NCBI GenBank assembly: GCA_964469915.1
Contig: CAYXZT010000001.1
Span: 29,938 to 92,337, forward strand
Source: an uncultured Gammaproteobacteria bacterium
GTDB lineage: Bacteria; Pseudomonadota; Gammaproteobacteria; Magnimaribacterales; D2472
Direction of reading: 5' to 3'
Length of the DNA: 62,400 nt
Within the stretch, counting starts at the first letter, position 1. The number at the start of each line of letters is the position of its first letter. The notes under the pieces are model-generated. The model was not told the DNA's origin. It did not search any database and saw nothing but the letters and a program-made list of their open reading frames with translations. This document shows, in pieces, positions 1 to 62,400 of this stretch. The translations under genes were made by a program, and so were the position numbers.

Positions 1-1177
1 TGAAACCAATTTGATTATTAACAATAATATGTATTGTTCCACCAACATAGAACCCCCTGGTTTGCGACATTTGAAGAGATTCCATCACAACACCCTGGCC
101 TGAAAAAGATGCATCACCATGAAGTAAAATTGGAACAACTTTTTTTCTTTCTGAATCACCAAGCCTATCTTGCCTTGCTCTTACAGAGCCTAATACGACA
201 GGATCTACAATTTCTAGATGAGATGGATTGTTATTAAGAGAAACATGAACTTCTCCACCAGGTGTGTTTAGATTTGATGAAAACCCTAGGTGATATTTAA
301 CATCACCAGTATTTGCTCCTTCAAGCTCAGCAGTTTCATCGAAAGCAGAAAATAAATCAGCAGGTAGTTTTCCTAACACATTAACTAGTAAGTTTAATCT
401 ACCTCTATGCGCCATCCCAAAACATATTTGGTTAGCGCCAAGTTCTCCACAATTCTGGATGGCTGCATCTATTAGTGGTACTAAAGATTCACATCCATCA
501 ATACCAAAACGTTTCATACCTGGATATTTTGCAGCCAAATATTTTGCAAGGCCTTCAGCAGAATTTAACCTCTCATAAATATGTAATTTTTCTTCTTTAG
601 AAAAAGAGTATTGCTCAAGCTTTGACTCGAATTTTTTCTGAAACCACCTTCGCTCATCAGAATCCATTATGTAGTTATATTCAATTCCAATAGTTCCACA
701 ATATATAGATCTTAAACTAGAGACTATATCCCTTAAGCTTGCTTTTTTTGATCCAGTTAAGAAAGTATCAGTATAAAACTCAACATCTAAATCATCTGTA
801 GAAAGGCCATGAAATTCTATATCAAGGTCCTCAATAACTTGTCTATCCATCATGCCTAATGGATCTAACTTTGCTTCTTGATGACCTCTATTTCTGTATG
901 CCTGGATAAGTCTGATAACTTTGCCTTGTCTTTCATCAATTTCTTCATTAAGTAGGGTTGAGGTTCTTGGCAGATTTCTGAATTCATTGATAATGGTTTG
1001 ATGTGAAATATCTCTACTAGAATTTGAATCAGATGGTAGATTATTAAAAAAACTTTGCCATTCTGTTGATAAGTTTTCAGGGTCAGTTATGTATATCTCA
1101 TATAGAGATTCTAAATAATCCGCATGGCCCGCTGATATGTGAGAACTTTTCCAAAGCTCTTCCATTGATTGATTCAT
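1..1177 (-). CDS. sucA: 2-oxoglutarate dehydrogenase E1 component, N-terminal 392 codons; runs off the left edge of the window
   Basis: Not in the ORF track because it has no stop in the window. My reverse-complement translation from the ATG at 1177..1175 reads MNQSMEELWKSSHISAGHADYLESLYE...YPGMKRFGIDGCESL...DVKYHLGFSS...GGTIHIIVNNQIGF, typical of the OGDH E1 N-terminus. It lies directly downstream of sdhB as in sdhCDAB-sucABCD. Confidence 0.9.
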   Translation of the reverse strand, partial: MNQSMEELWKSSHISAGHADYLESLYEIYITDPENLSTEWQSFFNNLPSDSNSSRDISHQTIINEFRNLPRTSTLLNEEIDERQGKVIRLIQAYRNRGHQEAKLDPLGMMDRQVIEDLDIEFHGLSTDDLDVEFYTDTFLTGSKKASLRDIVSSLRSIYCGTIGIEYNYIMDSDERRWFQKKFESKLEQYSFSKEEKLHIYERLNSAEGLAKYLAAKYPGMKRFGIDGCESLVPLIDAAIQNCGELGANQICFGMAHRGRLNLLVNVLGKLPADLFSAFDETAELEGANTGDVKYHLGFSSNLNTPGGEVHVSLNNNPSHLEIVDPVVLGSVRARQDRLGDSERKKVVPILLHGDASFSGQGVVMESLQMSQTRGFYVGGTIHIIVNNQIGF

Positions 1178-1193
1178 TGTCTAAATAATCTTT

Positions 1194-1937
1194 TTAATTA
1201 GTTCCATCGGATGTAATTATATTCTTCTTAGACTTCAAAAGCATTGATTTTATTTCACCAATTGCTTTATTTGGATTTAAACCTTTTGGACAAACACTTA
1301 CACAATTCATAATTCCATGACATCTGTAAACACTAAATGGGTCTGAAAGCTCATCAAGTCTTTCAACTGTTTCTAAATCCCTTGAATCAGCAATAAATCT
1401 GTATGCCTGAAGTAAAGCTGCTGGACCAACAAACTTATCTGGATTCCACCAGAATGAAGGGCAGCTTGTTGAACAACAAGCACAAAGTATACATTCATAT
1501 AATCCGTCTAGCTTGTCTCTATCTTCAGGTGATTGCAGTCTTTCTTGCTCAGGAGCAGTTGTATTATTTTGTAAGAAGGGTTTTATTTTTTCATACTGAG
1601 CATAGAATTCTGTCATATCGACAACTAAATCTCTAATTACTGGCAGGCCTGGAAGCGGTCTTAATTCAATCTTATCTTTTTTTAACACTGACGAGATTGG
1701 TGTTATACATGCTAAACCATTTTTACCATTTATATTCATTCCGTCAGAACCACAAACACCTTCTCTGCATGATCGTCTATATGAAATTGATCCGTCTTCT
1801 TCCTTTAATAAATGAAGTAAATCAAGAACCATAATATCTCTAGCCGGCTTATCTATTTTATATTTTTTCATATACGGAAATTTATCCAGTTCAGGATTAT
1901 ATCTGTACATACTTACTTCTATTTGATTAGCAGGCAT
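1194..1937 (-). CDS. sdhB: Succinate dehydrogenase iron-sulfur subunit
   Basis: Three Cys clusters are present: CREGVCGSDGMNING, CILCACCSTSCPSFWWN and CHGIMNCVSVCPKGLNP. Synteny with sdhA supports the call. Confidence 0.95.
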   Translation of the reverse strand: MPANQIEVSMYRYNPELDKFPYMKKYKIDKPARDIMVLDLLHLLKEEDGSISYRRSCREGVCGSDGMNINGKNGLACITPISSVLKKDKIELRPLPGLPVIRDLVVDMTEFYAQYEKIKPFLQNNTTAPEQERLQSPEDRDKLDGLYECILCACCSTSCPSFWWNPDKFVGPAALLQAYRFIADSRDLETVERLDELSDPFSVYRCHGIMNCVSVCPKGLNPNKAIGEIKSMLLKSKKNIITSDGTN

Positions 1938-3721
1938 TAGTAAGTTCTCACTATGGGTGGAAAAGCATCTACTTTTGTAGGTGCAAAATTTACTTCTCTT
2001 TTTGAAACCTTTTTATCAATTGGATCATAAAAAGAATGACATAACCAATTATCATCATCTCTGTCTGGGTAATCGTCTCTTGCATGTGCTCCTCTACTTT
2101 CATTCCTCTCGAATGCAGATACGGCAGTCGCCTCAGCAACTTCAAATAAATTTTGAAGTTCTATTGCCTCAACCCTGCTAGTATTGAATGCGGAACTTTT
2201 ATCTTGTAGGTGCAAGTTGTTAACTTTTTCTCTGATTTCAGACAGTTCATTTAGTCCTTTTTCCATAAAGTCACCCCTTCTGAAAACACCGAAATAATTT
2301 TGCATACATTCCTGTAACTCTCGCTTAACAGAAGCAGTTTCATAGCCACTACTAGATTCATTTAGTTTATTTAGACGTTCAAGGGACGAATTTATATCAT
2401 CATTGGTAGAAGACTCAACACCGCCGCCAGATTTAAGCTCTTCTTGTATATGCTTACCGGTTGCTCTTCCAAACACAACTAAATCTAAAAGAGAGTTGCC
2501 GCCAAGTCTGTTTGCGCCATGAACCGATACGCATGCTGCCTCACCTGCAGCAAATAAACCTGAAATAATAGAGTCATTACCATTTATTCTTTTGAAAGCT
2601 TGTCCATTAACATTTGTCGGTGTCCCACCCATCATGTAGTGACAAGTTGGAACTACAGGAATTGGTTCATATATAGGATCAACATGAGCAAATGTTCTTG
2701 AAAGTTCACATATACCAGGCAGCTTTGAATTAAGAACATCTGCACCTAAGTGATCTAATTTAAGAAATATGTGATCTGCATTTTCACCACAACCTCTTCC
2801 TTCTAAAATTTCTAATACCATTGATCGTGCTACAACATCTCTGCCAGCTAGGTCTTTAACATTTGGAGCATACCTTTCCATAAATCTTTCACCATCTTTA
2901 TTGATGAGATAACCGCCCTCACCTCTACACCCTTCAGTGACCAATGAACCTGCACCATATATTCCAGTGGGGTGAAATTGCCACATTTCCATATCTTGAG
3001 CCGGGAAACCTGCCCTTAAAGCCATCGCCAAACCATCACCAGTATTTATTAGTGCATTAGTAGTAGATGCATATATTCTTCCTGCGCCACCAGTAGCCAT
3101 AACAGTTGCCTGAGCTTTTAAATATGCAACCTCACCAGACTCTATTGAAAAAGCAATAACGCCTGTTACTTCATCCTTGCTGTTTTTGACTATATCGACT
3201 GCAAACCATTCATTTAAAAAGTTTGTTCCTTCTTTCACATTGTTTTGGTATAGGGTATGTAGTAAAGCGTGCCCTGTTCTATCTGCAGCAGCGCATGTTC
3301 TGGCAGCTTGGCCACCCTTACCGAAATCTTTAGACTGACCACCAAAGGGCCTCTGATAAATTCTTCCATTCTCAAACCTCGAAAATGGTAAACCCATATG
3401 TTCAAGTTCAAAAACAGCTTTGGGGCCCTCAGAGCAAAGATATTCTATTGCATCTTGATCTCCAATAAAATCTGCACCTTTAACAGTGTCATACATATGC
3501 CACCTCCAATCATCATTTGGATCAGCACTTGCTATAGCGCATGTAATACCACCTTGAGCAGATACAGTATGAGATCTTGTTGGGAACACTTTTGATACGA
3601 CTGCAGTTTTGAGCCCAGATTTAGCTAACTCTAGTGAGGCTCTCATTCCTGAGCCTCCACCGCCCACTATAAGGGCATCAAATTCTATTGTTTTTATATC
3701 ATTGGCTAAAATACTATTCAT
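1937..3721 (-). CDS. sdhA: Succinate dehydrogenase flavoprotein subunit
   Basis: FAD-binding fold [10 protein letters not shown] and the covalent-FAD His context [10 protein letters not shown] are present. Length is 594 aa, and the stop/start overlaps sdhB by 1 nt. Confidence 0.97.
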
Positions 3722-3766
3722 TAAAGACCTTTATTATTCATTTTTATAATTAATTATACTAATCAT

Positions 3767-4126
3767 TTATATCTTCCATATTATATATAAGATTGATCCT
3801 AAATAAAGTAATCCACTAAATATAAATATAAACAAATATATGCCTCTTATGAGTTCAGCCTTTTTTGATAATCCTGAGTTTAAAAAACCAAGTGTTCTTT
3901 GTGTCAAATAATCTGTTCCAACAGTCCAAAGACCTATAAATGCATGGCATATTATTAGAGCAGAGATAACTGAGGTTATAGCCTTCATCTCAATTGAAGC
4001 TATAAAGCGAGTCCATTCATAATATGAACCAGAGGCATTTATGATATATGCAGCAATATATAAAAAATATGCGAGTATAGCTAGAGAGCTGTATCTTTGT
4101 ATAAACCAAATTACTGAACCTTTCAT
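3767..4126 (-). CDS. sdhD: Succinate dehydrogenase membrane anchor subunit
   Basis: The 119-aa, three-TM protein (MKGSVIWFIQRYSS...HAFIGLWTVGTDY) fits SdhD. I start it at the internal ATG at 4126, which forms an ATGA overlap with the sdhC stop. The longer track ORF (to 4273) would overlap sdhC by 150 nt. Confidence 0.8.
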   Translation of the reverse strand: MKGSVIWFIQRYSSLAILAYFLYIAAYIINASGSYYEWTRFIASIEMKAITSVISALIICHAFIGLWTVGTDYLTQRTLGFLNSGLSKKAELIRGIYLFIFIFSGLLYLGSILYIIWKI

Positions 4127-4506
4127 AAATAAAAATATCCAAATAGACCAATTGTTGTCAGAACCCATAACACAAGGACAAAGATTGATGAGTAATAGGC
4201 ACCTTTTAAGGTTTCTCCTATGTGAAAAAAGTCCATAACAAGATGTCTCACGCCTGTAAGTATGTGGTACCAAAGTATAGAAAAACTTATAAAGACAAAA
4301 ACACTAAATACTGAAATAGATTGAAGACTTGTATAAATTAAATCAAATGAAGTTTTGTTTTTTGTAGAAACAAAAAGCAAATAGATAAAAAGAGGGAGAG
4401 ATATAAAAAAGATATACATGCCTGAGAGTCTATGTGTGATGGAAGAAAAGGCAGACATTGGCAACTTTATTTTTCTTAAGTCAATATATACAGGTCTTTG
4501 ATTCAT
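4123..4506 (-). CDS. sdhC: Succinate dehydrogenase cytochrome b556 subunit
   Basis: A small three-TM protein (MNQRPVYIDLRKIKLPMSAFSSITHRLSG...) in first position of sdhCDAB. The track start at 4512 is TTG; the ATG at 4506 is more likely. Confidence 0.8.
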   Translation of the reverse strand: MNQRPVYIDLRKIKLPMSAFSSITHRLSGMYIFFISLPLFIYLLFVSTKNKTSFDLIYTSLQSISVFSVFVFISFSILWYHILTGVRHLVMDFFHIGETLKGAYYSSIFVLVLWVLTTIGLFGYFYL

Positions 4507-4589
4507 GTTCAAAAATTTATAGTTTTTTGTATTTTAAAGTGTGGTGAGATTATACAGGAGAATTCTTTATCTGATTATCAAAAAAAATA

Positions 4590-5975
4590 TTACTTCTTAT
4601 TTTTTTTGTTGTACTTGATTAATCTTTGTTTCTTTTTTATCTGCCGGTCAGTTAATTTATTAACTTTAGATTCGAATGGATTTTCAGATTTTCTAAAAAT
4701 TAATCTTAATTGAATGCTTTGCAGTTTGAGTTCTGATCTAAAAGAGTTTTCAAGATATTTTTTATAGTTCTGAGGGATCTTTTTATCTTGATTGGAATGA
4801 ATAACTAAAGTAGTAGGGTTAATGCCTGCAAAGTGGACATGCTTTAACTTCAAAACTCTACCATTTACTGATGGAGGAGCACTTTGAGATACAAATTTTT
4901 TAAGCATCTGATTCAATGATGATGTTGAGTGCTTTTTTTGTGCCTTTTCAATAAGACCATTCGCAATTCTAAAAAGCCTTTTAAATCCTAGACCTCTTGT
5001 ACCAGATATCTCTACTTTTATGAAATCAGCAACAAAATTTGACTGAGCCCTTTTTGTTTCATAAATTTCTTCTTTTTGTATTTTAGATAACAAATCAATT
5101 TTATTAAAAGCTATTACAACAGGTTTGCCCATTTCACAAATCATATTTATTATTTTAAGATCTTGATCAACTATTCCTTCTTGTGCGTCGCATATAAAAA
5201 TTACAACATCGCATTCTTCAACTGAATGCATTGCTCTTACGTAAGAAAAATACTCAATCTTATGACTATTTCTATAACCCTTTCTAATACCAGCAGTATC
5301 AATAAAAATAAAATCTTTATCGCCTACAGAAAAAGGAATACTTATGGCATCAATAGTTGTACCAGCAATTTCAGATACGATTAATCTATCTTCTTTAATA
5401 AATTTATTAATAAAAGTAGACTTTCCTGCATTTGGTCTTCCTAAAACAGCTATTTTTTTTCCTTCTGGCGATTCATATTTTTCTTTAGGTAATGAATCTT
5501 TAATAAAGGAACGGAGATCTGTGATATTTCGTGAATGCTCAGCACTTATTTCAAAGTAATTGTTAATACCTTTTTTGTTTAAGTCTAATTTAAGTAGTGA
5601 GTCTGTTTTTTTATCAATTTTATTTAAGACAGTTATAAATTTTTTATTAAGCTTTCTCAAACTTGATAGAATATCTAAATCTTCTTTATTTAAATTCTCA
5701 GACCCATCTAAAAGAAATATAATGAGACTTGATTCCTCAGCAGCAATCCATGCCTGTTCAGCAATATCTTCTTTTAATATTGTTTCGTCCTGAGCTATGC
5801 CGCCGGTATCAATTAATAAAGTTTTTTGATCTCCAAAAGTAATGTAACCATAGTTTCTATCTTTTGTAAGCCCAGAAAAATCAGAAACTATTGCCTTACG
5901 AGATCTTGTTAACTTATTAAATAAGGTTGATTTGCCGACATTTGGCCTACCTATAATTGCGATTGAAGTAAACAT
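4590..5975 (-). CDS. der: Ribosome-associated GTPase Der/EngA
   Basis: Two tandem GTPase domains carry P-loops GRPNVGKSTLFN and GRPNAGKSTFIN, followed by a KH-like basic C-terminus. It lies downstream of bamB as in E. coli. Confidence 0.95.
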   Translation of the reverse strand: MFTSIAIIGRPNVGKSTLFNKLTRSRKAIVSDFSGLTKDRNYGYITFGDQKTLLIDTGGIAQDETILKEDIAEQAWIAAEESSLIIFLLDGSENLNKEDLDILSSLRKLNKKFITVLNKIDKKTDSLLKLDLNKKGINNYFEISAEHSRNITDLRSFIKDSLPKEKYESPEGKKIAVLGRPNAGKSTFINKFIKEDRLIVSEIAGTTIDAISIPFSVGDKDFIFIDTAGIRKGYRNSHKIEYFSYVRAMHSVEECDVVIFICDAQEGIVDQDLKIINMICEMGKPVVIAFNKIDLLSKIQKEEIYETKRAQSNFVADFIKVEISGTRGLGFKRLFRIANGLIEKAQKKHSTSSLNQMLKKFVSQSAPPSVNGRVLKLKHVHFAGINPTTLVIHSNQDKKIPQNYKKYLENSFRSELKLQSIQLRLIFRKSENPFESKVNKLTDRQIKKKQRLIKYNKKNKK

Positions 5976-5990
5976 AAACTAGTTTCATAT

Positions 5991-7163
5991 TTATATACTT
6001 ATTGAATATAAACTGAATCCTTGATCAATTACGTAAAAATTCTCACTTCTACTGATTAAACTTTTAATAGGTTTTTTAGATATTTTTTTTCTGCTTATAG
6101 TTTTTCCATTCAAGGGATCTATTATATGAATAAATCCTTCAAGATCGCCAACTACCATATAACCATTAAAACTTATTGGATTTGAGAGAAGCCTATTAGA
6201 GTAGTCATCAATACTCCATGACTCATCAAATGTCTTCATAGAAAAAGATTTAATAGATGAATCTGACTCTACAACAGCCATCATTCCCCTGAGAACAACA
6301 GGAGAGTGAAATGAGGAAGCTTCTGCAGTCCATACAGACCTTTTTTGAGCAATATCAAAAATATTTAAATTACCTTGGTAATTAGTTGTAAAGACTAAGC
6401 CTGAATCAATTACAGGATTTGAATCAGCATCTATAATATTTTCAAGCTCTGATGCGCCACTTACATATGAAATAGCTCCATCCCAAACAGGAAAGCCTGA
6501 ATCTATTTGAAAAACTCCAAGCCTTCCATTGTCAAAGGTTGCATAGATTTGATTTTCAAATATGACCGGACTACTGCTTCCCCTAATTGTTAGAGTTGGA
6601 AGCTTAGACCTATAAGACCATTTAATTTCACCGGTAATTTTATCAAGAGCCATCAGGTCACCTGAACCAGTTTTCACAATAATGAATTTTGCATCAATAG
6701 CAGCGGGTGCTAAAACCTCACCTTTTACATTAACAGACCAAAGCTCACTCCCATCTTTTTGGTCAATCGCAATCACATTTCCATCTAAATCAGAAACAAT
6801 TAATATTCCAAAACCTGCAGCTATACCTGATGAAAGAAAATTTGTTTCAATGTCCCAATTAACCTTACCAGAAGAGGCGCTTATTGATTTGATGTTACCT
6901 GAGCTATCGGAAGCAAATAAATTATCTCCACTAAATGCAGGTATAAAATTACCTAAACTATTTTCACCATTAAATTTAATTTCCCAATTTCGCTTTGCTT
7001 CAAATTTATTTGTAATTGTGTTCAAAGGCCTAGGCTCATCTAAATCTATTTCATCATTATCCCAAAATTTTAATGATTCCAGTGAAGAGCATGAAGCCAG
7101 AAACATCACTGAAAAGATAGTTATTAGTTGGTTTCTTAAAGAAAGTTTTGCAGAAGTATTCAT
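5991..7163 (-). CDS. bamB: Outer membrane protein assembly factor BamB (PQQ-like beta-propeller lipoprotein)
   Basis: A lipobox is present (FLASCSS). Repeated beta-propeller blades are seen (G.V.A.D...G...W). The yfgM-bamB-der synteny holds, with an ATGA overlap with yfgM. Confidence 0.85.
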   Translation of the reverse strand: MNTSAKLSLRNQLITIFSVMFLASCSSLESLKFWDNDEIDLDEPRPLNTITNKFEAKRNWEIKFNGENSLGNFIPAFSGDNLFASDSSGNIKSISASSGKVNWDIETNFLSSGIAAGFGILIVSDLDGNVIAIDQKDGSELWSVNVKGEVLAPAAIDAKFIIVKTGSGDLMALDKITGEIKWSYRSKLPTLTIRGSSSPVIFENQIYATFDNGRLGVFQIDSGFPVWDGAISYVSGASELENIIDADSNPVIDSGLVFTTNYQGNLNIFDIAQKRSVWTAEASSFHSPVVLRGMMAVVESDSSIKSFSMKTFDESWSIDDYSNRLLSNPISFNGYMVVGDLEGFIHIIDPLNGKTISRKKISKKPIKSLISRSENFYVIDQGFSLYSISI

Positions 7164-7795
7164 TTAAGATTAGCCAGCTTCATTGCAACAATAGATTTTG
7201 AAGTTTCATCACTATACAAATCTTCTGCTTTGAGATATTGTTCTTTTGCGAGAGAAGATTGTTCTTTTTTTACCAGAATATCTCCAGTTAACTCGTGTAT
7301 ATAAGCATTAGTTGTTGAAGTTGAGTATTTATCAAGCATTGCTAAGGCTTCATCAAATTGCTCTTTAGATGCTAAAAGTCTAGCAGAACTAACTCTAGCA
7401 AGTTTGTTATATATCTTGTTGCCTTTGAAGCCATCAGTGAGATCAATAAGCAAGCTATATTTAGCAAGAGCGCCTTCAATATCACCATTAGATGCTTGTT
7501 TTGTTGCTACCTCTAACAATGCAATTTTTGTATATCCGGTCTTTTTATATAATGTAATAAGTTCATCAAACTTAATTTGAGCATTGGCTTCATCATCTTT
7601 GGAAACAAAATCAGACCATTCATTAAATATTAATGCTGCCTTTTCATTACTATTTTTTGCAATAAAGTTCATTGAGAATGTAATTGCAAAGGCAAGAAGA
7701 AAAGATACTAAAGATATTAATAGAATTGTTTTATATTTTGTAAAAAAACTTTGTAAGCCTGCAAATCTGCTGTCGTTATCATATATTTCGTTCAT
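7160..7795 (-). CDS. yfgM: YfgM-like TPR membrane protein (ancillary SecYEG translocon subunit family)
   Basis: It has an N-terminal TM helix followed by a helical TPR-like domain. It occupies the conserved position between hisS and bamB. Confidence 0.7.
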   Translation of the reverse strand: MNEIYDNDSRFAGLQSFFTKYKTILLISLVSFLLAFAITFSMNFIAKNSNEKAALIFNEWSDFVSKDDEANAQIKFDELITLYKKTGYTKIALLEVATKQASNGDIEGALAKYSLLIDLTDGFKGNKIYNKLARVSSARLLASKEQFDEALAMLDKYSTSTTNAYIHELTGDILVKKEQSSLAKEQYLKAEDLYSDETSKSIVAMKLANLK

Positions 7796-7810
7796 AATTA
7801 CTTCCTGAAA

Positions 7811-9073
7811 TTATAGTGCCTTATAAAAACTATATAGGTCACTAATTGAGACAGTTTCCTGATCTTTTAGTTCATCATCCAAAAACTTAATGATCGCCGT
7901 TCCCTCTCTTAATTCTTCTTCTCCAATAATAATTGCATAGTCAGAATTATTCTTATTTGCTTTTCTTAGTTTAGATTTAAGACTACCTTCAGATAACTGT
8001 AAATCCAAAATAATATCACTATTCAATGACCTTAGTTGGTGCGCTATTTTATATGGTTTTGACTCTAAATTGCTAGTAAGTGTAATAAATGAAATAATTT
8101 TATTCGAAGGAGTGAAGTCGCTGATTAAGCTAGCAAATCTTTCAATTCCAATTGCCATACCAATTGACGGCAGACTTTTGCCACCCAGTTTTGAAGAGAG
8201 ATTATCATATCGACCGCCACCTAAAAAAGAATCTTGAGCTCCAAGATCCGATGAAAGCGCCTCGAATACAAAGCCAGAGTAATAATCTAAACCTCTCACA
8301 AGGGTGTAATCAACCTCAATGTTACAAATATCTTTATATTCATTTTGGATTTTATTAAGAAGAGTTAATGCGGAGGGTTCAATGAAATCTTTAATTGATG
8401 GAGCGTTTAATAGTAGTGACTGAGTTTCTTTATTTTTTGAATCAAGAATTCGTAGTGGGTTTTTACTAAGTCTAGAAATGTCTTTTTCATCTAATTTATC
8501 TTTGAAAGGCTCAAGATATGAAACCAAAGCATCGCAGAAAGATTTTTTGCTATCTTGATTACCAAGGTGATTAATTTTTACTGTACATTTTTTTAGATTA
8601 AACTCTTTTATTATTGAGCAAACCATCGATATTATCTCGAACTCTGCCGCTCCCTCCTCATAACCAAGAATTTCTACTCCTGCTTGATAGAATTGTCTGT
8701 ACCTTCCTTTTTGTGGCCTTTCATATCGCCACATAGGCCCCATGTACCATATTTTATGAGTTGATTGATCAAGTTTTTTTTCTATTATTGCTCTGATTGC
8801 ACTTGCAGTCCCCTCTGGCCTAAGAGCTATATTTTTATTATTTCTATCATCGAAAGAATAAATCTCTTTATTTACAATATCAGATGAGTCTCCAGCAGAA
8901 CGAATAAATAAGTTTGTATCCTCTAGCGCTGGAGTTCTAATTTCACTATATTTGTAACTTGAAAAAATTTTTTTAATTCTTTTCTCAGTCTCAAATATTT
9001 TTACAGATATATTATCTCTATCGCCATCATCATAATGATCTAGCATTCCAGTTAATGAGTGAATTTTATCCAT
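7811..9073 (-). CDS. hisS: Histidine--tRNA ligase
   Basis: Class II motifs RPEGTASAIR and GGGRYDNL are present, with a C-terminal anticodon-binding domain. Length is 420 aa. Confidence 0.95.
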   Translation of the reverse strand: MDKIHSLTGMLDHYDDGDRDNISVKIFETEKRIKKIFSSYKYSEIRTPALEDTNLFIRSAGDSSDIVNKEIYSFDDRNNKNIALRPEGTASAIRAIIEKKLDQSTHKIWYMGPMWRYERPQKGRYRQFYQAGVEILGYEEGAAEFEIISMVCSIIKEFNLKKCTVKINHLGNQDSKKSFCDALVSYLEPFKDKLDEKDISRLSKNPLRILDSKNKETQSLLLNAPSIKDFIEPSALTLLNKIQNEYKDICNIEVDYTLVRGLDYYSGFVFEALSSDLGAQDSFLGGGRYDNLSSKLGGKSLPSIGMAIGIERFASLISDFTPSNKIISFITLTSNLESKPYKIAHQLRSLNSDIILDLQLSEGSLKSKLRKANKNNSDYAIIIGEEELREGTAIIKFLDDELKDQETVSISDLYSFYKAL

Positions 9074-9074
9074 T

Positions 9075-10172
9075 TCAGCTCCTTGCTATTATTTCTACTG
9101 AGTCTCTTAAAGATATCTTTGTCCTTACCCTATCTTCTATTTCATTTACTATATCTTTGCTGTTAATTTTTTTATCAGGCGAACCATCAACATACAATAA
9201 ATTCTGAGGGCTAGCGCCAGTTAGTCCTATTTCAGCAGCCTTACTTTCTCCTGGTCCATTAACATAACATCCTATAACAGCTACTTCGATATCTTCGCTT
9301 ATATCTTCGAGGCGCTCTTCTAGTTCATTAACAACTTCTATCACATTAAAGTTTTGGCGAGAGCAACTTGGGCATGCAATAATTTTTACCCCTCTGCTTC
9401 TTATATTTAAACTTCTTAATATATCCCAGCCAATTTTAATTTCATCTACAGGATCAGAAGCAAGAGAAATTCTTATAGTATCTCCGATTCCCTCAGAAAG
9501 AAGCATACCAACACCAATAGAAGATTTAACAGTACCAGCTCTATAGCTTCCTGCTTCAGTAATACCAAGATGAAGAGGCTGATCAATCAATTTAGATATT
9601 TTTCTATATGCCTCAACAGTCATTTCGATATTAGATGCTTTTAGACTCATTTTATAATTATCGAAATCAAATTTATCTAATATTTCAACATGTCTTAGAG
9701 CCGATTCAACTAAGGCATCTGCATTTGGCTCCCCGTATTTTTTTTGAAGATCTTTTTCAAGGGACCCGGCATTTACACCAACTCTTATGGGAATATTATT
9801 ATATTTTGCTGCATTGATGACTTCAGTTACCCTATCTTCCTTACCAATATTGCCTGGATTTATTCTTAGGCAATCTGCAGTATCAGCAACCTCAAGTGCT
9901 ATTTTGTAATCGAAGTGAATATCTGCGACTAGAGGGATATCGACAGAACGCCTAATTTTTTTAAACGCAGCTGCTTCTTCAAATCCAGGGACTGATACTC
10001 TTACTATATCTGCCCCAGCAGCCTTTAAATCATTGATCTGTTTAACGGTTGCAAGTACATCACATGTGTTCGTGTTAGTCATTGATTGAACACTAATCGG
10101 ATTGTTATTGCCAACGATTACATCGCCAACATTTACAGCTTTGGTATCTCGCCTTTTTATCCAATCATTCAT
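9075..10172 (-). CDS. ispG: 4-hydroxy-3-methylbut-2-en-1-yl diphosphate synthase (flavodoxin)
   Basis: The 365-aa protein carries Cys ligands ACPSCSRQ and GCYVNGPGE. The rodZ-ispG-hisS synteny holds. Confidence 0.95.
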
Positions 10173-10926
10173 TGTTAAAAATAATAGTGTTTACATTAAG
10201 TCTATTAGCATTGGTAATAAAATCAATCTCAACCCCATTATATGCTCCCGTGACAGCATTGGCATTCCCAACAATAATTTTATAAGGCTTTTCGATAAAT
10301 ATAGTATATGAATCACCTGATTGAAATAACTGACTTTCAATAAGAGTATCGCCAGAATATAGCTCTATCCAGCATTCATCTGAAAAAGTTAGTTGTAATT
10401 GGTTTTCTGTCATCAAGAGTGGAGTATTTGGAATATCTTCTTGTACATATTCCATAGCTTTATTTTTATTAACTGAGGTTATTATTTGAGAAAGTGATTC
10501 CTTGCTTATATCTGTTTCATACTGGTCTTTTTTTTCGGTATTTATATCGCCTAATAGGGTTCTGATCAAAATAGATGCAACTAAAATGCAAAGTACCAAG
10601 CCAATTGCAAGAACAAATTTTTTAAAGGACTTATTGAAGACTGCAACTGATTTTTTTACTATCTGATCTTTTCTGTTCTCCGAAACATAAATAGATGGGA
10701 AATCGCATTGTATGCCTAAAAAATCTTGATACTTAATAAAATATGCTCTGGCAAAACCCTCACTTGGAAAGTCTGAATAATCGCCTGATTCGATGGCTTT
10801 TATGTATTTAATATTTATTAAAGTCTTATCAGCAACATCTTCAATTGTTAACTTTTGTTCAAGCCTTGCATCTTTAAAGCTTATTCCAGTTTTAGCAGAA
10901 TTTGCAGACTTTAAATAATCAGTCAT
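10165..10926 (-). CDS. rodZ: Cytoskeleton protein RodZ
   Basis: It has an N-terminal XRE-type HTH ([21 protein letters not shown]), a single TM helix and a C-terminal beta domain. It sits between rlmN and ispG. Confidence 0.75.
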
Positions 10927-12005
10927 GATATTGATTGATGTTTTATTAACTTCTTACCTTTAACAGATCTTGTTAATTTACCTACAAGCTGACCACAGGC
11001 TCCATCAATAGCATCTCCTCTAGTAACTCTTAAAGTAGTAATAAATCCTTTATTCATAAGAATATTTTTAAATTGATTTATAGAATCTTTACTAGACCTC
11101 TTATAGTTGGAGCCATCAAATGGGTTAAAAGGTATAAGGTTAATTTTACAAGATATATTTGAGAGCAGCTTTGTTAATTGCCTAGCTAAATCTGGCGAAT
11201 CATTAACTCCATCAATTAGAATATATTCAATAGTAATGCTTCTTTTACCTTCATAAAAAGATAGGTAATTCTTACATGAATCCATTAGCATTTTTATAGG
11301 ATATTTTTTGTTTATAGGCACAATCTCATCACGAAGTGAGTCAATAGGTGCATGAAGAGATATTGCTAAGGATACATCAATAGAGCTTGTTAACTGATCA
11401 ATTTGAGGTGTAATACCTGAAGTGCTTATTGTTATTCTTTTTCGAGAAAGGCCGTATGCCAGTTGATCTTTCATTATCTTCGCAGATTCAATAACAGGTT
11501 TAAAATTAAGCAACGGTTCTCCCATTCCCATAAATACTACATTTGTAATATTAGGGTCATTACTATCATGAAAATTTGCTAGCCAAACTTGTCCAATAAT
11601 TTCTGCAGCGGTGAGGTTTTTTTCAAAGCCTTGAGCGCCTGTAGCACAGAATGTGCATTGAAGTGCACAGCCTGCTTGTGATGATATGCATAAAGTCATC
11701 CTCTTTTTTTCAGGTATCCTAACCATCTCAACCATTGAACCTGAATCAAGTTTTATTAAGTATTTTTTTGTTCCTTCAGGTGATACATGGACTTCTTCTA
11801 TATGTGGAGGTTTAATAACAGCAATATTTTTAAGCCTTTCTCTAAGTGGCTTATTAAAATCTGTCATTAATTCAAAATCAATGATGCCTTTTTGATGAAT
11901 CCATTTTAATAATTGTTTAGCTCTAAACTTTGGCTCTTCAATTCTTTTAAAAAAATCTTCAAGGGCATTTAATGAATAGCCTAGAAGATTTTCTTTTGAT
12001 TCCAA
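10923..12005 (-). CDS. rlmN: Dual-specificity 23S rRNA/tRNA m2A methyltransferase RlmN (radical SAM)
   Basis: The radical-SAM cluster motif CALQCTFCATG is present. The start codon is TTG at 12005, with no nearby in-frame ATG. It forms an ATGA overlap with rodZ. Confidence 0.93.
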   Translation of the reverse strand: MESKENLLGYSLNALEDFFKRIEEPKFRAKQLLKWIHQKGIIDFELMTDFNKPLRERLKNIAVIKPPHIEEVHVSPEGTKKYLIKLDSGSMVEMVRIPEKKRMTLCISSQAGCALQCTFCATGAQGFEKNLTAAEIIGQVWLANFHDSNDPNITNVVFMGMGEPLLNFKPVIESAKIMKDQLAYGLSRKRITISTSGITPQIDQLTSSIDVSLAISLHAPIDSLRDEIVPINKKYPIKMLMDSCKNYLSFYEGKRSITIEYILIDGVNDSPDLARQLTKLLSNISCKINLIPFNPFDGSNYKRSSKDSINQFKNILMNKGFITTLRVTRGDAIDGACGQLVGKLTRSVKGKKLIKHQSIS

Positions 12006-12008
12006 AAT

Positions 12009-12434
12009 TTATTTAGATATTATTTCTTCATCTTTGAAAAAATAATTAATCTCTCTTATTGCGCTAGCTTCTGAATCAGATCCGTGTACAGCGTTTGCAT
12101 CGATACTAACAGCAAAATCAGCTCTTATAGTTCCAGCATCTGCTTCTTGAGGATTAGTACTACCCATTAGCTCTCTATTTTTTAAAATCGCTCCTTCACC
12201 TTCAAGAACTTGAACAAATACCGGGCCTGAAGTCATGAACTTTTTAAGGTCATTAAAAAAAGGTCTTCCTTCATGTTCTGCATAAAAACCTGAAGCTAAC
12301 TCATCAGTTAGATGTATTAATTTACCAGCAACTAGATGCAGGCCATTATCTTCAAATCTAGAGATAATTTTACCTATAACGTTTTTTGAAACAGCGTCTG
12401 GTTTAATGATTGATAATGTTTGTTCTATTGCCAT
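12009..12434 (-). CDS. ndk: Nucleoside diphosphate kinase
   Basis: The 141-aa protein has the active-site His context NAVHGSDS. Confidence 0.97.
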
Positions 12435-12476
12435 AATAATTATTCCTATAAAAAAATTTTAGCCATTATATGGGAC

Positions 12477-12680
12477 TTATTGATATTCTTCTATCCATAA
12501 CATCTGAATAGCTTCTAAAACTTTTTCATTAGAGCGATCAGGGTCGCCAACAAATGTTTCTAGATTGCAAATTTTTGAGTGAAGGTCAGGAAAGCTTATC
12601 CATTGAGGATCTATATCAGGGAACTGATCATATAATTCAATTGCTATATCATTAATGTCATTCCAATTTAAGTCTTGCAT
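12477..12680 (-). CDS. iscX: Fe-S assembly protein IscX
   Basis: A small acidic protein (MQDLNWNDINDIAIELYDQFPDIDP...) in last position of the isc operon. I use the ATG at 12680, which shares 1 nt with the fdx stop (TGATG); the track start at 12683 is TTG. Confidence 0.85.
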   Translation of the reverse strand: MQDLNWNDINDIAIELYDQFPDIDPQWISFPDLHSKICNLETFVGDPDRSNEKVLEAIQMLWIEEYQ

Positions 12681-13021
12681 CAATGATCCTCTGATACCAT
12701 ATTGATATTGTATTTAGGAAGCTCAATCTCAAGACATTCATCTACAGGAGGAATTGCCTGGCAGCTTAATCTAGATGTTTGCTCAAGACCCCAAGCTTTA
12801 TCAAGCATATCCTCTTCAATATCACTAGCCTCATCCAATTTATCAAAACCTTTTCGTACTATGCAATGACATGTAGTACAAGCACAAGACATCTCACAGG
12901 CATGTTCAATTCTTATTCCTTCCCTAAGCGCTGCTTCACATATAGTCTCGTCTGGGAGTGAGTTGATTACTGCTCCATCAGGACAGAGCTCATGATGGGG
13001 CCATATTTTAATTTTAGCCAT
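12680..13021 (-). CDS. fdx: ISC-type [2Fe-2S] ferredoxin
   Basis: Adrenodoxin-type cluster motif CEMSCACTTCHC plus a distal Cys (LSCQ). Length is 113 aa. Confidence 0.9.
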   Translation of the reverse strand: MAKIKIWPHHELCPDGAVINSLPDETICEAALREGIRIEHACEMSCACTTCHCIVRKGFDKLDEASDIEEDMLDKAWGLEQTSRLSCQAIPPVDECLEIELPKYNINMVSEDH

Positions 13022-13024
13022 TAT

Positions 13025-13366
13025 CTAAATTGTAAAACTTTCCCCACAACCGCAAACTGCTTTAGCATTTGGGTTAACAAACTTTATTCCTTTATTAAGT
13101 CCGTCTTCGGAGTAATCAACAAGGCTTCCTTTTAAAAAATCTAGACTAGATTTATCTACATATATTTTGCAACCATTTCTTTCAAAAACAATATTATCAA
13201 CATCTATATCATCAACAAAGTCAAAATAGTACTCATAGCCAGAACAACCAGCTTTCTTTACTCCTATTTGGATTCCTTTGCCCTTCCCTCTTGATGCAAG
13301 ACTATTCAAAAAATGACTAATCGCTTTATCAGAAAAGTTTAAGTCGGATGGATTTATGCTTTTCAT
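13025..13366 (-). CDS. iscA: Iron-sulfur cluster insertion protein IscA (A-type carrier)
   Basis: C-terminal CGCGESF motif and an internal Cys (KKAGCSGYEY). Length is 113 aa. Confidence 0.92.
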   Translation of the reverse strand: MKSINPSDLNFSDKAISHFLNSLASRGKGKGIQIGVKKAGCSGYEYYFDFVDDIDVDNIVFERNGCKIYVDKSSLDFLKGSLVDYSEDGLNKGIKFVNPNAKAVCGCGESFTI

Positions 13367-13375
13367 AAAAATTAC

Positions 13376-13780
13376 CTACTGCTTAGATTCGTAATCTTCT
13401 ATAGCCTGTTTTATTGAATCTTCTGCAAGAACTGAGCAATGAATTTTTATTGGAGGAAGTTCTAAAGCATCTACGATCTCTTTATTTTTAATTTCTTTGG
13501 CCTCTTCTAGAGTTTTACCAATAAGCATTTCTACTAGTTCGCTTGAGGATGCAATTGCAGATCCACAGCCATAAGTTTTAAACTTTACATCTTTAATAAT
13601 GTGGGTATTTCCTTTTGGTTCGCATTTTATTTGCAGCTTCATTACATCACCACATGCCGGAGCTCCAACCATACCAGTACCTATATTTTCTTCTTTAGGG
13701 TCAAACCTTCCAACATTGAAAGCTTGCGGATTTTCTAAAGTATTCTCAAACTTATCAACTACTTTTTTACTATATGCCAT
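13376..13780 (-). CDS. iscU: Fe-S cluster scaffold IscU
   Basis: Motifs GAPACGDVMKL, GCGSAIASSS and LPPIKIHCS are present. I start at the ATG at 13780, preceded by AGGAG (13790..13786). The track's longer ORF would overlap iscS. Confidence 0.95.
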   Translation of the reverse strand: MAYSKKVVDKFENTLENPQAFNVGRFDPKEENIGTGMVGAPACGDVMKLQIKCEPKGNTHIIKDVKFKTYGCGSAIASSSELVEMLIGKTLEEAKEIKNKEIVDALELPPIKIHCSVLAEDSIKQAIEDYESKQ

Positions 13781-13793
13781 AAAAACTCCTAAT

Positions 13794-15014
13794 TTAGTGT
13801 GTGTTCCATTTAACTGTTTCGAGATCAATGCCATCTAAGTGCATTTCCCATAATGGCGACAACTCTCTTAATCTATCTACAACTTTGTTTAAAATTGCTA
13901 AAGTATTTTTTATATCGTCATCACTGGTAAATCTTCCAAATGAAAACCTAATTGAACTATGAGCTAACTCATCTTTCCTTCCAAGCGCTCTAAGAACATA
14001 AGAAGGCTCAAGGCTTGCTGAGGTACATGCAGATCCAGAGGAAACTGCAATATCCTTAAGTCCCATGATTAAAGATTCACCCTCTACAAAATTAAAACTT
14101 ATATTTAGGATATTTGGTACTTTATTATCAAGATCTCCATTGATATATGCATGTTCAATTTTCATTGCTTCTTTTAGAAATTTCTCGTGGTAAGAATTTA
14201 TTTTGTCATGATCCGAGTCCATTTCTTCTTTTGCAATTTTAAAAGCTTCGCCCATACCTACAATCTGGTGTGTTGGAAGAGTTCCTGATCTCATGCCTCG
14301 CTCATGACCACCGCCATGAATCAGTGCTTCAATTCGTACCCTTGGTTTTCTTCTAACAAATAATGCACCTATACCTTTAGGTCCATATGTTTTGTGTGCA
14401 GAAAAAGACATAAGGTCAACTGGTAATGTTGAAAGATCAATGTCTACCTTGCCTGTGCTTTGTGCGGCATCTACATGAAAAAATGCACCTGCTTCTCTTG
14501 AAATTTTTCCTATCTCAGCAAGATTATTTAGAGTACCTAATTCATTGTTAATATGCATTATTGAAACAAGAATAGTATTTTCTTTAATGGCATTTTTAAT
14601 AGCATCAGGAGTAATGACACCACCTTCATTAGGATCAAGGTAGGTTACTTCAAAACCCTCTCTTTCAAGCTGCCTGCATGGATCAAGAACTGCCTTATGT
14701 TCAATTTTAGATGTAATAATATGATTACCTTTCGATTTATAAAACCTTGCAACTCCTTTAATTGCTAAGTTATCTGCCTCTGTAGCACCTGAAGTCCATA
14801 CTATTTCTCTTGGATCACAGTTAACCAAATTAGCAACATGTGATCTTGCTTCTTCAACAGCATCATCAGCTTTCCAACCGTAGCGATGAGATCTTGAAGC
14901 TGGATTACCAAATTCTCCCTCAGGAGTTAAATACTGCATCATTTTAGATGCAACTCTTGGATCAACTGGTGTGGTTGACGCATAATCTAAATATATTGTT
15001 TTTTGTGTGCTCAT
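13794..15014 (-). CDS. iscS: Cysteine desulfurase IscS
   Basis: PLP lysine context [12 protein letters not shown] and the active-site Cys loop [19 protein letters not shown] are present. Confidence 0.97.
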
Positions 15015-15449
15015 TTAACTTATCTCTCTTAAGCTTATATATGGACTGTTATTTGATTCTACAAGCTTATTAATGGTTATTTTACTTAAATAAGTATCTA
15101 CTACTTCGTTTAATTCATGCCAAAGTTTATGCGTTTTACATTGCCTACCATGATGGCAGGTACTTGTACCGTTGCAGTTTGTTGCGTCGAGGTCTTCCTC
15201 CACAGCATTCATAATCTCTTTTATGGTTACAGAAGATGGATCCTTTGCAAACTTATACCCACCATTTCTTCCTCTTGTACTTTGAACAATACCTGCAATT
15301 CTTAGTTTTCTAAATATTTGTTCTAGGTAAGAGAGTTCTATATTTTGACTTTCTGATATGTCATAAAGGGACACTGGACCAATAGTTTCAAGAGTTGTTA
15401 ATTCTGTGAGTGCATTGACTGCGTATCTGCTTTTAGTGGTAAGTTTCAC
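15015..15449 (-). CDS. iscR: Rrf2-family Fe-S transcriptional regulator IscR
   Basis: The N-terminus [11 protein letters not shown] parallels E. coli MRLTSKGRYAV. Cluster ligands follow the pattern C-x5-C-x5-C-x2-H ([16 protein letters not shown]). The start codon is GTG. Confidence 0.9.
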
Positions 15450-15455
15450 GCACGA

Positions 15456-15483
15456 ATTATAAATACTTGACTATTTTAGTCAA
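15456..15483 (-). promoter_or_regulatory. Candidate sigma70 promoter of the isc operon (TTGACT-16 nt-TATAAT)
   Basis: On the minus strand the -35 TTGACT lies at 15483..15478 and the -10 TATAAT at 15461..15456, with a 16-nt spacer. The -35 lies inside the IscR box. Only 6 nt separate the -10 from the GTG start. Confidence 0.5.
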
Positions 15484-15487
15484 GTTT
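15463..15487. promoter_or_regulatory. IscR type-1 operator
   Basis: ATACTTGACTATTTTAGTCAAGTTT matches 24 of 25 positions of the E. coli type-1 consensus as I recall it (ATASYYGACTRWWWYAGTCRRSTAT). It has perfect 9-bp inverted arms ACTTGACTA/TAGTCAAGT. It sits immediately upstream of iscR and spans the purC stop codon. Confidence 0.7.
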
Positions 15488-16195
15488 TATATTCATACCC
15501 AATCTATCAGCAACTTGGTGATAGGATTCAACAACATCTCCAAGACCTTGCCTAAATCTATCTTTATCCATTTTTTTTAGGGTCTCCGAATCCCAAAGTC
15601 TACAGCCATCCGGAGTAAATTCGTCAGCAAGAAGAACTTTGTTATCAGCAACACCAAATTCAACCTTAAAATCAACTAATATTAATCCTGAATCAATAAA
15701 TAATTTGGAAAGAATCGTATTCACCTTGTATGTGAGAAGCTTCATTTGGTCAATTTGATCTTTTGTAGCCCACCCGAAAGATAAAATGTGTTCATCATTG
15801 ATTAGAGGATCACCTAACTCATCATCTTTTAGAAAAAATTCAAAAAGAGGACTTTCTAGAATAAGTCCATCTTCAGTTCCTAATCTTCTACAGATTGATC
15901 CAGATGCTCTATTTCTAATAACGCATTCTATAGGAAACATTGATAACTTATGTACCAAAGAGTCATTATTATTGAGAACCTCAATATGATGAGTTTCAAC
16001 GCCGTTCTTTTCTAAATGCTCCATAATGAAAGCATTGAATTGATTATTAACAGCGCCCTTTCCCATTAAAGCTTCTTTCTTTTTTCCGTCAAATGCTGAT
16101 GTATCATCACTAAAATGCATGACCAGCTGGTTTTCATTTGTTGTTGTAAATAAGGATTTTGCCTTACCTTTTGTTAATTCTTGTATTTTTTCCAT
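15476..16195 (-). CDS. purC: Phosphoribosylaminoimidazole-succinocarboxamide (SAICAR) synthase
   Basis: The 239-aa protein has the N-terminal GKAKSLFTT motif. The dapA-bamC-purC synteny matches E. coli. Confidence 0.95.
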   Translation of the reverse strand: MEKIQELTKGKAKSLFTTTNENQLVMHFSDDTSAFDGKKKEALMGKGAVNNQFNAFIMEHLEKNGVETHHIEVLNNNDSLVHKLSMFPIECVIRNRASGSICRRLGTEDGLILESPLFEFFLKDDELGDPLINDEHILSFGWATKDQIDQMKLLTYKVNTILSKLFIDSGLILVDFKVEFGVADNKVLLADEFTPDGCRLWDSETLKKMDKDRFRQGLGDVVESYHQVADRLGMNIKLD

Positions 16196-17178
16196 TAGCT
16201 TAAAGATTCGTTAATTTTTGATAATAATTCTTCAGAATTATCGATTTTACCATCTTTTGATCTTGCTCGAACATAGGTTTTATTATTTTTTTCCTCAATC
16301 GTTACTTCAAACTGTGCCTCATCATTAAATGTACTTTTACTACTTTCTGAATTGCTTCCAAAACCAAGGAAAGATAGAAAGCCGCCTTCTTCTTCACTGC
16401 TATAACTAACATAAAAAATCCCATTATTTCTATTTTTATCATTTGTAACAATTTCAGCAGACTCCATAGCCCTAGTAACTGATGACCATGCTCTATCAAA
16501 ATTAAGATTAAGCTCAATAACTGTTTGCCCATCCTCTGTGAATATTTTTGCTTTTTTCATTTCATTAAGATTCTGAGCTGCAAGCGAAGTTCCAGAAAAA
16601 CTATCAACAGATTCTGCAAAATAATTTACAAGATTTTCTAGCTCTGATTGAACAAGTTCAATGTTGCTAATAATATCTTGATCCTCTTTATTGACTAAAT
16701 TAAGGAAAATTTCAGTTGATGCCTCTTTAATGCCATGTTCTATTTTCATAACAAAAATTTTTGATTCATCAAAATTTATCTTAATTTCACCATTATCAGG
16801 ATTAGAGGCTAGCACATCATATTTAGAAGTTTCCCAATAACTTTTTGAGATTGGCCAAGAAGTAGATGGAAGTGTTTCTATGTATATCCACATCAACTCA
16901 CCAAGCCTTCGAAGCTGAACAGAACTATTACCAGAAGACGAAAAAATTTGTCTTGGTTTAGGTACATCTTGATTTTTTAGTTCATTTTCAATACTTAAAA
17001 CTGGATAGTGATTTTCCTTTGAGGGTATTGATAGTTCTTCAGGGATAGTAATATCAGTTTCAATTATTTCTTCTAGAAAATCATGTTCTGTGGTTGGAAA
17101 ATAGCCATCAGGTCCTGTTAAATAAGAACAAGAGGATAGTAAAAATATTGAAGAAACATATATTAATTTTTTATTCAT
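16195..17178 (-). CDS. bamC: Outer membrane protein assembly factor BamC (NlpB-like lipoprotein)
   Basis: A lipobox is present (LLSSCSY). It sits between dapA and purC, with an ATGA overlap with dapA. Sequence conservation is weak, so the call rests largely on synteny. Confidence 0.65.
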   Translation of the reverse strand: MNKKLIYVSSIFLLSSCSYLTGPDGYFPTTEHDFLEEIIETDITIPEELSIPSKENHYPVLSIENELKNQDVPKPRQIFSSSGNSSVQLRRLGELMWIYIETLPSTSWPISKSYWETSKYDVLASNPDNGEIKINFDESKIFVMKIEHGIKEASTEIFLNLVNKEDQDIISNIELVQSELENLVNYFAESVDSFSGTSLAAQNLNEMKKAKIFTEDGQTVIELNLNFDRAWSSVTRAMESAEIVTNDKNRNNGIFYVSYSSEEEGGFLSFLGFGSNSESSKSTFNDEAQFEVTIEEKNNKTYVRARSKDGKIDNSEELLSKINESLS

Positions 17179-18065
17179 AATAATTGTAATTTTATCATCT
17201 CTGACACTATTTCTTTATGAAAAGTTTCATCTAATTCTATTAAAGGTGACCTAATTGAATTCTTTATCATATTCATCTTATATAGTGCCCATTTAACAGG
17301 GATTGGATTTGATTCAACAAACATTAAGCGATATAAATTTGTATTGATGTCATTTATTTTTTTAGCTTTTTCAAGCTCCCCATTTCTCACTGCAGCACAT
17401 ATCTGAGAATGAGTATTAGGACTTACGTTAGCAGATACAGAAATTACACCGTGGGTTCCTAGAAGAAGAGATTTCATAAAAGTAGGATCATCACCAGAGA
17501 AAATTAAAAATTCATTATTTACATCTTTTGAAATAGCTACTAATTCTTTTATTCTAATTTCATCGGCAACAGCCTCTTTTATACCAGTAATATTTTTATG
17601 ATTAGATAAAATTGCAACTGTTGATGGCAAAAGATCACAAGCAGTTCTTGAAGGAACGTTATACAAAATTTGACTTATATTTACAGCATCTGCAATAGCA
17701 GAGTAGTGAGAAATTAATCCTTTTTGGTTTGGCTTGTTGTAATAAGGTGTTACTAATAAAACATGGTCAGCTCCTAGCCTTTTTGCTTCACTTGTCAGTT
17801 CAATTGCTTCAATTGTTGAATTTGCACCTGTACCAGCTATAACAGGAATTCTTCTATCAACATATTTTATGGTAAAAGCCAAAACTTCTAGGTGTTCTTT
17901 TACATTTAAGGTTGCAGATTCGCCAGTTGTACCAACAGAAACGATACCATCGGTACCTTGTTGGATATGCCAATCGATTAGTTTTTCTAGAGATTGATAA
18001 TCAATATCGCCATTTGGCAACATTGGTGTAACTAAAGCAACTAAACTTCCTTGTAATACTTGCAT
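17175..18065 (-). CDS. dapA: 4-hydroxy-tetrahydrodipicolinate synthase
   Basis: GTTGESATL motif in a 296-aa TIM-barrel aldolase-family protein. Confidence 0.95.
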   Translation of the reverse strand: MQVLQGSLVALVTPMLPNGDIDYQSLEKLIDWHIQQGTDGIVSVGTTGESATLNVKEHLEVLAFTIKYVDRRIPVIAGTGANSTIEAIELTSEAKRLGADHVLLVTPYYNKPNQKGLISHYSAIADAVNISQILYNVPSRTACDLLPSTVAILSNHKNITGIKEAVADEIRIKELVAISKDVNNEFLIFSGDDPTFMKSLLLGTHGVISVSANVSPNTHSQICAAVRNGELEKAKKINDINTNLYRLMFVESNPIPVKWALYKMNMIKNSIRSPLIELDETFHKEIVSEMIKLQLL

Positions 18066-18130
18066 GAAAAAAAAATTCGGTAAAAAATAGGACTATACAC
18101 TATTTTTATTAAAAATTTACAAGGAACAAA

Positions 18131-18601
18131 ATGACTAAGAAACTTGAAGGTAAAAAATGTCCATCATTTAATGCTGAATGCACCAGTAATTTAAAGCTAT
18201 CAAATAAAGATTTTATAGGTAAAAATTTAGTAATTTACTTTTATCCTAAAGATAGTACTCCTGGATGCACAACTGAAGGTCAGAATTTTAGAGATAATTT
18301 TGAGACATTTAAAAAATTAAATACAGAAATTATAGGAGTCTCAAGAGAAAGTATTAAATCTCATGAAAATTTTAAATCAAAACAAAGTTTTCAATTTGAG
18401 CTCCTTTCCGACCCAGATGAAAAGGTATGCAAGGCATTTGATGTCATGAAACTCAAATCTATGTATGGCAGGCAATATATTGGTATTGATAGAAGCACAT
18501 TTTTAATAGGTACTGATGGAAAAGTGATTAAAGAATGGAGATCTGTAAAAGTTCCCGGTCATGTTGATGAAGTCTTGGAAACTATTAAAGGACTAGGTTG
18601 A
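18131..18601 (+). CDS. bcp: Thiol peroxidase Bcp (peroxiredoxin Q)
   Basis: Peroxidatic Cys context DSTPGCTTEG in a 156-aa protein. An AAGGAA SD lies upstream. Confidence 0.9.
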   Translation: MTKKLEGKKCPSFNAECTSNLKLSNKDFIGKNLVIYFYPKDSTPGCTTEGQNFRDNFETFKKLNTEIIGVSRESIKSHENFKSKQSFQFELLSDPDEKVCKAFDVMKLKSMYGRQYIGIDRSTFLIGTDGKVIKEWRSVKVPGHVDEVLETIKGLG

Positions 18602-19639
18602 AGGCCAGGCATTCCAAACTGCTTTTATAAATGTTGCCATTGGTATGGCAAAAAATACGCCCCAAAAACCAAACATACTTCCGAAGATAAATACTGCCAG
18701 AATAATAGCAACCGGATGTAATTTCACAGCATCAGAAAATATTATAGGCACCAACAGGTTACCATCAAGGATCTGTAATAAGAGATAAAGGGTAATAAGG
18801 ATGTAGAATTCACTTGTTAGGCCAAATTGTAGCAGCCCCACAATAACGACAGGAACTGTCACCAAAAATGCTCCTACATATGGAATTACGACAGATAGGC
18901 CAACTAAAACAGATAATAAAGCTGAGTATTTTAAACCTACTAAGGAAAATATGATCGCAGCACAAAGACCAACAACAAATATCTCTGTTGTTTTACCACG
19001 AACATAGTTACTTAATTGCATATCCATTTCAGTCCAAATATTAGAAAACATTTCTCTATTACCAGGCACTAACTTGGACAGGCCTTCCATTATATTTTTT
19101 CTATCGAAAAGGAAAAAGAATACAAGTATTGGAAATAATATTATGTATAAAAGAATTGTAATTGTGCTTTGAATACCAGCAATTGAGGATTTAACAATAT
19201 TTTGAGTAATTGAAGATAGCTCTGAAGATACAGCTTGAAAGAAAACTGTGATTTGTTCTGATGTAACTAATTCAGGAAATTTAGCTGGCAATGTTGATAC
19301 AAATTCTAAGAAATTATTAAAAAGCTCTGGGACATCTAATACAAATGCTTGAAGCTGTGTATATAAAATAGGTAATAACCAAAGCAGCATAGCCGCACCA
19401 GTAACAATAAATATTGCAAATGTAATAACTAACGCCCATTTACTAGAGATATTAAAAGATTCTATCTTCTTTTGAACACCGACAAGCAAATATGCAACAA
19501 CAATACTTATTAAAAATGGAGTGAGTACTGAACCAAAAAAAGTCATCATCAAAAATGCACAAAGAATAACGAAAGAAAAAACTATTGTTTCTTCATTACT
19601 AAATATTTTTTTTAGAAAGGAGTTTATTTGATCTAGCAT
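18593..19639 (-). CDS. perM: AI-2E family (PerM/YhhT-like) membrane transporter
   Basis: A 348-aa polytopic membrane protein with the family's typical architecture. It neighbours bcp and bepA, as E. coli perM neighbours yfgC. Confidence 0.75.
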   Translation of the reverse strand: MLDQINSFLKKIFSNEETIVFSFVILCAFLMMTFFGSVLTPFLISIVVAYLLVGVQKKIESFNISSKWALVITFAIFIVTGAAMLLWLLPILYTQLQAFVLDVPELFNNFLEFVSTLPAKFPELVTSEQITVFFQAVSSELSSITQNIVKSSIAGIQSTITILLYIILFPILVFFFLFDRKNIMEGLSKLVPGNREMFSNIWTEMDMQLSNYVRGKTTEIFVVGLCAAIIFSLVGLKYSALLSVLVGLSVVIPYVGAFLVTVPVVIVGLLQFGLTSEFYILITLYLLLQILDGNLLVPIIFSDAVKLHPVAIILAVFIFGSMFGFWGVFFAIPMATFIKAVWNAWPST

Positions 19640-19783
19640 TTTTATTTATATAAATTAGTGAACTATGAGTACCAAAAATTGGTCAAACATCTAGCAAAGT
19701 CTAATTAATGTTAAATATATTATATCTAAAAAGATTATTTATGTTAGTTTTATGTTCAAATCTAAAGAATACAGATTTTATAA

Positions 19784-21217
19784 ATGAAAATACTTAAATT
19801 ATTTACTATCTTCTTGTTATGCACCTTTGTTCAAGGTCAAACCTTTGAAAAGAAAGATATTTTATTACCTGAGCTTGGTGACAGAGTATCTGGTGCTGTA
19901 TCTTCTGATCAAGAAAGAGCAATCGGTAATGCTTTTTTAAAACAAATATATGCACAAGCAAGAACTATTTCTGATCCTTTAATATATGAATATACTGAAC
20001 TATTAATTTATAGGCTTTCAGAATACAGCCAAGTCCAGGACCGTTACTTCAATATCATCTTGATTGATGATAGCAATTTAAATGCATTCGCAGCTCCTGG
20101 AGGAATAATTGGTGTAAATGGTGGTTTATTTTTAAATGCTGATAATGAAGGTCAATTTGCATCAGTATTATCTCATGAGCTTGCTCATTTGAGCCAAAGG
20201 CATTTTGCTAGAAACGTTTTAAAATCGCAAGATTCTAATCTTGCATCAGCATTATTATTGGTTTCATCTATTGCAGTCGCTATTTTAAGCAATAATCCTC
20301 AAGCCATAGCGATGGCACCAGCTCTCATGCAGAGTGAAAGTTTGAGGTATAGCAGGCTTTTTGAAAGAGAGGCAGACAGAGTTGGATTTACAAATTTAAT
20401 TAAGGCGGGTTATAACCCTAGGTCAATGGGAGAGATGTTCGAAAATATGAATGACCTTAGAAGACTTTCAGGAGATATACCTCCAGAGTTTTTATTAACT
20501 CACCCACTTTCAACCTCTAGGATTAATGATGCATTTAATGCTGCAGAAAGCTTGTCTGAAATTGGAACTAAAAAAAATTCACTTGAATTTTCTCTTATAA
20601 AATCAAGATTACAAATTTACTATGAAAATATACCAGAAAATGCATTAAGATCATTTTCCTCTGCGTATGAAGAAAACCCAACTGACTCAAACCTATATGG
20701 CCTTGCACTGGCCAACAATAATATTGGTAAATTTAATTTAAGTATTAAACAAATTGATAAGTTAATACAAAAATATCCAAAAAATTTATTCTTAAATACC
20801 TCAAAGGTTGAAATTTTAAAAGAAGCCAAACAATATGATGAGGCGCTTCTTTTAGCTAATAAGTTTTTGGAAATATCTCCAAAGAATTTCCCATTATCCA
20901 TAACAAAGTCAAAGCTCCTTCTTGAAATGGGTCTCTACTTTAAGTCTGAAGAAATTGTTAGAGATCAAATTTTAAGAAGAAATTCTGATCCTGATTTATG
21001 GTTATTACTTTCAGAAATACAAAGAACCAGTAAAAATATTATAGGCTATCATCAAAGCAGGGCTGAGTATCTTGTCTTATTGGGAAGAGACGAGGAAGCC
21101 TTAAATCAGTTAGAGTTTGCATTAAAGCTTACTAAGAATAATTTTCAAGCTTCAGAAAGCATACTAACAAAAATTGTCCTCATAAAAGAGCGTATTAATA
21201 AATCTAGAAATCTTTAA
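19784..21217 (+). CDS. bepA: Periplasmic M48 metalloprotease/chaperone BepA (YfgC)
   Basis: It has a signal peptide, the HExxH motif HELAHLSQRH and a C-terminal TPR domain. Confidence 0.85.
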   Translation: MKILKLFTIFLLCTFVQGQTFEKKDILLPELGDRVSGAVSSDQERAIGNAFLKQIYAQARTISDPLIYEYTELLIYRLSEYSQVQDRYFNIILIDDSNLNAFAAPGGIIGVNGGLFLNADNEGQFASVLSHELAHLSQRHFARNVLKSQDSNLASALLLVSSIAVAILSNNPQAIAMAPALMQSESLRYSRLFEREADRVGFTNLIKAGYNPRSMGEMFENMNDLRRLSGDIPPEFLLTHPLSTSRINDAFNAAESLSEIGTKKNSLEFSLIKSRLQIYYENIPENALRSFSSAYEENPTDSNLYGLALANNNIGKFNLSIKQIDKLIQKYPKNLFLNTSKVEILKEAKQYDEALLLANKFLEISPKNFPLSITKSKLLLEMGLYFKSEEIVRDQILRRNSDPDLWLLLSEIQRTSKNIIGYHQSRAEYLVLLGRDEEALNQLEFALKLTKNNFQASESILTKIVLIKERINKSRNL

Positions 21218-22454
21218 GCCTTTCATTTTTAGAAATCTTCAGACCTGCTAGTGATAAAACTCCAGCTATAGGGATAGCAATCAGAGGCATAGTACTAAAC
21301 CCAACACTAAAAAATTTGCCAAGGCCTATAAAACTACTTCCAGATAAATCACCAAGCCTTGAAACAAATGTATCTATAAATACTGATGACTTATACCTAT
21401 CATTTTTTGCAAGCGTACTATAAACAGTTTCACGTGTTGGCTTATTAAGACCATACTCAAACAACCTTAGAGTAACTGTTGCAACTGCAACGATTGTTAT
21501 TGATGGCATAGTTCCATAAAGAACGAAAACAAGCATAAAGAGTAAGCCATATGTCATTAAAATTTTCTTAACTCCAAGGTACTTGATAAATATATTGGTT
21601 AAGAATAATTGCATTATTAATGTCAAAGGTGTGACGATTTGCTCCAATAAACTAAAAAATACAATTCTTTCCTCTGGATCTTGAGACCAACCATCTATAA
21701 TTGTAATTGCCGTCATCCAGTGAACAGTCATTAGTCCTGTCCATATCCATACGTATATTGCTATAGACCGAATTTCTGAAACTTTAATAACATTCTTTAT
21801 TCCATCTAAGCCACTTCCACCAACATTTTTATCTTTTTGATTGTTTTCGGCTTTCGTAGTTAGGTACCTACCTGTGATCATTGCCAAGGAAAGCAGAATA
21901 GTTGCTGATAAGCAAAAAAGCTCAAGCCCAAAATCATTGAAAGATGATGCAAACCTTTTAGATATTTCAGAACCAAAAAGTGCACCCAATGAACCTCCCG
22001 CCATTATGACTCCATAAAAACTTCTTGATTTTGCATTTCTATATATATTTATTATTAACACCCAGAAAATTGAAACAACAAAGAAAGAATATATGTTGCA
22101 CCAGATATAAAAAATTCTTCCAAGCCAAACCGAATCCCCTAAATCAAGAACTCTCCATGAGAAAAGAAAGAGTAATAAATTTAAAATTAAAAATGAATAA
22201 CAGTAAGTAATTATTTTCTTTAGATTAGATTTTGATGCAACCCACGCATAAACTGGATTAGCCAACAGCATTGCCAAAGCACCAAATGCTAAAAGCAAAG
22301 GCAATTCGTCAACGTTAGCTACTGCCATCTCATTACGAACAGGTCGAAGAATATACCATGATGATAAAACTAAAAAGAAAAGAAAACTCGCAAGCAGGGA
22401 GTCCTTTGTAAATACGGAGATAAATCTATTAAAAAAAATTTTAAGATTTTGCAT
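21204..22454 (-). CDS. Polytopic MFS-like transporter with an N-terminal signature resembling the ATP:ADP antiporter-like (COG3202/TLC-related) family; substrate unknown
   Basis: The 416-aa protein has about 11-12 predicted TM helices. The motif WYILRPVRNEMAV in TM1 recalls the YxLRPxRD/E signature of that family. Family assignment is from memory only. Confidence 0.45.
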   Translation of the reverse strand: MQNLKIFFNRFISVFTKDSLLASFLFFLVLSSWYILRPVRNEMAVANVDELPLLLAFGALAMLLANPVYAWVASKSNLKKIITYCYSFLILNLLLFLFSWRVLDLGDSVWLGRIFYIWCNIYSFFVVSIFWVLIINIYRNAKSRSFYGVIMAGGSLGALFGSEISKRFASSFNDFGLELFCLSATILLSLAMITGRYLTTKAENNQKDKNVGGSGLDGIKNVIKVSEIRSIAIYVWIWTGLMTVHWMTAITIIDGWSQDPEERIVFFSLLEQIVTPLTLIMQLFLTNIFIKYLGVKKILMTYGLLFMLVFVLYGTMPSITIVAVATVTLRLFEYGLNKPTRETVYSTLAKNDRYKSSVFIDTFVSRLGDLSGSSFIGLGKFFSVGFSTMPLIAIPIAGVLSLAGLKISKNERLKDF

Positions 22455-22474
22455 ACTGTATTATGCACTAAGAG

Positions 22475-22550
22475 TGGTGGGTCGCACAGGATTCGAACCT
22501 GTGACCAATTGGTTAAAAGCCAACTGCTCTACCAGCTGAGCTAGCGACCC
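22475..22550 (-). tRNA. tRNA-Lys (anticodon UUU), with encoded CCA
   Basis: Reverse complement: GGGTCGCTAGCTCAGCTGGTAGAGCAGTTGGCTTTTAACCAATTGGTCACAGGTTCGAATCCTGTGCGACCCACCA. Acceptor stem GGGTCGC/GCGACCC, D stem GCTC/GAGC, anticodon loop CTTTTAA, T stem ACAGG/CCTGT with TTCGAAT loop. Confidence 0.95.
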
Positions 22551-22574
22551 ACGGTTATGCATAAAAAAGTGTGA

Positions 22575-23225
22575 TTATTCCATATTTTTCAATAACTGCA
22601 AGGCCAAAGATGAAGCAGTATCATTTGGGTATTCTCTTACAACGAAATTATATTTCTCTTTTGCTTTAGTTAGCTCATTCTTCTTAAGAAATATGTCACC
22701 CATTTTTTTATGAGCTAGGGGAACTCTATAGTGTTCGGGGTAGGATAAGATCAGCTCCATAAAAAAATTTTGAGAAGCATCTAAATTATTTTGAATAAAA
22801 GAAATCTCTCCAAGCCAAAAGTAAGATATTGCCTTCTTATCACTATCATTAAAGTTTTCAATAAAATATGAAAAAAGAGTAAAAGCTTTTTCTATGTCTT
22901 GATCCTCAAGAGCTTTCACAGCCCCCTCAAAGACATCTTCTTTGCTTTGAACATCTTCCATACCTTTAAATCTCAGGTTGCCTGTCAGAGGAAGTGTGTT
23001 AGGTGTATTTATTTCATCTACAGAAACTGACTCTTTGATAAGTTTTTGAATAAGATACTCTTGGGATTCAACTTTATTTCTTAAATCTGCAATCTCAACT
23101 TCAAGTTCTTGAATTTTAAGAAATAATATATCTTCTGGTAAGGTTTCTGTGTCATCAGCATGAGCTGCATATGCTGAAAAAAAAAGAACAAATAAAAATG
23201 AAGGTGCTATTAATAACTCTTTCAT
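22575..23225 (-). CDS. cpoB: Cell division coordinator CpoB (YbgF)
   Basis: It has a signal peptide, an N-terminal coiled coil and a C-terminal TPR domain. It is the last gene of the tol-pal cluster. Confidence 0.8.
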   Translation of the reverse strand: MKELLIAPSFLFVLFFSAYAAHADDTETLPEDILFLKIQELEVEIADLRNKVESQEYLIQKLIKESVSVDEINTPNTLPLTGNLRFKGMEDVQSKEDVFEGAVKALEDQDIEKAFTLFSYFIENFNDSDKKAISYFWLGEISFIQNNLDASQNFFMELILSYPEHYRVPLAHKKMGDIFLKKNELTKAKEKYNFVVREYPNDTASSLALQLLKNME

Positions 23226-23227
23226 TT

Positions 23228-23731
23228 TTAATTAATTTCTACTCTCCTATTTTTTGCATAACTTACTTCATCATTACCTGATGCCAACGGTCTTTCCTCA
23301 CCATAGCTTTTAACTGATATTCGTGATGGTGTAATTCCGTTTAACAAAAAGTAGTTTCTAACTGATTCTGCTCTTCTTTGACCAAGTGCTAGGTTGTATT
23401 CTCTTGTACCTCTTTCATCTGCATGACCAGCTAAAATTATTTTAAGTTCAATGTTTGCATTCATAACAGACACAACACTTTTAAGAGTTTGAATTGATTT
23501 GGAGGTCAAATTGTAGCTATCGAATTCAAAAAAAACCGTTGCATTAGCAAAAATAGCTTTTGTTTCATAGTCTAAATCTTTTACTTCAACAACAGAAGCT
23601 TCAACAGTTTTAATTCCGCCATCATAAACCCTCTCCTCGGTGACGTTCATACTTGAACATGATGATAGAAATATTATAAATGCAGATGCAAATAAAAAAT
23701 TTTGAATACCTTTGCTATTTATTATTGACAT
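23228..23731 (-). CDS. pal: Peptidoglycan-associated lipoprotein Pal
   Basis: Lipobox LSSCSS and an OmpA-like domain ending in NRRVEIN. An AGGAG SD lies upstream. Confidence 0.92.
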   Translation of the reverse strand: MSIINSKGIQNFLFASAFIIFLSSCSSMNVTEERVYDGGIKTVEASVVEVKDLDYETKAIFANATVFFEFDSYNLTSKSIQTLKSVVSVMNANIELKIILAGHADERGTREYNLALGQRRAESVRNYFLLNGITPSRISVKSYGEERPLASGNDEVSYAKNRRVEIN

Positions 23732-23746
23732 AAAATCTCCTTGTTA

Positions 23747-25021
23747 TTACCTTAAAAAACCTGACCACGCTGGCTCCCTTACTTCACCTTTTTTGGCAGG
23801 AAGTCTAAATCTAGCACCGCTGAGTGTAAGTCCTGATAGCAGACTTTCACCGTTTTCAGTTACAGCATAGATTATCACATTACCGTTAGGAGAAATACTA
23901 GGAGATTCATCTAATTTGGACTCAGTTAATGGCCTAATAAAGTTTTCATTAAAATACTTAAGAGCTATTTTGAAATCATTATTAGACCTGTGAACAAATA
24001 TTATCCCATCACCGTTTTTAAGATAAGATCCTTTTGCATTATAGTTGCCTTCAAATGTAATTCTTTTGGGTTTTGAATTAAATCTACTAAGTTTGATTTC
24101 ATACAACTGCGGTGACCCAGATCTGCCAGAGGTAAACATGATACTTGATCCGTCTGGAGACCATGATGATTCAGTATCTATTGAATAATGATTTGTTAAT
24201 CTTGTTAAATTGTTATTTTTTAGATTAAGAATATATATTTCTGCATTTCCGTCTTGATACATTGTCAAAGATAGAAAATTTCCATTTGGCGACCATGCAG
24301 GTGAGCTTATTTGTTTTGTGTTCTGTATCGCAACCCTTCTCTTTCCAGAAGATATATTTTGTATATATACCCTTGCTATTCCAGTCTCAAAGGAGACATA
24401 TGCAATTTCTTTTGAATCAGGAGACCATGCAGGTGAAATAATAGGTTCATAGCTTTTTAAAAGTATCTGCTCATTAGCCCCATCTGCATCAGCAACTACA
24501 AGCTGATAAAGTGACTTATTATTTTCTTCTTGCTCAGATACATACAGAATTTTTGTTGAAGCAACACCTTTTAAACCAGTAACTTCTTCATAAATTCCAT
24601 CACTTATATAATGAGCTAATTGTTTAATTTTATTTGGTATGCCTAAGACTTTTGATGTTCTAATTTTATTTTCGTTTAAGACGCTAAAAATTTGATACGA
24701 GACTGATAAATTAAATTGATCTTCTGAATCAAGAGCACCTATTACAATATAATCAATATTAAGTAATTTAAAATCGTTAAAATTTATCTCTTCCTCGCTC
24801 TTGGGAGAAGATAACAATTTTTCTTTACTTATTATTTTAAATTCTCCAGTTCTATTAAGATCATTGTTAACTATTTCAGTTATTTGTTTAGCAATTATTT
24901 CGTCACCATCAAAATCTAGCAAAGCAATCACATAGGGATCATCTGATCCTTGAGTTATTTCTAAAACAAGCTCAGCAAAGATTAATTGTGGTAAAAGAAA
25001 TATTACTAGTATTTTTTTCAT
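23747..25021 (-). CDS. tolB: Tol-Pal system beta-propeller protein TolB
   Basis: Signal peptide and repeated propeller motifs SPAWSPDS / SPAWSPNG / SWSPDG. ATGA overlap with tolA. Confidence 0.95.
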   Translation of the reverse strand: MKKILVIFLLPQLIFAELVLEITQGSDDPYVIALLDFDGDEIIAKQITEIVNNDLNRTGEFKIISKEKLLSSPKSEEEINFNDFKLLNIDYIVIGALDSEDQFNLSVSYQIFSVLNENKIRTSKVLGIPNKIKQLAHYISDGIYEEVTGLKGVASTKILYVSEQEENNKSLYQLVVADADGANEQILLKSYEPIISPAWSPDSKEIAYVSFETGIARVYIQNISSGKRRVAIQNTKQISSPAWSPNGNFLSLTMYQDGNAEIYILNLKNNNLTRLTNHYSIDTESSWSPDGSSIMFTSGRSGSPQLYEIKLSRFNSKPKRITFEGNYNAKGSYLKNGDGIIFVHRSNNDFKIALKYFNENFIRPLTESKLDESPSISPNGNVIIYAVTENGESLLSGLTLSGARFRLPAKKGEVREPAWSGFLR

Positions 25022-25635
25022 GATGGGTTAAAGGTAATAACAATTTTTTTAAAATTGTCTGCATATAAATTGTTAGGAATTTTATTATAAAAATTAAATG
25101 ATTCAACTCTATTAACAGCTTTCATTGCCGAATTATCGAATCTAATATTGCCACTACTTTTTATTAGACTTACAGAAATTATTCTTCCATTTCTATTAAC
25201 AACCAATCTTAGATCACAGACTAACCCATCTTGTATATTTTTAGGTTTTACCCATGCCGATTCAACCATATTTATAATCATGCTGCTTATTTGATTAATC
25301 TCTTTTTCTGAACTAGATGCTATCTCAGCTTTATCTATTTTAATGAGATCATTTATGCTTATATTAATCTCATCTGTGTTAGTTGGTTTGATGTCTTGTT
25401 CTATATTTATGTCTTTATCAACTACCTGATTCACACTTGGCACTTTCACAGCTTCTGGTAACTTTTTAGGTTTTATGATTTCCTCTTCAAAAATAAGATT
25501 TACATCTACTGTCTGGCTTAGAACTGGACGAATTTGTTTTTCGGAATAAAAGAAGTCCATTAAATACAGAATAATTAGTGCATGAATTAAAAATGAAAAA
25601 AAAGATGCTATTAGATATTCAGATTTAACTTCCAT
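25018..25635 (-). CDS. tolA: Tol-Pal system protein TolA (short form)
   Basis: It has an N-terminal TM helix, a short charged linker and a TonB/TolA-type C-terminal domain. It sits between tolR and tolB. Length is only 205 aa. Confidence 0.7.
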   Translation of the reverse strand: MEVKSEYLIASFFSFLIHALIILYLMDFFYSEKQIRPVLSQTVDVNLIFEEEIIKPKKLPEAVKVPSVNQVVDKDINIEQDIKPTNTDEINISINDLIKIDKAEIASSSEKEINQISSMIINMVESAWVKPKNIQDGLVCDLRLVVNRNGRIISVSLIKSSGNIRFDNSAMKAVNRVESFNFYNKIPNNLYADNFKKIVITFNPS

Positions 25636-26047
25636 AACCAGTGGTAACTATTCCTATTTTTGATATTCCTATACTTTGTATTGCTGCCATAGCTTTTGCC
25701 ACACTATCAAAAGTTACATCCTTGTCACTTTGAAAGACCACCTCAATATCAGGATTGGCATCAAAAATTACCATCGACTTTCTTTTTAGTTCATCAATAC
25801 TAATGGGAAGAACTTCTTCTCCGATATTTAAATAATATTTACCTTTGCTATCTATTGATATAACCAGCGGTTCATTTTGAACACTCATTTTAGTGGTATC
25901 TGTTTTAGGTAGGTTTACTTCAATACCTTGAATTAGTAATGGTGAAAGCACCATAAAGATAATGAGCAATACCAACATCACATCGATATAAGGCACAACA
26001 TTGATTTCAGCTTTAAGAGTTTTCTTCTTTGCTAATCTATAAATCAT
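25625..26047 (-). CDS. tolR: Tol-Pal system protein TolR (ExbD family)
   Basis: The 140-aa protein has the ExbD/TolR N-terminus (EINVVPYIDVMLVLLIIFMV). ATGA overlap with tolQ. Confidence 0.9.
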   Translation of the reverse strand: MIYRLAKKKTLKAEINVVPYIDVMLVLLIIFMVLSPLLIQGIEVNLPKTDTTKMSVQNEPLVISIDSKGKYYLNIGEEVLPISIDELKRKSMVIFDANPDIEVVFQSDKDVTFDSVAKAMAAIQSIGISKIGIVTTGYGS

Positions 26048-26718
26048 TTATTTTTTATAGATTGTTTATAAAAAATACTCGCCAACTCTTCAGAAAAAAT
26101 TAAGGTGGATTGACTCATAGTTTCAAGCTCAGAGGTGTATTTATTAAAAGCAATAACTGCTGGTATAGCGGCGAATAAACCCATAGCAGTAGCTACAAGT
26201 GCCTCAGATATGCCTGGAGCTACTGCATTGATTGTTGCTTGCGTAGCATCAGATAAGCCTTGAAATGAGGTCATAATACCCCAGACCGTCCCCAAAAGAC
26301 CAACATAAGGGCTAACAGATCCCACGTTAGCTAAAAATGGTAGATGCTTATTCATCTCCTCTTCATCTGCTGCAATAGCTACCCTCATACATCTATTTAT
26401 TCCTTCTAAATCTAGCTCAGTGATGGTCTCGTTTGGGTTTAATTGTTTAAACTCCTTAAAAGCACTATGAAAAACACCCAGAGAGCCATAAAGTAAAGTG
26501 CTCTCAGCTTCAATTTCATCAAATAAGGTATTTAGGTCCTCGCCATTCCAAAACCTATTGTGGAAACTTGTATTAATATCTTTGATTTTTTTATAGAAGT
26601 TATATCTCTCAACTATAACTATCCATGTTAATAGTGACGCAAGAAGTAAAAGCATCATTACAATTTTTACAACTATTCCAGCTTCAAGAAAGAGATTTAA
26701 TACAGAAATATCATTCAT
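26044..26718 (-). CDS. tolQ: Tol-Pal system protein TolQ (MotA/ExbB family)
   Basis: A 224-aa, three-TM protein with the conserved C-terminal channel helices (GLLGTVWGIM...ISEALVATAMGL). Confidence 0.93.
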   Translation of the reverse strand: MNDISVLNLFLEAGIVVKIVMMLLLLASLLTWIVIVERYNFYKKIKDINTSFHNRFWNGEDLNTLFDEIEAESTLLYGSLGVFHSAFKEFKQLNPNETITELDLEGINRCMRVAIAADEEEMNKHLPFLANVGSVSPYVGLLGTVWGIMTSFQGLSDATQATINAVAPGISEALVATAMGLFAAIPAVIAFNKYTSELETMSQSTLIFSEELASIFYKQSIKNK

Positions 26719-27138
26719 TTAATTTTCCTCATTTAGTAACAATAATAAATCATCGGGCAAAGGTTTTGGTTTTTTTGATTTAATGTTAATTAAGCATACT
26801 TCAACCAAAGCATTGCACAGCTCTCTTGTGTCATTTAAATCAACTATATGTTGATTAAATATTAAGCGGGCATTAGATTTTTTTTCAATTAAAGACTTTA
26901 CTGCCAAAGCGTCTCCAAGCCTACCTGGAGAAAGAAAATTTGTCTCAATTCGTTTAACAACAAATACAAGATTTTCTTCTCTTAGTTTTTTTTGAGAAAT
27001 ATTATTATATTCAAGAAATTCCGATCGAGCTCTTTCAAAGAATTTAATATAATTTGCATGATATACAAAACCTTGGAAGTCTGTGTCCTCTACATATACT
27101 TTTAATTGTAAATCCTTAGGCTTGAAAGTTGTTTTCAT
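26719..27138 (-). CDS. ybgC: Tol-Pal-associated acyl-CoA thioesterase YbgC (4HBT hotdog fold)
   Basis: The motif YVEDTDFQGFVYHANY parallels E. coli YYEDTDAGGVVYHARY. I start at the ATG at 27138 (MKTTFKPKDL...); the track's longer N-terminus has no homology support. Confidence 0.88.
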   Translation of the reverse strand: MKTTFKPKDLQLKVYVEDTDFQGFVYHANYIKFFERARSEFLEYNNISQKKLREENLVFVVKRIETNFLSPGRLGDALAVKSLIEKKSNARLIFNQHIVDLNDTRELCNALVEVCLINIKSKKPKPLPDDLLLLLNEEN

Positions 27139-27541
27139 GAAGCTCAATATCTTTTTGAAATAATTCCAGCAAGATTTGGATAAAGTCAGGCCACAACAAA
27201 TCAACTGTTACTAAAGTGTTTTTAATTTCTTTATTTATCGACGAGGCCAAAATTCTTACCTTAATTGGCCTATTATTAAATTTATAAACCAATGCCGGTT
27301 TTAAATCTGCTCCTTTTGAAGATGCTAAGACTTGATCCCACCAATCAGGCCTTGGCTCAGCACCTGTTCCATAAGCTTTGCATTCTATGCACCAATTACC
27401 TAGCATAAGATCTGGGAGTTCTTTTGTTCTAGTTTGCTCAAGTATTCTTTTAACTGGGTTTGTTAAGTTAAGATCATTAATAAGCGCATTTGCAATTTGT
27501 CTTTCAAAAGTTGCGCCTTTATTTCGTGAGTTTATAGTCAA
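27116..27541 (-). CDS. Minimal PD-(D/E)XK nuclease, Hjc / VRR-NUC-like (putative Holliday junction resolvase)
   Basis: The 141-aa protein has KGATFERQIANAL (helix-1 Glu), then ELPDL, then WCIECK (D...ExK). This lines up with my recollection of Pyrococcus Hjc: KGAQAERELIKLL...VDL...CIEVK. The TTG start lies 3 nt after the yebC stop, and the 3' end overlaps ybgC by 23 nt. Confidence 0.6.
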   Translation of the reverse strand: MTINSRNKGATFERQIANALINDLNLTNPVKRILEQTRTKELPDLMLGNWCIECKAYGTGAEPRPDWWDQVLASSKGADLKPALVYKFNNRPIKVRILASSINKEIKNTLVTVDLLWPDFIQILLELFQKDIELHENNFQA

Positions 27542-27544
27542 TAT

Positions 27545-28282
27545 TTACTCTTTTAATTCAAAATTATCTGGAAATTCTGCATTAGTATGCACTTCTTGTA
27601 CATCATCAAGCTCGTCCATAAAGTCCATGATCTTTAAAACTTTTTCAGACATTTCTTGATCAATAGCTACTGATGTCTCTGCTCTCAAAGTAAGCTCTGC
27701 GTTAATATTATCTATACTATTATTTTTTAATGATTCAAGTACATTGCTTAAATTAGTACTTGAAGTAATGATTTCAAAATACTCTCCTTCATCGATAAGA
27801 TCGTCTGCACCGGACTCTAATACAATATCCATCAACTCTTCTTCTGAGGTACCTTTTGAAATATGAATTATTCCAATTTTATTAAAAAGATATGATACAG
27901 ATCCATCTGTACCAAGATTACCTCCAAATTTGGAAAAAGCATGACGCACATCAGAGACAGTTCTATTTCTATTATCTGACATAGTTTCTACCAATATTGC
28001 AACACCACCTGGCCCATACCCTTCAAAGATAATTTCTTCTAATGCGCCTGTTTCACCAGTACCAGAGCCTTTTTCTATAGCTCTTTTAATATTGTCTTTT
28101 GGCATATTTGCTGCATTAGCCTTATCTAAGGCCAATCTTAATCTAGGATTATCGTCAGGGTCGGGTCCGCCCTTTGCAGCAACAGTTATCTCTCTGATAA
28201 CTTTAGTCCAAACCTTGCCTCTCGATGCATCTTGACGAGCCTTTCTATGCTTAATATTCGCCCATTTGGAATGTCCTGCCAT
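27545..28282 (-). CDS. yebC: YebC/PmpR family DNA-binding regulator / translation factor
   Basis: Hallmark N-terminus MAGHSKWANIKHRKA in a 245-aa protein. Confidence 0.95.
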   Translation of the reverse strand: MAGHSKWANIKHRKARQDASRGKVWTKVIREITVAAKGGPDPDDNPRLRLALDKANAANMPKDNIKRAIEKGSGTGETGALEEIIFEGYGPGGVAILVETMSDNRNRTVSDVRHAFSKFGGNLGTDGSVSYLFNKIGIIHISKGTSEEELMDIVLESGADDLIDEGEYFEIITSSTNLSNVLESLKNNSIDNINAELTLRAETSVAIDQEMSEKVLKIMDFMDELDDVQEVHTNAEFPDNFELKE

Positions 28283-28284
28283 AT

Positions 28285-30051
28285 CTACTCTTCCTTGTGA
28301 GTACTTATAATTTTTAGTTCTTCTAGTTGAGAGTTATCAACTTTACTTGGAGCATCAGTTAATAAACAAGTTGCGCTCTGGGTTTTAGGAAATGCAATTA
28401 CATCTCTAATATTTGTAGTATCCGTTATGAGCATAACAATCCTATCAAGACCAAATGCTATCCCTCCATGAGGAGGACATCCTGATGAGAGAGCTTTCAA
28501 TAAGAAGCCAAACTTACTATCAGCTTCTTCTTCTGTAATATTTAATATACTGAATATTGTTTTTTGCATTTCAGTGTCAAAGACTCTTAATGAGCCCCCT
28601 CCAATTTCATATCCATTTAGTACAACATCATATGCATGAGCTAATGCGGTATCTGCTGAATCAGTTAACTCTTTAGTTGAGCACTTTGGAAGAGTAAATG
28701 GGTGGTGAAGTGATGTAAGATTGCCCTCACTATTTCTTTCAAACATTGGGAAGTTTACAACCCAGCATGGGGCCCATTTAGATGAATACATATCTAAATC
28801 GTCACCTATTTTTTTAATTAGGCTACTCATGCTTAAATTTACAACAGAGCTTTTACCTGCCCCAAAGAATAGAAGATCATCATTTTGTAAATCTAATTCT
28901 GATACGATAGATTCTATAGTCTCACTTTTAAGGAACTTAAGAATTGGTGACTGCAAGCCATTTTTGATATCACTTTTATCATTGACTTTTATATACGCCA
29001 GCCCCTTAGCTCCAAGTTTTGAGACAAACTTAGTATATTCATCAATTTTTCCCCTCGATAAAGAATTACCACCTGGTATCTTTAGAGCAACAACCCTAGA
29101 TTTACTATCTTTTGCAGGGTCAGAGAAAACTTTAAATTCTTCATTTTGAACTAACTCAGAAACCTCTACTAACTTTAAAGGTATTCTTAAGTCGGGCTTA
29201 TCACATCCATAATCTCTCATAGAATCATGCCAATCTAATATAGGAAAAGTCTCTAATTCATCACCACAAAACTTATGGACAAGCTCTTTGACCATATTTT
29301 CGCCAATTTCCATAATATATTCTTGATCTACAAAAGAGGCCTCGATATCTATTTGAGTAAATTCAGGTTGGCGATCTGCTCTAAGATCTTCATCTCTAAA
29401 ACATCTGGCAACTTGATAATACTTATCTAAGCCTCCCATCATCAGCAACTGTTTGAATAACTGAGGAGACTGAGGCAATGCAAAGAAATTACCAGATTGA
29501 ACTCTGCTTGGAAGAATAAAATCTCTTGCGCCCTCTGGTGTTGCCTTCGTTAAAATTGGCGTTTCAATTTCATGAAATTCATTAGAATCTAAATAGTTTC
29601 TTATTGTTGAACTTATTTTTGATCTTGTAACAATTCTATGATTCATCTCAGGTCTTCTTAAATCTAACACCCTATTCTTTAAGCGAACATCTTCATTAAC
29701 ATCCTGATAATCATCAAGTGGGAAAACTGGGGTGACTGCCTTACTTAGAATAACTATATTTTCAGCATTAAGCTCTACTTCTCCAGTAGTCATATTTTTA
29801 TTTACTGTTCCTTCAAGCCTTTGTTTAACTGTACCTGATATCTTTACAACAAATTCATTTCTTAAGGTTTCTGCTATCTTGAATGACTTAGAATTATCAG
29901 GGTTTATAACTACCTGACAAATTCCCTTAATATCTCTAACATCTAAAAATATAACACCACCATGATCACGTCTTTTGTGTATCCAGCCACAAATTGTTAT
30001 ATCTTCATCAAGATTCTTGGATGTAATTTCTCCACAATAGTGAGATCTCAT
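28285..30051 (-). CDS. aspS: Aspartate--tRNA ligase
   Basis: The 588-aa bacterial type has an N-terminal OB fold, class II motif 2 [18 protein letters not shown], and GGIAFGLDR in motif 3. Confidence 0.97.
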
Positions 30052-30064
30052 AATATTTCCTTAT

Positions 30065-30343
30065 TTATTTAGTAATCTTATCTTGTTTAGGCTCTTTCTT
30101 GGAGTCGGATGTTAAATTTTTTGATGATTTATTATCATTTGATGATAGATTTTTTTTATTTCCAGTTTTGAAATCAGTTTCATACCACCCTCCTCCTTTT
30201 AATCTAAATGATGGAGCAGATACCATTTTCAATAAACTTTCTTTGTTGCATTTTGGGCATAAAGTTTTTGGTTCATCACTGAACTTCTGAATTATCTCAA
30301 TTTCATGCTCACAATCTGAACATTTATAGTCATAAATCGGCAT
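30065..30343 (-). CDS. FmdB-family zinc-ribbon protein
   Basis: MPIYDYKCSDCEHEIE...CPKCNKE (CxxC...CxxC), followed by a low-complexity Lys/Ser tail. Confidence 0.8.
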   Translation of the reverse strand: MPIYDYKCSDCEHEIEIIQKFSDEPKTLCPKCNKESLLKMVSAPSFRLKGGGWYETDFKTGNKKNLSSNDNKSSKNLTSDSKKEPKQDKITK

Positions 30344-30405
30344 AAGTACTTAAAAAAAAGATAAAATTATAAACCATAAGGATTTATATAAAACAAATTA
30401 ATAAA

Positions 30406-31680
30406 ATGTTGTTCTCAAAACTATTACTACCGACACTTAAAGACGCACCAAAAGAAGCTGAGGTTATAAGCCATAAATTAATGCTCAGAGCTGGCATGGT
30501 AAGAAAAGTTGCTTCAGGAATATACACATGGCTTCCATTAGGTCTAAAAGTACTTAGAAAAATTGAAAACATTGTAAGGGAGGAAATGGATGCCTCAGGA
30601 GCACAAGAGGTTCTAATGCCTATGGTTCAACCTAAAGAATTGTGGAATGAAACAAATAGATGGGAAAAAATGGGTCCTGAGCTATTAAGAATTAAAGACA
30701 GACATGAAAGAGACTTCTGTTTAGGTCCAACACATGAGGAAGTTATAACTGATTTAATTAGAAACAATGTAAAAAGCTATAAAGAACTTCCACTAAATAT
30801 ATATCAAATCCAAACAAAATTTAGAGACGAGGTTAGACCAAGGTATGGAGTAATGAGAGGAAGAGAATTTTTAATGAAAGATTCCTATAGTTTTAATATT
30901 GATGAAGCATGCCTTCAGTCTACTTATCTAACTATGCGAAACACCTATAAAAATATTCTTGAAAGAATTGGATTAGATTATAAGATTGTTGCAGCGGACT
31001 CTGGTGCTATTGGAGGAGATACTTCTGAAGAATTCCATGTTCTTGCAGAAACTGGTGAGGATACAATTGCAATTAGTAGTGAATCTGAATTTGCAATCAA
31101 TACTGAGCTTCTTTTAAAAGAAGGAGAGGATATTTCATCATTGGAAGGTAAACCTTCTCCAGATGGAAAAGGCACTATCCAAATTAAAAAAGGGATCGAA
31201 GTTGGTCATATATTTCAATTAGGAAAAGTTTATGCCGAAGATATGAAAGCTAATGTACTAAATAATGAAGGTAAAGCTTCAACTCTTCATATGGGATGCT
31301 ATGGAGTTGGAGTCTCAAGGTTGGTGGCTGCAGCTATTGAGCAAAACAATGATGATAAGGGAATTATATGGCCTCATAGTATTTCACCATTTGATATAAA
31401 TATTATTGCAATTGGTTATGAAAAAGATCAACAGATTGCAGAGGCCTCAATAAAGCTTTATAAGGATCTTCAAGAGATGGGATACGAGGTTCTTCTTGAT
31501 GACCGTAAAGATGGTTATGGGACTAAAATGAAAGATTCAGAACTTATAGGTATACCTCTAAATATTGTAATTGGTAAGCAATATATTGAAACAAATGAGG
31601 TTGAGTTAAAATCAAGGAGTGGAGATTCTTCTTTAAATGACATTTCTAATTTAAAAACAATATTGGATTTTTTTAAGTAG
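30406..31680 (+). CDS. proS: Proline--tRNA ligase, bacterial-type core lacking the INS editing domain
   Basis: Motif 2 [25 protein letters not shown] and motif 3 [17 protein letters not shown] lie only about 135 aa apart. Total length is 424 aa, against about 570 aa for E. coli ProRS. Confidence 0.93.
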
Positions 31681-31685
31681 TTAAA

Positions 31686-31970
31686 TCAATAGGAATTAAT
31701 ATCTTTGTTTCCACCTTCATTATTTTTAAAATATCTTTGAATAAGATAAGAAATAATAATTGAAATTATTCCCCATAGTACTAGTGCATAGGCCCAATTT
31801 TCAATTATATTTAGTTCGAAATTATTTTGAAATTTATAAATTAATCCAACTATCAATGAGGCCATACCAACTGGTAAAAATATAACAAGGGAGCCAAAAA
31901 AAACTTCTACTATCATTAAGACAATTCCTGAAATTAACCAAATATCAGGATTTTCTAAAAAACTAATCAT
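31686..31970 (-). CDS. Small three-TM membrane protein downstream of the SPFH gene (NfeD-like membrane part, no OB-fold domain)
   Basis: The 94-aa protein is hydrophobic. Its start overlaps the SPFH stop by 8 nt, giving operon-partner geometry like qmcA-ybbJ. Confidence 0.45.
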   Translation of the reverse strand: MISFLENPDIWLISGIVLMIVEVFFGSLVIFLPVGMASLIVGLIYKFQNNFELNIIENWAYALVLWGIISIIISYLIQRYFKNNEGGNKDINSY

Positions 31971-32886
31971 TGTTATTAGGCTTATCAGTTATTGATCCTA
32001 AAAGTAACTCTAGACTTCCAAGAGCTTTCGTTACATCAGATGGAACTACTAATGTTTTTGACTGGCCTGATGAAGCAATTGCAGTTAAACCATCAACTTG
32101 TCTTTTCATAATTTCATAATTTATAGCTGGCTGACCGTCATCTTTTATAGCCTGTCCCACAACTCTAGTTTGTTCTGCATCAGCATCAGCTTTAATTTTG
32201 ACAGCATAAGCATCGGCATCGGCAGATACTTTAACAGCTTCAGCAACCTTGCGAGCCTCGTATAACTGAGCATCAGCATTTAACTCTATACTTCTTTTAT
32301 TACCCTCAGCTGTTGCAATAGTTGCCCTTCTTTCTCTTTCTGCATTTAGCTGTTGTCTTTGTGATTCTTTTGTTTGCTCATCTACAAGAACATCAAGAAT
32401 TTCAGTTCTTGTTACCTCAACACCCCAAATTTCTGCTGCCTTTACAAGTCGATCTTTAATTTCAGAATTCATAGACTCCCTAGATGATTGAAGATCATCA
32501 AGTTCTAGTTGACCAGCAGCAGATCTGATAACAGAAATGGCTGTATTCTCAATTGCAAGATCAATATTTTTAATTCTATAAACTGATTTAGAAGCATCTA
32601 AAACTCTAAAGAATACTGTAGAAACTAGCCCAACTTCAACGTTGTCTTTTGTTATTACAGATATTTGAAATTTAGGTAATTGTCTTTCAAGAATATCAAC
32701 TTTATGAGCAACACTATCAACAAATGGAACAATTATTGATAATCCAGATTCCAGAGTTTTAGTATATTTACCAAAACGTTCAATCACATAAACTTTAGAT
32801 TGGGGAACAACTTTAATTCCAAGATAGAGAACAGTAATTGTTAAAAAGAAAACGAAGAAAAGAAAAATTTGAAATGTTGAAATCAT
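31963..32886 (-). CDS. SPFH/band-7 (stomatin/QmcA-like) membrane protein
   Basis: An N-terminal TM helix, then VVPQSKVYVIERFGKY, an SPFH core and an Ala/Glu-rich coiled-coil tail. Confidence 0.88.
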   Translation of the reverse strand: MISTFQIFLFFVFFLTITVLYLGIKVVPQSKVYVIERFGKYTKTLESGLSIIVPFVDSVAHKVDILERQLPKFQISVITKDNVEVGLVSTVFFRVLDASKSVYRIKNIDLAIENTAISVIRSAAGQLELDDLQSSRESMNSEIKDRLVKAAEIWGVEVTRTEILDVLVDEQTKESQRQQLNAERERRATIATAEGNKRSIELNADAQLYEARKVAEAVKVSADADAYAVKIKADADAEQTRVVGQAIKDDGQPAINYEIMKRQVDGLTAIASSGQSKTLVVPSDVTKALGSLELLLGSITDKPNNND

Positions 32887-32970
32887 AATATTATTAATAT
32901 GTTGTTTATTTAACTATATCAAAGATACGTAATTGTTCAAAAATATAGTACTAAGCATTTGTATATATTT

Positions 32971-34149
32971 TTAAAGTCTTTCTATAATCGTCGCATTTGC
33001 AGTACCACCGCCTTCACATATTGCCTGGAGAGCATATTTACCATCCCTTCTCTCTAGCTCATGTAACATGGTAGTCATCAGTTTAGCTCCTGTTGCGCCT
33101 AATGGATGTCCGAGCGCCATAGCCCCACCATTTACATTAAGTTTAGTCATATCAGCATTTAGTTCTTTTGCCCAGGCTAATGGAACTGGAGCAAATGCTT
33201 CATTTACTTCATAAAGATCCATATCATCAATAGATAGATTTGCTCTTGATAAGACTTTATGAGATGCAGGTATTGGACCAGTAAGCATAAAGACAGGATC
33301 ATCTCCCACAACAGAAAGTGCTGTAATTTTTGCTCTAGGATCTGATTTAATCTTTTTTAAACCCTCATCGTTACAAATCATAATTGCGGCAGCACCATCA
33401 GTAATCTGACTAGCATTTCCTGCAGTAATGACTCCACCCTCTACGACAGTTTTAAGACCAGCAAGTGCGTCTATGGAGGCATCAAACCTAATACCTTCAT
33501 CAGCTAAGACTAAATCAGTATCGTTATGCTCATTTTTACCAGCCAATGGAAGTATCTCTAAATCAAAAAATTTCATTTCAGTGGCATGCTTGGCTTTTTT
33601 ATGGCTTTCAAGTGCAAAGGCATCCAACACTTCTCTTGATAAATTCCATTTATCAGCAACCAATTCCGCACCTGTGAATTGTGAAAAAAATACATCTGGA
33701 TATCTTGCAGCTATTCCATCAGCATTGAAAGGAAATCCGTGACCCGCATCAAAGCCATCTTTTACACTAGCACCAATTGGTACCATTGACATTGCTTCAA
33801 CTCCTCCAGCAATTACAACATCTTGCGTACCAGACATAACCGCCTGAGCTGCAAAATGTATTGCTTGTTGAGATGAACCGCATTGTCTGTCTACGGTTGT
33901 TCCTGGAACTGATTCTGGAAGACTAGATGCTAAAACTGCATTTCTTGCAAGATTTCCTGATTGAGCTCCTACTTGATCTACACAGCCAAAAATAACATCA
34001 TCAATATCTTTAGGGTCAATACCAGTTTGATAAACCAGCTCATCTAATACCTTCGCTCCTAAATCTGCAGGATGCCATCCACTTAATTTTCCATTCTTTT
34101 TTCCACCAGCTGTTCTAACTGCTGATACTATGTATGCATTTTGAGCCAT
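32971..34149 (-). CDS. Acetyl-CoA C-acetyltransferase / 3-ketoacyl-CoA thiolase
   Basis: Active-site Cys DRQCGSSQQA, plus NVNGGAMALGHPLGATGA and CEGGGTANA. Length is 392 aa. Confidence 0.92.
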   Translation of the reverse strand: MAQNAYIVSAVRTAGGKKNGKLSGWHPADLGAKVLDELVYQTGIDPKDIDDVIFGCVDQVGAQSGNLARNAVLASSLPESVPGTTVDRQCGSSQQAIHFAAQAVMSGTQDVVIAGGVEAMSMVPIGASVKDGFDAGHGFPFNADGIAARYPDVFFSQFTGAELVADKWNLSREVLDAFALESHKKAKHATEMKFFDLEILPLAGKNEHNDTDLVLADEGIRFDASIDALAGLKTVVEGGVITAGNASQITDGAAAIMICNDEGLKKIKSDPRAKITALSVVGDDPVFMLTGPIPASHKVLSRANLSIDDMDLYEVNEAFAPVPLAWAKELNADMTKLNVNGGAMALGHPLGATGAKLMTTMLHELERRDGKYALQAICEGGGTANATIIERL

Positions 34150-34184
34150 AAAAAAATCCCTATTAAAAAATAATTAATAGGGAT
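34150..34184 (-). terminator. Rho-independent terminator downstream of recA
   Basis: Minus strand reads ATCCCTATTAA-(7-nt loop)-TTAATAGGGAT followed by TTTTTT. The 11-bp perfect stem pairs 34156..34166 with 34174..34184, and the T tract is 34155..34150. Confidence 0.7.
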
Positions 34185-34202
34185 TAGTGTATCAACAAAA
34201 AA

Positions 34203-35219
34203 CTACTTTGTAGATTTTGCTTTGTTTGCTATATATTCTTTTCGTATTTCTTCAAGCAGATTTTCACGAATTTTTGCATTTTCTTTTAGGAATAATCCTG
34301 CCTTAGCTTTTCCTTGACCAATAGTTTCACCATTTAATTTATAAAACGCTCCAGACTTTTCTATTAAACCTAATTTATTACCATAGTCTAATATTTCGCC
34401 CTCAGAATTTATTCCTTGGCCATACATTATTTGAAATTCAGCTTGCTTGAATGGAGGTGAAACTTTATTTTTAACAACTTTTACTCTTGTTTCGTTGCCC
34501 ATTATTTCATCTCCCTCCTTAACAGCACCAATTCTTCTAATATCTAGTCTTACTGAAGAGTAAAACTTTAAAGCATTACCACCTGTAGTTGTTTCAGGAC
34601 TTCCAAACATTACACCAATCTTCATTCTAATTTGGTTAATGAAAACTACAGTTGCTCCAGATCTTTGAATATTACCTGTTATTTTTCTTAAAGCTTGGGA
34701 CATCAATCTTGCCTGCAAACCAACATGATGATCACCCATTTCACCTTCAATTTCTGCTCTTGGAACCAACGCAGCAACAGAATCAATAATAACTAAATCC
34801 ACACTTTTTGATTTAACAAGCATGTCAGCAACTTCAAGAGCTTGCTCACCTGTATCTGGCTGAGAAAGTAAAAGTTCATCAACATTTACGCCTAGTTTTT
34901 CTGCATATTGAGGATCAAGAGCATGTTCCGCATCTATAAATGCACATGTCCCGCCATCTTTCTGGCACTGAGCAATTATTTGAAGTGTCAATGTTGTCTT
35001 ACCTGATGATTCAGGTCCATATATTTCAGTTACCCTACCTTTAGGAATACCACCAATACCAAGAGCGATATCTAGACCCACTGAGCCTGTAGAAATTGAT
35101 GGGATATCTAACATTTCTCTATCCCCCATTCTCATAACGGTACCTTTACCGAAATGGCTATCTATATCTGCAAGTGTATCTTTTAGTGTTTTATTACTTG
35201 TATCTTTTGATTTTGGCAT
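34203..35219 (-). CDS. recA: Recombinase RecA
   Basis: Walker [14 protein letters not shown], and the protein aligns along its full length with E. coli RecA. An AGGAG SD lies 6 nt upstream of the ATG. Confidence 0.98.
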
Positions 35220-35231
35220 CTTAATCTCCTT

Positions 35232-35251
35232 TACTGTATATTTATACAGTA
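35232..35251. promoter_or_regulatory. LexA (SOS) box upstream of recA
   Basis: TACTGTATATTTATACAGTA fits the gammaproteobacterial consensus TACTG(TA)5CAGTA (CTGT-N8-ACAG). It overlaps the candidate -10 TATACT (35253..35248), which pairs with a -35 TTGTAA (35275..35270) across a 16-nt spacer. Confidence 0.8.
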
Positions 35252-35348
35252 TATTACTATTTAAGAAATTTACAACTTTAAAGTTTATTTTTTTTCTTTT
35301 TTATCATAAAGTCACCATTTAATAATACTTTAATTCTAGGAATATTAT

Positions 35349-35672
35349 ATGACTTTTGTTGTGACTGAGGCCTGTATAAAATGCAAGTATACTGACTGTG
35401 TTGAAGTCTGTCCTGTTGATTGTTTTTATGAAGGTCCTGATTTCCTTGTCATTCATCCAGATGAGTGTATTGATTGTGCTTTATGTGAACCAGAATGCCC
35501 TATTGATGCAATCTTGTCTGAAGATGAATTACCTGATGATCAAATTGAATTTATTGAAATTAATGCTCGACTCTCAGAGGTTTATGAAAATATTACAGAA
35601 GCAAAAGAACCGCTTCCTGAAGCTAAGAAGTTTGAGACAGTAAGTAATAAAAGAGATTTACTAAACTTATAA
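35349..35672 (+). CDS. fdxA: 7Fe ferredoxin (3Fe-4S / 4Fe-4S), FdxA type
   Basis: Cluster motifs [18 protein letters not shown] and [12 protein letters not shown] in a 107-aa protein. Confidence 0.9.
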
Positions 35673-36410
35673 CAAGCCCCATATTGGTAGAATATTTACT
35701 CCACTTATTAAAATTAAAGCTGTAAAAAATGTCATTACTTCTAGCTTGTATTGATTAATAAGTCTATTAAGAATTTTGGGCATTATTAAAACTGACATCA
35801 AACACCCTACAGAAAAAGGCATCAACACATTTAAATTCATTGATCCGATAGAACTAATAATAATTTCATAAACTCCAAAAGATAACAATATTGCACTTCC
35901 AGATATCCCAGGTAGTAAGAAAAATGAGAAAGCCACAAATCCCATAAACAAAATAAAAACAAGGGAAGGCTCAATTGGTGCTGAGCTGTATTTACCTAAC
36001 AAGAAGCCAAAAACTAAGCCTGATATGAATTGAATATTAAGCTTAATATGCTCGCCAAATTCTTTTTTTATTCTCATTCCTATCAAAGCAGCAACCAAGC
36101 ACATAAGAATACCTATGAAATATAAAAAGTATTCAGTGTATGAAGTTAACAAAAAAAGTATTAAATTTGATGCAAGTACTACACTTAAAACCATTGAAAT
36201 AAAAAAAGGTATTATTAAATCTAGAAAAAATACTTCGTTAAGTTTTTTTGGATTGAATGATAAATTTGATAATTTTAGATTAGCTAAAAATAAAATAAAT
36301 TTGTCGTAAACATTAAATGCTATTGCTACCGTGGATCCTGAAATTCCAGGCAAAAGTTCAGCAAGGCCAACAAAGAAACCAGCAATAATAAATCTTATTC
36401 TTTCACTCAT
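35667..36410 (-). CDS. DUF368 family membrane protein (PopT-like, implicated in undecaprenyl-phosphate recycling)
   Basis: The LLPGISGS motif is duplicated ([11 protein letters not shown] and [12 protein letters not shown]) in a 247-aa polytopic membrane protein. Confidence 0.8.
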
Positions 36411-37087
36411 GAATCATTTCCATCCATAGATATACCTGGCAACATTGGAACAAATGAAACTTCATCATAAATATCTTCCGTAATTCCATCAACGTGTTTT
36501 GTAATCACATTAAGTTGTTGTGCTTTAGAATTACCAACAGGTATCACAATTTTTGAGTCGTTATTAAGGCATTCTATTAATTCCTGAGGATATTGCCTTG
36601 GAGCAGCTGCACATATAACTCCGTCATACTTTTTATCTTTATCCCAGTCTATAAAACCATCCCCATGCTTAAAAAGAACATTATTAATTTTTAGTTCGCG
36701 AAGATTTTCTCTAGACTTAGCAACTAAAGGTTTTATTCTTTCAACAGCATAAATTTGCTCACAAAAATATGAAAGAACTGCAGTCTGATAACCACAACCT
36801 GATCCTAATTCCAAAACGTTATCAAGTATTTTCCCACGAGATTTGGTGTGAGAAATTAACAACTCTGTCATTCTAGCAACAATAAATGGCTGAGAAATAG
36901 TTTGTTTAAATCCTATGGTTAGAGATCTATTTTCATATGCACGTGATCTTAAAGCTTCATCTAAAAATATATGCCTTGGAATCTGTGACATAGCATCAAG
37001 AACTCTAAAATCTTTAATGCCCATCTCAAGAAGCATTTCAATCATTTCTTCTCTAACCCTTCTAAAGGTAAAACCTGAATTATTCAT
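36407..37087 (-). CDS. pcm: Protein-L-isoaspartate O-methyltransferase
   Basis: SAM-binding motif VLELGSGCGYQTAVL. The surE-pcm synteny holds. Confidence 0.92.
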   Translation of the reverse strand: MNNSGFTFRRVREEMIEMLLEMGIKDFRVLDAMSQIPRHIFLDEALRSRAYENRSLTIGFKQTISQPFIVARMTELLISHTKSRGKILDNVLELGSGCGYQTAVLSYFCEQIYAVERIKPLVAKSRENLRELKINNVLFKHGDGFIDWDKDKKYDGVICAAAPRQYPQELIECLNNDSKIVIPVGNSKAQQLNVITKHVDGITEDIYDEVSFVPMLPGISMDGNDS

Positions 37088-37826
37088 TGAAGTGCTTTTG
37101 GAGATTTTCTCTCAAGTTTGATCTATCTAGACTATAGTCAAGAACAGATATTGAAATAAAACCATCTTTAACGGCCTCAGCATCTGTTAAATGCTCTTCC
37201 TGAACAGGCTCTCCAGACAAGTTATATCTATATTTTTTAGTATTTTTTTTAGATTCAATTTCTATTGGCTTGGATGGTATACCTCTTTGAGCTAAAGCAG
37301 TAATTTTTATTCCTTTGCAATCATCTTCTGAGAGGTCAGGAAAATTTACATTAATGACTATCCCATGATAGTCATTTGGAAGGTTTATAACATCTTCTAT
37401 AATTGAGGCGGTTTTATTAACAATAAAATCAATATTAGATGTGTCATAAGATGCAACAGATAATGCAATAGGTGGATATTTCAATTTTCTACCACCTACG
37501 GCAGCACCAACAGTTCCAGAATATATGACATCATTGCCAATATTTGCGCCATGATTTATACCTGAAACAACCATATCAAATTCAAAATCTACCATACCTA
37601 GTAGTCCAAAATAAGTGCAATCTGCCGGAGTCCCGTCGACTGCATAAATCTTTTCATCAATTTTAGTAATTTCAATTTCCTTTAAAAATGATATTGCTGC
37701 ACTCATTCCACTACAGTTTCCTTTTGGAGCAATCATCCAAACATCATGTTCTTTTGAGAGTCTTTTAAAAAGATGTTGAATATTAGATGCTAGATAACCA
37801 TCGTCATTTGTTAATAATATTTTCAT
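37080..37826 (-). CDS. surE: 5'/3'-nucleotidase SurE
   Basis: N-terminal KILLTNDDGY motif in a 248-aa protein. Confidence 0.93.
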   Translation of the reverse strand: MKILLTNDDGYLASNIQHLFKRLSKEHDVWMIAPKGNCSGMSAAISFLKEIEITKIDEKIYAVDGTPADCTYFGLLGMVDFEFDMVVSGINHGANIGNDVIYSGTVGAAVGGRKLKYPPIALSVASYDTSNIDFIVNKTASIIEDVINLPNDYHGIVINVNFPDLSEDDCKGIKITALAQRGIPSKPIEIESKKNTKKYRYNLSGEPVQEEHLTDAEAVKDGFISISVLDYSLDRSNLRENLQKHFNE

Positions 37827-37831
37827 AGTTT

Positions 37832-38965
37832 CTACTTAAGATTTACTAGAGATTGGACTGCTATAGCCTTATTTTTACCTATAATACCAGTCTTTTCAGC
37901 TGTTGTAGCCTTCAAACCAATTTTTGATTTTGGTAAATTAAGAATGCTTGATAAGCTGTTTATAATTTGCTCTCTATGTGGAGATATTTTAGGCATTTCA
38001 CAAATAATAGTTGCATCGATATTATAAATTTCTAAGTTAAGTTCGTTAATTTTTTCGATGCAAAAGTTAATTATATTTTTGCTATCTAGTCCCTTATTTT
38101 TAATATCTTTGTCTGAGAAGAATATTCCAATATCGCCAAGTGCCGAGGCACCTAAAATAGAATCTGCAATTGAATGAAGCAGTACATCACCATCTGAATG
38201 AGCCTCAATCGCATATTCACACTCAAGGAAATAACCTCCAATCATAAAACCTTTACCTGGTTTATATGTATGAAGATCAAATCCGGTACCAACTCTAGTA
38301 GAGAATTTTCTCAAAAGATTGATATCATCTTTGTGTGTGATCTTAATATTAGAAGATCTACCCATAAGCCTAGATATATCTAAATTTTGTGATTCTATAG
38401 CAAAGGATTCATCTGGAATGTTTATATCTTTTGAAATCAAAATTTTTAATGCCTGTTCAAGTTTTTTGATTTTTGATATCTGGGGTGTTTGAACAAGGTA
38501 ATAATTAGCCTTATCTAATGTTTTCTTTTCTTGAATTTTTTTAATTGAATCTACCACTGGTATATAAAAAATTGAGCAATCTGAATCTTTTTTTATTATT
38601 TCTTCATATATATTTACTATATCTTCCTCAGTAACATTTGGTCTGGCAGCATCATGAGTTATTACAAAGTCAAAACTATCAATTTCTACATGACATAAGG
38701 ACTTATATACAGATTCAGCACGAGTAAATCCCCCTTCTACAATTGTTACTTTGGGATGGTCAAAAAAACTTTGTTCTTTTATAAATAAATCTGAGCTTGA
38801 AACAGGAATAACAATACTATGTATTAAATTTGAATCTAAGAATGGTTTTACAGCAGACTCAATAACAGTCATACCATCTATATATTCATATTGTTTTGGC
38901 TTATCTGTTCCAAACCTTTGTCCAATTCCTGCTGCTGGAATTATGGCTAAAATTTTACTACTCAT
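37832..38965 (-). CDS. ispDF: Bifunctional IspD/IspF (MEP cytidylyltransferase fused to MEcPP synthase)
   Basis: The N-terminal half carries IIPAAGIGQRFG (IspD). The C-terminal half carries GTGFDLHTY...HSDGDVLLH...ATTAEK (IspF). It is a single 377-aa ORF. Confidence 0.93.
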   Translation of the reverse strand: MSSKILAIIPAAGIGQRFGTDKPKQYEYIDGMTVIESAVKPFLDSNLIHSIVIPVSSSDLFIKEQSFFDHPKVTIVEGGFTRAESVYKSLCHVEIDSFDFVITHDAARPNVTEEDIVNIYEEIIKKDSDCSIFYIPVVDSIKKIQEKKTLDKANYYLVQTPQISKIKKLEQALKILISKDINIPDESFAIESQNLDISRLMGRSSNIKITHKDDINLLRKFSTRVGTGFDLHTYKPGKGFMIGGYFLECEYAIEAHSDGDVLLHSIADSILGASALGDIGIFFSDKDIKNKGLDSKNIINFCIEKINELNLEIYNIDATIICEMPKISPHREQIINSLSSILNLPKSKIGLKATTAEKTGIIGKNKAIAVQSLVNLK

Positions 38966-39260
38966 CTTTTATATTTTTTTTATTTTCAAATGAAATAAAC
39001 TCCTCATCAGGGTATGTTAAATTCAACTTTTCTCTAGCAAAATTTTCAATATGTTCATTGGAGATTTGTGCATTTTCAATTTCGAATTCCAAAATTTCAT
39101 TCTGTTTTTTTAAATCGTCATTTTTGATAATTTGATGATTTGTTTGCTCCACAAGAATTGATTTTTGATGATAGCTATTTTTACCAAAAAAAATACTATT
39201 TAATAAAGCAAATATTATCAGCACTAAAAATGCTGATAATATATAAAAAATACGATTCAT
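38958..39260 (-). CDS. ftsB: Cell division protein FtsB
   Basis: A TM helix plus a coiled coil (LKKQNEILEFEIENAQ). It sits between eno and ispD. I start at the ATG at 39260, which forms a TAATG overlap with the eno stop. Confidence 0.8.
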   Translation of the reverse strand: MNRIFYILSAFLVLIIFALLNSIFFGKNSYHQKSILVEQTNHQIIKNDDLKKQNEILEFEIENAQISNEHIENFAREKLNLTYPDEEFISFENKKNIKDE

Positions 39261-40531
39261 TAAAATAGGCGGAGGTTTGTATTTTCCTCTTCTATCCAAA
39301 GAAGCCTATTATATTTAGCAACCCTATCTGATCGACATGGTGCTCCAGTTTTTATTTGTCCTGTTCCAAGGCCAACAGCAAGGTCTGAGATGGTGGTGTC
39401 TTCAGTCTCTCCCGACCTGTGAGAGATAATTGATTTATAGTTATTTTTATTTGCTAAATTGATTGTTTCTATGGTTTCAGTAATAGACCCTATTTGATTA
39501 AATTTAATAAGAATTGAGTTTGCTAAGTTTTCTTCAATACCATTTTGAAAAATAGTTTTGTTTGTAACAAATAAATCATCGCCAACTAACTGACATTTGT
39601 GACCAATTTTTTCTGTAAGAATCTTCCAGCCTTCGAAATCATTTTCATCCATTCCATCTTCAATAGAAATAATTGGGTAGGTATCGACAAGCTCTTCGAG
39701 ATAATCTGCAAAAGATTCAGAGCTCAGCAACCTACCTTCCCCAGATAGGTTATATTGATTGTTTTTATAAAATTCACTTGCAGCACAATCAAGTGCAATA
39801 AAAATATCTTTTCCAGGTATTAGATTTGTTTCCTCTATAGCTTTTATTATAAGCTTTATAGCTTCTTCATTATTTTGAAGGTTTGGTGCAAAACCACCCT
39901 CGTCACCTACTGCAGTTGATAATTTGTCTGCTTTTAAAATAGATTTTAAATTCCAGTAAATTTCTGAGGACCACCTTAGGGCTTCTTTAATGTTTTGAGC
40001 TCCTTTTGGGATAATCATAAACTCTTGTATGTCTATATTATTATCAGCATGCTCTCCGCCATTCAATATATTTAGCATAGGCATTGGAAGATTGGAGGAA
40101 ATTTCATTACCAGTTATATCTTCATATATATCTTTAAAATGAGCATAAAGAGGTTTATTTTTATCAATTGCAGCAACATGTGATACGGCAAGAGAGACCG
40201 CTAAAATAGCATTTGCACCAAGATTAGATTTATCATGAGTTCCATCAAGAGCAATTAATTTTTCGTCAATTAACTTTTGATCTCTTGGGTCAAGGCCAAC
40301 AACAAGAGGAGAAATTATTTTATTAATATTATCTACAGCCTTCTTGACTCCTTTTCCCATATATGGAGTGCCTCCGTCTCTTAATTCTAGCGCCTCTTTT
40401 GTTCCTGTAGACGCTCCACTAGGAACGATAGCACTTGCTTTGGCACCATTTTCAAGACAAATACTACATGAGACAGTGGGCAGACCTCTAGAATCTAATA
40501 CTTGAATAGCTTTAATTGATTGAATAGTCAT
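39260..40531 (-). CDS. eno: Enolase
   Basis: The 423-aa protein carries [10 protein letters not shown]. Confidence 0.98.
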
Positions 40532-40536
40532 GAGTA

Positions 40537-41376
40537 CTATGAAATGTCTAAAATTTCTTGGTTTTTAATAAAACTATCAAGGTCTTTGATTTGTTTTAAG
40601 AAAGGTTTAACCATATCTAAACGAAGCGCACAAGGACCATCGCACTTAGCATTATCTGGATCTGGATGGGCTTCTAAAAATAGCCCAGCAATGCCTTGAG
40701 AGATACCAGCCTTGGCTAAACTTAATAGATACTCCCTTCTTCCACCTGCAGCATTTCCTAGCCCACCAGGAAGTTGCAGGGAATGAGTTACATCAAAAAT
40801 AGTTGGCTTATTTAAATTTTTAAGGATTTGGAAATTCAATGTATCAACAACCAAATTGTTATAACCAAAGGAATTACCTCTCTCGCATAATGTTATTTTT
40901 TGATTACCAGCTGATTCGCATTTCTCAATAATATTCTTCATTTCTGGTGCAGATAAAAATTGTGGTTTTTTAAACTGTAAAATAGATGAAGTTTTTGCAG
41001 CAGCGACAACTAAATCTGTTTGCCTGGCAAGAAATGCAGGTATTTGGACTATCTCACATACCTCACTAACAGGCATGGCTTGACTTGGTTCATGGATATC
41101 AGTAACAACCGCTACATTAAATTCAGTTGATACTTCTTGTAATATTTTTAGACCCTCATCAAGGCCAGGACCCCTAAAAGATGATACTGAGCTTCGATTA
41201 GCCTTATCAAATGAGCCTTTAAAAATATAATTAATTCCTAATTCATCTGAAATAGATTTAAATTTTTCCCCAACCTGCATAGCAAGGTCTCTAGACTCAA
41301 GAACATTCACTCCACCCATAAGTGTCATAGCTCTATTATTGCCAATAGTGAAATTTCTTAATTCTAAATCATTCAT
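40537..41376 (-). CDS. kdsA: 3-deoxy-8-phosphooctulonate (KDO-8-P) synthase
   Basis: The 279-aa protein has [10 protein letters not shown] near the N-terminus. The pyrG-kdsA-eno synteny holds. Confidence 0.95.
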
Positions 41377-41378
41377 AG

Positions 41379-43016
<1,638 letters not shown>

Positions 43017-43090
43017 TCATGATGGGATAACAGAATAACAGAATAAGCAAATTAGTGAAATAATATTTTTCTAAAATACCAAATAAAAAA

Positions 43091-44149
43091 CTATATATTC
43101 CTATAAATTCTTTTAACTCTTGATTTTATTCTTATCATAAGATCATAAGAAATAAGATTGTTTTCTGAAGCAATATTATTAATCGAAAGATTGGGTGAAA
43201 AAAACTCACAAAAATCTCCAATTTTACAATCAGGAATATCAGTAACATCAACACTGCACACATCCATGCTAACTTTTCCAAAAATCCTAGCAGTTTGTTT
43301 GTTGATATTAACAATAGTTCCATCTTTAATATGATGGGGTAAGCCATCAGCGTATCCGCAATAAATCGTTGCTATTTTCATTTGTTTTTTTGCAACAGCA
43401 CGCCCGTCATAACCAACTCCTTCGCCTTGCTGTATTGTTCTTATGTCAATAATTGGTGATCTTAAAGTCATTGCTGTTTTTAGATCATTATTGCCGATAT
43501 ATCCACCAAAAATACCTATGCCAACCCTTACCCAATCAAACGATTTATCTGGAAAATTAAGGACACAACCAGTATTAGCAATACTTCTTTTAATATTTGA
43601 ATGAAGCTTACTGGTAAGAATATTAAAGCGCTCAAATTGTTTTTTATTTGACTGATCATTTGGGTTATTAGAGGCTGATAAATGGGACATCAAGGTAAAT
43701 TCTTTATCAGAGAGGTGGGTATTATAAATATCAAGGAACTCATCTACCTCAAAACCCAATCTATTCATGCCTGTATTAATTTTAAACCACAAATTTTTAT
43801 AATATTTATTAGATTTAATTAAATTAAATTGATGCTTATTGTGAATAACTAAATCAAGAGAATGTTGTTGAGCTTCTTTTAAATCTTTATCTGTATATAC
43901 ACCTTGCATAAGTAAAATTTTCTTGGAAGATATTTTTCTAATACTTAATGCCTCATCAAGCCTGACTACTCCATAGCCATCAACAATATCATCGATATCC
44001 TGCACTACATTATTAAGGAGATGTCCATAAGAATCAGATTTTATGATTGCCATAAAATTTGATGAACTTTTTATTCTGCTTTTTAGATAAGAAATATTAT
44101 TTCTTATAATCGAGGGTTCTATTAAGAGCTCAGATGTCGCCCGTGTCAT
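43091..44149 (-). CDS. alr: Alanine racemase
   Basis: PLP-Lys context AIIKSDSYGHL in a 352-aa protein. The dnaB-alr synteny holds, with a TAATG overlap. Confidence 0.9.
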   Translation of the reverse strand: MTRATSELLIEPSIIRNNISYLKSRIKSSSNFMAIIKSDSYGHLLNNVVQDIDDIVDGYGVVRLDEALSIRKISSKKILLMQGVYTDKDLKEAQQHSLDLVIHNKHQFNLIKSNKYYKNLWFKINTGMNRLGFEVDEFLDIYNTHLSDKEFTLMSHLSASNNPNDQSNKKQFERFNILTSKLHSNIKRSIANTGCVLNFPDKSFDWVRVGIGIFGGYIGNNDLKTAMTLRSPIIDIRTIQQGEGVGYDGRAVAKKQMKIATIYCGYADGLPHHIKDGTIVNINKQTARIFGKVSMDVCSVDVTDIPDCKIGDFCEFFSPNLSINNIASENNLISYDLMIRIKSRVKRIYRNI

Positions 44150-45528
44150 TAAAAATTACTTGAATAATCATCAGAATAACCATCATTCGCAAAGTTTTCA
44201 AATCGAGTATATTCTTTTAAGAAAGTTAAATTAACGGTACCAATTGGACCATTTCTTTGCTTACCAATAATTATTTCAGCTTTATTTCCTTGGTCAGAAT
44301 CTTCATTGTAAACCTCATCTCTGTAGATAAATAAAATTACATCTGCATCTTGCTCAATAGCTCCTGAGTCTCTTAAATCTGCCATAATTGGCCTTTTGTT
44401 TGGTCTTTGTTCAACAGCCCTATTTAACTGAGAAAGAGCTATAACTGGAACTTGTAACTCTTTTGCTAAAGATTTTAAAGATCTCGAAATCTCAGATATT
44501 TGATTTACTCTATTTTCAGAAGAAGTAGGAAGTTGCATAAGTTGAAGATAATCAACAACTATTAAAGATAGTCCATGCTCTTCTTGTCTAGCAAGTCTTC
44601 TTGCCTTAGCTCTCAATTCCATTGGAGATAGTAAAGAGCTATCATCTATCCACAAAGGTAAATTTTTTAGCCTTTCGCCTTCCTGAAGTAAAAGTTTTAG
44701 CTCATTATCTTTTAGCATTCCAGATCTAACATTTTGTTGGTTAAGCTTGCTCATACCAGATAGCATTCTTGTTGTTAATGACTCACCAGGCATTTCCAAA
44801 CTAAAGATTAAAACAGCTCCTTTAGTATCTTTATCAACCAAAACATTCTCAGCTAAATTCATAGCTAAAGAGGTTTTACCCATACTTGGCCTACCTGCTA
44901 CAACAATCAAGTCACCGTCCTGTATACCTTGTAGTTTCGTATCTAAATCTTTAAAGCCTGTTGAGGAACCAATTAGACCACCCTTCTTATTAGATAACTC
45001 ATGAAGCCTATCCATGGTCTTGGGGATTAAAGACTTCATAGATTCCATAGTGTCAGTATCTTGAGAAGACTCATCATTTAATGCAAAAATCATACTCTCT
45101 GCTTTATCTAAAAGCGCCAATCCATCCTGACCTTGAGGATTATTAATGAGTTCAGATATTTCTGAATTAGTTTTAATTAGTTTTCTAGTTATAGAACGCT
45201 GTCTAATAATCTCAGCATAAGCTTCTAAGTTAGCTGCAGATGGAGTAGAAGTTGCTAGCTCTATTAAATAATCTTTACCCCCAACTTTGTTAAGTGCATT
45301 TTTGTTATCTAATTTTTCAGAAACTGTTAAGGGGTCAAGCGGCTTATTTTCTTCAACTAACTCTGACATTGACTGGAAGATTATCTGGTGATCTTTTCCA
45401 TCGAAGTCGTTATCTTTAATTACTTGAATTACGGTATCAAACCTATGGGTCTCAAGCATAAGACCACCCAAAACTGCTCTTTCAGCTTCTCTGGATTGTT
45501 CGTTTTGATTTATTGATAAGTCTGACAT
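44149..45528 (-). CDS. dnaB: Replicative DNA helicase DnaB
   Basis: Walker A AGRPSMGKTSLA in a 459-aa protein. No intein-like insertion is present. Confidence 0.97.
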   Translation of the reverse strand: MSDLSINQNEQSREAERAVLGGLMLETHRFDTVIQVIKDNDFDGKDHQIIFQSMSELVEENKPLDPLTVSEKLDNKNALNKVGGKDYLIELATSTPSAANLEAYAEIIRQRSITRKLIKTNSEISELINNPQGQDGLALLDKAESMIFALNDESSQDTDTMESMKSLIPKTMDRLHELSNKKGGLIGSSTGFKDLDTKLQGIQDGDLIVVAGRPSMGKTSLAMNLAENVLVDKDTKGAVLIFSLEMPGESLTTRMLSGMSKLNQQNVRSGMLKDNELKLLLQEGERLKNLPLWIDDSSLLSPMELRAKARRLARQEEHGLSLIVVDYLQLMQLPTSSENRVNQISEISRSLKSLAKELQVPVIALSQLNRAVEQRPNKRPIMADLRDSGAIEQDADVILFIYRDEVYNEDSDQGNKAEIIIGKQRNGPIGTVNLTFLKEYTRFENFANDGYSDDYSSNF

Positions 45529-45565
45529 GGAATATGATTTTTACATCATATTTTAAAATATACAA

Positions 45566-46012
45566 CTACTCAGCTAATACTTTTACAGTTACTTCAGCTG
45601 AAACTTCAGGATGAACACTAATAGTAATAACATGATCACCAGTTTCTTTTATAGGACCATCAGGTAATTGAACTTCGCTTTTATCTATTTGAACGTTTGC
45701 TGAAACAAAAGCTTCAGATATTTCTCTTGTTCCAACTGAACCATATAAGGCACCTTCTTCAGTTACAGGAACAGCAATCTCACAAATTGAACCCTCGATC
45801 TCTTCTGCTCTAGCCTGGGCTCTTGTGAGCTGATCTGCAGAGGCTGCTGCTAGTTCATCTTTTCTTGCTTCAACTTCAGCAATATTTTTACCACTAGCAA
45901 ATGCTGCCTTCTTCTGAGGTATAAGGAAATTTCTTGCATAACCTGAGTTAACTTCAACAACATCTCCAATTTCACCCAATCTTTGTATCTTATCTAATAA
46001 TATAATTTTCAT
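45566..46012 (-). CDS. rplI: 50S ribosomal protein L9
   Basis: MKIILLDKIQRLGEIGDVVEVNSGYARNFLIP is a canonical L9 N-terminus. Confidence 0.95.
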   Translation of the reverse strand: MKIILLDKIQRLGEIGDVVEVNSGYARNFLIPQKKAAFASGKNIAEVEARKDELAAASADQLTRAQARAEEIEGSICEIAVPVTEEGALYGSVGTREISEAFVSANVQIDKSEVQLPDGPIKETGDHVITISVHPEVSAEVTVKVLAE

Positions 46013-46016
46013 AATC

Positions 46017-46244
46017 TTACTGGTGCATGTCCGTATATGGTAAAAGTGCTAAAAATCTAGCAATCTTAATTGATTTAGTAACCTTTCTTTGGTTTGAAGC
46101 AGAAACACCAGTAACTCTAGCTGGAATAATTTTTCCAGTCTCAGTAATAAATGGTCTTAAAGCATCAGTATTTTTGTAGTCAAAATTCTTGGGTAAATCA
46201 TATTTACTCATATTACACTTCCCCTTCTTTATTAGCCTTATCAT
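46017..46244 (-). CDS. rpsR: 30S ribosomal protein S18
   Basis: ...[23 protein letters not shown]...LLPYTD. The 75-aa form aligns position for position with E. coli S18 (FDYKN vs IDYKD at residues 21-25) but overlaps rpsF by 32 nt. An alternative ATG at 46211 gives 64 aa. Confidence 0.9.
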
Positions 46245-46626
46245 CAGTTTTTGTTTCTTTTGATTCCACTTTTACATCTTCATTTGCTGAATCAGATTTC
46301 TTGTTCTTAGATTCTATAAATAAACTTGAATCTTCTTCAGAATGTTTCTTAACTACTAAAAACAAATGGCGAATTATTGATTCGTTATATTTGATTTTTG
46401 TTTCGATTTCTAGAAGCTTGGATGGATCACCTTCAAGATTAAAAATAATGTAGTGGCCTTTATTGTGGTTGTTGATTGAATAAGCTAATTGCCTTCTTCC
46501 AATATCTTCTGTCTTGACAATACTAAATGAATTATCTTTTAGTAACTTTTCAAAATCTTTAAGGAAATCACCAACCTTTGTTGATAGATTTGGATTTAAT
46601 ATTATGACCGCTTCGTATTTATTCAT
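46213..46626 (-). CDS. rpsF: 30S ribosomal protein S6
   Basis: [15 protein letters not shown]... N-terminus with a charged C-terminal tail. The order is rpsF-rpsR-rplI. Confidence 0.93.
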
Positions 46627-46707
46627 TATTTACCTTATGGTTAAAGATTTAAACCTTAATTGGCTTAAACCAAGGAAAATGCATTCTAATGCAATTAAAT
46701 TTAGTTA

Positions 46708-47934
46708 TCAATACTCGCTTTTAACTATTTTTAAAAGTTTAGAAAACCAGCTTTGGCCTTGCTCAGCTATAAGCCCGTCACTAATTTGCTTATGGCCATG
46801 GTCCACGAGACCAATTGAAGTTGCATATATAGGATTTTGAAGAATACTTTCCATTCCAGAGAATTTGTTAGGTATTCCTAACCTTACAGAGGTTTGAAAA
46901 ATTGATTCTGCCAATTCCACAACTCCCTCCATCTTAGAAGTTCCCCCAGTAAAGACTACACCTGCTGAAATCTTATCCTCAAAACCATTTCTAGAAATTT
47001 CAGCTTTTACTAACTCAAATAGTTCTGTATAACGAGGTTGAACGATATCAGCTAAAGATGATCTAGAAAGTTCTCTTGTTGGTCTTCCACCAACACCAGG
47101 TACCTCAATGCTTTCATCTTCTTTTGTAAACTCCGCAACAGCACATCCATGCTTTTGTTTAATTTCTTCTGCTTGAGGGGTTGGGGTTCTTAGTGCCTGA
47201 GCGATATCACTGGTTACTTGGTCACCTGCAATAGGAATAACCCCTGTAAAAACAATTGACCCTGAATTAAAAATTGCAATATCTGTTGTTCCGCCACCAA
47301 TATCTACCAAGCAAACTCCTAGTTCTTTTTCATCTTCAGATAAAATTGAGTGTGAGCTTGCTAATTGCTCAAGAACAAAGCCATCTACTGACAAGCCGCA
47401 ATTCTTTATACATTTTTCAATATTTTTAATAGCACTATTCGCACAGGTAACTAAGTGAACCTTAGCCTCTAGCCTGACACCGGCCATACCAAGAGGATCC
47501 AAACTCACTTCTTGATTATCGATAACATATTCTTGAGGAAGAACATGCAAAACATTTTGATCTGAAGGAATTGATACAGCTTGTGCAGAATCAATGACTC
47601 TATCTATATCATAAGGTGTGACTTCTTTATCTTTTATGCCGACAGCACCTTGAGAATTTAAGCTTTTAATGTGGTTTCCTGCAATGCCTACATAAACAGA
47701 ATTTATTTTTTCTTCAATCATAGACTGCGCCTGCTCAACTGCTTTTTTTATAGCGTCTGTTGTAGCATCAATATTAACCACGACACCTTTTTTAAGGCCA
47801 CTAGAAGGGTATGACCCTAAAGATATAATTTCAAGCTTATTGGATTCATTGTATTTGCCAACAATACAAACAACCTTTGATGTGCCTATATCGAGACCAA
47901 CAACCATATTAGAATTTTTTGTATTATTAGCCAT
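46708..47934 (-). CDS. ftsA: Cell division protein FtsA
   Basis: Actin-fold phosphate motifs VGLDIGTSK and VDIGGGTTD, with a C-terminal amphipathic helix (WFSKLLKIVKSEY). Confidence 0.95.
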   Translation of the reverse strand: MANNTKNSNMVVGLDIGTSKVVCIVGKYNESNKLEIISLGSYPSSGLKKGVVVNIDATTDAIKKAVEQAQSMIEEKINSVYVGIAGNHIKSLNSQGAVGIKDKEVTPYDIDRVIDSAQAVSIPSDQNVLHVLPQEYVIDNQEVSLDPLGMAGVRLEAKVHLVTCANSAIKNIEKCIKNCGLSVDGFVLEQLASSHSILSEDEKELGVCLVDIGGGTTDIAIFNSGSIVFTGVIPIAGDQVTSDIAQALRTPTPQAEEIKQKHGCAVAEFTKEDESIEVPGVGGRPTRELSRSSLADIVQPRYTELFELVKAEISRNGFEDKISAGVVFTGGTSKMEGVVELAESIFQTSVRLGIPNKFSGMESILQNPIYATSIGLVDHGHKQISDGLIAEQGQSWFSKLLKIVKSEY

Positions 47935-48556
47935 ACTTTAGAGCAACTCCATCTTTGTATCTAAGATCTATTATCTTAGGTATTTTTCTTTTATCGTACA
48001 AGTAATTTAAGGTATCTTTGATAAGTTTAATCTTATTTATATCGATTTCCTTTCCAAGTTTTATTTCTGAGCTCTTGGTATTAATCAACCATCCTCTTAT
48101 ATGATTAAAGTTAATTGAAATAATTGCAAAATCATTTTTTTCATACATTGAAAAAAGATCTATTATTAGCATGACATCATTTAGATCTTTTATATCTCCA
48201 TTAATTTTTATCAGAGAAGTGTCTGTGAAATCAAACTTAAATTTTTTTAACTCTTCATCTACATAAAAAGTATTGTTAAGAATAAAAATTGGAATTCTAT
48301 TTTTAATAGAAATCTTGACTTCATTATCAAAAGGAAGAGATCTCATTGTGTAAGAAGAAATCCAGTCTTGATTATCAAGTAATAGCTTCAGTTCTTTTTT
48401 AGATTTAACAACAGATAATTTCTTAATAAAGGCTTTTTGGGAATCGAGCTGAATTCCAGATTCATAATTAATATCTAAACTAAGATCGCCAGCATTTAAA
48501 AAAATGTTAAAGCTTAAAAAGTAGCAAGCTAAAAAGTATTTAATCAATTGATGCAT
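47927..48556 (-). CDS. ftsQ: Cell division protein FtsQ (short)
   Basis: An N-terminal TM helix with POTRA-like and beta domains. It sits between ddl and ftsA. Length is 209 aa and the sequence is divergent. Confidence 0.75.
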   Translation of the reverse strand: MHQLIKYFLACYFLSFNIFLNAGDLSLDINYESGIQLDSQKAFIKKLSVVKSKKELKLLLDNQDWISSYTMRSLPFDNEVKISIKNRIPIFILNNTFYVDEELKKFKFDFTDTSLIKINGDIKDLNDVMLIIDLFSMYEKNDFAIISINFNHIRGWLINTKSSEIKLGKEIDINKIKLIKDTLNYLYDKRKIPKIIDLRYKDGVALKYG

Positions 48557-49445
48557 TAATTATTTTTTGAACAACCTGATTGTAACTTAAGCCAATGAAC
48601 TCTCCTGATTTTGGAACACAGCTATGTGAAGTCATACCAGGACTGGAATTTAATTCCAAAAAATATAAATCTCCATATTCATCTTCAAGAATATCTACTC
48701 TAGCCCATCCCGAACACTTTAAAGCTTCATATGAATCCCGGGCGAAGTTTTTTATTTTATCTATCCACTCATTGCTATATTGTGCTTCAACTAAATCTGT
48801 ATCATCAGACAGATACTTCGCTTCGTAATCATAGAAACTATTTGTAGTTTTGATCTCTATAGGAGGAAAAACCAAGTCTCCAATAATTGTTACAGTGTAT
48901 TCTTTATGCTTAATGGCTTCTTCGAGTATAAATGGTCCGTTCAGCGAACTTAGCTGCTGCAAAGTCTTTAAATACTCATTTTCATCTTTAATTTCAAAAA
49001 TATTAACACTTGAACCATCCATGGAAGGTTTTATAAAAAAATGATCAAAAGGAATATCCTTAAAACTTCTATTAAAATTCAAAGGATTATTTATTTGTAT
49101 TGAATCAGGTGTTTTGATTCCATTTTTTCTAATTAAATCTTTGCTTATTGATTTATTCCAGCTGTAAGAGCAGGATTCTGAATTAGAACCAGTAAAGGGA
49201 ATTCCAATTGTTTCAAGTTGTTTTTGTAAAGCTCCGCTTTCACCCTCTTCTCCATGCAGTGCTATGAAAATAAAATCGAAATTTCTTAGAACATTTATAT
49301 CTTTAATATCATTGATATCAAACTTATCACAATCATAACCTAGTGCGATAATTGCGTCATAAACTCTCTTTCCACTTTCTAAGGATACCTCTCTTTCCCC
49401 GGAAGATCCTCCAAACAGTACAGCAATCTTATCTATACTTTCCAT
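48540..49445 (-). CDS. ddl: D-alanine--D-alanine ligase
   Basis: An ATP-grasp enzyme with FIALHGEEGESG and FLELNSSPGMT motifs. Confidence 0.93.
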   Translation of the reverse strand: MESIDKIAVLFGGSSGEREVSLESGKRVYDAIIALGYDCDKFDINDIKDINVLRNFDFIFIALHGEEGESGALQKQLETIGIPFTGSNSESCSYSWNKSISKDLIRKNGIKTPDSIQINNPLNFNRSFKDIPFDHFFIKPSMDGSSVNIFEIKDENEYLKTLQQLSSLNGPFILEEAIKHKEYTVTIIGDLVFPPIEIKTTNSFYDYEAKYLSDDTDLVEAQYSNEWIDKIKNFARDSYEALKCSGWARVDILEDEYGDLYFLELNSSPGMTSHSCVPKSGEFIGLSYNQVVQKIINASID

Positions 49446-50818
49446 TTTTTAATTATCGAGTTGCAGACTGTTGATATGCTTCCAGCACCTTGTGTTATTA
49501 AAATATCAAAGTCATCTTTTCTTTTAACTATTAGATCATTAATATCATCATGATTTTTTAGATAAGTAACATCTTTATGTCCTTGCTGTTTTAAAGTTTC
49601 AACAATAGTTCTTGAATCAATTCCTTTTATGGGCTTTTCACTTGCAGCATAAATATCTAATATCAATAAAGAGTCGACCTTTTTAAGAACTTTTATAAAA
49701 TCGTTGAATAATTGAGCTGTTCTACTGAATCTATGTGGTTGAAAGATCATCAGCATTCTTTTCTTTGGAAATTCTTCTTTGTATGCTTTTATGGTTGAAA
49801 GAACTTCAATAGGGTGATGACCATAATCATCGATAAGTATTTTAGATAATGAATTTATACTAAGTTTATGTTTTTCATACCTTCTTCCAACACCAGTAAA
49901 TTGATGTATTCCTTTTCGAATTGCTGTTAAAGACACCCCCTCTTCCATTGAAACAGCAATTGCTGCTGCTGCGTTATAAATATTATGAATGCCAGGAAGT
50001 TGTATTTTGAATTTATAGATTTTTTCATTATTTTTAATCTTAAAAAGATGAATTCCTTTATCAAATGAAGGTTCGAGTATTTGATAGTCAGCCTGAGCAG
50101 ACTTACCAAAAGAAATTTGCTTTCTTGAGATACGTTTTGAAATTTTTTTAATATTTTTATCATCAATATTAACAATTAAATACCCATAAAAAGGAACATT
50201 TTCTGAAAATCTAATAAATGAATTTAGTAGATTTTCGAAATTATTATCGTAATGAACTAGATGGTCATCATCAATATTAGTTAAAACTGCTATATCTGGC
50301 TGCAGATGAATAAAAGACCCATCACTTTCATCAGCCTCAGCTATCAAATACCTTCCTTCACCTAGATCAGAGTTTTCATCAGTGCTTAAAACCTTGCCTC
50401 CAACAACATAAGTGGGACTTAACAATCCAACAGTAAATATTTCTGCTACCATGCTTGTCGTTGTTGTTTTTCCATGGCTGCCTGCAATTGCAATACTCTC
50501 ATAGCCTTTCATTAAGCTTCCTAACATCTCAGCTCTAGGTATTATTGTGATTGAACTCTTTCTTGCCTCAATAATTTCAGGGTTCTTTAGATCTATTGCT
50601 GATGATACTACGACAAGATTTACATTTTTTATGTTTGCTTGATCATGACCAATATAAACTTTAGCACCATTTTTTTTAAGTTTTTTTAATTCATGCGTTT
50701 CAGTGATATCTGATCCTGACACCTTGTACCCTTTTTTTAGAAGGACTCTAGCAATACCTATCATTCCAGATCCACCAATGCCAATAAAATGAATATGCTT
50801 TATTTTTTTAAAATTCAT
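49433..50818 (-). CDS. murC: UDP-N-acetylmuramate--L-alanine ligase
   Basis: GIGGSGM and the P-loop AGSHGKTTTT are present. Length is 461 aa. Confidence 0.95.
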   Translation of the reverse strand: MNFKKIKHIHFIGIGGSGMIGIARVLLKKGYKVSGSDITETHELKKLKKNGAKVYIGHDQANIKNVNLVVVSSAIDLKNPEIIEARKSSITIIPRAEMLGSLMKGYESIAIAGSHGKTTTTSMVAEIFTVGLLSPTYVVGGKVLSTDENSDLGEGRYLIAEADESDGSFIHLQPDIAVLTNIDDDHLVHYDNNFENLLNSFIRFSENVPFYGYLIVNIDDKNIKKISKRISRKQISFGKSAQADYQILEPSFDKGIHLFKIKNNEKIYKFKIQLPGIHNIYNAAAAIAVSMEEGVSLTAIRKGIHQFTGVGRRYEKHKLSINSLSKILIDDYGHHPIEVLSTIKAYKEEFPKKRMLMIFQPHRFSRTAQLFNDFIKVLKKVDSLLILDIYAASEKPIKGIDSRTIVETLKQQGHKDVTYLKNHDDINDLIVKRKDDFDILITQGAGSISTVCNSIIKKWKV

Positions 50819-50819
50819 G

Positions 50820-51866
50820 CTACTTACTCAAACTCTCTATTATTTTTGAAGAAATTAAAGTCGCAGCGTTAAGGTGCTCTAAATTTGTTACTGCTTTCCA
50901 ACTATTATAAGTTTTTTCCTCAATAACTTGTGTTATCTTTTTCTCAAGTTCATTTATACCATCTTCCTCGCTATGAACTATACCCATTCCAATATTTTCA
51001 ATATATTTTGCATTATGGAATTGATGATTATCTATTGATGATGGCAATGGAATCATTACCATGCCTCTTCCCATAGATGATATTTCAGAGATGCTTAAGG
51101 CTCCAGATCTAGTGATAACAAAATCAGACCATTCGATTAGTGACTGGGGGTTTTGATAAAACTCCTGTACTTCTGCACTAATATTACTTTTTTCATATAA
51201 ATTTATAACATCAGTTAATTTATTGATACCGCATTGATGTTTTACTTTAATATTTTGATTTATATTTTGAAGAATTTTTGGAATATTTGAGTTTAAGTAT
51301 TCAGCTCCTTGGCTTCCTCCAGTAACATATATATTAATTTCATTATTTGTATTGTTCTCACAGCTAGATTTCTTTGAAAAATTATCTCTTATAGGATTAC
51401 CACTTAAAAGATTATTTTTTACATTATTCTTTATAGGCAGCCCTAAAAAATTATATGTTGCAAACTGTGCAAGTAATTTGTTTGCTGATCCCTGAATCGA
51501 GTTTTGTTCATGAGTAAAAATAGGTCTTCTCATAATTACAAACGCTATCGAAGGAGGTATCGTAATAAAGCCACCGAAACCTATCATTGCATCGATTTTT
51601 TCTATTCTTATCAAATTAATAACACGAATAATTCCTAGAGGTATAAGAAAAAGTAATTTCATTTTTGAAATTATGCTCTTTCCTCGATATCCATCCATTT
51701 TTATGGTTTGGTAATTAAAATCTTTTTCACTTACCGCATCTACTTCTATACTTTCTCCAGATCCTAGAAATACTATCTCATGACCCCTTTTTTTTAATTC
51801 ATCTGCAACTGCTATAGCTGGGAATATGTGACCTCCTGTCTTTGCTGCAGATATTAAAATTTTCAT
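50820..51866 (-). CDS. murG: Lipid II-forming GlcNAc transferase MurG
   Basis: N-terminal G-loop AAKTGGHIFPA in a 348-aa protein. Confidence 0.93.
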   Translation of the reverse strand: MKILISAAKTGGHIFPAIAVADELKKRGHEIVFLGSGESIEVDAVSEKDFNYQTIKMDGYRGKSIISKMKLLFLIPLGIIRVINLIRIEKIDAMIGFGGFITIPPSIAFVIMRRPIFTHEQNSIQGSANKLLAQFATYNFLGLPIKNNVKNNLLSGNPIRDNFSKKSSCENNTNNEINIYVTGGSQGAEYLNSNIPKILQNINQNIKVKHQCGINKLTDVINLYEKSNISAEVQEFYQNPQSLIEWSDFVITRSGALSISEISSMGRGMVMIPLPSSIDNHQFHNAKYIENIGMGIVHSEEDGINELEKKITQVIEEKTYNSWKAVTNLEHLNAATLISSKIIESLSK

Positions 51867-51870
51867 TAGC

Positions 51871-52992
51871 TTATATTAATTTGTTTTCATGATTTATTCT
51901 AAGAACTATAGCTATTAAACACATCATTATTATGATGCTGGTACCACCATAGCTTATAAATGGTAATGTTAAGCCTTTTGTTGGGAGTAACCCTATATTT
52001 ACAGCTATATTGAATAACGCCTGTACAGCTATCAATACAAAAATACCAAAAGATGAATAACCTTGAAATAGTCTGCCTTTTTTTAATGAATCTATTACAA
52101 CTCTTAGAATACCAATAAATAAAATTACAAATAAAAATAATACAAACAATCCTCCAATTACTCCTAACTCCTCAACAATAATCGCAAAAATAAAGTCTGT
52201 GTGTGCCTCTGGAAGAAAGAAGTTTTTTTGAAAGCTATTCCCTAACCCAAGGCCAAACCATCCACCCTGACCTATTCCAATTAAAGAATTTGATAGCTGC
52301 CATCCTGAATTATTTATAACTTCGGGGGCAAACGGGTCAGTAAAAGCCATAACCCTAGCAATTCTCCATGGGGAACTATAAACAGCTAAGTACCCTAAAA
52401 GTAAAATTAAGACGGAAAGAAGACTAAACTGAAAAAATGAGATTCCAGCATAAAAAAGAATCGCCACAACTAATAAACATATTATTGCAGTTGAGCCTAA
52501 GTCTGGCTGACTCATAACCAATAAAGCTATTATAAATAAAAGAAAAAGTGGCTTTAAAAAGCTCCTTAAAGAATCTATCTCAGACATTCGTCTCACAGAA
52601 TAACCTGATATGTATAAAATCAAGCTAAATTTGCATATTTCGGATGGCTGAATATTTATTGGTCCAGCTCTAATCCACCTAGTACTCCCATTAACAGTTG
52701 TACCAATATCCGGAAAAAAAAGCGCGCATAGTAAAATAATACTTATGAGCATAAAAACCCAATCAAACTTATATAAAAAATCTGAAGAGATGACAGAAAA
52801 AATTATCATTACTATAAGCCCAATAGATATAAATATCATTTGTCTTGATGCAAAGTGAAATGGATCTGCATAATTTTCATCTGCAAAGTAAATGCTTGCT
52901 GACGAAACCATAATTATTCCTATTGATATAAGGGCTATAAACGGTATTAATATAAGTAGATTATTGATTCTATGATTCATTAAATAACTCAT
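51871..52992 (-). CDS. ftsW: SEDS peptidoglycan glycosyltransferase FtsW
   Basis: A 10-TM SEDS protein with PEAHTDFIFA and LPFISYGGTS motifs. An alternative ATG lies at 52980. Confidence 0.9.
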   Translation of the reverse strand: MSYLMNHRINNLLILIPFIALISIGIIMVSSASIYFADENYADPFHFASRQMIFISIGLIVMIIFSVISSDFLYKFDWVFMLISIILLCALFFPDIGTTVNGSTRWIRAGPINIQPSEICKFSLILYISGYSVRRMSEIDSLRSFLKPLFLLFIIALLVMSQPDLGSTAIICLLVVAILFYAGISFFQFSLLSVLILLLGYLAVYSSPWRIARVMAFTDPFAPEVINNSGWQLSNSLIGIGQGGWFGLGLGNSFQKNFFLPEAHTDFIFAIIVEELGVIGGLFVLFLFVILFIGILRVVIDSLKKGRLFQGYSSFGIFVLIAVQALFNIAVNIGLLPTKGLTLPFISYGGTSIIIMMCLIAIVLRINHENKLI

Positions 52993-54001
52993 GAACTAAT
53001 GAATTAAAACTGCTGCCTCTTTCTTCAAAATTTTTGTAATCATCTCCACTTGGATATCCGGGTGAGAATAAAATATTTTTCTCTAATGATAGATTTTTTA
53101 TAAATTGAAGAGTGTCTTCTAAATCATTAAATATTTGCTTATTAGAGTGAGATATACAATTTTCTATTTCTTTTTTATGTGCTCCGAAAATTAAAATAGC
53201 TTCAGGTCCACTTATGACTAAATTTTTAAATTGCTCTTTTTTGGGATCGCCGCATAACAAAAGAAAATAATTATTAATTCCAAATTTTTGGTTTGCCTTC
53301 TCAACTGCATACTCAAGTGAGTTTGAGTTTGTTGATTTAGAGTCATTAATAATTGAGCTACTAATCTTTTGAAATCTAAATGGCAAGTCTTTAAGATCTT
53401 GAATGGCTGCACTTCTACCTGATATCCATTCATATAGTTTATATGGGTCATCTTCGTAAGAAGTATTTCTTGATTTTAGCAATCGATGTTTTGCTTTCTT
53501 GTAGTCCTCAAAAGTATCATGATAATCTAAATGATCAGGAGTAATATCCAATAAAATACCATAATCTAAGCTTGGATTTTCTGCCTTATCAAGCTGAAAA
53601 CTTGATAGTTCTATGATCGAGTACTTGGAGCCATTGTTGATATGATCTAACATTGGCTCCCCAATATTTCCGATAAGATTTGTTTTAGCATCTCTTTGAA
53701 AAATTTGATGTAAATGATAACAAGTTGTACTTTTTCTATTAGTTCCGCTTATACCAATTTTAATTGATCTATCCTCTTGAAGAAAAATATCAATATCAGT
53801 AAGTACTTTTGTTGAAGACTTTAGTAGCTCAAATGTTTTCCTATCCACTCCAGGGCTACAATATATTGTTTTATAGCGATCCAGTTTAGATATATTTGAA
53901 TTAATATTTTTATCATATATATCATAGTCAATATTTTTCTTTTTTAGATATCTTTCAAAAGATTTTCCTGTAATACCATATCCATAAATCAGGGATTTCA
54001 T
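52970..54001 (-). CDS. murD: UDP-N-acetylmuramoylalanine--D-glutamate ligase (short, divergent)
   Basis: It sits between mraY and ftsW. Motifs are GISGTNRKSTT (P-loop variant), ELSSFQL, ITPDHLDYH, INDSKSTN and a C-terminal NFEERG. I start at the ATG at 54001; the track's TTG start is at 54007. Confidence 0.8.
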   Translation of the reverse strand: MKSLIYGYGITGKSFERYLKKKNIDYDIYDKNINSNISKLDRYKTIYCSPGVDRKTFELLKSSTKVLTDIDIFLQEDRSIKIGISGTNRKSTTCYHLHQIFQRDAKTNLIGNIGEPMLDHINNGSKYSIIELSSFQLDKAENPSLDYGILLDITPDHLDYHDTFEDYKKAKHRLLKSRNTSYEDDPYKLYEWISGRSAAIQDLKDLPFRFQKISSSIINDSKSTNSNSLEYAVEKANQKFGINNYFLLLCGDPKKEQFKNLVISGPEAILIFGAHKKEIENCISHSNKQIFNDLEDTLQFIKNLSLEKNILFSPGYPSGDDYKNFEERGSSFNSLVHELFNES

Positions 54002-54009
54002 CGACAATT

Positions 54010-55095
54010 TTATCTTAGCTTTAGGGTTGCCAAAGCTATTAAAATCAATACAAGAGTAATAATCCAGAAACGCACAATGATTTTTGGCTCAGGCCAACCT
54101 TTAAGTTCATAATGATGATGAATTGGCGCCATTAAAAACACTCTTTTCCCACGTGTCTTAAATGATATAACTTGAATTGCAACACTCAATGTTTCAATAA
54201 CAAATACGCCAGCCATGATTGCAAAAACAAGCTCATGTCTTAGAATAATTGCTAAAATTCCAAGTATGGCACCTAGAGTAAGAGAGCCGATGTCTCCCAT
54301 AAAAATTTGAGCAGGATAGGTATTGTACCAAAGAAAGCCAATCCCTGAGCCTATCAAAGCACCACAGAAAACAATTAATTCACCTGATAATTTTAAATGC
54401 GGTAAATATAAGTAATCTGCAATTATTTGATTTCCCATACTATATGCTATTAATCCAAGAGCTCCGGCAATAAGCACTGAGGGCAAAATTGCTAAGCCAT
54501 CTAAACCATCTGTAAGATTAACTGCATTCGAAGACCCTACTAGAACAAACATACCGATAAGAATAAATACCAATGGACTCATTGGAATTAATAAATCCTT
54601 AAAAAATGGAACGATAAAAGATGTTTCTGGAGCAGCTTCTGCAGAATAAAATAAATATGCTACTGATATAAATGAAAAGGCAATCTGGAGAATAATTTTA
54701 TGTTTAGATGACAAACCATCAGAGCTTTTTTTCTTTATTTTGATGTAGTCATCAATAAATCCAATCATTGCAAAAGAAACTGTTACAAATAAGACAACCC
54801 AAATGTATCTATTGCTTAAATCAGCCCATAATAAAGTTGATATTACCAAAGAAGATAGTATGAGAAGACCTCCCATGGTTGGAGTGCCTGATTTCTTATA
54901 ATGAGATTCTGGGCCTTGAGTTCGAACGTGCTGCTCAAACTGCAAAGATTTCAATAACTTTATAATAAATGGGCCCATTAATATAGAGATCATGAGTGCA
55001 GTCACAGTTCCTCCTAGTGTTCTAACAGTCAGGTATCGCAGAACATCAAATCCAGGATCATAATCAACAAGTACGGTTCCTAGATATTCAAACAT
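54010..55095 (-). CDS. mraY: Phospho-N-acetylmuramoyl-pentapeptide transferase
   Basis: A 361-aa polytopic membrane protein with NLTDGLDGLA and HHHYE motifs. Confidence 0.97.
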   Translation of the reverse strand: MFEYLGTVLVDYDPGFDVLRYLTVRTLGGTVTALMISILMGPFIIKLLKSLQFEQHVRTQGPESHYKKSGTPTMGGLLILSSLVISTLLWADLSNRYIWVVLFVTVSFAMIGFIDDYIKIKKKSSDGLSSKHKIILQIAFSFISVAYLFYSAEAAPETSFIVPFFKDLLIPMSPLVFILIGMFVLVGSSNAVNLTDGLDGLAILPSVLIAGALGLIAYSMGNQIIADYLYLPHLKLSGELIVFCGALIGSGIGFLWYNTYPAQIFMGDIGSLTLGAILGILAIILRHELVFAIMAGVFVIETLSVAIQVISFKTRGKRVFLMAPIHHHYELKGWPEPKIIVRFWIITLVLILIALATLKLR

Positions 55096-56425
55096 TTATA
55101 AATTTTTCCATTTGCATACCTCTTGAGCCCTTTATAAGAACAATATCTCCTTTTGATACGTTCTTTTTTAAGAAAATTTTTAATTCGCCCTCATTATTAA
55201 AAAATATTCCATTTTTTCCAAATTCATCTACAGCATATTTCGCTAAGTCACCAAAACCAACAAAAATATCTATTTTCTTTTTTAGTGCATATTTTCCTAT
55301 ATCTTTATGCATTTGTTTTCTCATTCTACCTAACTCAAGCATATCTCCTAAAACTAAAATTTTTCTTTTTTCTGAATGTGATAAGAGGTCTACAGATTTT
55401 TTTACTGAATCTGGATTTGCATTATACGTATCATCGATTAATGTTGACCTGTTTATCCAATTGCTTTGATTTTGTCTACCAGTCAGTTTGACGTTACTTA
55501 TGTTTTTTACAATGCTTTTTTCAGGCTTGTTTAAAAAAAATAAAACTGCATAAGCAGCTAATATATTTTTAATATTATGCTCTCCTGCTAAATTAATATT
55601 TACTTTTTGTTCAACACAATATTTATCAGATAAGATTGTAAAAGCTGAGCTATTTGTTTTGTATTTAATATTTGATGCTCTAAAGTCAGCGTCTTTATCT
55701 AACCCAAAAGTGATTATGGAAATATCATTACGCATTTTTTTCCATTGACTTTCGTGTTTTCCATTTTCAGATGGAATAACCAAGCAACCATCTTTTTTTA
55801 TATTATTCACGATCTCTGATTTAACCTTAAAGACTCCATTTATGTTTTTGAGGTTTGCAAGATGAGAGTTACCAATATTTGTAATTACTCCAATATGAGG
55901 CTTCAAGAAAGAGCTTAAATAATGAATATCGCCAGGCTTGGCTGCACCCATCTCAATGACAAGTGTATTAGAAGTTCTATTTGCATTCATTATGCTTAGT
56001 GGCATCCCTATTTCATTATTAAAATTTTTAATTGTGCTTGAGCTACCTTTGATGCATTGTGAAATAATACTTGTGGTTGAGGTTTTGCCATTACTACCTG
56101 TTATGCCAACTATTTTACCTTGAAAGCTATTTATTATATTTTTTGATATTTTTTTTAACGCATCTATTGAGTTTGGGACATAGACAATCCGTTTATCATT
56201 TGAATTCTTATATATTTTTTTATCAGTAATTACAATTGAAGCTCCCTTTTTAATTGCCGTATCAATATGATCATTTCCATCAAAGTTATTGCCTTTTATA
56301 GCAATAAATAATGATTTCTTTTTTAAGGTTCGTGTATCAGTAGAAATATCTTTAATAGGAATATTTTTTATAATTTTTATGCCCAAAAATTCTGATACAT
56401 CATTTGAATTACTTATAAATTTCAT
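55088..56425 (-). CDS. murF: UDP-MurNAc-tripeptide--D-alanyl-D-alanine ligase
   Basis: P-loop GITGSNGKTSTT in a 445-aa protein. Confidence 0.9.
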   Translation of the reverse strand: MKFISNSNDVSEFLGIKIIKNIPIKDISTDTRTLKKKSLFIAIKGNNFDGNDHIDTAIKKGASIVITDKKIYKNSNDKRIVYVPNSIDALKKISKNIINSFQGKIVGITGSNGKTSTTSIISQCIKGSSSTIKNFNNEIGMPLSIMNANRTSNTLVIEMGAAKPGDIHYLSSFLKPHIGVITNIGNSHLANLKNINGVFKVKSEIVNNIKKDGCLVIPSENGKHESQWKKMRNDISIITFGLDKDADFRASNIKYKTNSSAFTILSDKYCVEQKVNINLAGEHNIKNILAAYAVLFFLNKPEKSIVKNISNVKLTGRQNQSNWINRSTLIDDTYNANPDSVKKSVDLLSHSEKRKILVLGDMLELGRMRKQMHKDIGKYALKKKIDIFVGFGDLAKYAVDEFGKNGIFFNNEGELKIFLKKNVSKGDIVLIKGSRGMQMEKFINV

Positions 56426-57905
56426 TTACAACCTCGTGATCACTAAAAAAATTAGTTTTTCCAGATATTTCTTGTGTTTCTTCATGTCCTTTACCAAGAA
56501 TAACTAAACAATCATCATCACCTACAAGCTTACTGCCATAAATTATTGCCTCTCTTCTATCTTCTATAGGTATAATTTTTTCTTCTTTATTTCCTTCTAC
56601 AGCATCTTCAAAAATTGAACTAAAATCCTCACTCCTTGAATTATCAGTGGTGAAAATAATATCACTAGCATTAGCTATAGCAGCTTGCATCATTTTCGGT
56701 CTTTTAGATCTATCTCTATCACCGCCACAACCAAAAACTACAATAAGTTTACTGAAATAATTTTTAATTGATGATAAGAATAACTCTAAGCCTTCTGCAT
56801 TATGAGCGAAATCAATTATTACATTTGCAGGTATGTTGTTAATTAATTCAGTCCTTCCCTTAGGAAGATTTAAGTAATTTAAATTATTTATAGCAGATTG
56901 TGAAAAATCAGAAAAGCCAATAGAACAAAGCCCAAATACCAAATTCTCAATATTAAATTCAGGGAATAGTCTGCATGAAAATTTATAAGTTGTACTTGAT
57001 GAAGGGAAATAACCAATTGGAGGATTATTTATTTTTATATTAAATAATGACTTGTCTATATCGGATGAGACTACTTCATAATAAATATCAGCAGATTTAT
57101 TTACTTTACTTATTGATGTTAATTTGTAATTGTCATTTTTTAAATAATTATAATTATCTTCTAATTTTGTAAGATTATCGTTAATCAACATTAAAGGGCA
57201 AGAAGGATTAAATATTTGAAACTTAGCATTAGCATATGCTTTTGAATTACCGTGATAATCAAGATGATCTGTACCAATATTTAATAGAGCTGCTGAATTG
57301 TAAAAAGAAATACCTTTCAATCTTTCTTGACTTAAAGCATGTGAAGAAATTTCGATACAAACTGATACTGAATCATGGAAGTTATAAAAATTAAAAATTT
57401 CAAAGAATTCAAAAATATCTGGTGTCGTTTTTGAAGAAATGCTTTTATTCATTTGTTCATCATTATATTTTGTTCCAAGAGTTCCTATATAAATAGATTC
57501 ATATCCACTTTTTACTAAAATCTGATGAGTTAAATACGCAGTTGAAGTTTTCCCATTTGTACCTGTAAAAGCAAAGTAATTATTTTTATTTTGAATGTCA
57601 TAAAGTTTGTAAAACTCTTCCAAGAAAAGAAATATTTTATTTTTAAAAGTAAATGAATCAAAGATAGATAAATCCTTCACATAGATAACATTATCTTCAT
57701 TGTTTATGTAGTTAGGATCATCGTGGATAACTAATGAGGCTCCTGAATCTATTGCTTCTCCTATATATTCACTGCCGTGAGAGTTTATGCCCTTTAGCGC
57801 AAAAAATACAAATCCATCTTTAACTTTCTGCGAGTTATTAGTAACCCCATTAATAATTACATCTTTTGGGAAATTAACTCCTAAGATACTTTCCAAGCTA
57901 CTCAT
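56409..57905 (-). CDS. murE: UDP-MurNAc-L-Ala-D-Glu--2,6-diaminopimelate ligase
   Basis: P-loop FTGTNGKTSTA. The track start at 57920 is TTG and overlaps ftsI. The ATG at 57905 (MSSLESIL...) lies 2 nt after the ftsI stop. Confidence 0.92.
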   Translation of the reverse strand: MSSLESILGVNFPKDVIINGVTNNSQKVKDGFVFFALKGINSHGSEYIGEAIDSGASLVIHDDPNYINNEDNVIYVKDLSIFDSFTFKNKIFLFLEEFYKLYDIQNKNNYFAFTGTNGKTSTAYLTHQILVKSGYESIYIGTLGTKYNDEQMNKSISSKTTPDIFEFFEIFNFYNFHDSVSVCIEISSHALSQERLKGISFYNSAALLNIGTDHLDYHGNSKAYANAKFQIFNPSCPLMLINDNLTKLEDNYNYLKNDNYKLTSISKVNKSADIYYEVVSSDIDKSLFNIKINNPPIGYFPSSSTTYKFSCRLFPEFNIENLVFGLCSIGFSDFSQSAINNLNYLNLPKGRTELINNIPANVIIDFAHNAEGLELFLSSIKNYFSKLIVVFGCGGDRDRSKRPKMMQAAIANASDIIFTTDNSRSEDFSSIFEDAVEGNKEEKIIPIEDRREAIIYGSKLVGDDDCLVILGKGHEETQEISGKTNFFSDHEVVNEIYK

Positions 57906-59517
57906 CTTCTTTGTACCCAAGATAGTTCAGTGAGCTATCAGCAATTTTTTTAAATAAGGGTGCCGCTACCATCCCACCTGAGTAAGCATTTAAGCCAGGC
58001 TCTTCGATTGAAACAAAGATTGTTAGTGACTTATCAGAAAGTGGTGCTATCCCTACGAATGATGCCCTGTAAGCATCTTCAGCATAACCATTACCATATG
58101 ATGTTTTATGTACGGTTCCAGTTTTACCACCTTCAGTATATCCACGAATATCTGCCTTCTTTCCAGTTCCTATTTTTACAACTTCTTTGAGAGCTTCTAA
58201 GGTATGTTGTGCGGAGTTTTCAGAAATAATTCTGTTTGCATCAACTTCATCACTCTTTATGATTTTAAAATCTTTATATATACCTTTATTTGCAAATACC
58301 GAATATGCCGAGGTAATTTGAAATGGACTTACGGTGAGGCCATAGCCATAACCCAAGCTTGCTAGCTCCTTATCAGCTATTTTTTCTTTTGTATTCATGT
58401 ATCCAAATGCAGCTGATGGAAAGTTAATTGAAATTGGTTTACTAAACCCAAATTCATAATAAGCATTTTTCAATTCTTCATAACCCAGCATAAGAGCAAT
58501 CTTTGAGGCACCAACTTGACTTGAAAAAGCAATTATTTCTTTGGGGCTTAACTTTTCATATCCTTTGTAATCGCTAATAATTTTATCATTAAGCTTAAGA
58601 CGTCTGGGTATTTCAATAGCTTGATCAGGATCAAAAATACTATTGTTGATTGCCGTTGAAAGGAGGATTGGCTTTAGAACAGACCCTAATTCATATGCAT
58701 CAATGAGAGCCCTATTTTTTTGTATTACCCTTCCAGGATCATTTGGGTTGTATGATGGGTAGCTAGCAATAGCAAGAACTTCACCAGTAAAATTATCAAA
58801 TACTAGAGCTGTTCCAGCCTTCGCTTGGTTGTCTTTTATTGATTCCACAAGAAATTTATAAGCATAAAACTGAATGGTTGAATCTATAGTTAGTACTATA
58901 TCTTTACCTTGAACAGTCTTTTCAACCTCAATAGGTTTGGAAATAATTTTTTGTTTAGCGTTCTTATAAATTTTTTCTATGCCATTCTTACCAGAGAGTA
59001 CTGAATCATAGCTTTTTTCTAACCCTTCTTGAGCCCTGTCTTTTCCATAAAAACCTATTAATGGTGCAATTTGATCCCCTAAAGGATAATGTCTGCTGTG
59101 TCTGACTTCAATTTCGAGCTTGTTATTTCGAAGATTCTGAATAATTTTTTGTTCATCTCTAGAAAGCCCTTTTTTAATCAAAGTCTTCTTTGAAAATTCT
59201 TGATTGATGATTGGATTGCCATCAATAGAAATCAGATCATTTATCGATATAAATTCAGATTTTTTTAAACCTTTTAGTGCATAAAGATCATAATTGATAA
59301 TAGAGACAGCTAATGGAAAGTTATTTCGGTCATAAATAGTTCCCCGGATTGGATTGATATTCCTATACTTGATATATTTTTTTTTGCCTTCATTTTTTAG
59401 AAAAATACTGTCATCTATTTGTAAGGATATAATTTTATAAGCTATTGCAAAAATAGCTAAACAAAAAAAAGAACATACTAAAATAAAACGCCAATTTATA
59501 ATGCTAATCTTCTTCAT
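57898..59517 (-). CDS. ftsI: Peptidoglycan D,D-transpeptidase FtsI (PBP3)
   Basis: An N-terminal TM helix with transpeptidase motifs SxxK (GSVLKP) and KTG (GKTGT). Length is 539 aa. Confidence 0.93.
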   Translation of the reverse strand: MKKISIINWRFILVCSFFCLAIFAIAYKIISLQIDDSIFLKNEGKKKYIKYRNINPIRGTIYDRNNFPLAVSIINYDLYALKGLKKSEFISINDLISIDGNPIINQEFSKKTLIKKGLSRDEQKIIQNLRNNKLEIEVRHSRHYPLGDQIAPLIGFYGKDRAQEGLEKSYDSVLSGKNGIEKIYKNAKQKIISKPIEVEKTVQGKDIVLTIDSTIQFYAYKFLVESIKDNQAKAGTALVFDNFTGEVLAIASYPSYNPNDPGRVIQKNRALIDAYELGSVLKPILLSTAINNSIFDPDQAIEIPRRLKLNDKIISDYKGYEKLSPKEIIAFSSQVGASKIALMLGYEELKNAYYEFGFSKPISINFPSAAFGYMNTKEKIADKELASLGYGYGLTVSPFQITSAYSVFANKGIYKDFKIIKSDEVDANRIISENSAQHTLEALKEVVKIGTGKKADIRGYTEGGKTGTVHKTSYGNGYAEDAYRASFVGIAPLSDKSLTIFVSIEEPGLNAYSGGMVAAPLFKKIADSSLNYLGYKEDE

Positions 59518-59788
59518 GTGCTTTCAATATGTATATTTTTTTTGCTTTCCTCTTAATCATGCCAAGCTCTTCTTTAGCAGTTTTTTCTATACTTGCAGGT
59601 GAATTATTGGTGTTAAATTGTGTAATCAGCTTAAGGTTAGTATCTTTAAAGTCCTCATATTCTTTTCTTAGGTTTTCTTGATTTGAGTGTAACCTGCTTA
59701 TTTCAAAAGATAGTTTGACTTTCTCTAAAGATAAAAAACATATAATAAACAAAAATAATAATAAAATATAAGTATTCGTTTTTGTCAT
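59504..59788 (-). CDS. ftsL: Cell division protein FtsL
   Basis: A 94-aa bitopic protein with a TM helix and a leucine-zipper-like coiled coil. It sits between rsmH and ftsI. Confidence 0.7.
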   Translation of the reverse strand: MTKTNTYILLLFLFIICFLSLEKVKLSFEISRLHSNQENLRKEYEDFKDTNLKLITQFNTNNSPASIEKTAKEELGMIKRKAKKIYILKAHEED

Positions 59789-60681
59789 TATATTTTCTTA
59801 AAAACTCTCATAATCGCACTTCTTGAACGTTTATTTAAATTAACTTCATCTTCTGTTGGCCGAATTTTTTTTGCGATACATGTAAAGTCTTTTTCTTCAA
59901 TCATGTTTAAAGGAATATCTTTTGGGAAATTTCTAACACTTGGTTTAAAAAACTCTTTAACTATATTGTCTTCCAAGGAATGAAAAGAAATTACAACGAT
60001 AATACCTTCTTTTACAAGAATATTACTTGCTTGAGTTAATGATTGTTTTAATTCATCTAGCTCATCATTGATGTGAATTCTAAATGCCTGAAATGATTTG
60101 GTCGCTGGATGTATTTTTTTTCTTTTTTCTGGATATACATCTTCAATTATATTGGCTAATTGTTTGGTTGAAATGATTTCATTTTTTGATCTTTCTTCTA
60201 AGATAGATCTCGAGATAATTTTTGCATGCTTCTCATCTCCATACTTATATAAGATATCCATGATTTCTTTTTGTGGTGCATTATTTATCCATTCAGATAG
60301 AGGCTTACCTCGAGTAACATTGAATCGCATATCGAGAGGTCCATCATTCAAAAAACTAAAACCCCTATTGCCCTCATCAAAATGAGTAGAGCAAGTCCCT
60401 AGATCATAAAGAATTCCGTCAATGCTTTCTTTGGGAAAGGTTTCTTCTAATTTGTTAAATGAGCTATGAACTGCTTTAAAATTATCGGCCTTGATAAGAG
60501 AAGCATGATTAAAAGCATCTAGATCTTTGTCAAATGATGTGAGCTGTCCACTAGAATCTATCCTGTTTAATATAGCGGAAGTATGTCCACCTCTCCCATA
60601 TGTACAGTCTATATAATTACCATTTTTTTTGTGGATGAGAAAATCTAAAGACTCTTCCAGTAATACTGGAAAATGAAGCAT
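59788..60681 (-). CDS. rsmH: 16S rRNA m4C1402 methyltransferase RsmH
   Basis: MLHFPVLLEE... N-terminus with GRGGHTSA, DLGTCS and SFHSLED motifs. Confidence 0.95.
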   Translation of the reverse strand: MLHFPVLLEESLDFLIHKKNGNYIDCTYGRGGHTSAILNRIDSSGQLTSFDKDLDAFNHASLIKADNFKAVHSSFNKLEETFPKESIDGILYDLGTCSTHFDEGNRGFSFLNDGPLDMRFNVTRGKPLSEWINNAPQKEIMDILYKYGDEKHAKIISRSILEERSKNEIISTKQLANIIEDVYPEKRKKIHPATKSFQAFRIHINDELDELKQSLTQASNILVKEGIIVVISFHSLEDNIVKEFFKPSVRNFPKDIPLNMIEEKDFTCIAKKIRPTEDEVNLNKRSRSAIMRVFKKI

Positions 60682-60682
60682 A

Positions 60683-61792
60683 TCAATCTACTTGTTTTCT
60701 CATAAAAGTGGGCACATCAAGGAAATCAATTTCCGCTGCAGACGATGTGCCCCCTTCTTGATCAATGTTATCTCTTCTTAAACCAACAGGATTTAATTGA
60801 ATGCTCGGCTGATTGTCTATAACTAGGGTTGGAGCCCTTTGGTCGACACCTGTTGCTACTATGGTTACAAGTAAATCATCATCTACTGTTTCGTCATAAA
60901 CCAAACCATAAATAATATTTGCATCTTCATGAACTATTTCTTCAACGATATCAGCTACTTCTGTTTGATCACCTAGTGTAGGTTTTGCTGCTGTGATATT
61001 TACTAAGACACCTCTGGCATTTTTAAGATTAATATCTTCTAATAGCTCACTTTTCACTGCTTGAGTTGCTGCTGCTTCTGCTCTATTTTTTCCACTTGCT
61101 CTTCCAGTACCCATCATTGCAATGCCTTTTTCTGACATCACTGTTTTAACATCTGCAAAGTCAACATTAATATGTCCTTTTTTCATAATGATATCTGAAA
61201 TACCTTGAACAGCGCCCTTTAATACATCGTCTGCTTTTGCAAAAGCATCTTGCATTGCAGTGTCTTCACCTAGAATTTCATAAAGTTTTTGATTGGGGAT
61301 TGTGACAAGACTATCAACCTCTTCAACTAATGCGGCTAGGCCTTTTTCAGCTGCCGACATTCTTTTTTTACCTTCAAATTTAAATGGCTTAGTTACAACC
61401 GCAACAGTTAATGCACCCATATCTTTAGCAATTGATGCTACAACAGGAGCTGCACCGGTTCCTGTACCACCACCCATGCCTGCGGTAATAAATATCATAT
61501 CTGCACCAACTAGAAGTTCTTCAATTGCAGCTCTATCACTTTCTGCTGCCTTTCTACCAACATCAGGATTAGCTCCAGCTCCAAGACCTTTTGTAAGTCC
61601 ATTTCCCAGTTTTAATGTGATAGCGCCGTTTGCCTCTGAAAGTGCTTGAGTGTCAGTATTAGCACAAATAAAGTCAACTCCTTCAATATTGTGATTAATC
61701 ATATGAATCACAGCATTGCCGCCTGCACCACCAACGCCTACAACCTTTATTTTTGCATTTTCAACTGCCTGACCAATTACTTCAAAATTCAT
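60683..61792 (-). CDS. ftsZ: Cell division GTPase FtsZ
   Basis: GVGGAGGNAV and the tubulin signature GMGGGTGTGAAP are present. The C-terminal FtsA/ZipA-binding peptide IDFLDVPTFMRKQ is retained. I start at the ATG at 61792 (the track's GTG is at 61795), with a GGGGA SD upstream. Confidence 0.97.
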   Translation of the reverse strand: MNFEVIGQAVENAKIKVVGVGGAGGNAVIHMINHNIEGVDFICANTDTQALSEANGAITLKLGNGLTKGLGAGANPDVGRKAAESDRAAIEELLVGADMIFITAGMGGGTGTGAAPVVASIAKDMGALTVAVVTKPFKFEGKKRMSAAEKGLAALVEEVDSLVTIPNQKLYEILGEDTAMQDAFAKADDVLKGAVQGISDIIMKKGHINVDFADVKTVMSEKGIAMMGTGRASGKNRAEAAATQAVKSELLEDINLKNARGVLVNITAAKPTLGDQTEVADIVEEIVHEDANIIYGLVYDETVDDDLLVTIVATGVDQRAPTLVIDNQPSIQLNPVGLRRDNIDQEGGTSSAAEIDFLDVPTFMRKQVD

Positions 61793-61804
61793 CACTTTCC
61801 CCTT

Positions 61805-62272
61805 TTAGAATGACATTGATTTAATACTCTCTGGAAGTACTACATCTAAAACTTCTGTTGACAAAGAACCGCCCATTTGTCTCATATCCCAATTATTAAT
61901 ATTCCAAACCTCAAATTTGTCACCCATTCCAATAATACAAATCTGTTTTTGATCTGCGATATCAGCATATTTTCTTAATTCTAAAGGTATCAATGCCAAC
62001 ATTCTTCCCTCTAGGTCTAGATCAATAACATGTGCATTTCCTAGAATAGTCCATTGAAGGCTTCTAACAATTGGATCTAAACTTTGAAGTGATTGGAGTT
62101 TTGATGAAATATTATTCCACTCTGACTCAGGATAAATTTTTAAAGAAGGGTATTGAGGGTCTTTTGTTATTACAATTTTTGTTTCTTTATTCTCAACTAA
62201 ATTACAACGATACTTAGCAGGGATAGCTAATCTACCCTTTGTATCTAATGAAACTGCATTAAAACCATACAT
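61805..62272 (-). CDS. mraZ: Transcriptional regulator MraZ
   Basis: Two SpoVT/AbrB-like DxxxR motifs, DTKGRLAIP and DLEGRMLALIP. I start at the ATG at 62272 (MYGFNAVSLD...). The longer track ORF would run through the operator-like repeats. Confidence 0.9.
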   Translation of the reverse strand: MYGFNAVSLDTKGRLAIPAKYRCNLVENKETKIVITKDPQYPSLKIYPESEWNNISSKLQSLQSLDPIVRSLQWTILGNAHVIDLDLEGRMLALIPLELRKYADIADQKQICIIGMGDKFEVWNINNWDMRQMGGSLSTEVLDVVLPESIKSMSF

Positions 62273-62295
62273 TATGAAAATATATAGATTTTTTG

Positions 62296-62320
62296 CACAC
62301 TTTGCAACACATTTACACAC
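62296..62320 (-). promoter_or_regulatory. Candidate MraZ operator: three direct pentamers at 10-bp phase
   Basis: The minus strand reads GTGTG-TAAAT-GTGTT-GCAAA-GTGTG (pentamers at 62320..62316, 62310..62306 and 62300..62296). E. coli MraZ binds three TGGGN repeats separated by 5-nt spacers in the same relative location. Confidence 0.55.
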
Positions 62321-62351
62321 TTTTTAGTTCTGCTGAACTAGGGCAAAAAAA

Positions 62352-62400
62352 TATGAGTTGGTCTATAAGCCGGATTCTGTAAATGATGATCATCTATCTA
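62352..62400 (-). ncRNA. rnpB: RNase P RNA (bacterial type A), 3'-terminal portion only; continues beyond the right edge
   Basis: The reverse complement of 62400..62350 is TAGATAGATGATCATCATTTACAGAATCCGGCTTATAGACCAACTCATATT. The E. coli rnpB 3' end as I recall it is CTAGATGAATGACTGTCCACGACAGAACCCGGCTTATCGGTCAGTTTCACCT. The universally conserved ACAGAAnCCGGCUUA (P4 3' strand) is present and followed by a T7 run. The exact 3' end is uncertain by about 5 nt. Confidence 0.7.

Follow-up and report, generated by a model that had tools for sequence, protein, structure and literature searches.

Gene content of the locus

The window is the whole stretch of DNA that was analysed; it comes from a marine SAR86 bacterium and is 62.4 kb long. 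It is core chromosome without mobile genes, and it carries a 141-aa ORF, referred to here as X, between yebC and the tol-pal cluster. An earlier note on this DNA had read the gene order as aspS-yebC-X-ybgC-tolQ-tolR-tolA-tolB-pal-cpoB-tRNA-Lys, and this order holds on the basis of the translations, ARAGORN and the Pfam content of the syntenic genes in L001-L006. The features discussed in the text are as follows.

22475-22550, minus strand: tRNA-Lys (UUU), found with ARAGORN; end of the conserved block
22575-26718, minus strand: tolQ-to-cpoB block, from ORFs and the Pfam content of syntenic genes
22575-23225, minus strand: cpoB, ORF; Pfam TPR on the syntenic gene
23228-23731, minus strand: pal, ORF; Pfam OmpA on the syntenic gene
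23747-25021, minus strand: tolB, ORF; Pfam TolB_N/PD40 on the syntenic gene
25018-25635, minus strand: tolA, ORF; Pfam TonB_2 on the syntenic gene
25625-26047, minus strand: tolR, ORF; Pfam ExbD on the syntenic gene
26044-26718, minus strand: tolQ, ORF; Pfam MotA_ExbB on the syntenic gene
26719-27138, minus strand: ybgC-type 4HBT thioesterase, first gene of the tol-pal cluster; Pfam 4HBT on the syntenic gene, with the same ATG
27116-27541, minus strand: X, 141 aa with a TTG start, from the ORF list
27377-27385, minus strand: codons of E53-C54-K55 in X, the (D/E)XK motif; aligns with E-V-K of IEVK in Hjc
27410-27412, minus strand: codon of D44 in X, the 'PD' aspartate; aligns with D of VDL in Hjc
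27503-27505, minus strand: codon of E13 in X, the acidic residue of helix 1; aligns with E of AQAERE in Pyrococcus furiosus (Pfu) Hjc
27545-28282, minus strand: yebC (TACO1/YebC family), directly upstream of X; 51% identity to E. coli YebC by tblastn, Pfam TACO1_YebC_N/Transcrip_reg on the syntenic gene
28285-30051, minus strand: aspS, aspartate-tRNA ligase, upstream of yebC; Pfam tRNA-synt_2 and GAD on the syntenic gene
34203-35219, minus strand: recA, from its translation; Pfam RecA_N/RecA_C on the syntenic gene in L001-L005

The ORF itself is as it had been described previously. Three nucleotides (ATA) separate the stop of yebC, which ends at 27545, from the TTG of X, and the 3' end of X overlaps ybgC, whose ATG is at 27138, by 23 nt. 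Relatives (L008 and L019) have the same N-terminus but begin with ATG at this point, so the start position is real. A scan for promoters and terminators over 22400-30500 gave fewer promoter-like sites than shuffled sequence and no terminator at the gene junctions, and was uninformative.

Gene order at the ruvCAB position

The slot occupied by X normally holds ruvC, ruvA and ruvB, as the earlier note had stated. A sample of 80 gammaproteobacterial loci was fetched with YebC. The gene next after yebC is ruvC in 73 of them, and 52 of these 73 have the full order yebC-ruvC-ruvA-ruvB-(ybgC)-tolQ. All 13 SAR86-type loci have yebC-X-(ybgC)-tolQ, even though some have diverged to 47-62% identity, and X and ruvC do not occur together in any of the loci compared. 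A new gene is thus found in the old position and never with the old genes there, which is one mark of an in-place displacement, and the reading of the locus as an in-place replacement of ruvCAB by X is supported. A full-text literature search found no paper reporting the replacement of ruvCAB in SAR86.

The proposal that X is coupled to yebC in the way that ruvC normally is goes too far as regards ruvC. X abuts yebC with a spacing of -4 to +3 nt, whereas the median distance between yebC and ruvC is about 59 nt.

The slot can also be empty, as in one locus (L064) where ybgC follows yebC directly. This would suit another explanation for X, in which a nuclease of phage origin, either structure-specific or acting on DNA in general, serves other housekeeping needs, such as the processing of stalled or reversed forks, flaps or D-loops, or the breakdown of DNA that is damaged or foreign. 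That X lies in the ruv slot would then be a by-product of the deletion or insertion that removed ruvCAB, and Holliday junctions would be handled otherwise or be rare. However, all the SAR86-type loci examined keep X in exactly the same slot, although they span the divergence of an order.

Family and conserved residues of X

X belongs to a family of phage nucleases. PF24608 (PDDEXK_15, "phage putative PDDEXK endonuclease") matches X with 38.3 bits and E = 1.6e-9, where the gathering cut-off of the model is 27 bits and residues 4-108 of X fall on positions 1-123 of the 164 in the model. PHROG 244 also matches (E = 6.7e-13). There are 592 database homologues of X, and PF24608 is precomputed on all the homologues among the matches listed. 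X contains the motifs KGATFERQ, PDL and IECK, and residues G9, E13, D44, E53 and K55 are invariant in an alignment of 64 diverse homologues with 27-63% identity. The earlier note had made conservation of the D/E/K triad a test of its proposal, and D44, E53 and K55 are present in 64 of 64. Further conserved elements are R32-x-L-x-Q and a W67-W68-x-Q helix. The conservation of the motifs and the PF24608 score are far beyond chance.

The residues E...D...(D/E)XK on an alpha-beta-beta-beta-alpha-beta core characterise the PD-(D/E)XK superfamily, and X has both. The catalytic layout of the restriction-endonuclease fold that had been read from the sequence is borne out by the PF24608 match and by the invariant residues, which align to those of Hjc. 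Judged from its sequence and its predicted structure, X is a PD-(D/E)XK nuclease, and among solved structures the archaeal Hjc resolvases come nearest to it.

The four catalytic residues (E13, D44, E53 and K55) are invariant within the SAR86 clade as well as across the family. This argues against a catalytically dead X that partners YebC in DNA binding or regulation. Such a role would fit the tight coupling of X to yebC, and a link between YebC and RuvABC has been proposed, in silico only (PMC3403352), but we regard it as highly improbable.

Several other family names were tried and rejected. The Pfam search (hmmscan at E ≤ 10) reported PF24608 alone, so that X has no match to VRR-NUC (PF08774), RecU (PF03838), RusA (PF05866), RuvC (PF02075) or the Pfam model of archaeal Hjc (PF01870). 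The VRR-NUC-like label of the earlier note is dropped, as there is also no VRR-NUC or FAN1 protein among the best 50 fold matches. RecU is likewise absent from the profile matches to PDB sequences and from the best 50 fold matches. The name 'RusA-like' comes solely from the PHROG 244 label and from phage records; it looks like a misnomer, because the fold and family of RusA differ and X has no RusA match in Pfam. X is at most a functional analogue of RuvC. No NCBIfam model matches X, a single-sequence search of PDB sequences gave only a chance match to CFAP107, and a full-text literature search found no paper mentioning PF24608 or PDDEXK_15.

Resemblance to archaeal Hjc

The Hjc strings with which X had been compared are those of P. 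furiosus Hjc (PDB 1gef). Alignment of X with Pfu Hjc by hhalign gives a probability of 90% and E = 1.5e-6, and the hhalign and HMM alignments place E13, D44, E53 and K55 on the E, D and E-x-K of Hjc, which we take to be its catalytic residues E9, D33, E46 and K48. The family profile shows KGaafERe, gDL and iEcK against RKGAQAERE, VDL and IEVK of Hjc. When this profile was compared with PDB sequences, Hjc made up 6 of the 12 matches, with E-values of 0.065-1.1.

The AlphaFold model of X has a pLDDT of 85.1 and a pTM of 0.82. In the model E13 lies within a helix (5-24), D44 just before a strand (45-47), and E53 and K55 within the next strand (50-57), which is followed by a helix at 65-74, strands at 81-88 and 94-98, and two C-terminal helices at 117-137. 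The 15 best Foldseek matches in the PDB are all archaeal Hjc (probability 0.75-1.0, at least 0.85 in 14 of the 15), with TM scores of 0.40-0.58 and E-values of 4e-3 or worse. Some of the matches in BFVD, a library of predicted viral structures, carry the name Holliday junction resolvase or Hjc; such names on relatives of X are automated annotations.

Hjc (Pfam PF01870; PDB 1gef, 2wcw, 2eo0 and 1hh1) is, like X, a PD-(D/E)XK nuclease of about 120-140 aa with the motif order KGA..ER in helix 1, D-L and E-x-K. It is a stand-alone resolvase in organisms without RuvAB, a setting that X may share by analogy. The differences are that X is bacterial and phage-borne while Hjc is archaeal, that X is missed by the Pfam Hjc model so that the link is visible to profile and fold methods only, and that the structures superpose with a TM score of about 0.5, X having the extra R32-x-L-x-Q element, the W67-W68-x-Q helix and the helices at 117-137. 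With weak E-values in both the PDB profile and Foldseek searches, the similarity of X to Hjc, as seen in sequence profiles and the model, is remote. The description of X as an archaeal/phage-type resolvase is therefore kept in part: the fold is Hjc-like, but the family is the phage family PF24608, which is distinct from Pfam Hjc.

These comparisons bear on both sides of the question of whether X serves in some other housekeeping task. The PD-(D/E)XK fold carries many activities, and a resemblance this distant leaves room for them; PMC3864405 also describes phage resolvases as typically promiscuous on branched DNA. However, its nearest structural neighbours are without exception junction resolvases, with catalytic residues that match those of X one to one.

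Phage relatives and selection on X

The family of X is mainly phage-borne, and its phage relatives sit in replication and recombination modules. One lies in a module of the order integrase-YqaJ-ERF ... DnaB/primase-RecA_dep_nuc-X, a second is beside a PD-(D/E)XK exonuclease-like gene, SSB and primase/helicase, and a third is downstream of a primase. A scan of viral contigs with the X protein found relatives at 43% identity or less only. One marine phage copy of X nests inside the SAR86 clade.

The phage distribution of the family and this nested copy could suggest that X is a selfish or defence nuclease, that is, a mobile-element remnant, a restriction-like enzyme or a toxin, which destroyed the ruv operon on insertion and persists without a role in recombination. 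No PADLOC model matches X, and a reading as a defence system was dropped for this reason. There is also no partner methylase, antitoxin or mobile-element gene near X in this core chromosomal region, and its base composition is fully native, with GC and GC3 equal to those of the neighbouring genes.

Selection on X points in the same direction. Because synonymous sites are saturated (pS 0.63-0.79), a proper dN/dS is out of reach, and pN relative to the neighbouring genes was used instead. In the comparison with L001, pN is 0.095 for X, 0.119 for yebC, 0.149 for aspS and 0.150 for tolQ, and at the level of the order the pN of X is about equal to that of yebC and aspS. X evolves as slowly as aspS and yebC. 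Purifying selection at least as strong as on housekeeping neighbours and a position fixed across the order are unexpected for a decaying or selfish insert, and we consider this explanation of X improbable. The slow evolution of X also speaks against a nuclease whose place in the ruv slot is a by-product.

Recombination genes in the window and in SAR86

RuvAB and RuvC/RecU genes serve as completeness markers. They are otherwise near-universal in recA-positive bacteria (PMC1193525), and Rocha et al. 2005 found RuvAB to be missing only from recA-less genomes and two others (PMC1193525). The earlier note had seen no RuvC or RuvAB in the window, and tblastn with E. coli RuvA, RuvB and RuvC queries (E ≤ 1e-5) gave no match in the 62.4 kb. 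The sensitivity of this search is adequate, since the same queries detect all three genes in 60-73 other gammaproteobacterial loci.

A ruvCAB set elsewhere in the genome had been named as a finding that would weaken the proposal. For the lineage, such a set is absent by the marker table of Ramfelt et al. 2024 (PMC11582366 Table S1). RuvA, RuvB, RuvC, RadA and MutS are scored absent in the closed genome of the SAR86 isolate HIMB1674, where the markers RuvA_N, RuvA_C, RuvB_C and RuvC are given as 'No'. The same four ruv markers are 0 in nearly all the environmental SAR86 genomes listed, and the RadA and MutS markers are also absent from nearly all the environmental genomes shown. The absence of ruvABC is thus a statement about the lineage from the marker table; in the organism of the window the search covered 62.4 kb.

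HIMB1674 has the RecF, RecO and RecR markers as well as YqgF/RuvX, which has the Pfam name 'Holliday junction resolvase' (PMC11582366 Table S1). The presence of YqgF would fit a different task for X, as junctions could then be handled otherwise, and dissolution by a helicase with a topoisomerase would be another possible route, but the lineage keeps recA and recFOR without RuvC. As recA, and with it strand exchange, is kept, the lineage would make junctions that must be processed. On balance, we consider a nuclease with other housekeeping duties to be unlikely, although it is a more serious candidate than a selfish insert.

Proposed role of X

We favour the reading that a PD-(D/E)XK endonuclease of phage origin, with an Hjc-like fold, has been domesticated as X and resolves Holliday junctions in the SAR86 order (Magnimaribacterales), and we find this fairly likely. 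X would probably carry out the cutting step for this whole abundant ocean lineage. It can replace only the cutting step of RuvC and not branch migration by RuvAB. With RuvAB and RadA absent, the candidates for branch migration are RecG and spontaneous or RecA-driven migration.

The ancestor of the order may have had aspS-yebC-ruvC-ruvA-ruvB-ybgC-tolQRAB-pal-cpoB, with the three ruv genes later replaced in place by X. X would be made from the yebC transcript, and the spacing of only a few nucleotides between the stop of yebC and the start of X suggests that ribosomes terminating on yebC may go on to read X. By analogy with Hjc, a homodimer of X would bind the four-way DNA junctions made by RecA and nick opposing strands in pairs, using K55 and a metal ion that E13, D44 and E53 coordinate. 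The nicked duplexes would be left for ligase to seal. In this scheme we infer that X dimerises, that it is specific for junctions and what drives branch migration.

Comparison with other resolvases

In E. coli, ruvABC mutants are suppressed by RusA, a resolvase of prophage origin, and in the rus-1 suppressor literature this substitution for RuvABC depends on RecG. By analogy, X may likewise be a phage-derived stand-alone resolvase that substitutes for the whole of RuvABC. The substitution by RusA is a laboratory suppressor, however, while X is fixed in a natural lineage.

The replacement of RuvC by RecU in Firmicutes and Mollicutes is the classic non-orthologous displacement (PMC1193525). RecU, like X, is a resolvase of PD-(D/E)XK fold that stands in place of the RNase H-fold RuvC across a lineage (PMC1193525). 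The lineages with RecU retain RuvAB and RecU is rarely beside ruvAB (PMC1193525), whereas SAR86 has also lost ruvA and ruvB and its X, unlike RecU, occupies the exact old ruvCAB position. X also stands apart from its own family. PF24608 and PHROG 244 are described as phage-borne and putative, but the SAR86 branch is chromosomal, with the gene placed in a core operon and constrained as strongly as housekeeping genes.

Significance

Until now the lack of ruv genes in SAR86 has been only a set of rows in a supplementary marker table. With a candidate replacement in the exact ruvCAB position, an apparent gap among the repair genes of a streamlined genome becomes a model, open to test, of the way these cells complete recombination and restart forks, and HIMB1674, as a cultured strain, makes the replacement model directly testable. 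The model also offers the first physiological hypothesis for the uncharacterised phage nuclease family PF24608. If it is correct, X would be the second bacterial case, after RecU, of a PD-(D/E)XK resolvase displacing RuvC, here with the branch-migration motor lost too.

A wider reading, on which we are evenly balanced, is that SAR86/Magnimaribacterales, an entire order of free-living and abundant marine bacteria, carry out RecA-dependent recombination without RuvAB, RuvC and RadA. One Hjc-like nuclease of phage origin, fixed where ruvCAB used to be, would serve in their stead. The last steps of recombination in these organisms would then resemble archaeal or phage systems more than the canonical bacterial resolvasome, and marine phages, which still carry the gene, may exchange it. 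Such a system would bear on how often this key ocean lineage recombines and on how its populations are structured.

Gene X and the ruvCAB slot

The surrounding gene order is aspS, yebC, X, ybgC, tolQ, tolR, tolA, tolB, pal, cpoB and tRNA-Lys, as confirmed by translations, ARAGORN and the Pfam domains of the syntenic genes on six contigs that are close relatives. X is as follows.

27116..27541, minus strand: X, 141 aa, TTG start (ORF translation)

On the minus strand the yebC/X junction reads ...AAAGAG TAA ATA TTG ACT..., with 3 nt from the yebC stop to the X start, and the ybgC ATG at 27138 gives a 23-nt overlap with the 3' end of X. The ORF, start and overlap claimed in the earlier note thus match the coordinates exactly. 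Homologues start at the equivalent residue (ATG in the related loci L008 and L019, TTG in L001), which rules out an ORF-finder artefact for the start. RuvC and RuvAB had also been claimed to be missing from the 62 kb, and a tblastn search for them with the E. coli proteins of the annotated K-12 record (RuvA, RuvB, RuvC) as queries (E <= 1e-5) found none in the 62.4-kb window. Elsewhere in the Gammaproteobacteria these queries pick up RuvA, RuvB and RuvC genes in dozens of loci.

A genome-collection scan with the YebC of the window gave 80 loci, which were classed by tblastn.

Gene next after yebC in 80 loci
ruvC: 73 loci
X: 4 loci (3 labelled SAR86 cluster bacterium, 1 unclassified Gammaproteobacteria MAG SZUA-1006)
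ybgC directly: 1 locus (L064)
nothing detected: 2 loci

The order yebC-ruvC-ruvA-ruvB-(ybgC)-tolQ occurs in 52 loci, 44 of which have aspS upstream, and these range over Pseudomonas, Marinobacter, Cellvibrio, Hahella, Pseudohongiella, Porticoccaceae, Chromatiales and others. The Pseudomonas order given in the earlier note, with ruvCAB in the slot, therefore exists and is common. With nine further contigs, metagenomic or from MAGs, each with an X homologue of 54-88% identity, there are 13 X-bearing loci. All 13 have aspS-yebC-X-(ybgC)-tolQ, and tblastn found no ruv gene in any of them. From yebC to X there are -4 to +3 nt in each of them; from yebC to ruvC the median is about 59 nt. Of the four genome loci with X, the most distant has a YebC only 53-58% identical to that of the window, as far as Pseudomonadales, which places the replacement at the base of the SAR86 order, or deep within it. 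In the Methylococcaceae MAG locus L064 (8001-9857) yebC is followed directly by ybgC-tolQ, without ruvCAB or X between them, showing that the slot can be vacated without replacement; its ruv genes are presumably located elsewhere in the genome.

X is a native gene under constraint

The window has the gene content of ordinary core chromosome (sdhAB, der, bamB, hisS, ispG, rlmN, iscS, bepA, tol-pal, recA, eno, pyrG, alr, dnaB, ftsA), and no mobile-element genes were seen in it. X has 34.5% GC and 26.8% GC3, similar to its neighbours; the window has 32.7% GC. Synonymous sites are saturated and dN/dS is not computable, so non-synonymous divergence was used. From L001 this is 0.095 for X, 0.119 for yebC, 0.149 for aspS, 0.150 for tolQ and 0.188 for tolB, and across the order its values for X stay close to those for yebC and aspS. 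It could be proposed that X is a selfish or defence remnant, but this is very unlikely because its position is fixed, its composition is native, its constraint is at housekeeping level and it has no PADLOC match. A different housekeeping nuclease role, for example at forks or flaps, is unlikely to a lesser degree.

Other features of the region were observed. In L002 (ERZ28548065 chicken_3 contig, 354 kb), which is otherwise syntenic, aspS, proS, tolB and ybgC are among many split genes and X is intact; the splits are most likely frameshift errors of long-read assembly and not pseudogenisation. The prolyl-tRNA synthetase-like gene at 30406-31680 (plus strand; tRNA-synt_2b and HGTP_anticodon in Pfam on the syntenic gene) encodes only 424 aa. 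E. coli ProS has about 570 aa, and the inserted editing domain thus appears to be missing. Between proS and aspS, a 92-aa zinc-ribbon protein with a lysine/serine-rich tail (30065-30343, minus strand; Zn_ribbon_8 on the syntenic gene) is conserved in all SAR86 loci examined. NCBIfam gave no match at E <= 1e-10 for two sizeable minus-strand ORFs, 16195-17178 (327 aa) and 21204-22454 (416 aa); the L001 counterpart of the latter has only a weak MFS_1 Pfam match.

Family and fold of X

X is a member of Pfam PF24608 (PDDEXK_15, 'Phage putative PDDEXK endonuclease'), with 38.3 bits against a cut-off of 27 (E = 1.6e-9), and this is the sole Pfam family matched at E <= 10. It does not belong to Pfam Hjc, RecU, RusA or VRR-NUC. 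PHROG 244 is matched at 6.7e-13, and NCBIfam gives no match. The 'RusA-like' label of PHROG 244 and some phage records looks like a misnomer. The family is small, since HMMER, run exhaustively on 1.84 billion cluster representatives, retrieved no more than 235 relatives (E <= 1e-3). Across 64 diverse aligned members, 27-63% identical to X, the residues G9, E13, D44, E53 and K55 are invariant, and conservation is 90% or higher at R6, K8, R32, L34, Q36, Y57, W67, W68, Q70 and P82. The E/D/E-K residues, whose conservation had been named beforehand as a point on which the nuclease reading could fail, are thus kept throughout, and it is very unlikely that X is non-catalytic.

When the 64-member profile was compared with all PDB sequences, 6 of 12 matches were archaeal Hjc (best 1gef, E = 0.065, and 4tkd, E = 0.12). 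The family motifs KGaafERe, gDL and iEcK align with RKGAQAERE, VDL and IEVK of Pyrococcus furiosus Hjc, and the Hjc residues aligned in this way are its catalytic E9, D33, E46 and K48; hhalign of the family profile with this Hjc segment gave a match of 90% probability (E = 1.5e-6). An AlphaFold2 model of X from 45 sequences (mean pLDDT 85.1, pTM 0.82) has an order of elements consistent with a PD-(D/E)XK core. In a Foldseek search of the PDB with this model, ranks 1-15 were Hjc chains of Archaeoglobus, Pyrococcus and Sulfolobus tokodaii (E 4e-3 to 8e-2, match probability 0.75-1.0, TM 0.40-0.58), and no RecU, T7 endonuclease I or VRR-NUC entries were in the top 50. The description of X as an 'Hjc/VRR-NUC-like' mini-nuclease therefore holds for its Hjc half, and its VRR-NUC half is not supported. 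Among predicted viral structures the best matches were unnamed phage proteins (TM ~0.8), and several further ones carry the name Holliday junction resolvase or Hjc.

Where relatives of X occur

The exact X protein is present on 492 contigs of marine assemblies, and near-identical copies are on contigs of 1.19-1.30 Mb. Viral contigs carried only relatives of at most 43% identity in a single-protein scan. Phage PF24608 members are located in replication/recombination modules. In a temperate marine element the PDDEXK_15 gene follows integrase, YqaJ exonuclease, ERF recombinase, DnaB/primase, a RecA-dependent nuclease and DUF3310; in Roseobacter phage CRP-406 it adjoins a second PD-(D/E)XK-like protein, SSB and primase/helicase; in Rosemountvirus it is downstream of DNA primase.

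A marine podovirus-like phage has a PDDEXK_15 gene, P0315, 50% identical to X (L091, 6001-6420, and L092, 3693-4112). The gene is placed among structural genes, not in a replication module, and nests within the SAR86 chromosomal clade in a neighbour-joining tree. The phage encodes a DNA ejection protein, an endolysin and a virion structural protein, with Phage DSL-LC04 (recorded host Gammaproteobacteria) and Pelagibacter phage HTVC027P as its best relatives. It may infect SAR86 and have captured the gene from its host, or it may be related to the donor.

RuvABC in the SAR86 lineage

The earlier note had stated that a canonical ruvCAB set elsewhere in the genome, combined with a lack of junction cleavage, would weaken its reading; the evidence here is at the level of the lineage. 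According to Ramfelt et al. 2024 (PMC11582366), 27 of 28 'missing' markers are consistently lacking across 732 environmental SAR86 genomes. In their Table S1, RuvA_N (PF01330), RuvA_C (PF07499), RuvB_C (PF05491) and RuvC (PF02075) are 'No' in the closed genome of the isolate HIMB1674, as are RadA (TIGR00416), MutS domains I, II and IV, and Rep, and these markers are 0 in nearly every genome column examined. RecF, RecO, RecR and YqgF (PF03652) are 'Yes'. The few columns with Ruv markers mostly carry many other 'missing' markers too, and so look like non-SAR86 or mixed genomes. SspB, two-subunit glycyl-tRNA synthetase and Ffh/FtsY are further markers listed as absent from HIMB1674, and some such absences may be model-threshold effects. 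The main text does not mention 'ruv', 'resolvase' or 'nuclease', and no literature was found on PF24608, or on SAR86 with ruvC, ruvB or 'Holliday junction'.

Proposed role of X

Since recA is kept in the window and recFOR in the lineage, according to the marker table, joint molecules would form and need resolution. The best-supported model, by analogy with Hjc, is that X is the Holliday junction resolvase of the SAR86 lineage. X would be expressed from the yebC message, and its spacing suggests translational coupling to yebC. YebC has been proposed in silico as a regulator of ruvABC (Zhang et al. 2012, PMC3403352); the yebC-X link is best read as a genomic association, and that proposal proves nothing about function. 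X would act as an Hjc-like dimer, in which a metal ion held by E13, D44 and E53, with K55, may serve catalysis, and would introduce nicks into two opposing strands at a four-way junction.

RecU and RusA provide an evolutionary parallel, in which a PD-(D/E)XK or phage resolvase stands in for RuvC. RuvC is replaced by RecU in Firmicutes and Mollicutes, and RuvAB was found absent only from recA-less genomes, Wigglesworthia and Aquifex (Rocha et al. 2005, PMC1193525). Compared with the known cases, what is new is that ruvC is displaced in place, that ruvA and ruvB are lost along with it, and that the displacement is fixed in an abundant free-living order, not in endosymbionts or laboratory suppressors. 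RecG would be the obvious candidate for branch migration, RuvAB and RadA being absent; RusA-dependent suppression in E. coli relies on RecG. With RadA lost as well as RuvAB, the lineage is left without two of the three motors known to drive branch migration in bacteria.

Follow-up and report, generated by a model that had tools for sequence, protein, structure and literature searches.

ftsZ occupies the slot between mraZ and rsmH in the dcw cluster of a SAR86 family, a position that may bear on FtsZ dosage

The dcw cluster is among the most conserved bacterial gene orders. Its canonical order is mraZ-rsmH-ftsL-ftsI-murE-murF-mraY-murD-ftsW-murG-murC-ddl-ftsQ-ftsA-ftsZ-lpxC, and textbooks trace the FtsZ:FtsA ratio to the terminal ftsQ-ftsA-ftsZ and the promoters within it: in E. 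coli, promoters inside ftsQ and ftsA set this ratio, and ddl/ftsQ/ftsA constitutes the ftsZ promoter region. Members of SAR86 are among the most abundant bacterial groups of the surface ocean. In a SAR86 genome, we found ftsZ as the second gene of the dcw cluster. Here, we ask whether this arrangement is genuine, how it arose, and whether the position of ftsZ could determine how much FtsZ is made.

Layout of the cluster

In the window (the whole stretch of DNA that was analyzed, 62,400 nt), the order on the minus strand was rnpB, followed by mraZ-ftsZ-rsmH-ftsL-ftsI-murE-murF-mraY-murD-ftsW-murG-murC-ddl-ftsQ-ftsA and then rpsF. The features are as follows.

62354–62400, minus strand: 3' end of rnpB (RNase P RNA), truncated where the contig stops, then a U-run
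62296–62320, minus strand: putative MraZ operator, GTGTG/GTGTT/GTGTG with an exact 10-nt period (boxes at 62320, 62310 and 62300)
62279–62307, minus strand: candidate Pmra, TTGCAA-17 nt-TATATT, from a consensus scan
61805–62272, minus strand: mraZ, 155 aa (Pfam MraZ PF02381, 76.6 bits, in two stretches)
61793–61804, minus strand: mraZ–ftsZ spacer of 12 nt, AAGGGGAAAGTG, containing the ftsZ Shine–Dalgarno (SD) sequence, GGGG at 61799–61802
60683–61792, minus strand: ftsZ, 369 aa, ATG start (TIGR00065, Pfam and PDB matches), the sole copy in the genome
60653–60682, minus strand: ftsZ–rsmH junction with a conserved predicted hairpin, UUUUCCAGU-AUU-ACUGGAAGA, at rsmH nt +9 to +29
59788–60681, minus strand: rsmH (TIGR00006, 318.7 bits)
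46708–59788, minus strand: ftsL, ftsI, murE, murF, mraY, murD, ftsW, murG, murC, ddl, the ftsQ candidate and ftsA, in canonical order (NCBIfam matches)
47927–48556, minus strand: ftsQ candidate, named for its position and its weak similarity to the ORF that relatives have there
46708–47934, minus strand: ftsA, then rpsF-rpsR-rplI-dnaB-alr
46627–46707, minus strand: ftsA–rpsF spacer of 81 nt, at which the cluster now ends on its 3' side, with a promoter-like site

The gene between mraZ and rsmH is a genuine ftsZ, as originally predicted. Its product scored 395.5 bits against TIGR00065 (cut-off 295.2), contained the Pfam domains Tubulin (165.9 bits) and FtsZ_C (87.6 bits), and matched solved FtsZ chains in the PDB (E = 5e-120). 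GGGTGTG is the GTP-binding signature of FtsZ and NxDxxD its T7 synergy loop; the translation carries both, as MGGGTGTGAAP and HINVDFADV, together with the C-terminal peptide IDFLDVPTFMRKQVD, a putative docking site for FtsA/ZipA that is kept in all 50 family loci. In the ORF list, an alternative GTG start lies one codon upstream of the ATG, at 61795. A search for a second ftsZ, proposed along with the prediction, found a single copy in the genome's own assembly (1.12 Mb, 79.5% complete) and likewise one in each of 238 SAR86 genomes, making the gene single-copy across the SAR86 order.

The dcw gene content from mraZ to ftsZ is complete and forms one co-oriented block, with ftsQ identified by position and weak similarity; the ftsQ candidate had no family match in the profile search, and MraZ scored 96 bits against TIGR00242, just below the cut-off of 98.35. 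MraZ proteins have two MraZ/AbrB-like repeats, and the Pfam match here fell in two stretches. The further claims also hold: by profile matches, the genes other than ftsZ keep their canonical order down to ftsA, and in the sequence the junctions of ftsZ are tight with a GGGG SD ahead of it. The mraZ stop codon TAA (61805–61807) is separated from the ftsZ ATG (61790–61792) by the 12-nt spacer, and a single nucleotide (60682) lies between the ftsZ stop codon TGA (60683–60685) and the rsmH ATG (60679–60681). The genome is extremely compact, with overlaps or gaps of a few nucleotides at most dcw junctions. In the canonical cluster, ftsZ is terminal, right after ftsA, and lpxC lies downstream of it; here, rpsF follows ftsA, which is now the last gene, and lpxC was located on a separate contig (C60) with a SpoU-type rRNA methylase gene and secA as its neighbors. 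A consensus scan found a promoter-like sequence, TTGATA-17-TAGAAT at 46711–46683, around the ftsA–rpsF spacer. At the other end, rnpB terminates in the window as ...cagaatccggcttatagaccaactca followed by tatttttttt (read from the sequence), and it is complete at the same place in a 99%-similar closed relative (L138 7111–7445, 325.7 bits).

The arrangement is an altered form of the known dcw cluster, not a new system. It resembles the cluster of E. coli and Pseudomonas in gene set, orientation and the order of 14 of the 15 genes, as well as in the MraZ boxes before mraZ and, in the outgroups checked, the location of rnpB upstream of mraZ. It differs in that ftsZ is gene 2 rather than gene 15, ftsA is last and abuts rpsF, lpxC-secA lies elsewhere, and the ddl/ftsQ/ftsA region is unable to serve as the ftsZ promoter region. 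We found no description of the mraZ-ftsZ-rsmH order in the literature on SAR86 and dcw gene order, and the SAR86 isolate paper (PMC11582366) makes no mention of cell division or synteny.

Conservation in SAR86 and history of the move

We compared the locus in each of the family's 10 genera, with closed genomes and single-cell genomes included. The order mraZ-ftsZ-rsmH occurred in 22/22 loci of the genus (24 species genomes) whose flank reached mraZ, in 14/14 named SAR86 records, single-cell genomes among them, and in 12/12 loci standing for the other nine genera. The relocation of ftsZ is therefore a family-wide trait rather than the one-genome peculiarity suggested by the original prediction, and ftsZ lies near the 5' end across the SAR86 order.

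This comparison bears directly on two trivial explanations. A misjoin could in principle have set ftsZ between mraZ and rsmH, given that this MAG is broken into 114 contigs and that the contig ends approximately 130 nt upstream of mraZ. However, both ftsZ junctions are internal to the contig, and the identical order is present in the single-contig 1.30 Mb genome G018, which is among the genus loci counted above, in several genomes of 1–4 contigs, and in single-cell genomes. With the same order in independent assemblies, misassembly is excluded, and we give a chimera practically no credence. Nor do we see any appreciable chance that the gene is a paralogue or was horizontally acquired while a canonical copy sits beside lpxC in the 20% of the genome missing from the assembly. 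That gap would allow this, but every closed or near-closed relative carries a single ftsZ, and each has the SpoU methylase gene and secA, not ftsZ, as the neighbors of lpxC. Moreover, rpsF lies directly 3' of ftsA, and FtsZ retains its C-terminal FtsA/ZipA peptide and clusters with SAR86 FtsZ in the tree. FtsZ identity was 92–99% across the genus and 65–90% across the family, and the family formed one clan with 100% support. Because its nearest relatives in the FtsZ tree are other SAR86, nothing points to a foreign copy, and horizontal acquisition is ruled out by this tree.

The remaining SAR86 families reveal further layouts. Here, f1 denotes the family of this genome (D2472), f4 its fast-evolving sister, and f2 and f3 the other pair. 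In f4, the order is rnpB-ftsZ-rsmH...ftsQ-ftsA|rpsF; mraZ is lost, and ftsZ starts 19 nt after rnpB. In f2 and f3, it is mraZ-rsmH-ftsL-(ftsQ)-ftsA-ftsZ-ftsI-murE...ddl|rpsF, such that, compared with f1, the whole ftsQAZ block has moved and landed after ftsL. In all three, as in f1, ftsZ is promoter-proximal and downstream of rnpB, and all four families have the junctions dcw|rpsF-rpsR-rplI-dnaB and rlmB-lpxC-secA (the SpoU-type methylase gene next to lpxC) in common. In Pseudomonas, rlmB adjoins rpsF, which may be the outgroup state. A concatenated 15-protein tree gave the split (f1,f4)|(f2,f3) with 100% support, in agreement with the published family pairing (PMC11582366). The same split separates the layouts: f1 and f4 have ftsZ-rsmH...ftsQ-ftsA in common, including the ftsZ–rsmH junction, and f2 and f3 have rsmH-ftsL-(ftsQ)-ftsA-ftsZ-ftsI. 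In the FtsZ tree, the f4 sequences form a long branch drawn toward the outgroups with 74% support only, which we read as probable long-branch attraction, not transfer.

The locus is best explained by a genuine transposition of the single ftsZ gene from the 3' end of the cluster into the mraZ/rsmH slot, fixed in the ancestor of f1 (probably D2472, the 'Suzuki' family) and then inherited vertically. The move probably dates to the common ancestor of f1 and f4. An alternative is that ftsZ moved forward once in the SAR86 ancestor, with later reshuffling in one branch. The location of ftsZ near the 5' end in all four families fits this, and so do the derived dcw|rpsF and rlmB-lpxC junctions; as these are common to the four families, the cluster was already rearranging in the stem lineage. 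However, each of the SAR86 configurations A and B can be reached from the canonical order by one transposition, and it takes two to turn A into B. With canonical outgroups, two independent moves thus require 2 events, against 3 for a single origin, a count that is a parsimony inference only. We therefore consider one ancestral move rather unlikely, though worth keeping in mind, and retain separate moves as the preferred history.

Forward movement of ftsZ is rare in the class. We sampled one genome per family; in 74 Gammaproteobacteria, a single contig carried both mraZ and ftsZ. Of these 74 families, 67 had ftsZ 13.3–16.8 kb downstream of mraZ, and only three genomes, including the present one, had it within 1.1 kb; most outgroup loci checked had ftsA-ftsZ-lpxC. 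An unrelated gammaproteobacterial lineage, G342/G333, has the order mraZ-rsmH-ftsZ-ftsL-ftsI...ftsQ-ftsA-lpxC-secA. As in f1, ftsZ moved forward as a single gene and left ftsQ-ftsA at the 3' end, but the insertion is one gene further down, after rsmH, and ftsA still abuts lpxC. This is a separate event: the lineage belongs to a different order of bacteria, and its two genomes are sisters in the FtsZ tree, apart from SAR86. Forward moves into the first four slots are thus represented by three configurations (SAR86 A, SAR86 B and G342/G333), and this recurrence suggests selection.

A partial parallel exists in Mollicutes, whose minimal dcw operon is mraZ-mraW(rsmH)-ftsA-ftsZ (PMC12957436). There, too, ftsZ lies a few genes from an MraZ-controlled promoter in a reduced genome, and GTG(G/T) boxes likewise recur every 10 bp (PMC12957436). 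In Mollicutes, however, proximity came about through deletion of peptidoglycan genes, and ftsZ still follows ftsA, whereas f1 keeps all peptidoglycan genes and ftsZ alone has moved upstream of rsmH, 14 kb from ftsA.

Expression signals and the possible role of position

The original prediction also placed ftsZ behind a putative MraZ operator, and this holds at the sequence level. The GTGT boxes before mraZ agree with the consensus published for MraZ boxes, GTG(G/T) separated by 6-nt spacers (PMC12957436). They are conserved across all genera of the family, and some members have a fourth box. The −35 element of the candidate Pmra overlaps operator box 2, and its −10 element ends 6 nt before the mraZ ATG; the candidate is conserved within the genus and also among related genera. 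No SD was found at the mraZ start (anti-SD duplex energy +2.2 kcal/mol), and the promoter geometry suggests that mraZ is leaderless or near-leaderless. Between mraZ, ftsZ and rsmH, the terminator scan (45.5–62.4 kb) found no convincing terminator. A promoter scan of the same 45.5–62.4 kb recovered the Pmra and rpsF candidates but yielded fewer promoter-like sites than shuffled sequences, and it thus has no bearing on an ftsZ promoter inside mraZ.

Translation signals change sharply around ftsZ. Its anti-SD duplex (−7.8 kcal/mol) was the strongest in the dcw cluster and the third strongest of the 68 window ORFs (median −1.6), and an AGGGG-type SD stands 5–8 nt ahead of the ATG in 49/50 family loci. 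No SD for the rsmH ATG was found in the ftsZ–rsmH junction, where the gap is 1–5 nt in all family loci examined. The hairpin predicted inside rsmH has a stem whose codons are frozen: among 36 unique sequences, Pro5 was CCA in 35, Leu8 was CTG in 36 and Glu9 was GAA in 35, and the only two changes in the stem were both G-U compatible. CTG makes up 3.4% of Leu codons in 22 window genes, and synonymous sites flanking the stem vary, unlike the stem codons. True covariation is absent, since the stem hardly varies. The short hairpin was predicted in 7/7 diverse family members with modest folding z-scores (−1.4 to −3.7), and folding of the whole 101-nt ftsZ/rsmH junction was not significant (z = −1.28). 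Support for this predicted local hairpin therefore comes from codon freezing, not from energy.

Considering these features together, we regard it as quite probable that vertical transposition of ftsZ and control of FtsZ by position and translation signals jointly account for the locus. On this explanation, ftsZ would be the first efficiently translated cistron of a transcript starting at Pmra, directly downstream of rnpB. As the three GTGT boxes overlap Pmra, FtsZ synthesis would come under putative MraZ autoregulation. Without an SD and with almost no leader, mraZ is expected to be weakly translated, whereas the strongest SD of the cluster should give strong translation of ftsZ. Since rsmH starts 1 nt past the ftsZ stop codon, lacks an SD and contains the hairpin, it is probably made only by ribosomes finishing ftsZ, and such a coupled start would step expression down for the low-abundance proteins encoded downstream. 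The FtsZ:FtsA ratio would then follow operon position (gene 2 vs gene 15) and translation signals, and would not depend on ftsQ/ftsA-internal promoters such as those used by E. coli. Co-transcription from Pmra, MraZ binding, a role of the hairpin and a dosage benefit are what we infer from sequence. It is plausible that the promoter-proximal position sets a high FtsZ dosage in place of the ftsQ/ftsA-internal promoters, a reading consistent with the strongest SD, the junction after ftsZ and the independent forward moves elsewhere.

The main competitor is neutral change, in which ftsZ moved by chance and kept or gained a promoter of its own in the 3' part of mraZ, FtsZ expression and the FtsZ:FtsA ratio stayed essentially unchanged, and the tight junctions merely reflect compaction. 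The extreme compactness of the genome, already evident from its overlapping and nearly abutting dcw junctions, is in keeping with this, and a neutral rearrangement that reached fixation in a lineage with small genomes would be conserved in just this way. The gene after ftsZ in f2, which is ftsI, has an ordinary start (AGGAG + ATG). By contrast, three independent forward moves all brought ftsZ into one of the first four slots of the dcw operon, compared with 67/74 canonical families, and the unusually strong ftsZ SD and the rsmH hairpin codons are both conserved. In f4, the 19 nt between rnpB and ftsZ leave no room for an ftsZ promoter of its own. On balance, we judge neutral change to be improbable, and continue to favor control by position and translation signals. 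A stricter version, namely that every gene after a relocated ftsZ has a crippled start, fits f1 (hairpin), f4 (ATT in place of the rsmH start codon) and f3 (TTG, 1 nt past the ftsZ stop codon), but is ruled out by f2.

A broader proposal can be advanced only tentatively, and we lean somewhat against it: position may be an FtsZ dosage and regulation device in streamlined marine Gammaproteobacteria, where at least three independent promoter-proximal moves would have occurred because internal promoters and FtsZ regulators (Min) were shed. In f1, the device would consist of a strong SD followed by a coupled, attenuated start (the rsmH hairpin), and in f4 of the loss of mraZ and placement of ftsZ on the rnpB unit. 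MinD was absent from 7/7 SAR86 genomes examined, and FtsZ control therefore seems otherwise pared down. A ZipA search gave C-terminal domain matches of 19–32 bits only (cut-off 119.65).

Across the SAR86 order, ftsZ has left its terminal position, and in f1 about 13 genes now lie between ftsZ and ftsA. If position does set dosage, the four related layouts would amount to a natural experiment on division control in a minimal cell, and one SAR86 family has a cultured member (PMC11582366). The cultured SAR86 strain HIMB1674 has configuration B. The layouts also touch on the use of ftsZ transcripts as a marine growth index with rnpB as the baseline (PMC13349992). Such studies would be affected by the probable co-transcription of ftsZ with mraZ in f1, and in f4 ftsZ is perhaps co-transcribed with rnpB, the baseline gene itself.

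ftsZ behind mraZ in the window and its family

We examined the dcw cluster of the window, which lies on the minus strand according to the ORF listing and NCBIfam scans.

Genes of the dcw cluster (window coordinates; from the ORF listing and NCBIfam unless stated otherwise)
61805–62272, minus: mraZ
60683–61792, minus: ftsZ (NCBIfam TIGR00065)
59788–60681, minus: rsmH
Successively after rsmH, minus: ftsL, ftsI, murE, murF, mraY, murD, ftsW, murG, murC, ddl
47927–48556, minus: ftsQ candidate, 209 aa (from its position between ddl and ftsA)
46708–47934, minus: ftsA
Beyond ftsA: rpsF-rpsR-rplI-dnaB-alr

The gene between mraZ and rsmH is a bona fide ftsZ, as originally predicted: its product scored 395.5 bits on TIGR00065 (cut-off, 295.2), contains Tubulin and FtsZ_C domains, matched solved FtsZ structures at E = 5e-120, and shows the GGGTGTG signature, a T7 loop reading NVDFADV, and IDFLDVPTFMRKQVD as its C-terminal peptide. 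The tight junctions also read as claimed, with a 12-nt spacer (AAGGGGAAAGTG) from the mraZ TAA to the ftsZ ATG and 1 nt from the ftsZ TGA to the rsmH ATG. The ORFs of approximately 210 aa in the ftsQ slot (window 47927–48556; L125 4837–5493) had no Pfam or NCBIfam match.

The source assembly is a MAG (1.12 Mb, 114 contigs, 79.5% complete), and the window is the final 62.4 kb of contig 1, which ends inside rnpB, ~130 nt upstream of mraZ. Comparison of related dcw clusters, for which the original prediction had called, showed that the order is common to the whole of f1, the SAR86 family of the source genome: mraZ-ftsZ-rsmH-ftsL-ftsI was kept wherever the flanks permitted a check, namely in all loci of the genus, one of them from a closed 1.30 Mb genome, in loci representing the other 9 genera of f1, and in 14 of the 14 named SAR86 records (FtsZ identity, 69–97%). 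The structural claim is thus correct for all of f1, beyond the source genome alone. An assembly artefact was ruled out by the identical order in the closed genome and in independent SAR86 records.

A paralogue was likewise ruled out, since this is the sole ftsZ of the source genome and the FtsZ tree places f1, as one clan, with other SAR86 as its nearest relatives. Exactly one copy was found in each SAR86 genome with a match (238 genomes), and the closest public FtsZ records belong to named SAR86 cluster bacteria, single-cell genomes among them. The lpxC gene, whose location had also been in question, is on another contig (C60, L002), flanked by secA and a gene for a SpoU-type rRNA methylase.

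Gene order across SAR86 and other Gammaproteobacteria

We compared f1 with 20-kb segments of closed or near-closed genomes from the other three SAR86 families (f2, f3, and f4); none of the four families showed the canonical dcw order. Families f2 and f3 have rnpB-mraZ-rsmH-ftsL-(ftsQ)-ftsA-ftsZ-ftsI-murE...ddl|rpsF (6 and 5 genomes, respectively). In f4, a fast-evolving sister family of f1, rsmI-rnpB is followed after 19 nt by ftsZ-rsmH-ftsL-ftsI...ddl-(ftsQ)-ftsA|rpsF; mraZ was absent upstream of ftsZ in 5 of 5 f4 genomes (L129 16111–16480; L130, L131, L159, L160), and none turned up elsewhere in the one f4 genome (G027) that was searched in full. The 19 nt between the rnpB 3' end and the f4 ftsZ ATG hold no U-run, no Shine-Dalgarno sequence, and no room for a promoter. 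Judging from this sequence, RNase P RNA may share a transcript with f4 ftsZ and its dcw operon, or a promoter inside rnpB may drive them.

The concatenated tree (15 proteins, 5331 columns) split (f1,f4) from (f2,f3) with 100% support, so the two SAR86 gene orders map onto the two halves of the SAR86 order. The published grouping likewise pairs Suzuki/D2472 with CHAB-I-7 and Magnimaribacteraceae with RedeBAC7D11 (PMC11582366). Either configuration is 1 block transposition from the canonical order, and the two are 2 apart from each other; with canonical outgroups, parsimony alone favours two independent forward moves (2 events) over a single move followed by reshuffling (3 events).

Two derived junctions are common to all four families: dcw|rpsF-rpsR-rplI-dnaB and SpoU methylase-lpxC-secA (C60/L002; L144–L153 for the latter). 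They look like reciprocal products of one ancestral ftsZ|lpxC × rlmB|rpsF exchange; presumably, rlmB adjoins rpsF in Pseudomonas. MurD is short in f1 and f4 (342–357 aa; window 52970–54007), a single f1 genus with 414 aa being the exception, and measures 401–436 aa in f2 and f3; the deletion follows the same (f1,f4) grouping as ftsZ position. One f3 genus has nothing but a 73-aa ORF (L127 4827–5048) between rsmH and ftsA and may lack ftsQ.

We also surveyed one genome per gammaproteobacterial family. Among the 74 genomes with mraZ and ftsZ on the same contig, ftsZ was 13.3–16.8 kb downstream of mraZ in 67 and 20–53 kb downstream in 3, and 1 genome had it on the opposite side, 197 kb from mraZ. 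It was within 1.1 kb in the remaining 3, namely the source genome and two genomes outside SAR86 (G342 and G333), in which the order is mraZ-rsmH-ftsZ-ftsL-ftsI...ftsQ-ftsA-lpxC-secA. Because these two are sisters in the FtsZ tree, apart from SAR86, they represent a third, independent forward move. Both share a motif (GGTGGTTTAAA) past the ftsZ stop, at the start of an ftsL-like ORF (L142 12150–12640; L143 15480–16040). Direct mraZ–ftsZ adjacency was confined to f1 among the genomes examined. A full-text literature search found no paper describing the SAR86 dcw order; the f1 arrangement is a new form of the known dcw cluster, not a new type of system.

Upstream region, translation signals, and FtsZ dosage

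The following elements precede mraZ or lie within rsmH.

Sequence elements (window coordinates where given)
Upstream of mraZ, minus: rnpB 3' end, then a U-run (window sequence)
Upstream of mraZ, minus: putative MraZ boxes GTGTG-N5-GTGTT-N5-GTGTG, exact 10-nt period (window sequence)
Within 62273–62307, minus: promoter candidate TTGCAA-17-TATATT, its -35 overlapping MraZ box 2 (promoter scan)
60653–60673, minus: hairpin UUUUCCAGU-AUU-ACUGGAAGA, core TTCCAG-N5-CTGGAA, rsmH nt +9 to +29 (predicted fold)

The boxes and promoter candidate are kept across f1, and the boxes fit, at the sequence level, the consensus published for MraZ, in which 6-nt spacers separate GTG(G/T) boxes (PMC12957436). Only 6 nt lie between the end of the candidate -10 and the ATG of mraZ, which lacks a Shine-Dalgarno sequence (+2.2 kcal/mol); mraZ may be transcribed without a leader. 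The ftsZ Shine-Dalgarno (-7.8 kcal/mol) ranked third among the 68 window ORFs and top in the dcw cluster, and AGGGG lies 5–8 nt ahead of the ftsZ ATG in 49 of 50 f1 loci.

Throughout f1, rsmH has no Shine-Dalgarno of its own and starts 1–5 nt past the ftsZ stop. Its hairpin was predicted in all seven diverse f1 members folded, with modest energies, and was absent from rsmH of f2, f3, and f4. Across 36 unique f1 sequences, the stem codons are frozen (Pro5 as CCA in 35, Leu8 as CTG in 36, Glu9 as GAA in 35) and nearby synonymous sites are free to vary; CTG makes up just 3.4% of Leu codons in 22 window genes. Such a start and hairpin would couple rsmH translation to that of ftsZ and step expression down past ftsZ.

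In f4, the position aligned with the rsmH start is ATT (ATT AAR CAT...), overlapping the ftsZ stop (AATTAA; L136 1550–1600; L137 1420–1470; L131 17560–17600), with no in-frame ATG, GTG, or TTG nearby, which suggests that rsmH there either uses a non-canonical start or depends strictly on reinitiation by ribosomes leaving ftsZ. In f3, ftsI has a TTG start 1 nt past the relocated ftsZ stop, without a Shine-Dalgarno (L127 2470–2475; L128 17567–17610), whereas f2 ftsI after ftsZ has an ordinary AGGAG and ATG; a weakened start behind ftsZ is therefore not universal.

The arrangement is consistent with promoter-proximal ftsZ under Pmra/MraZ replacing the ftsQ/ftsA promoter system for setting the FtsZ level, although neutral rearrangement may have placed ftsZ behind mraZ. 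Dosage set by position would be in keeping with the conserved translation signals, the recurrent forward moves in small-genome marine lineages, and the absence of MinD from 7 of 7 whole SAR86 genomes searched (G000, G018, G155, G149, G031, G026, and G033). The best matches in the MinD search, where the cut-off is 212.9 bits, reached 62 bits; they resemble other ParA/Mrp-type ATPases. A ZipA search of the same seven genomes gave weak matches to the C-terminal domain only, in ORFs of ~200–230 aa.
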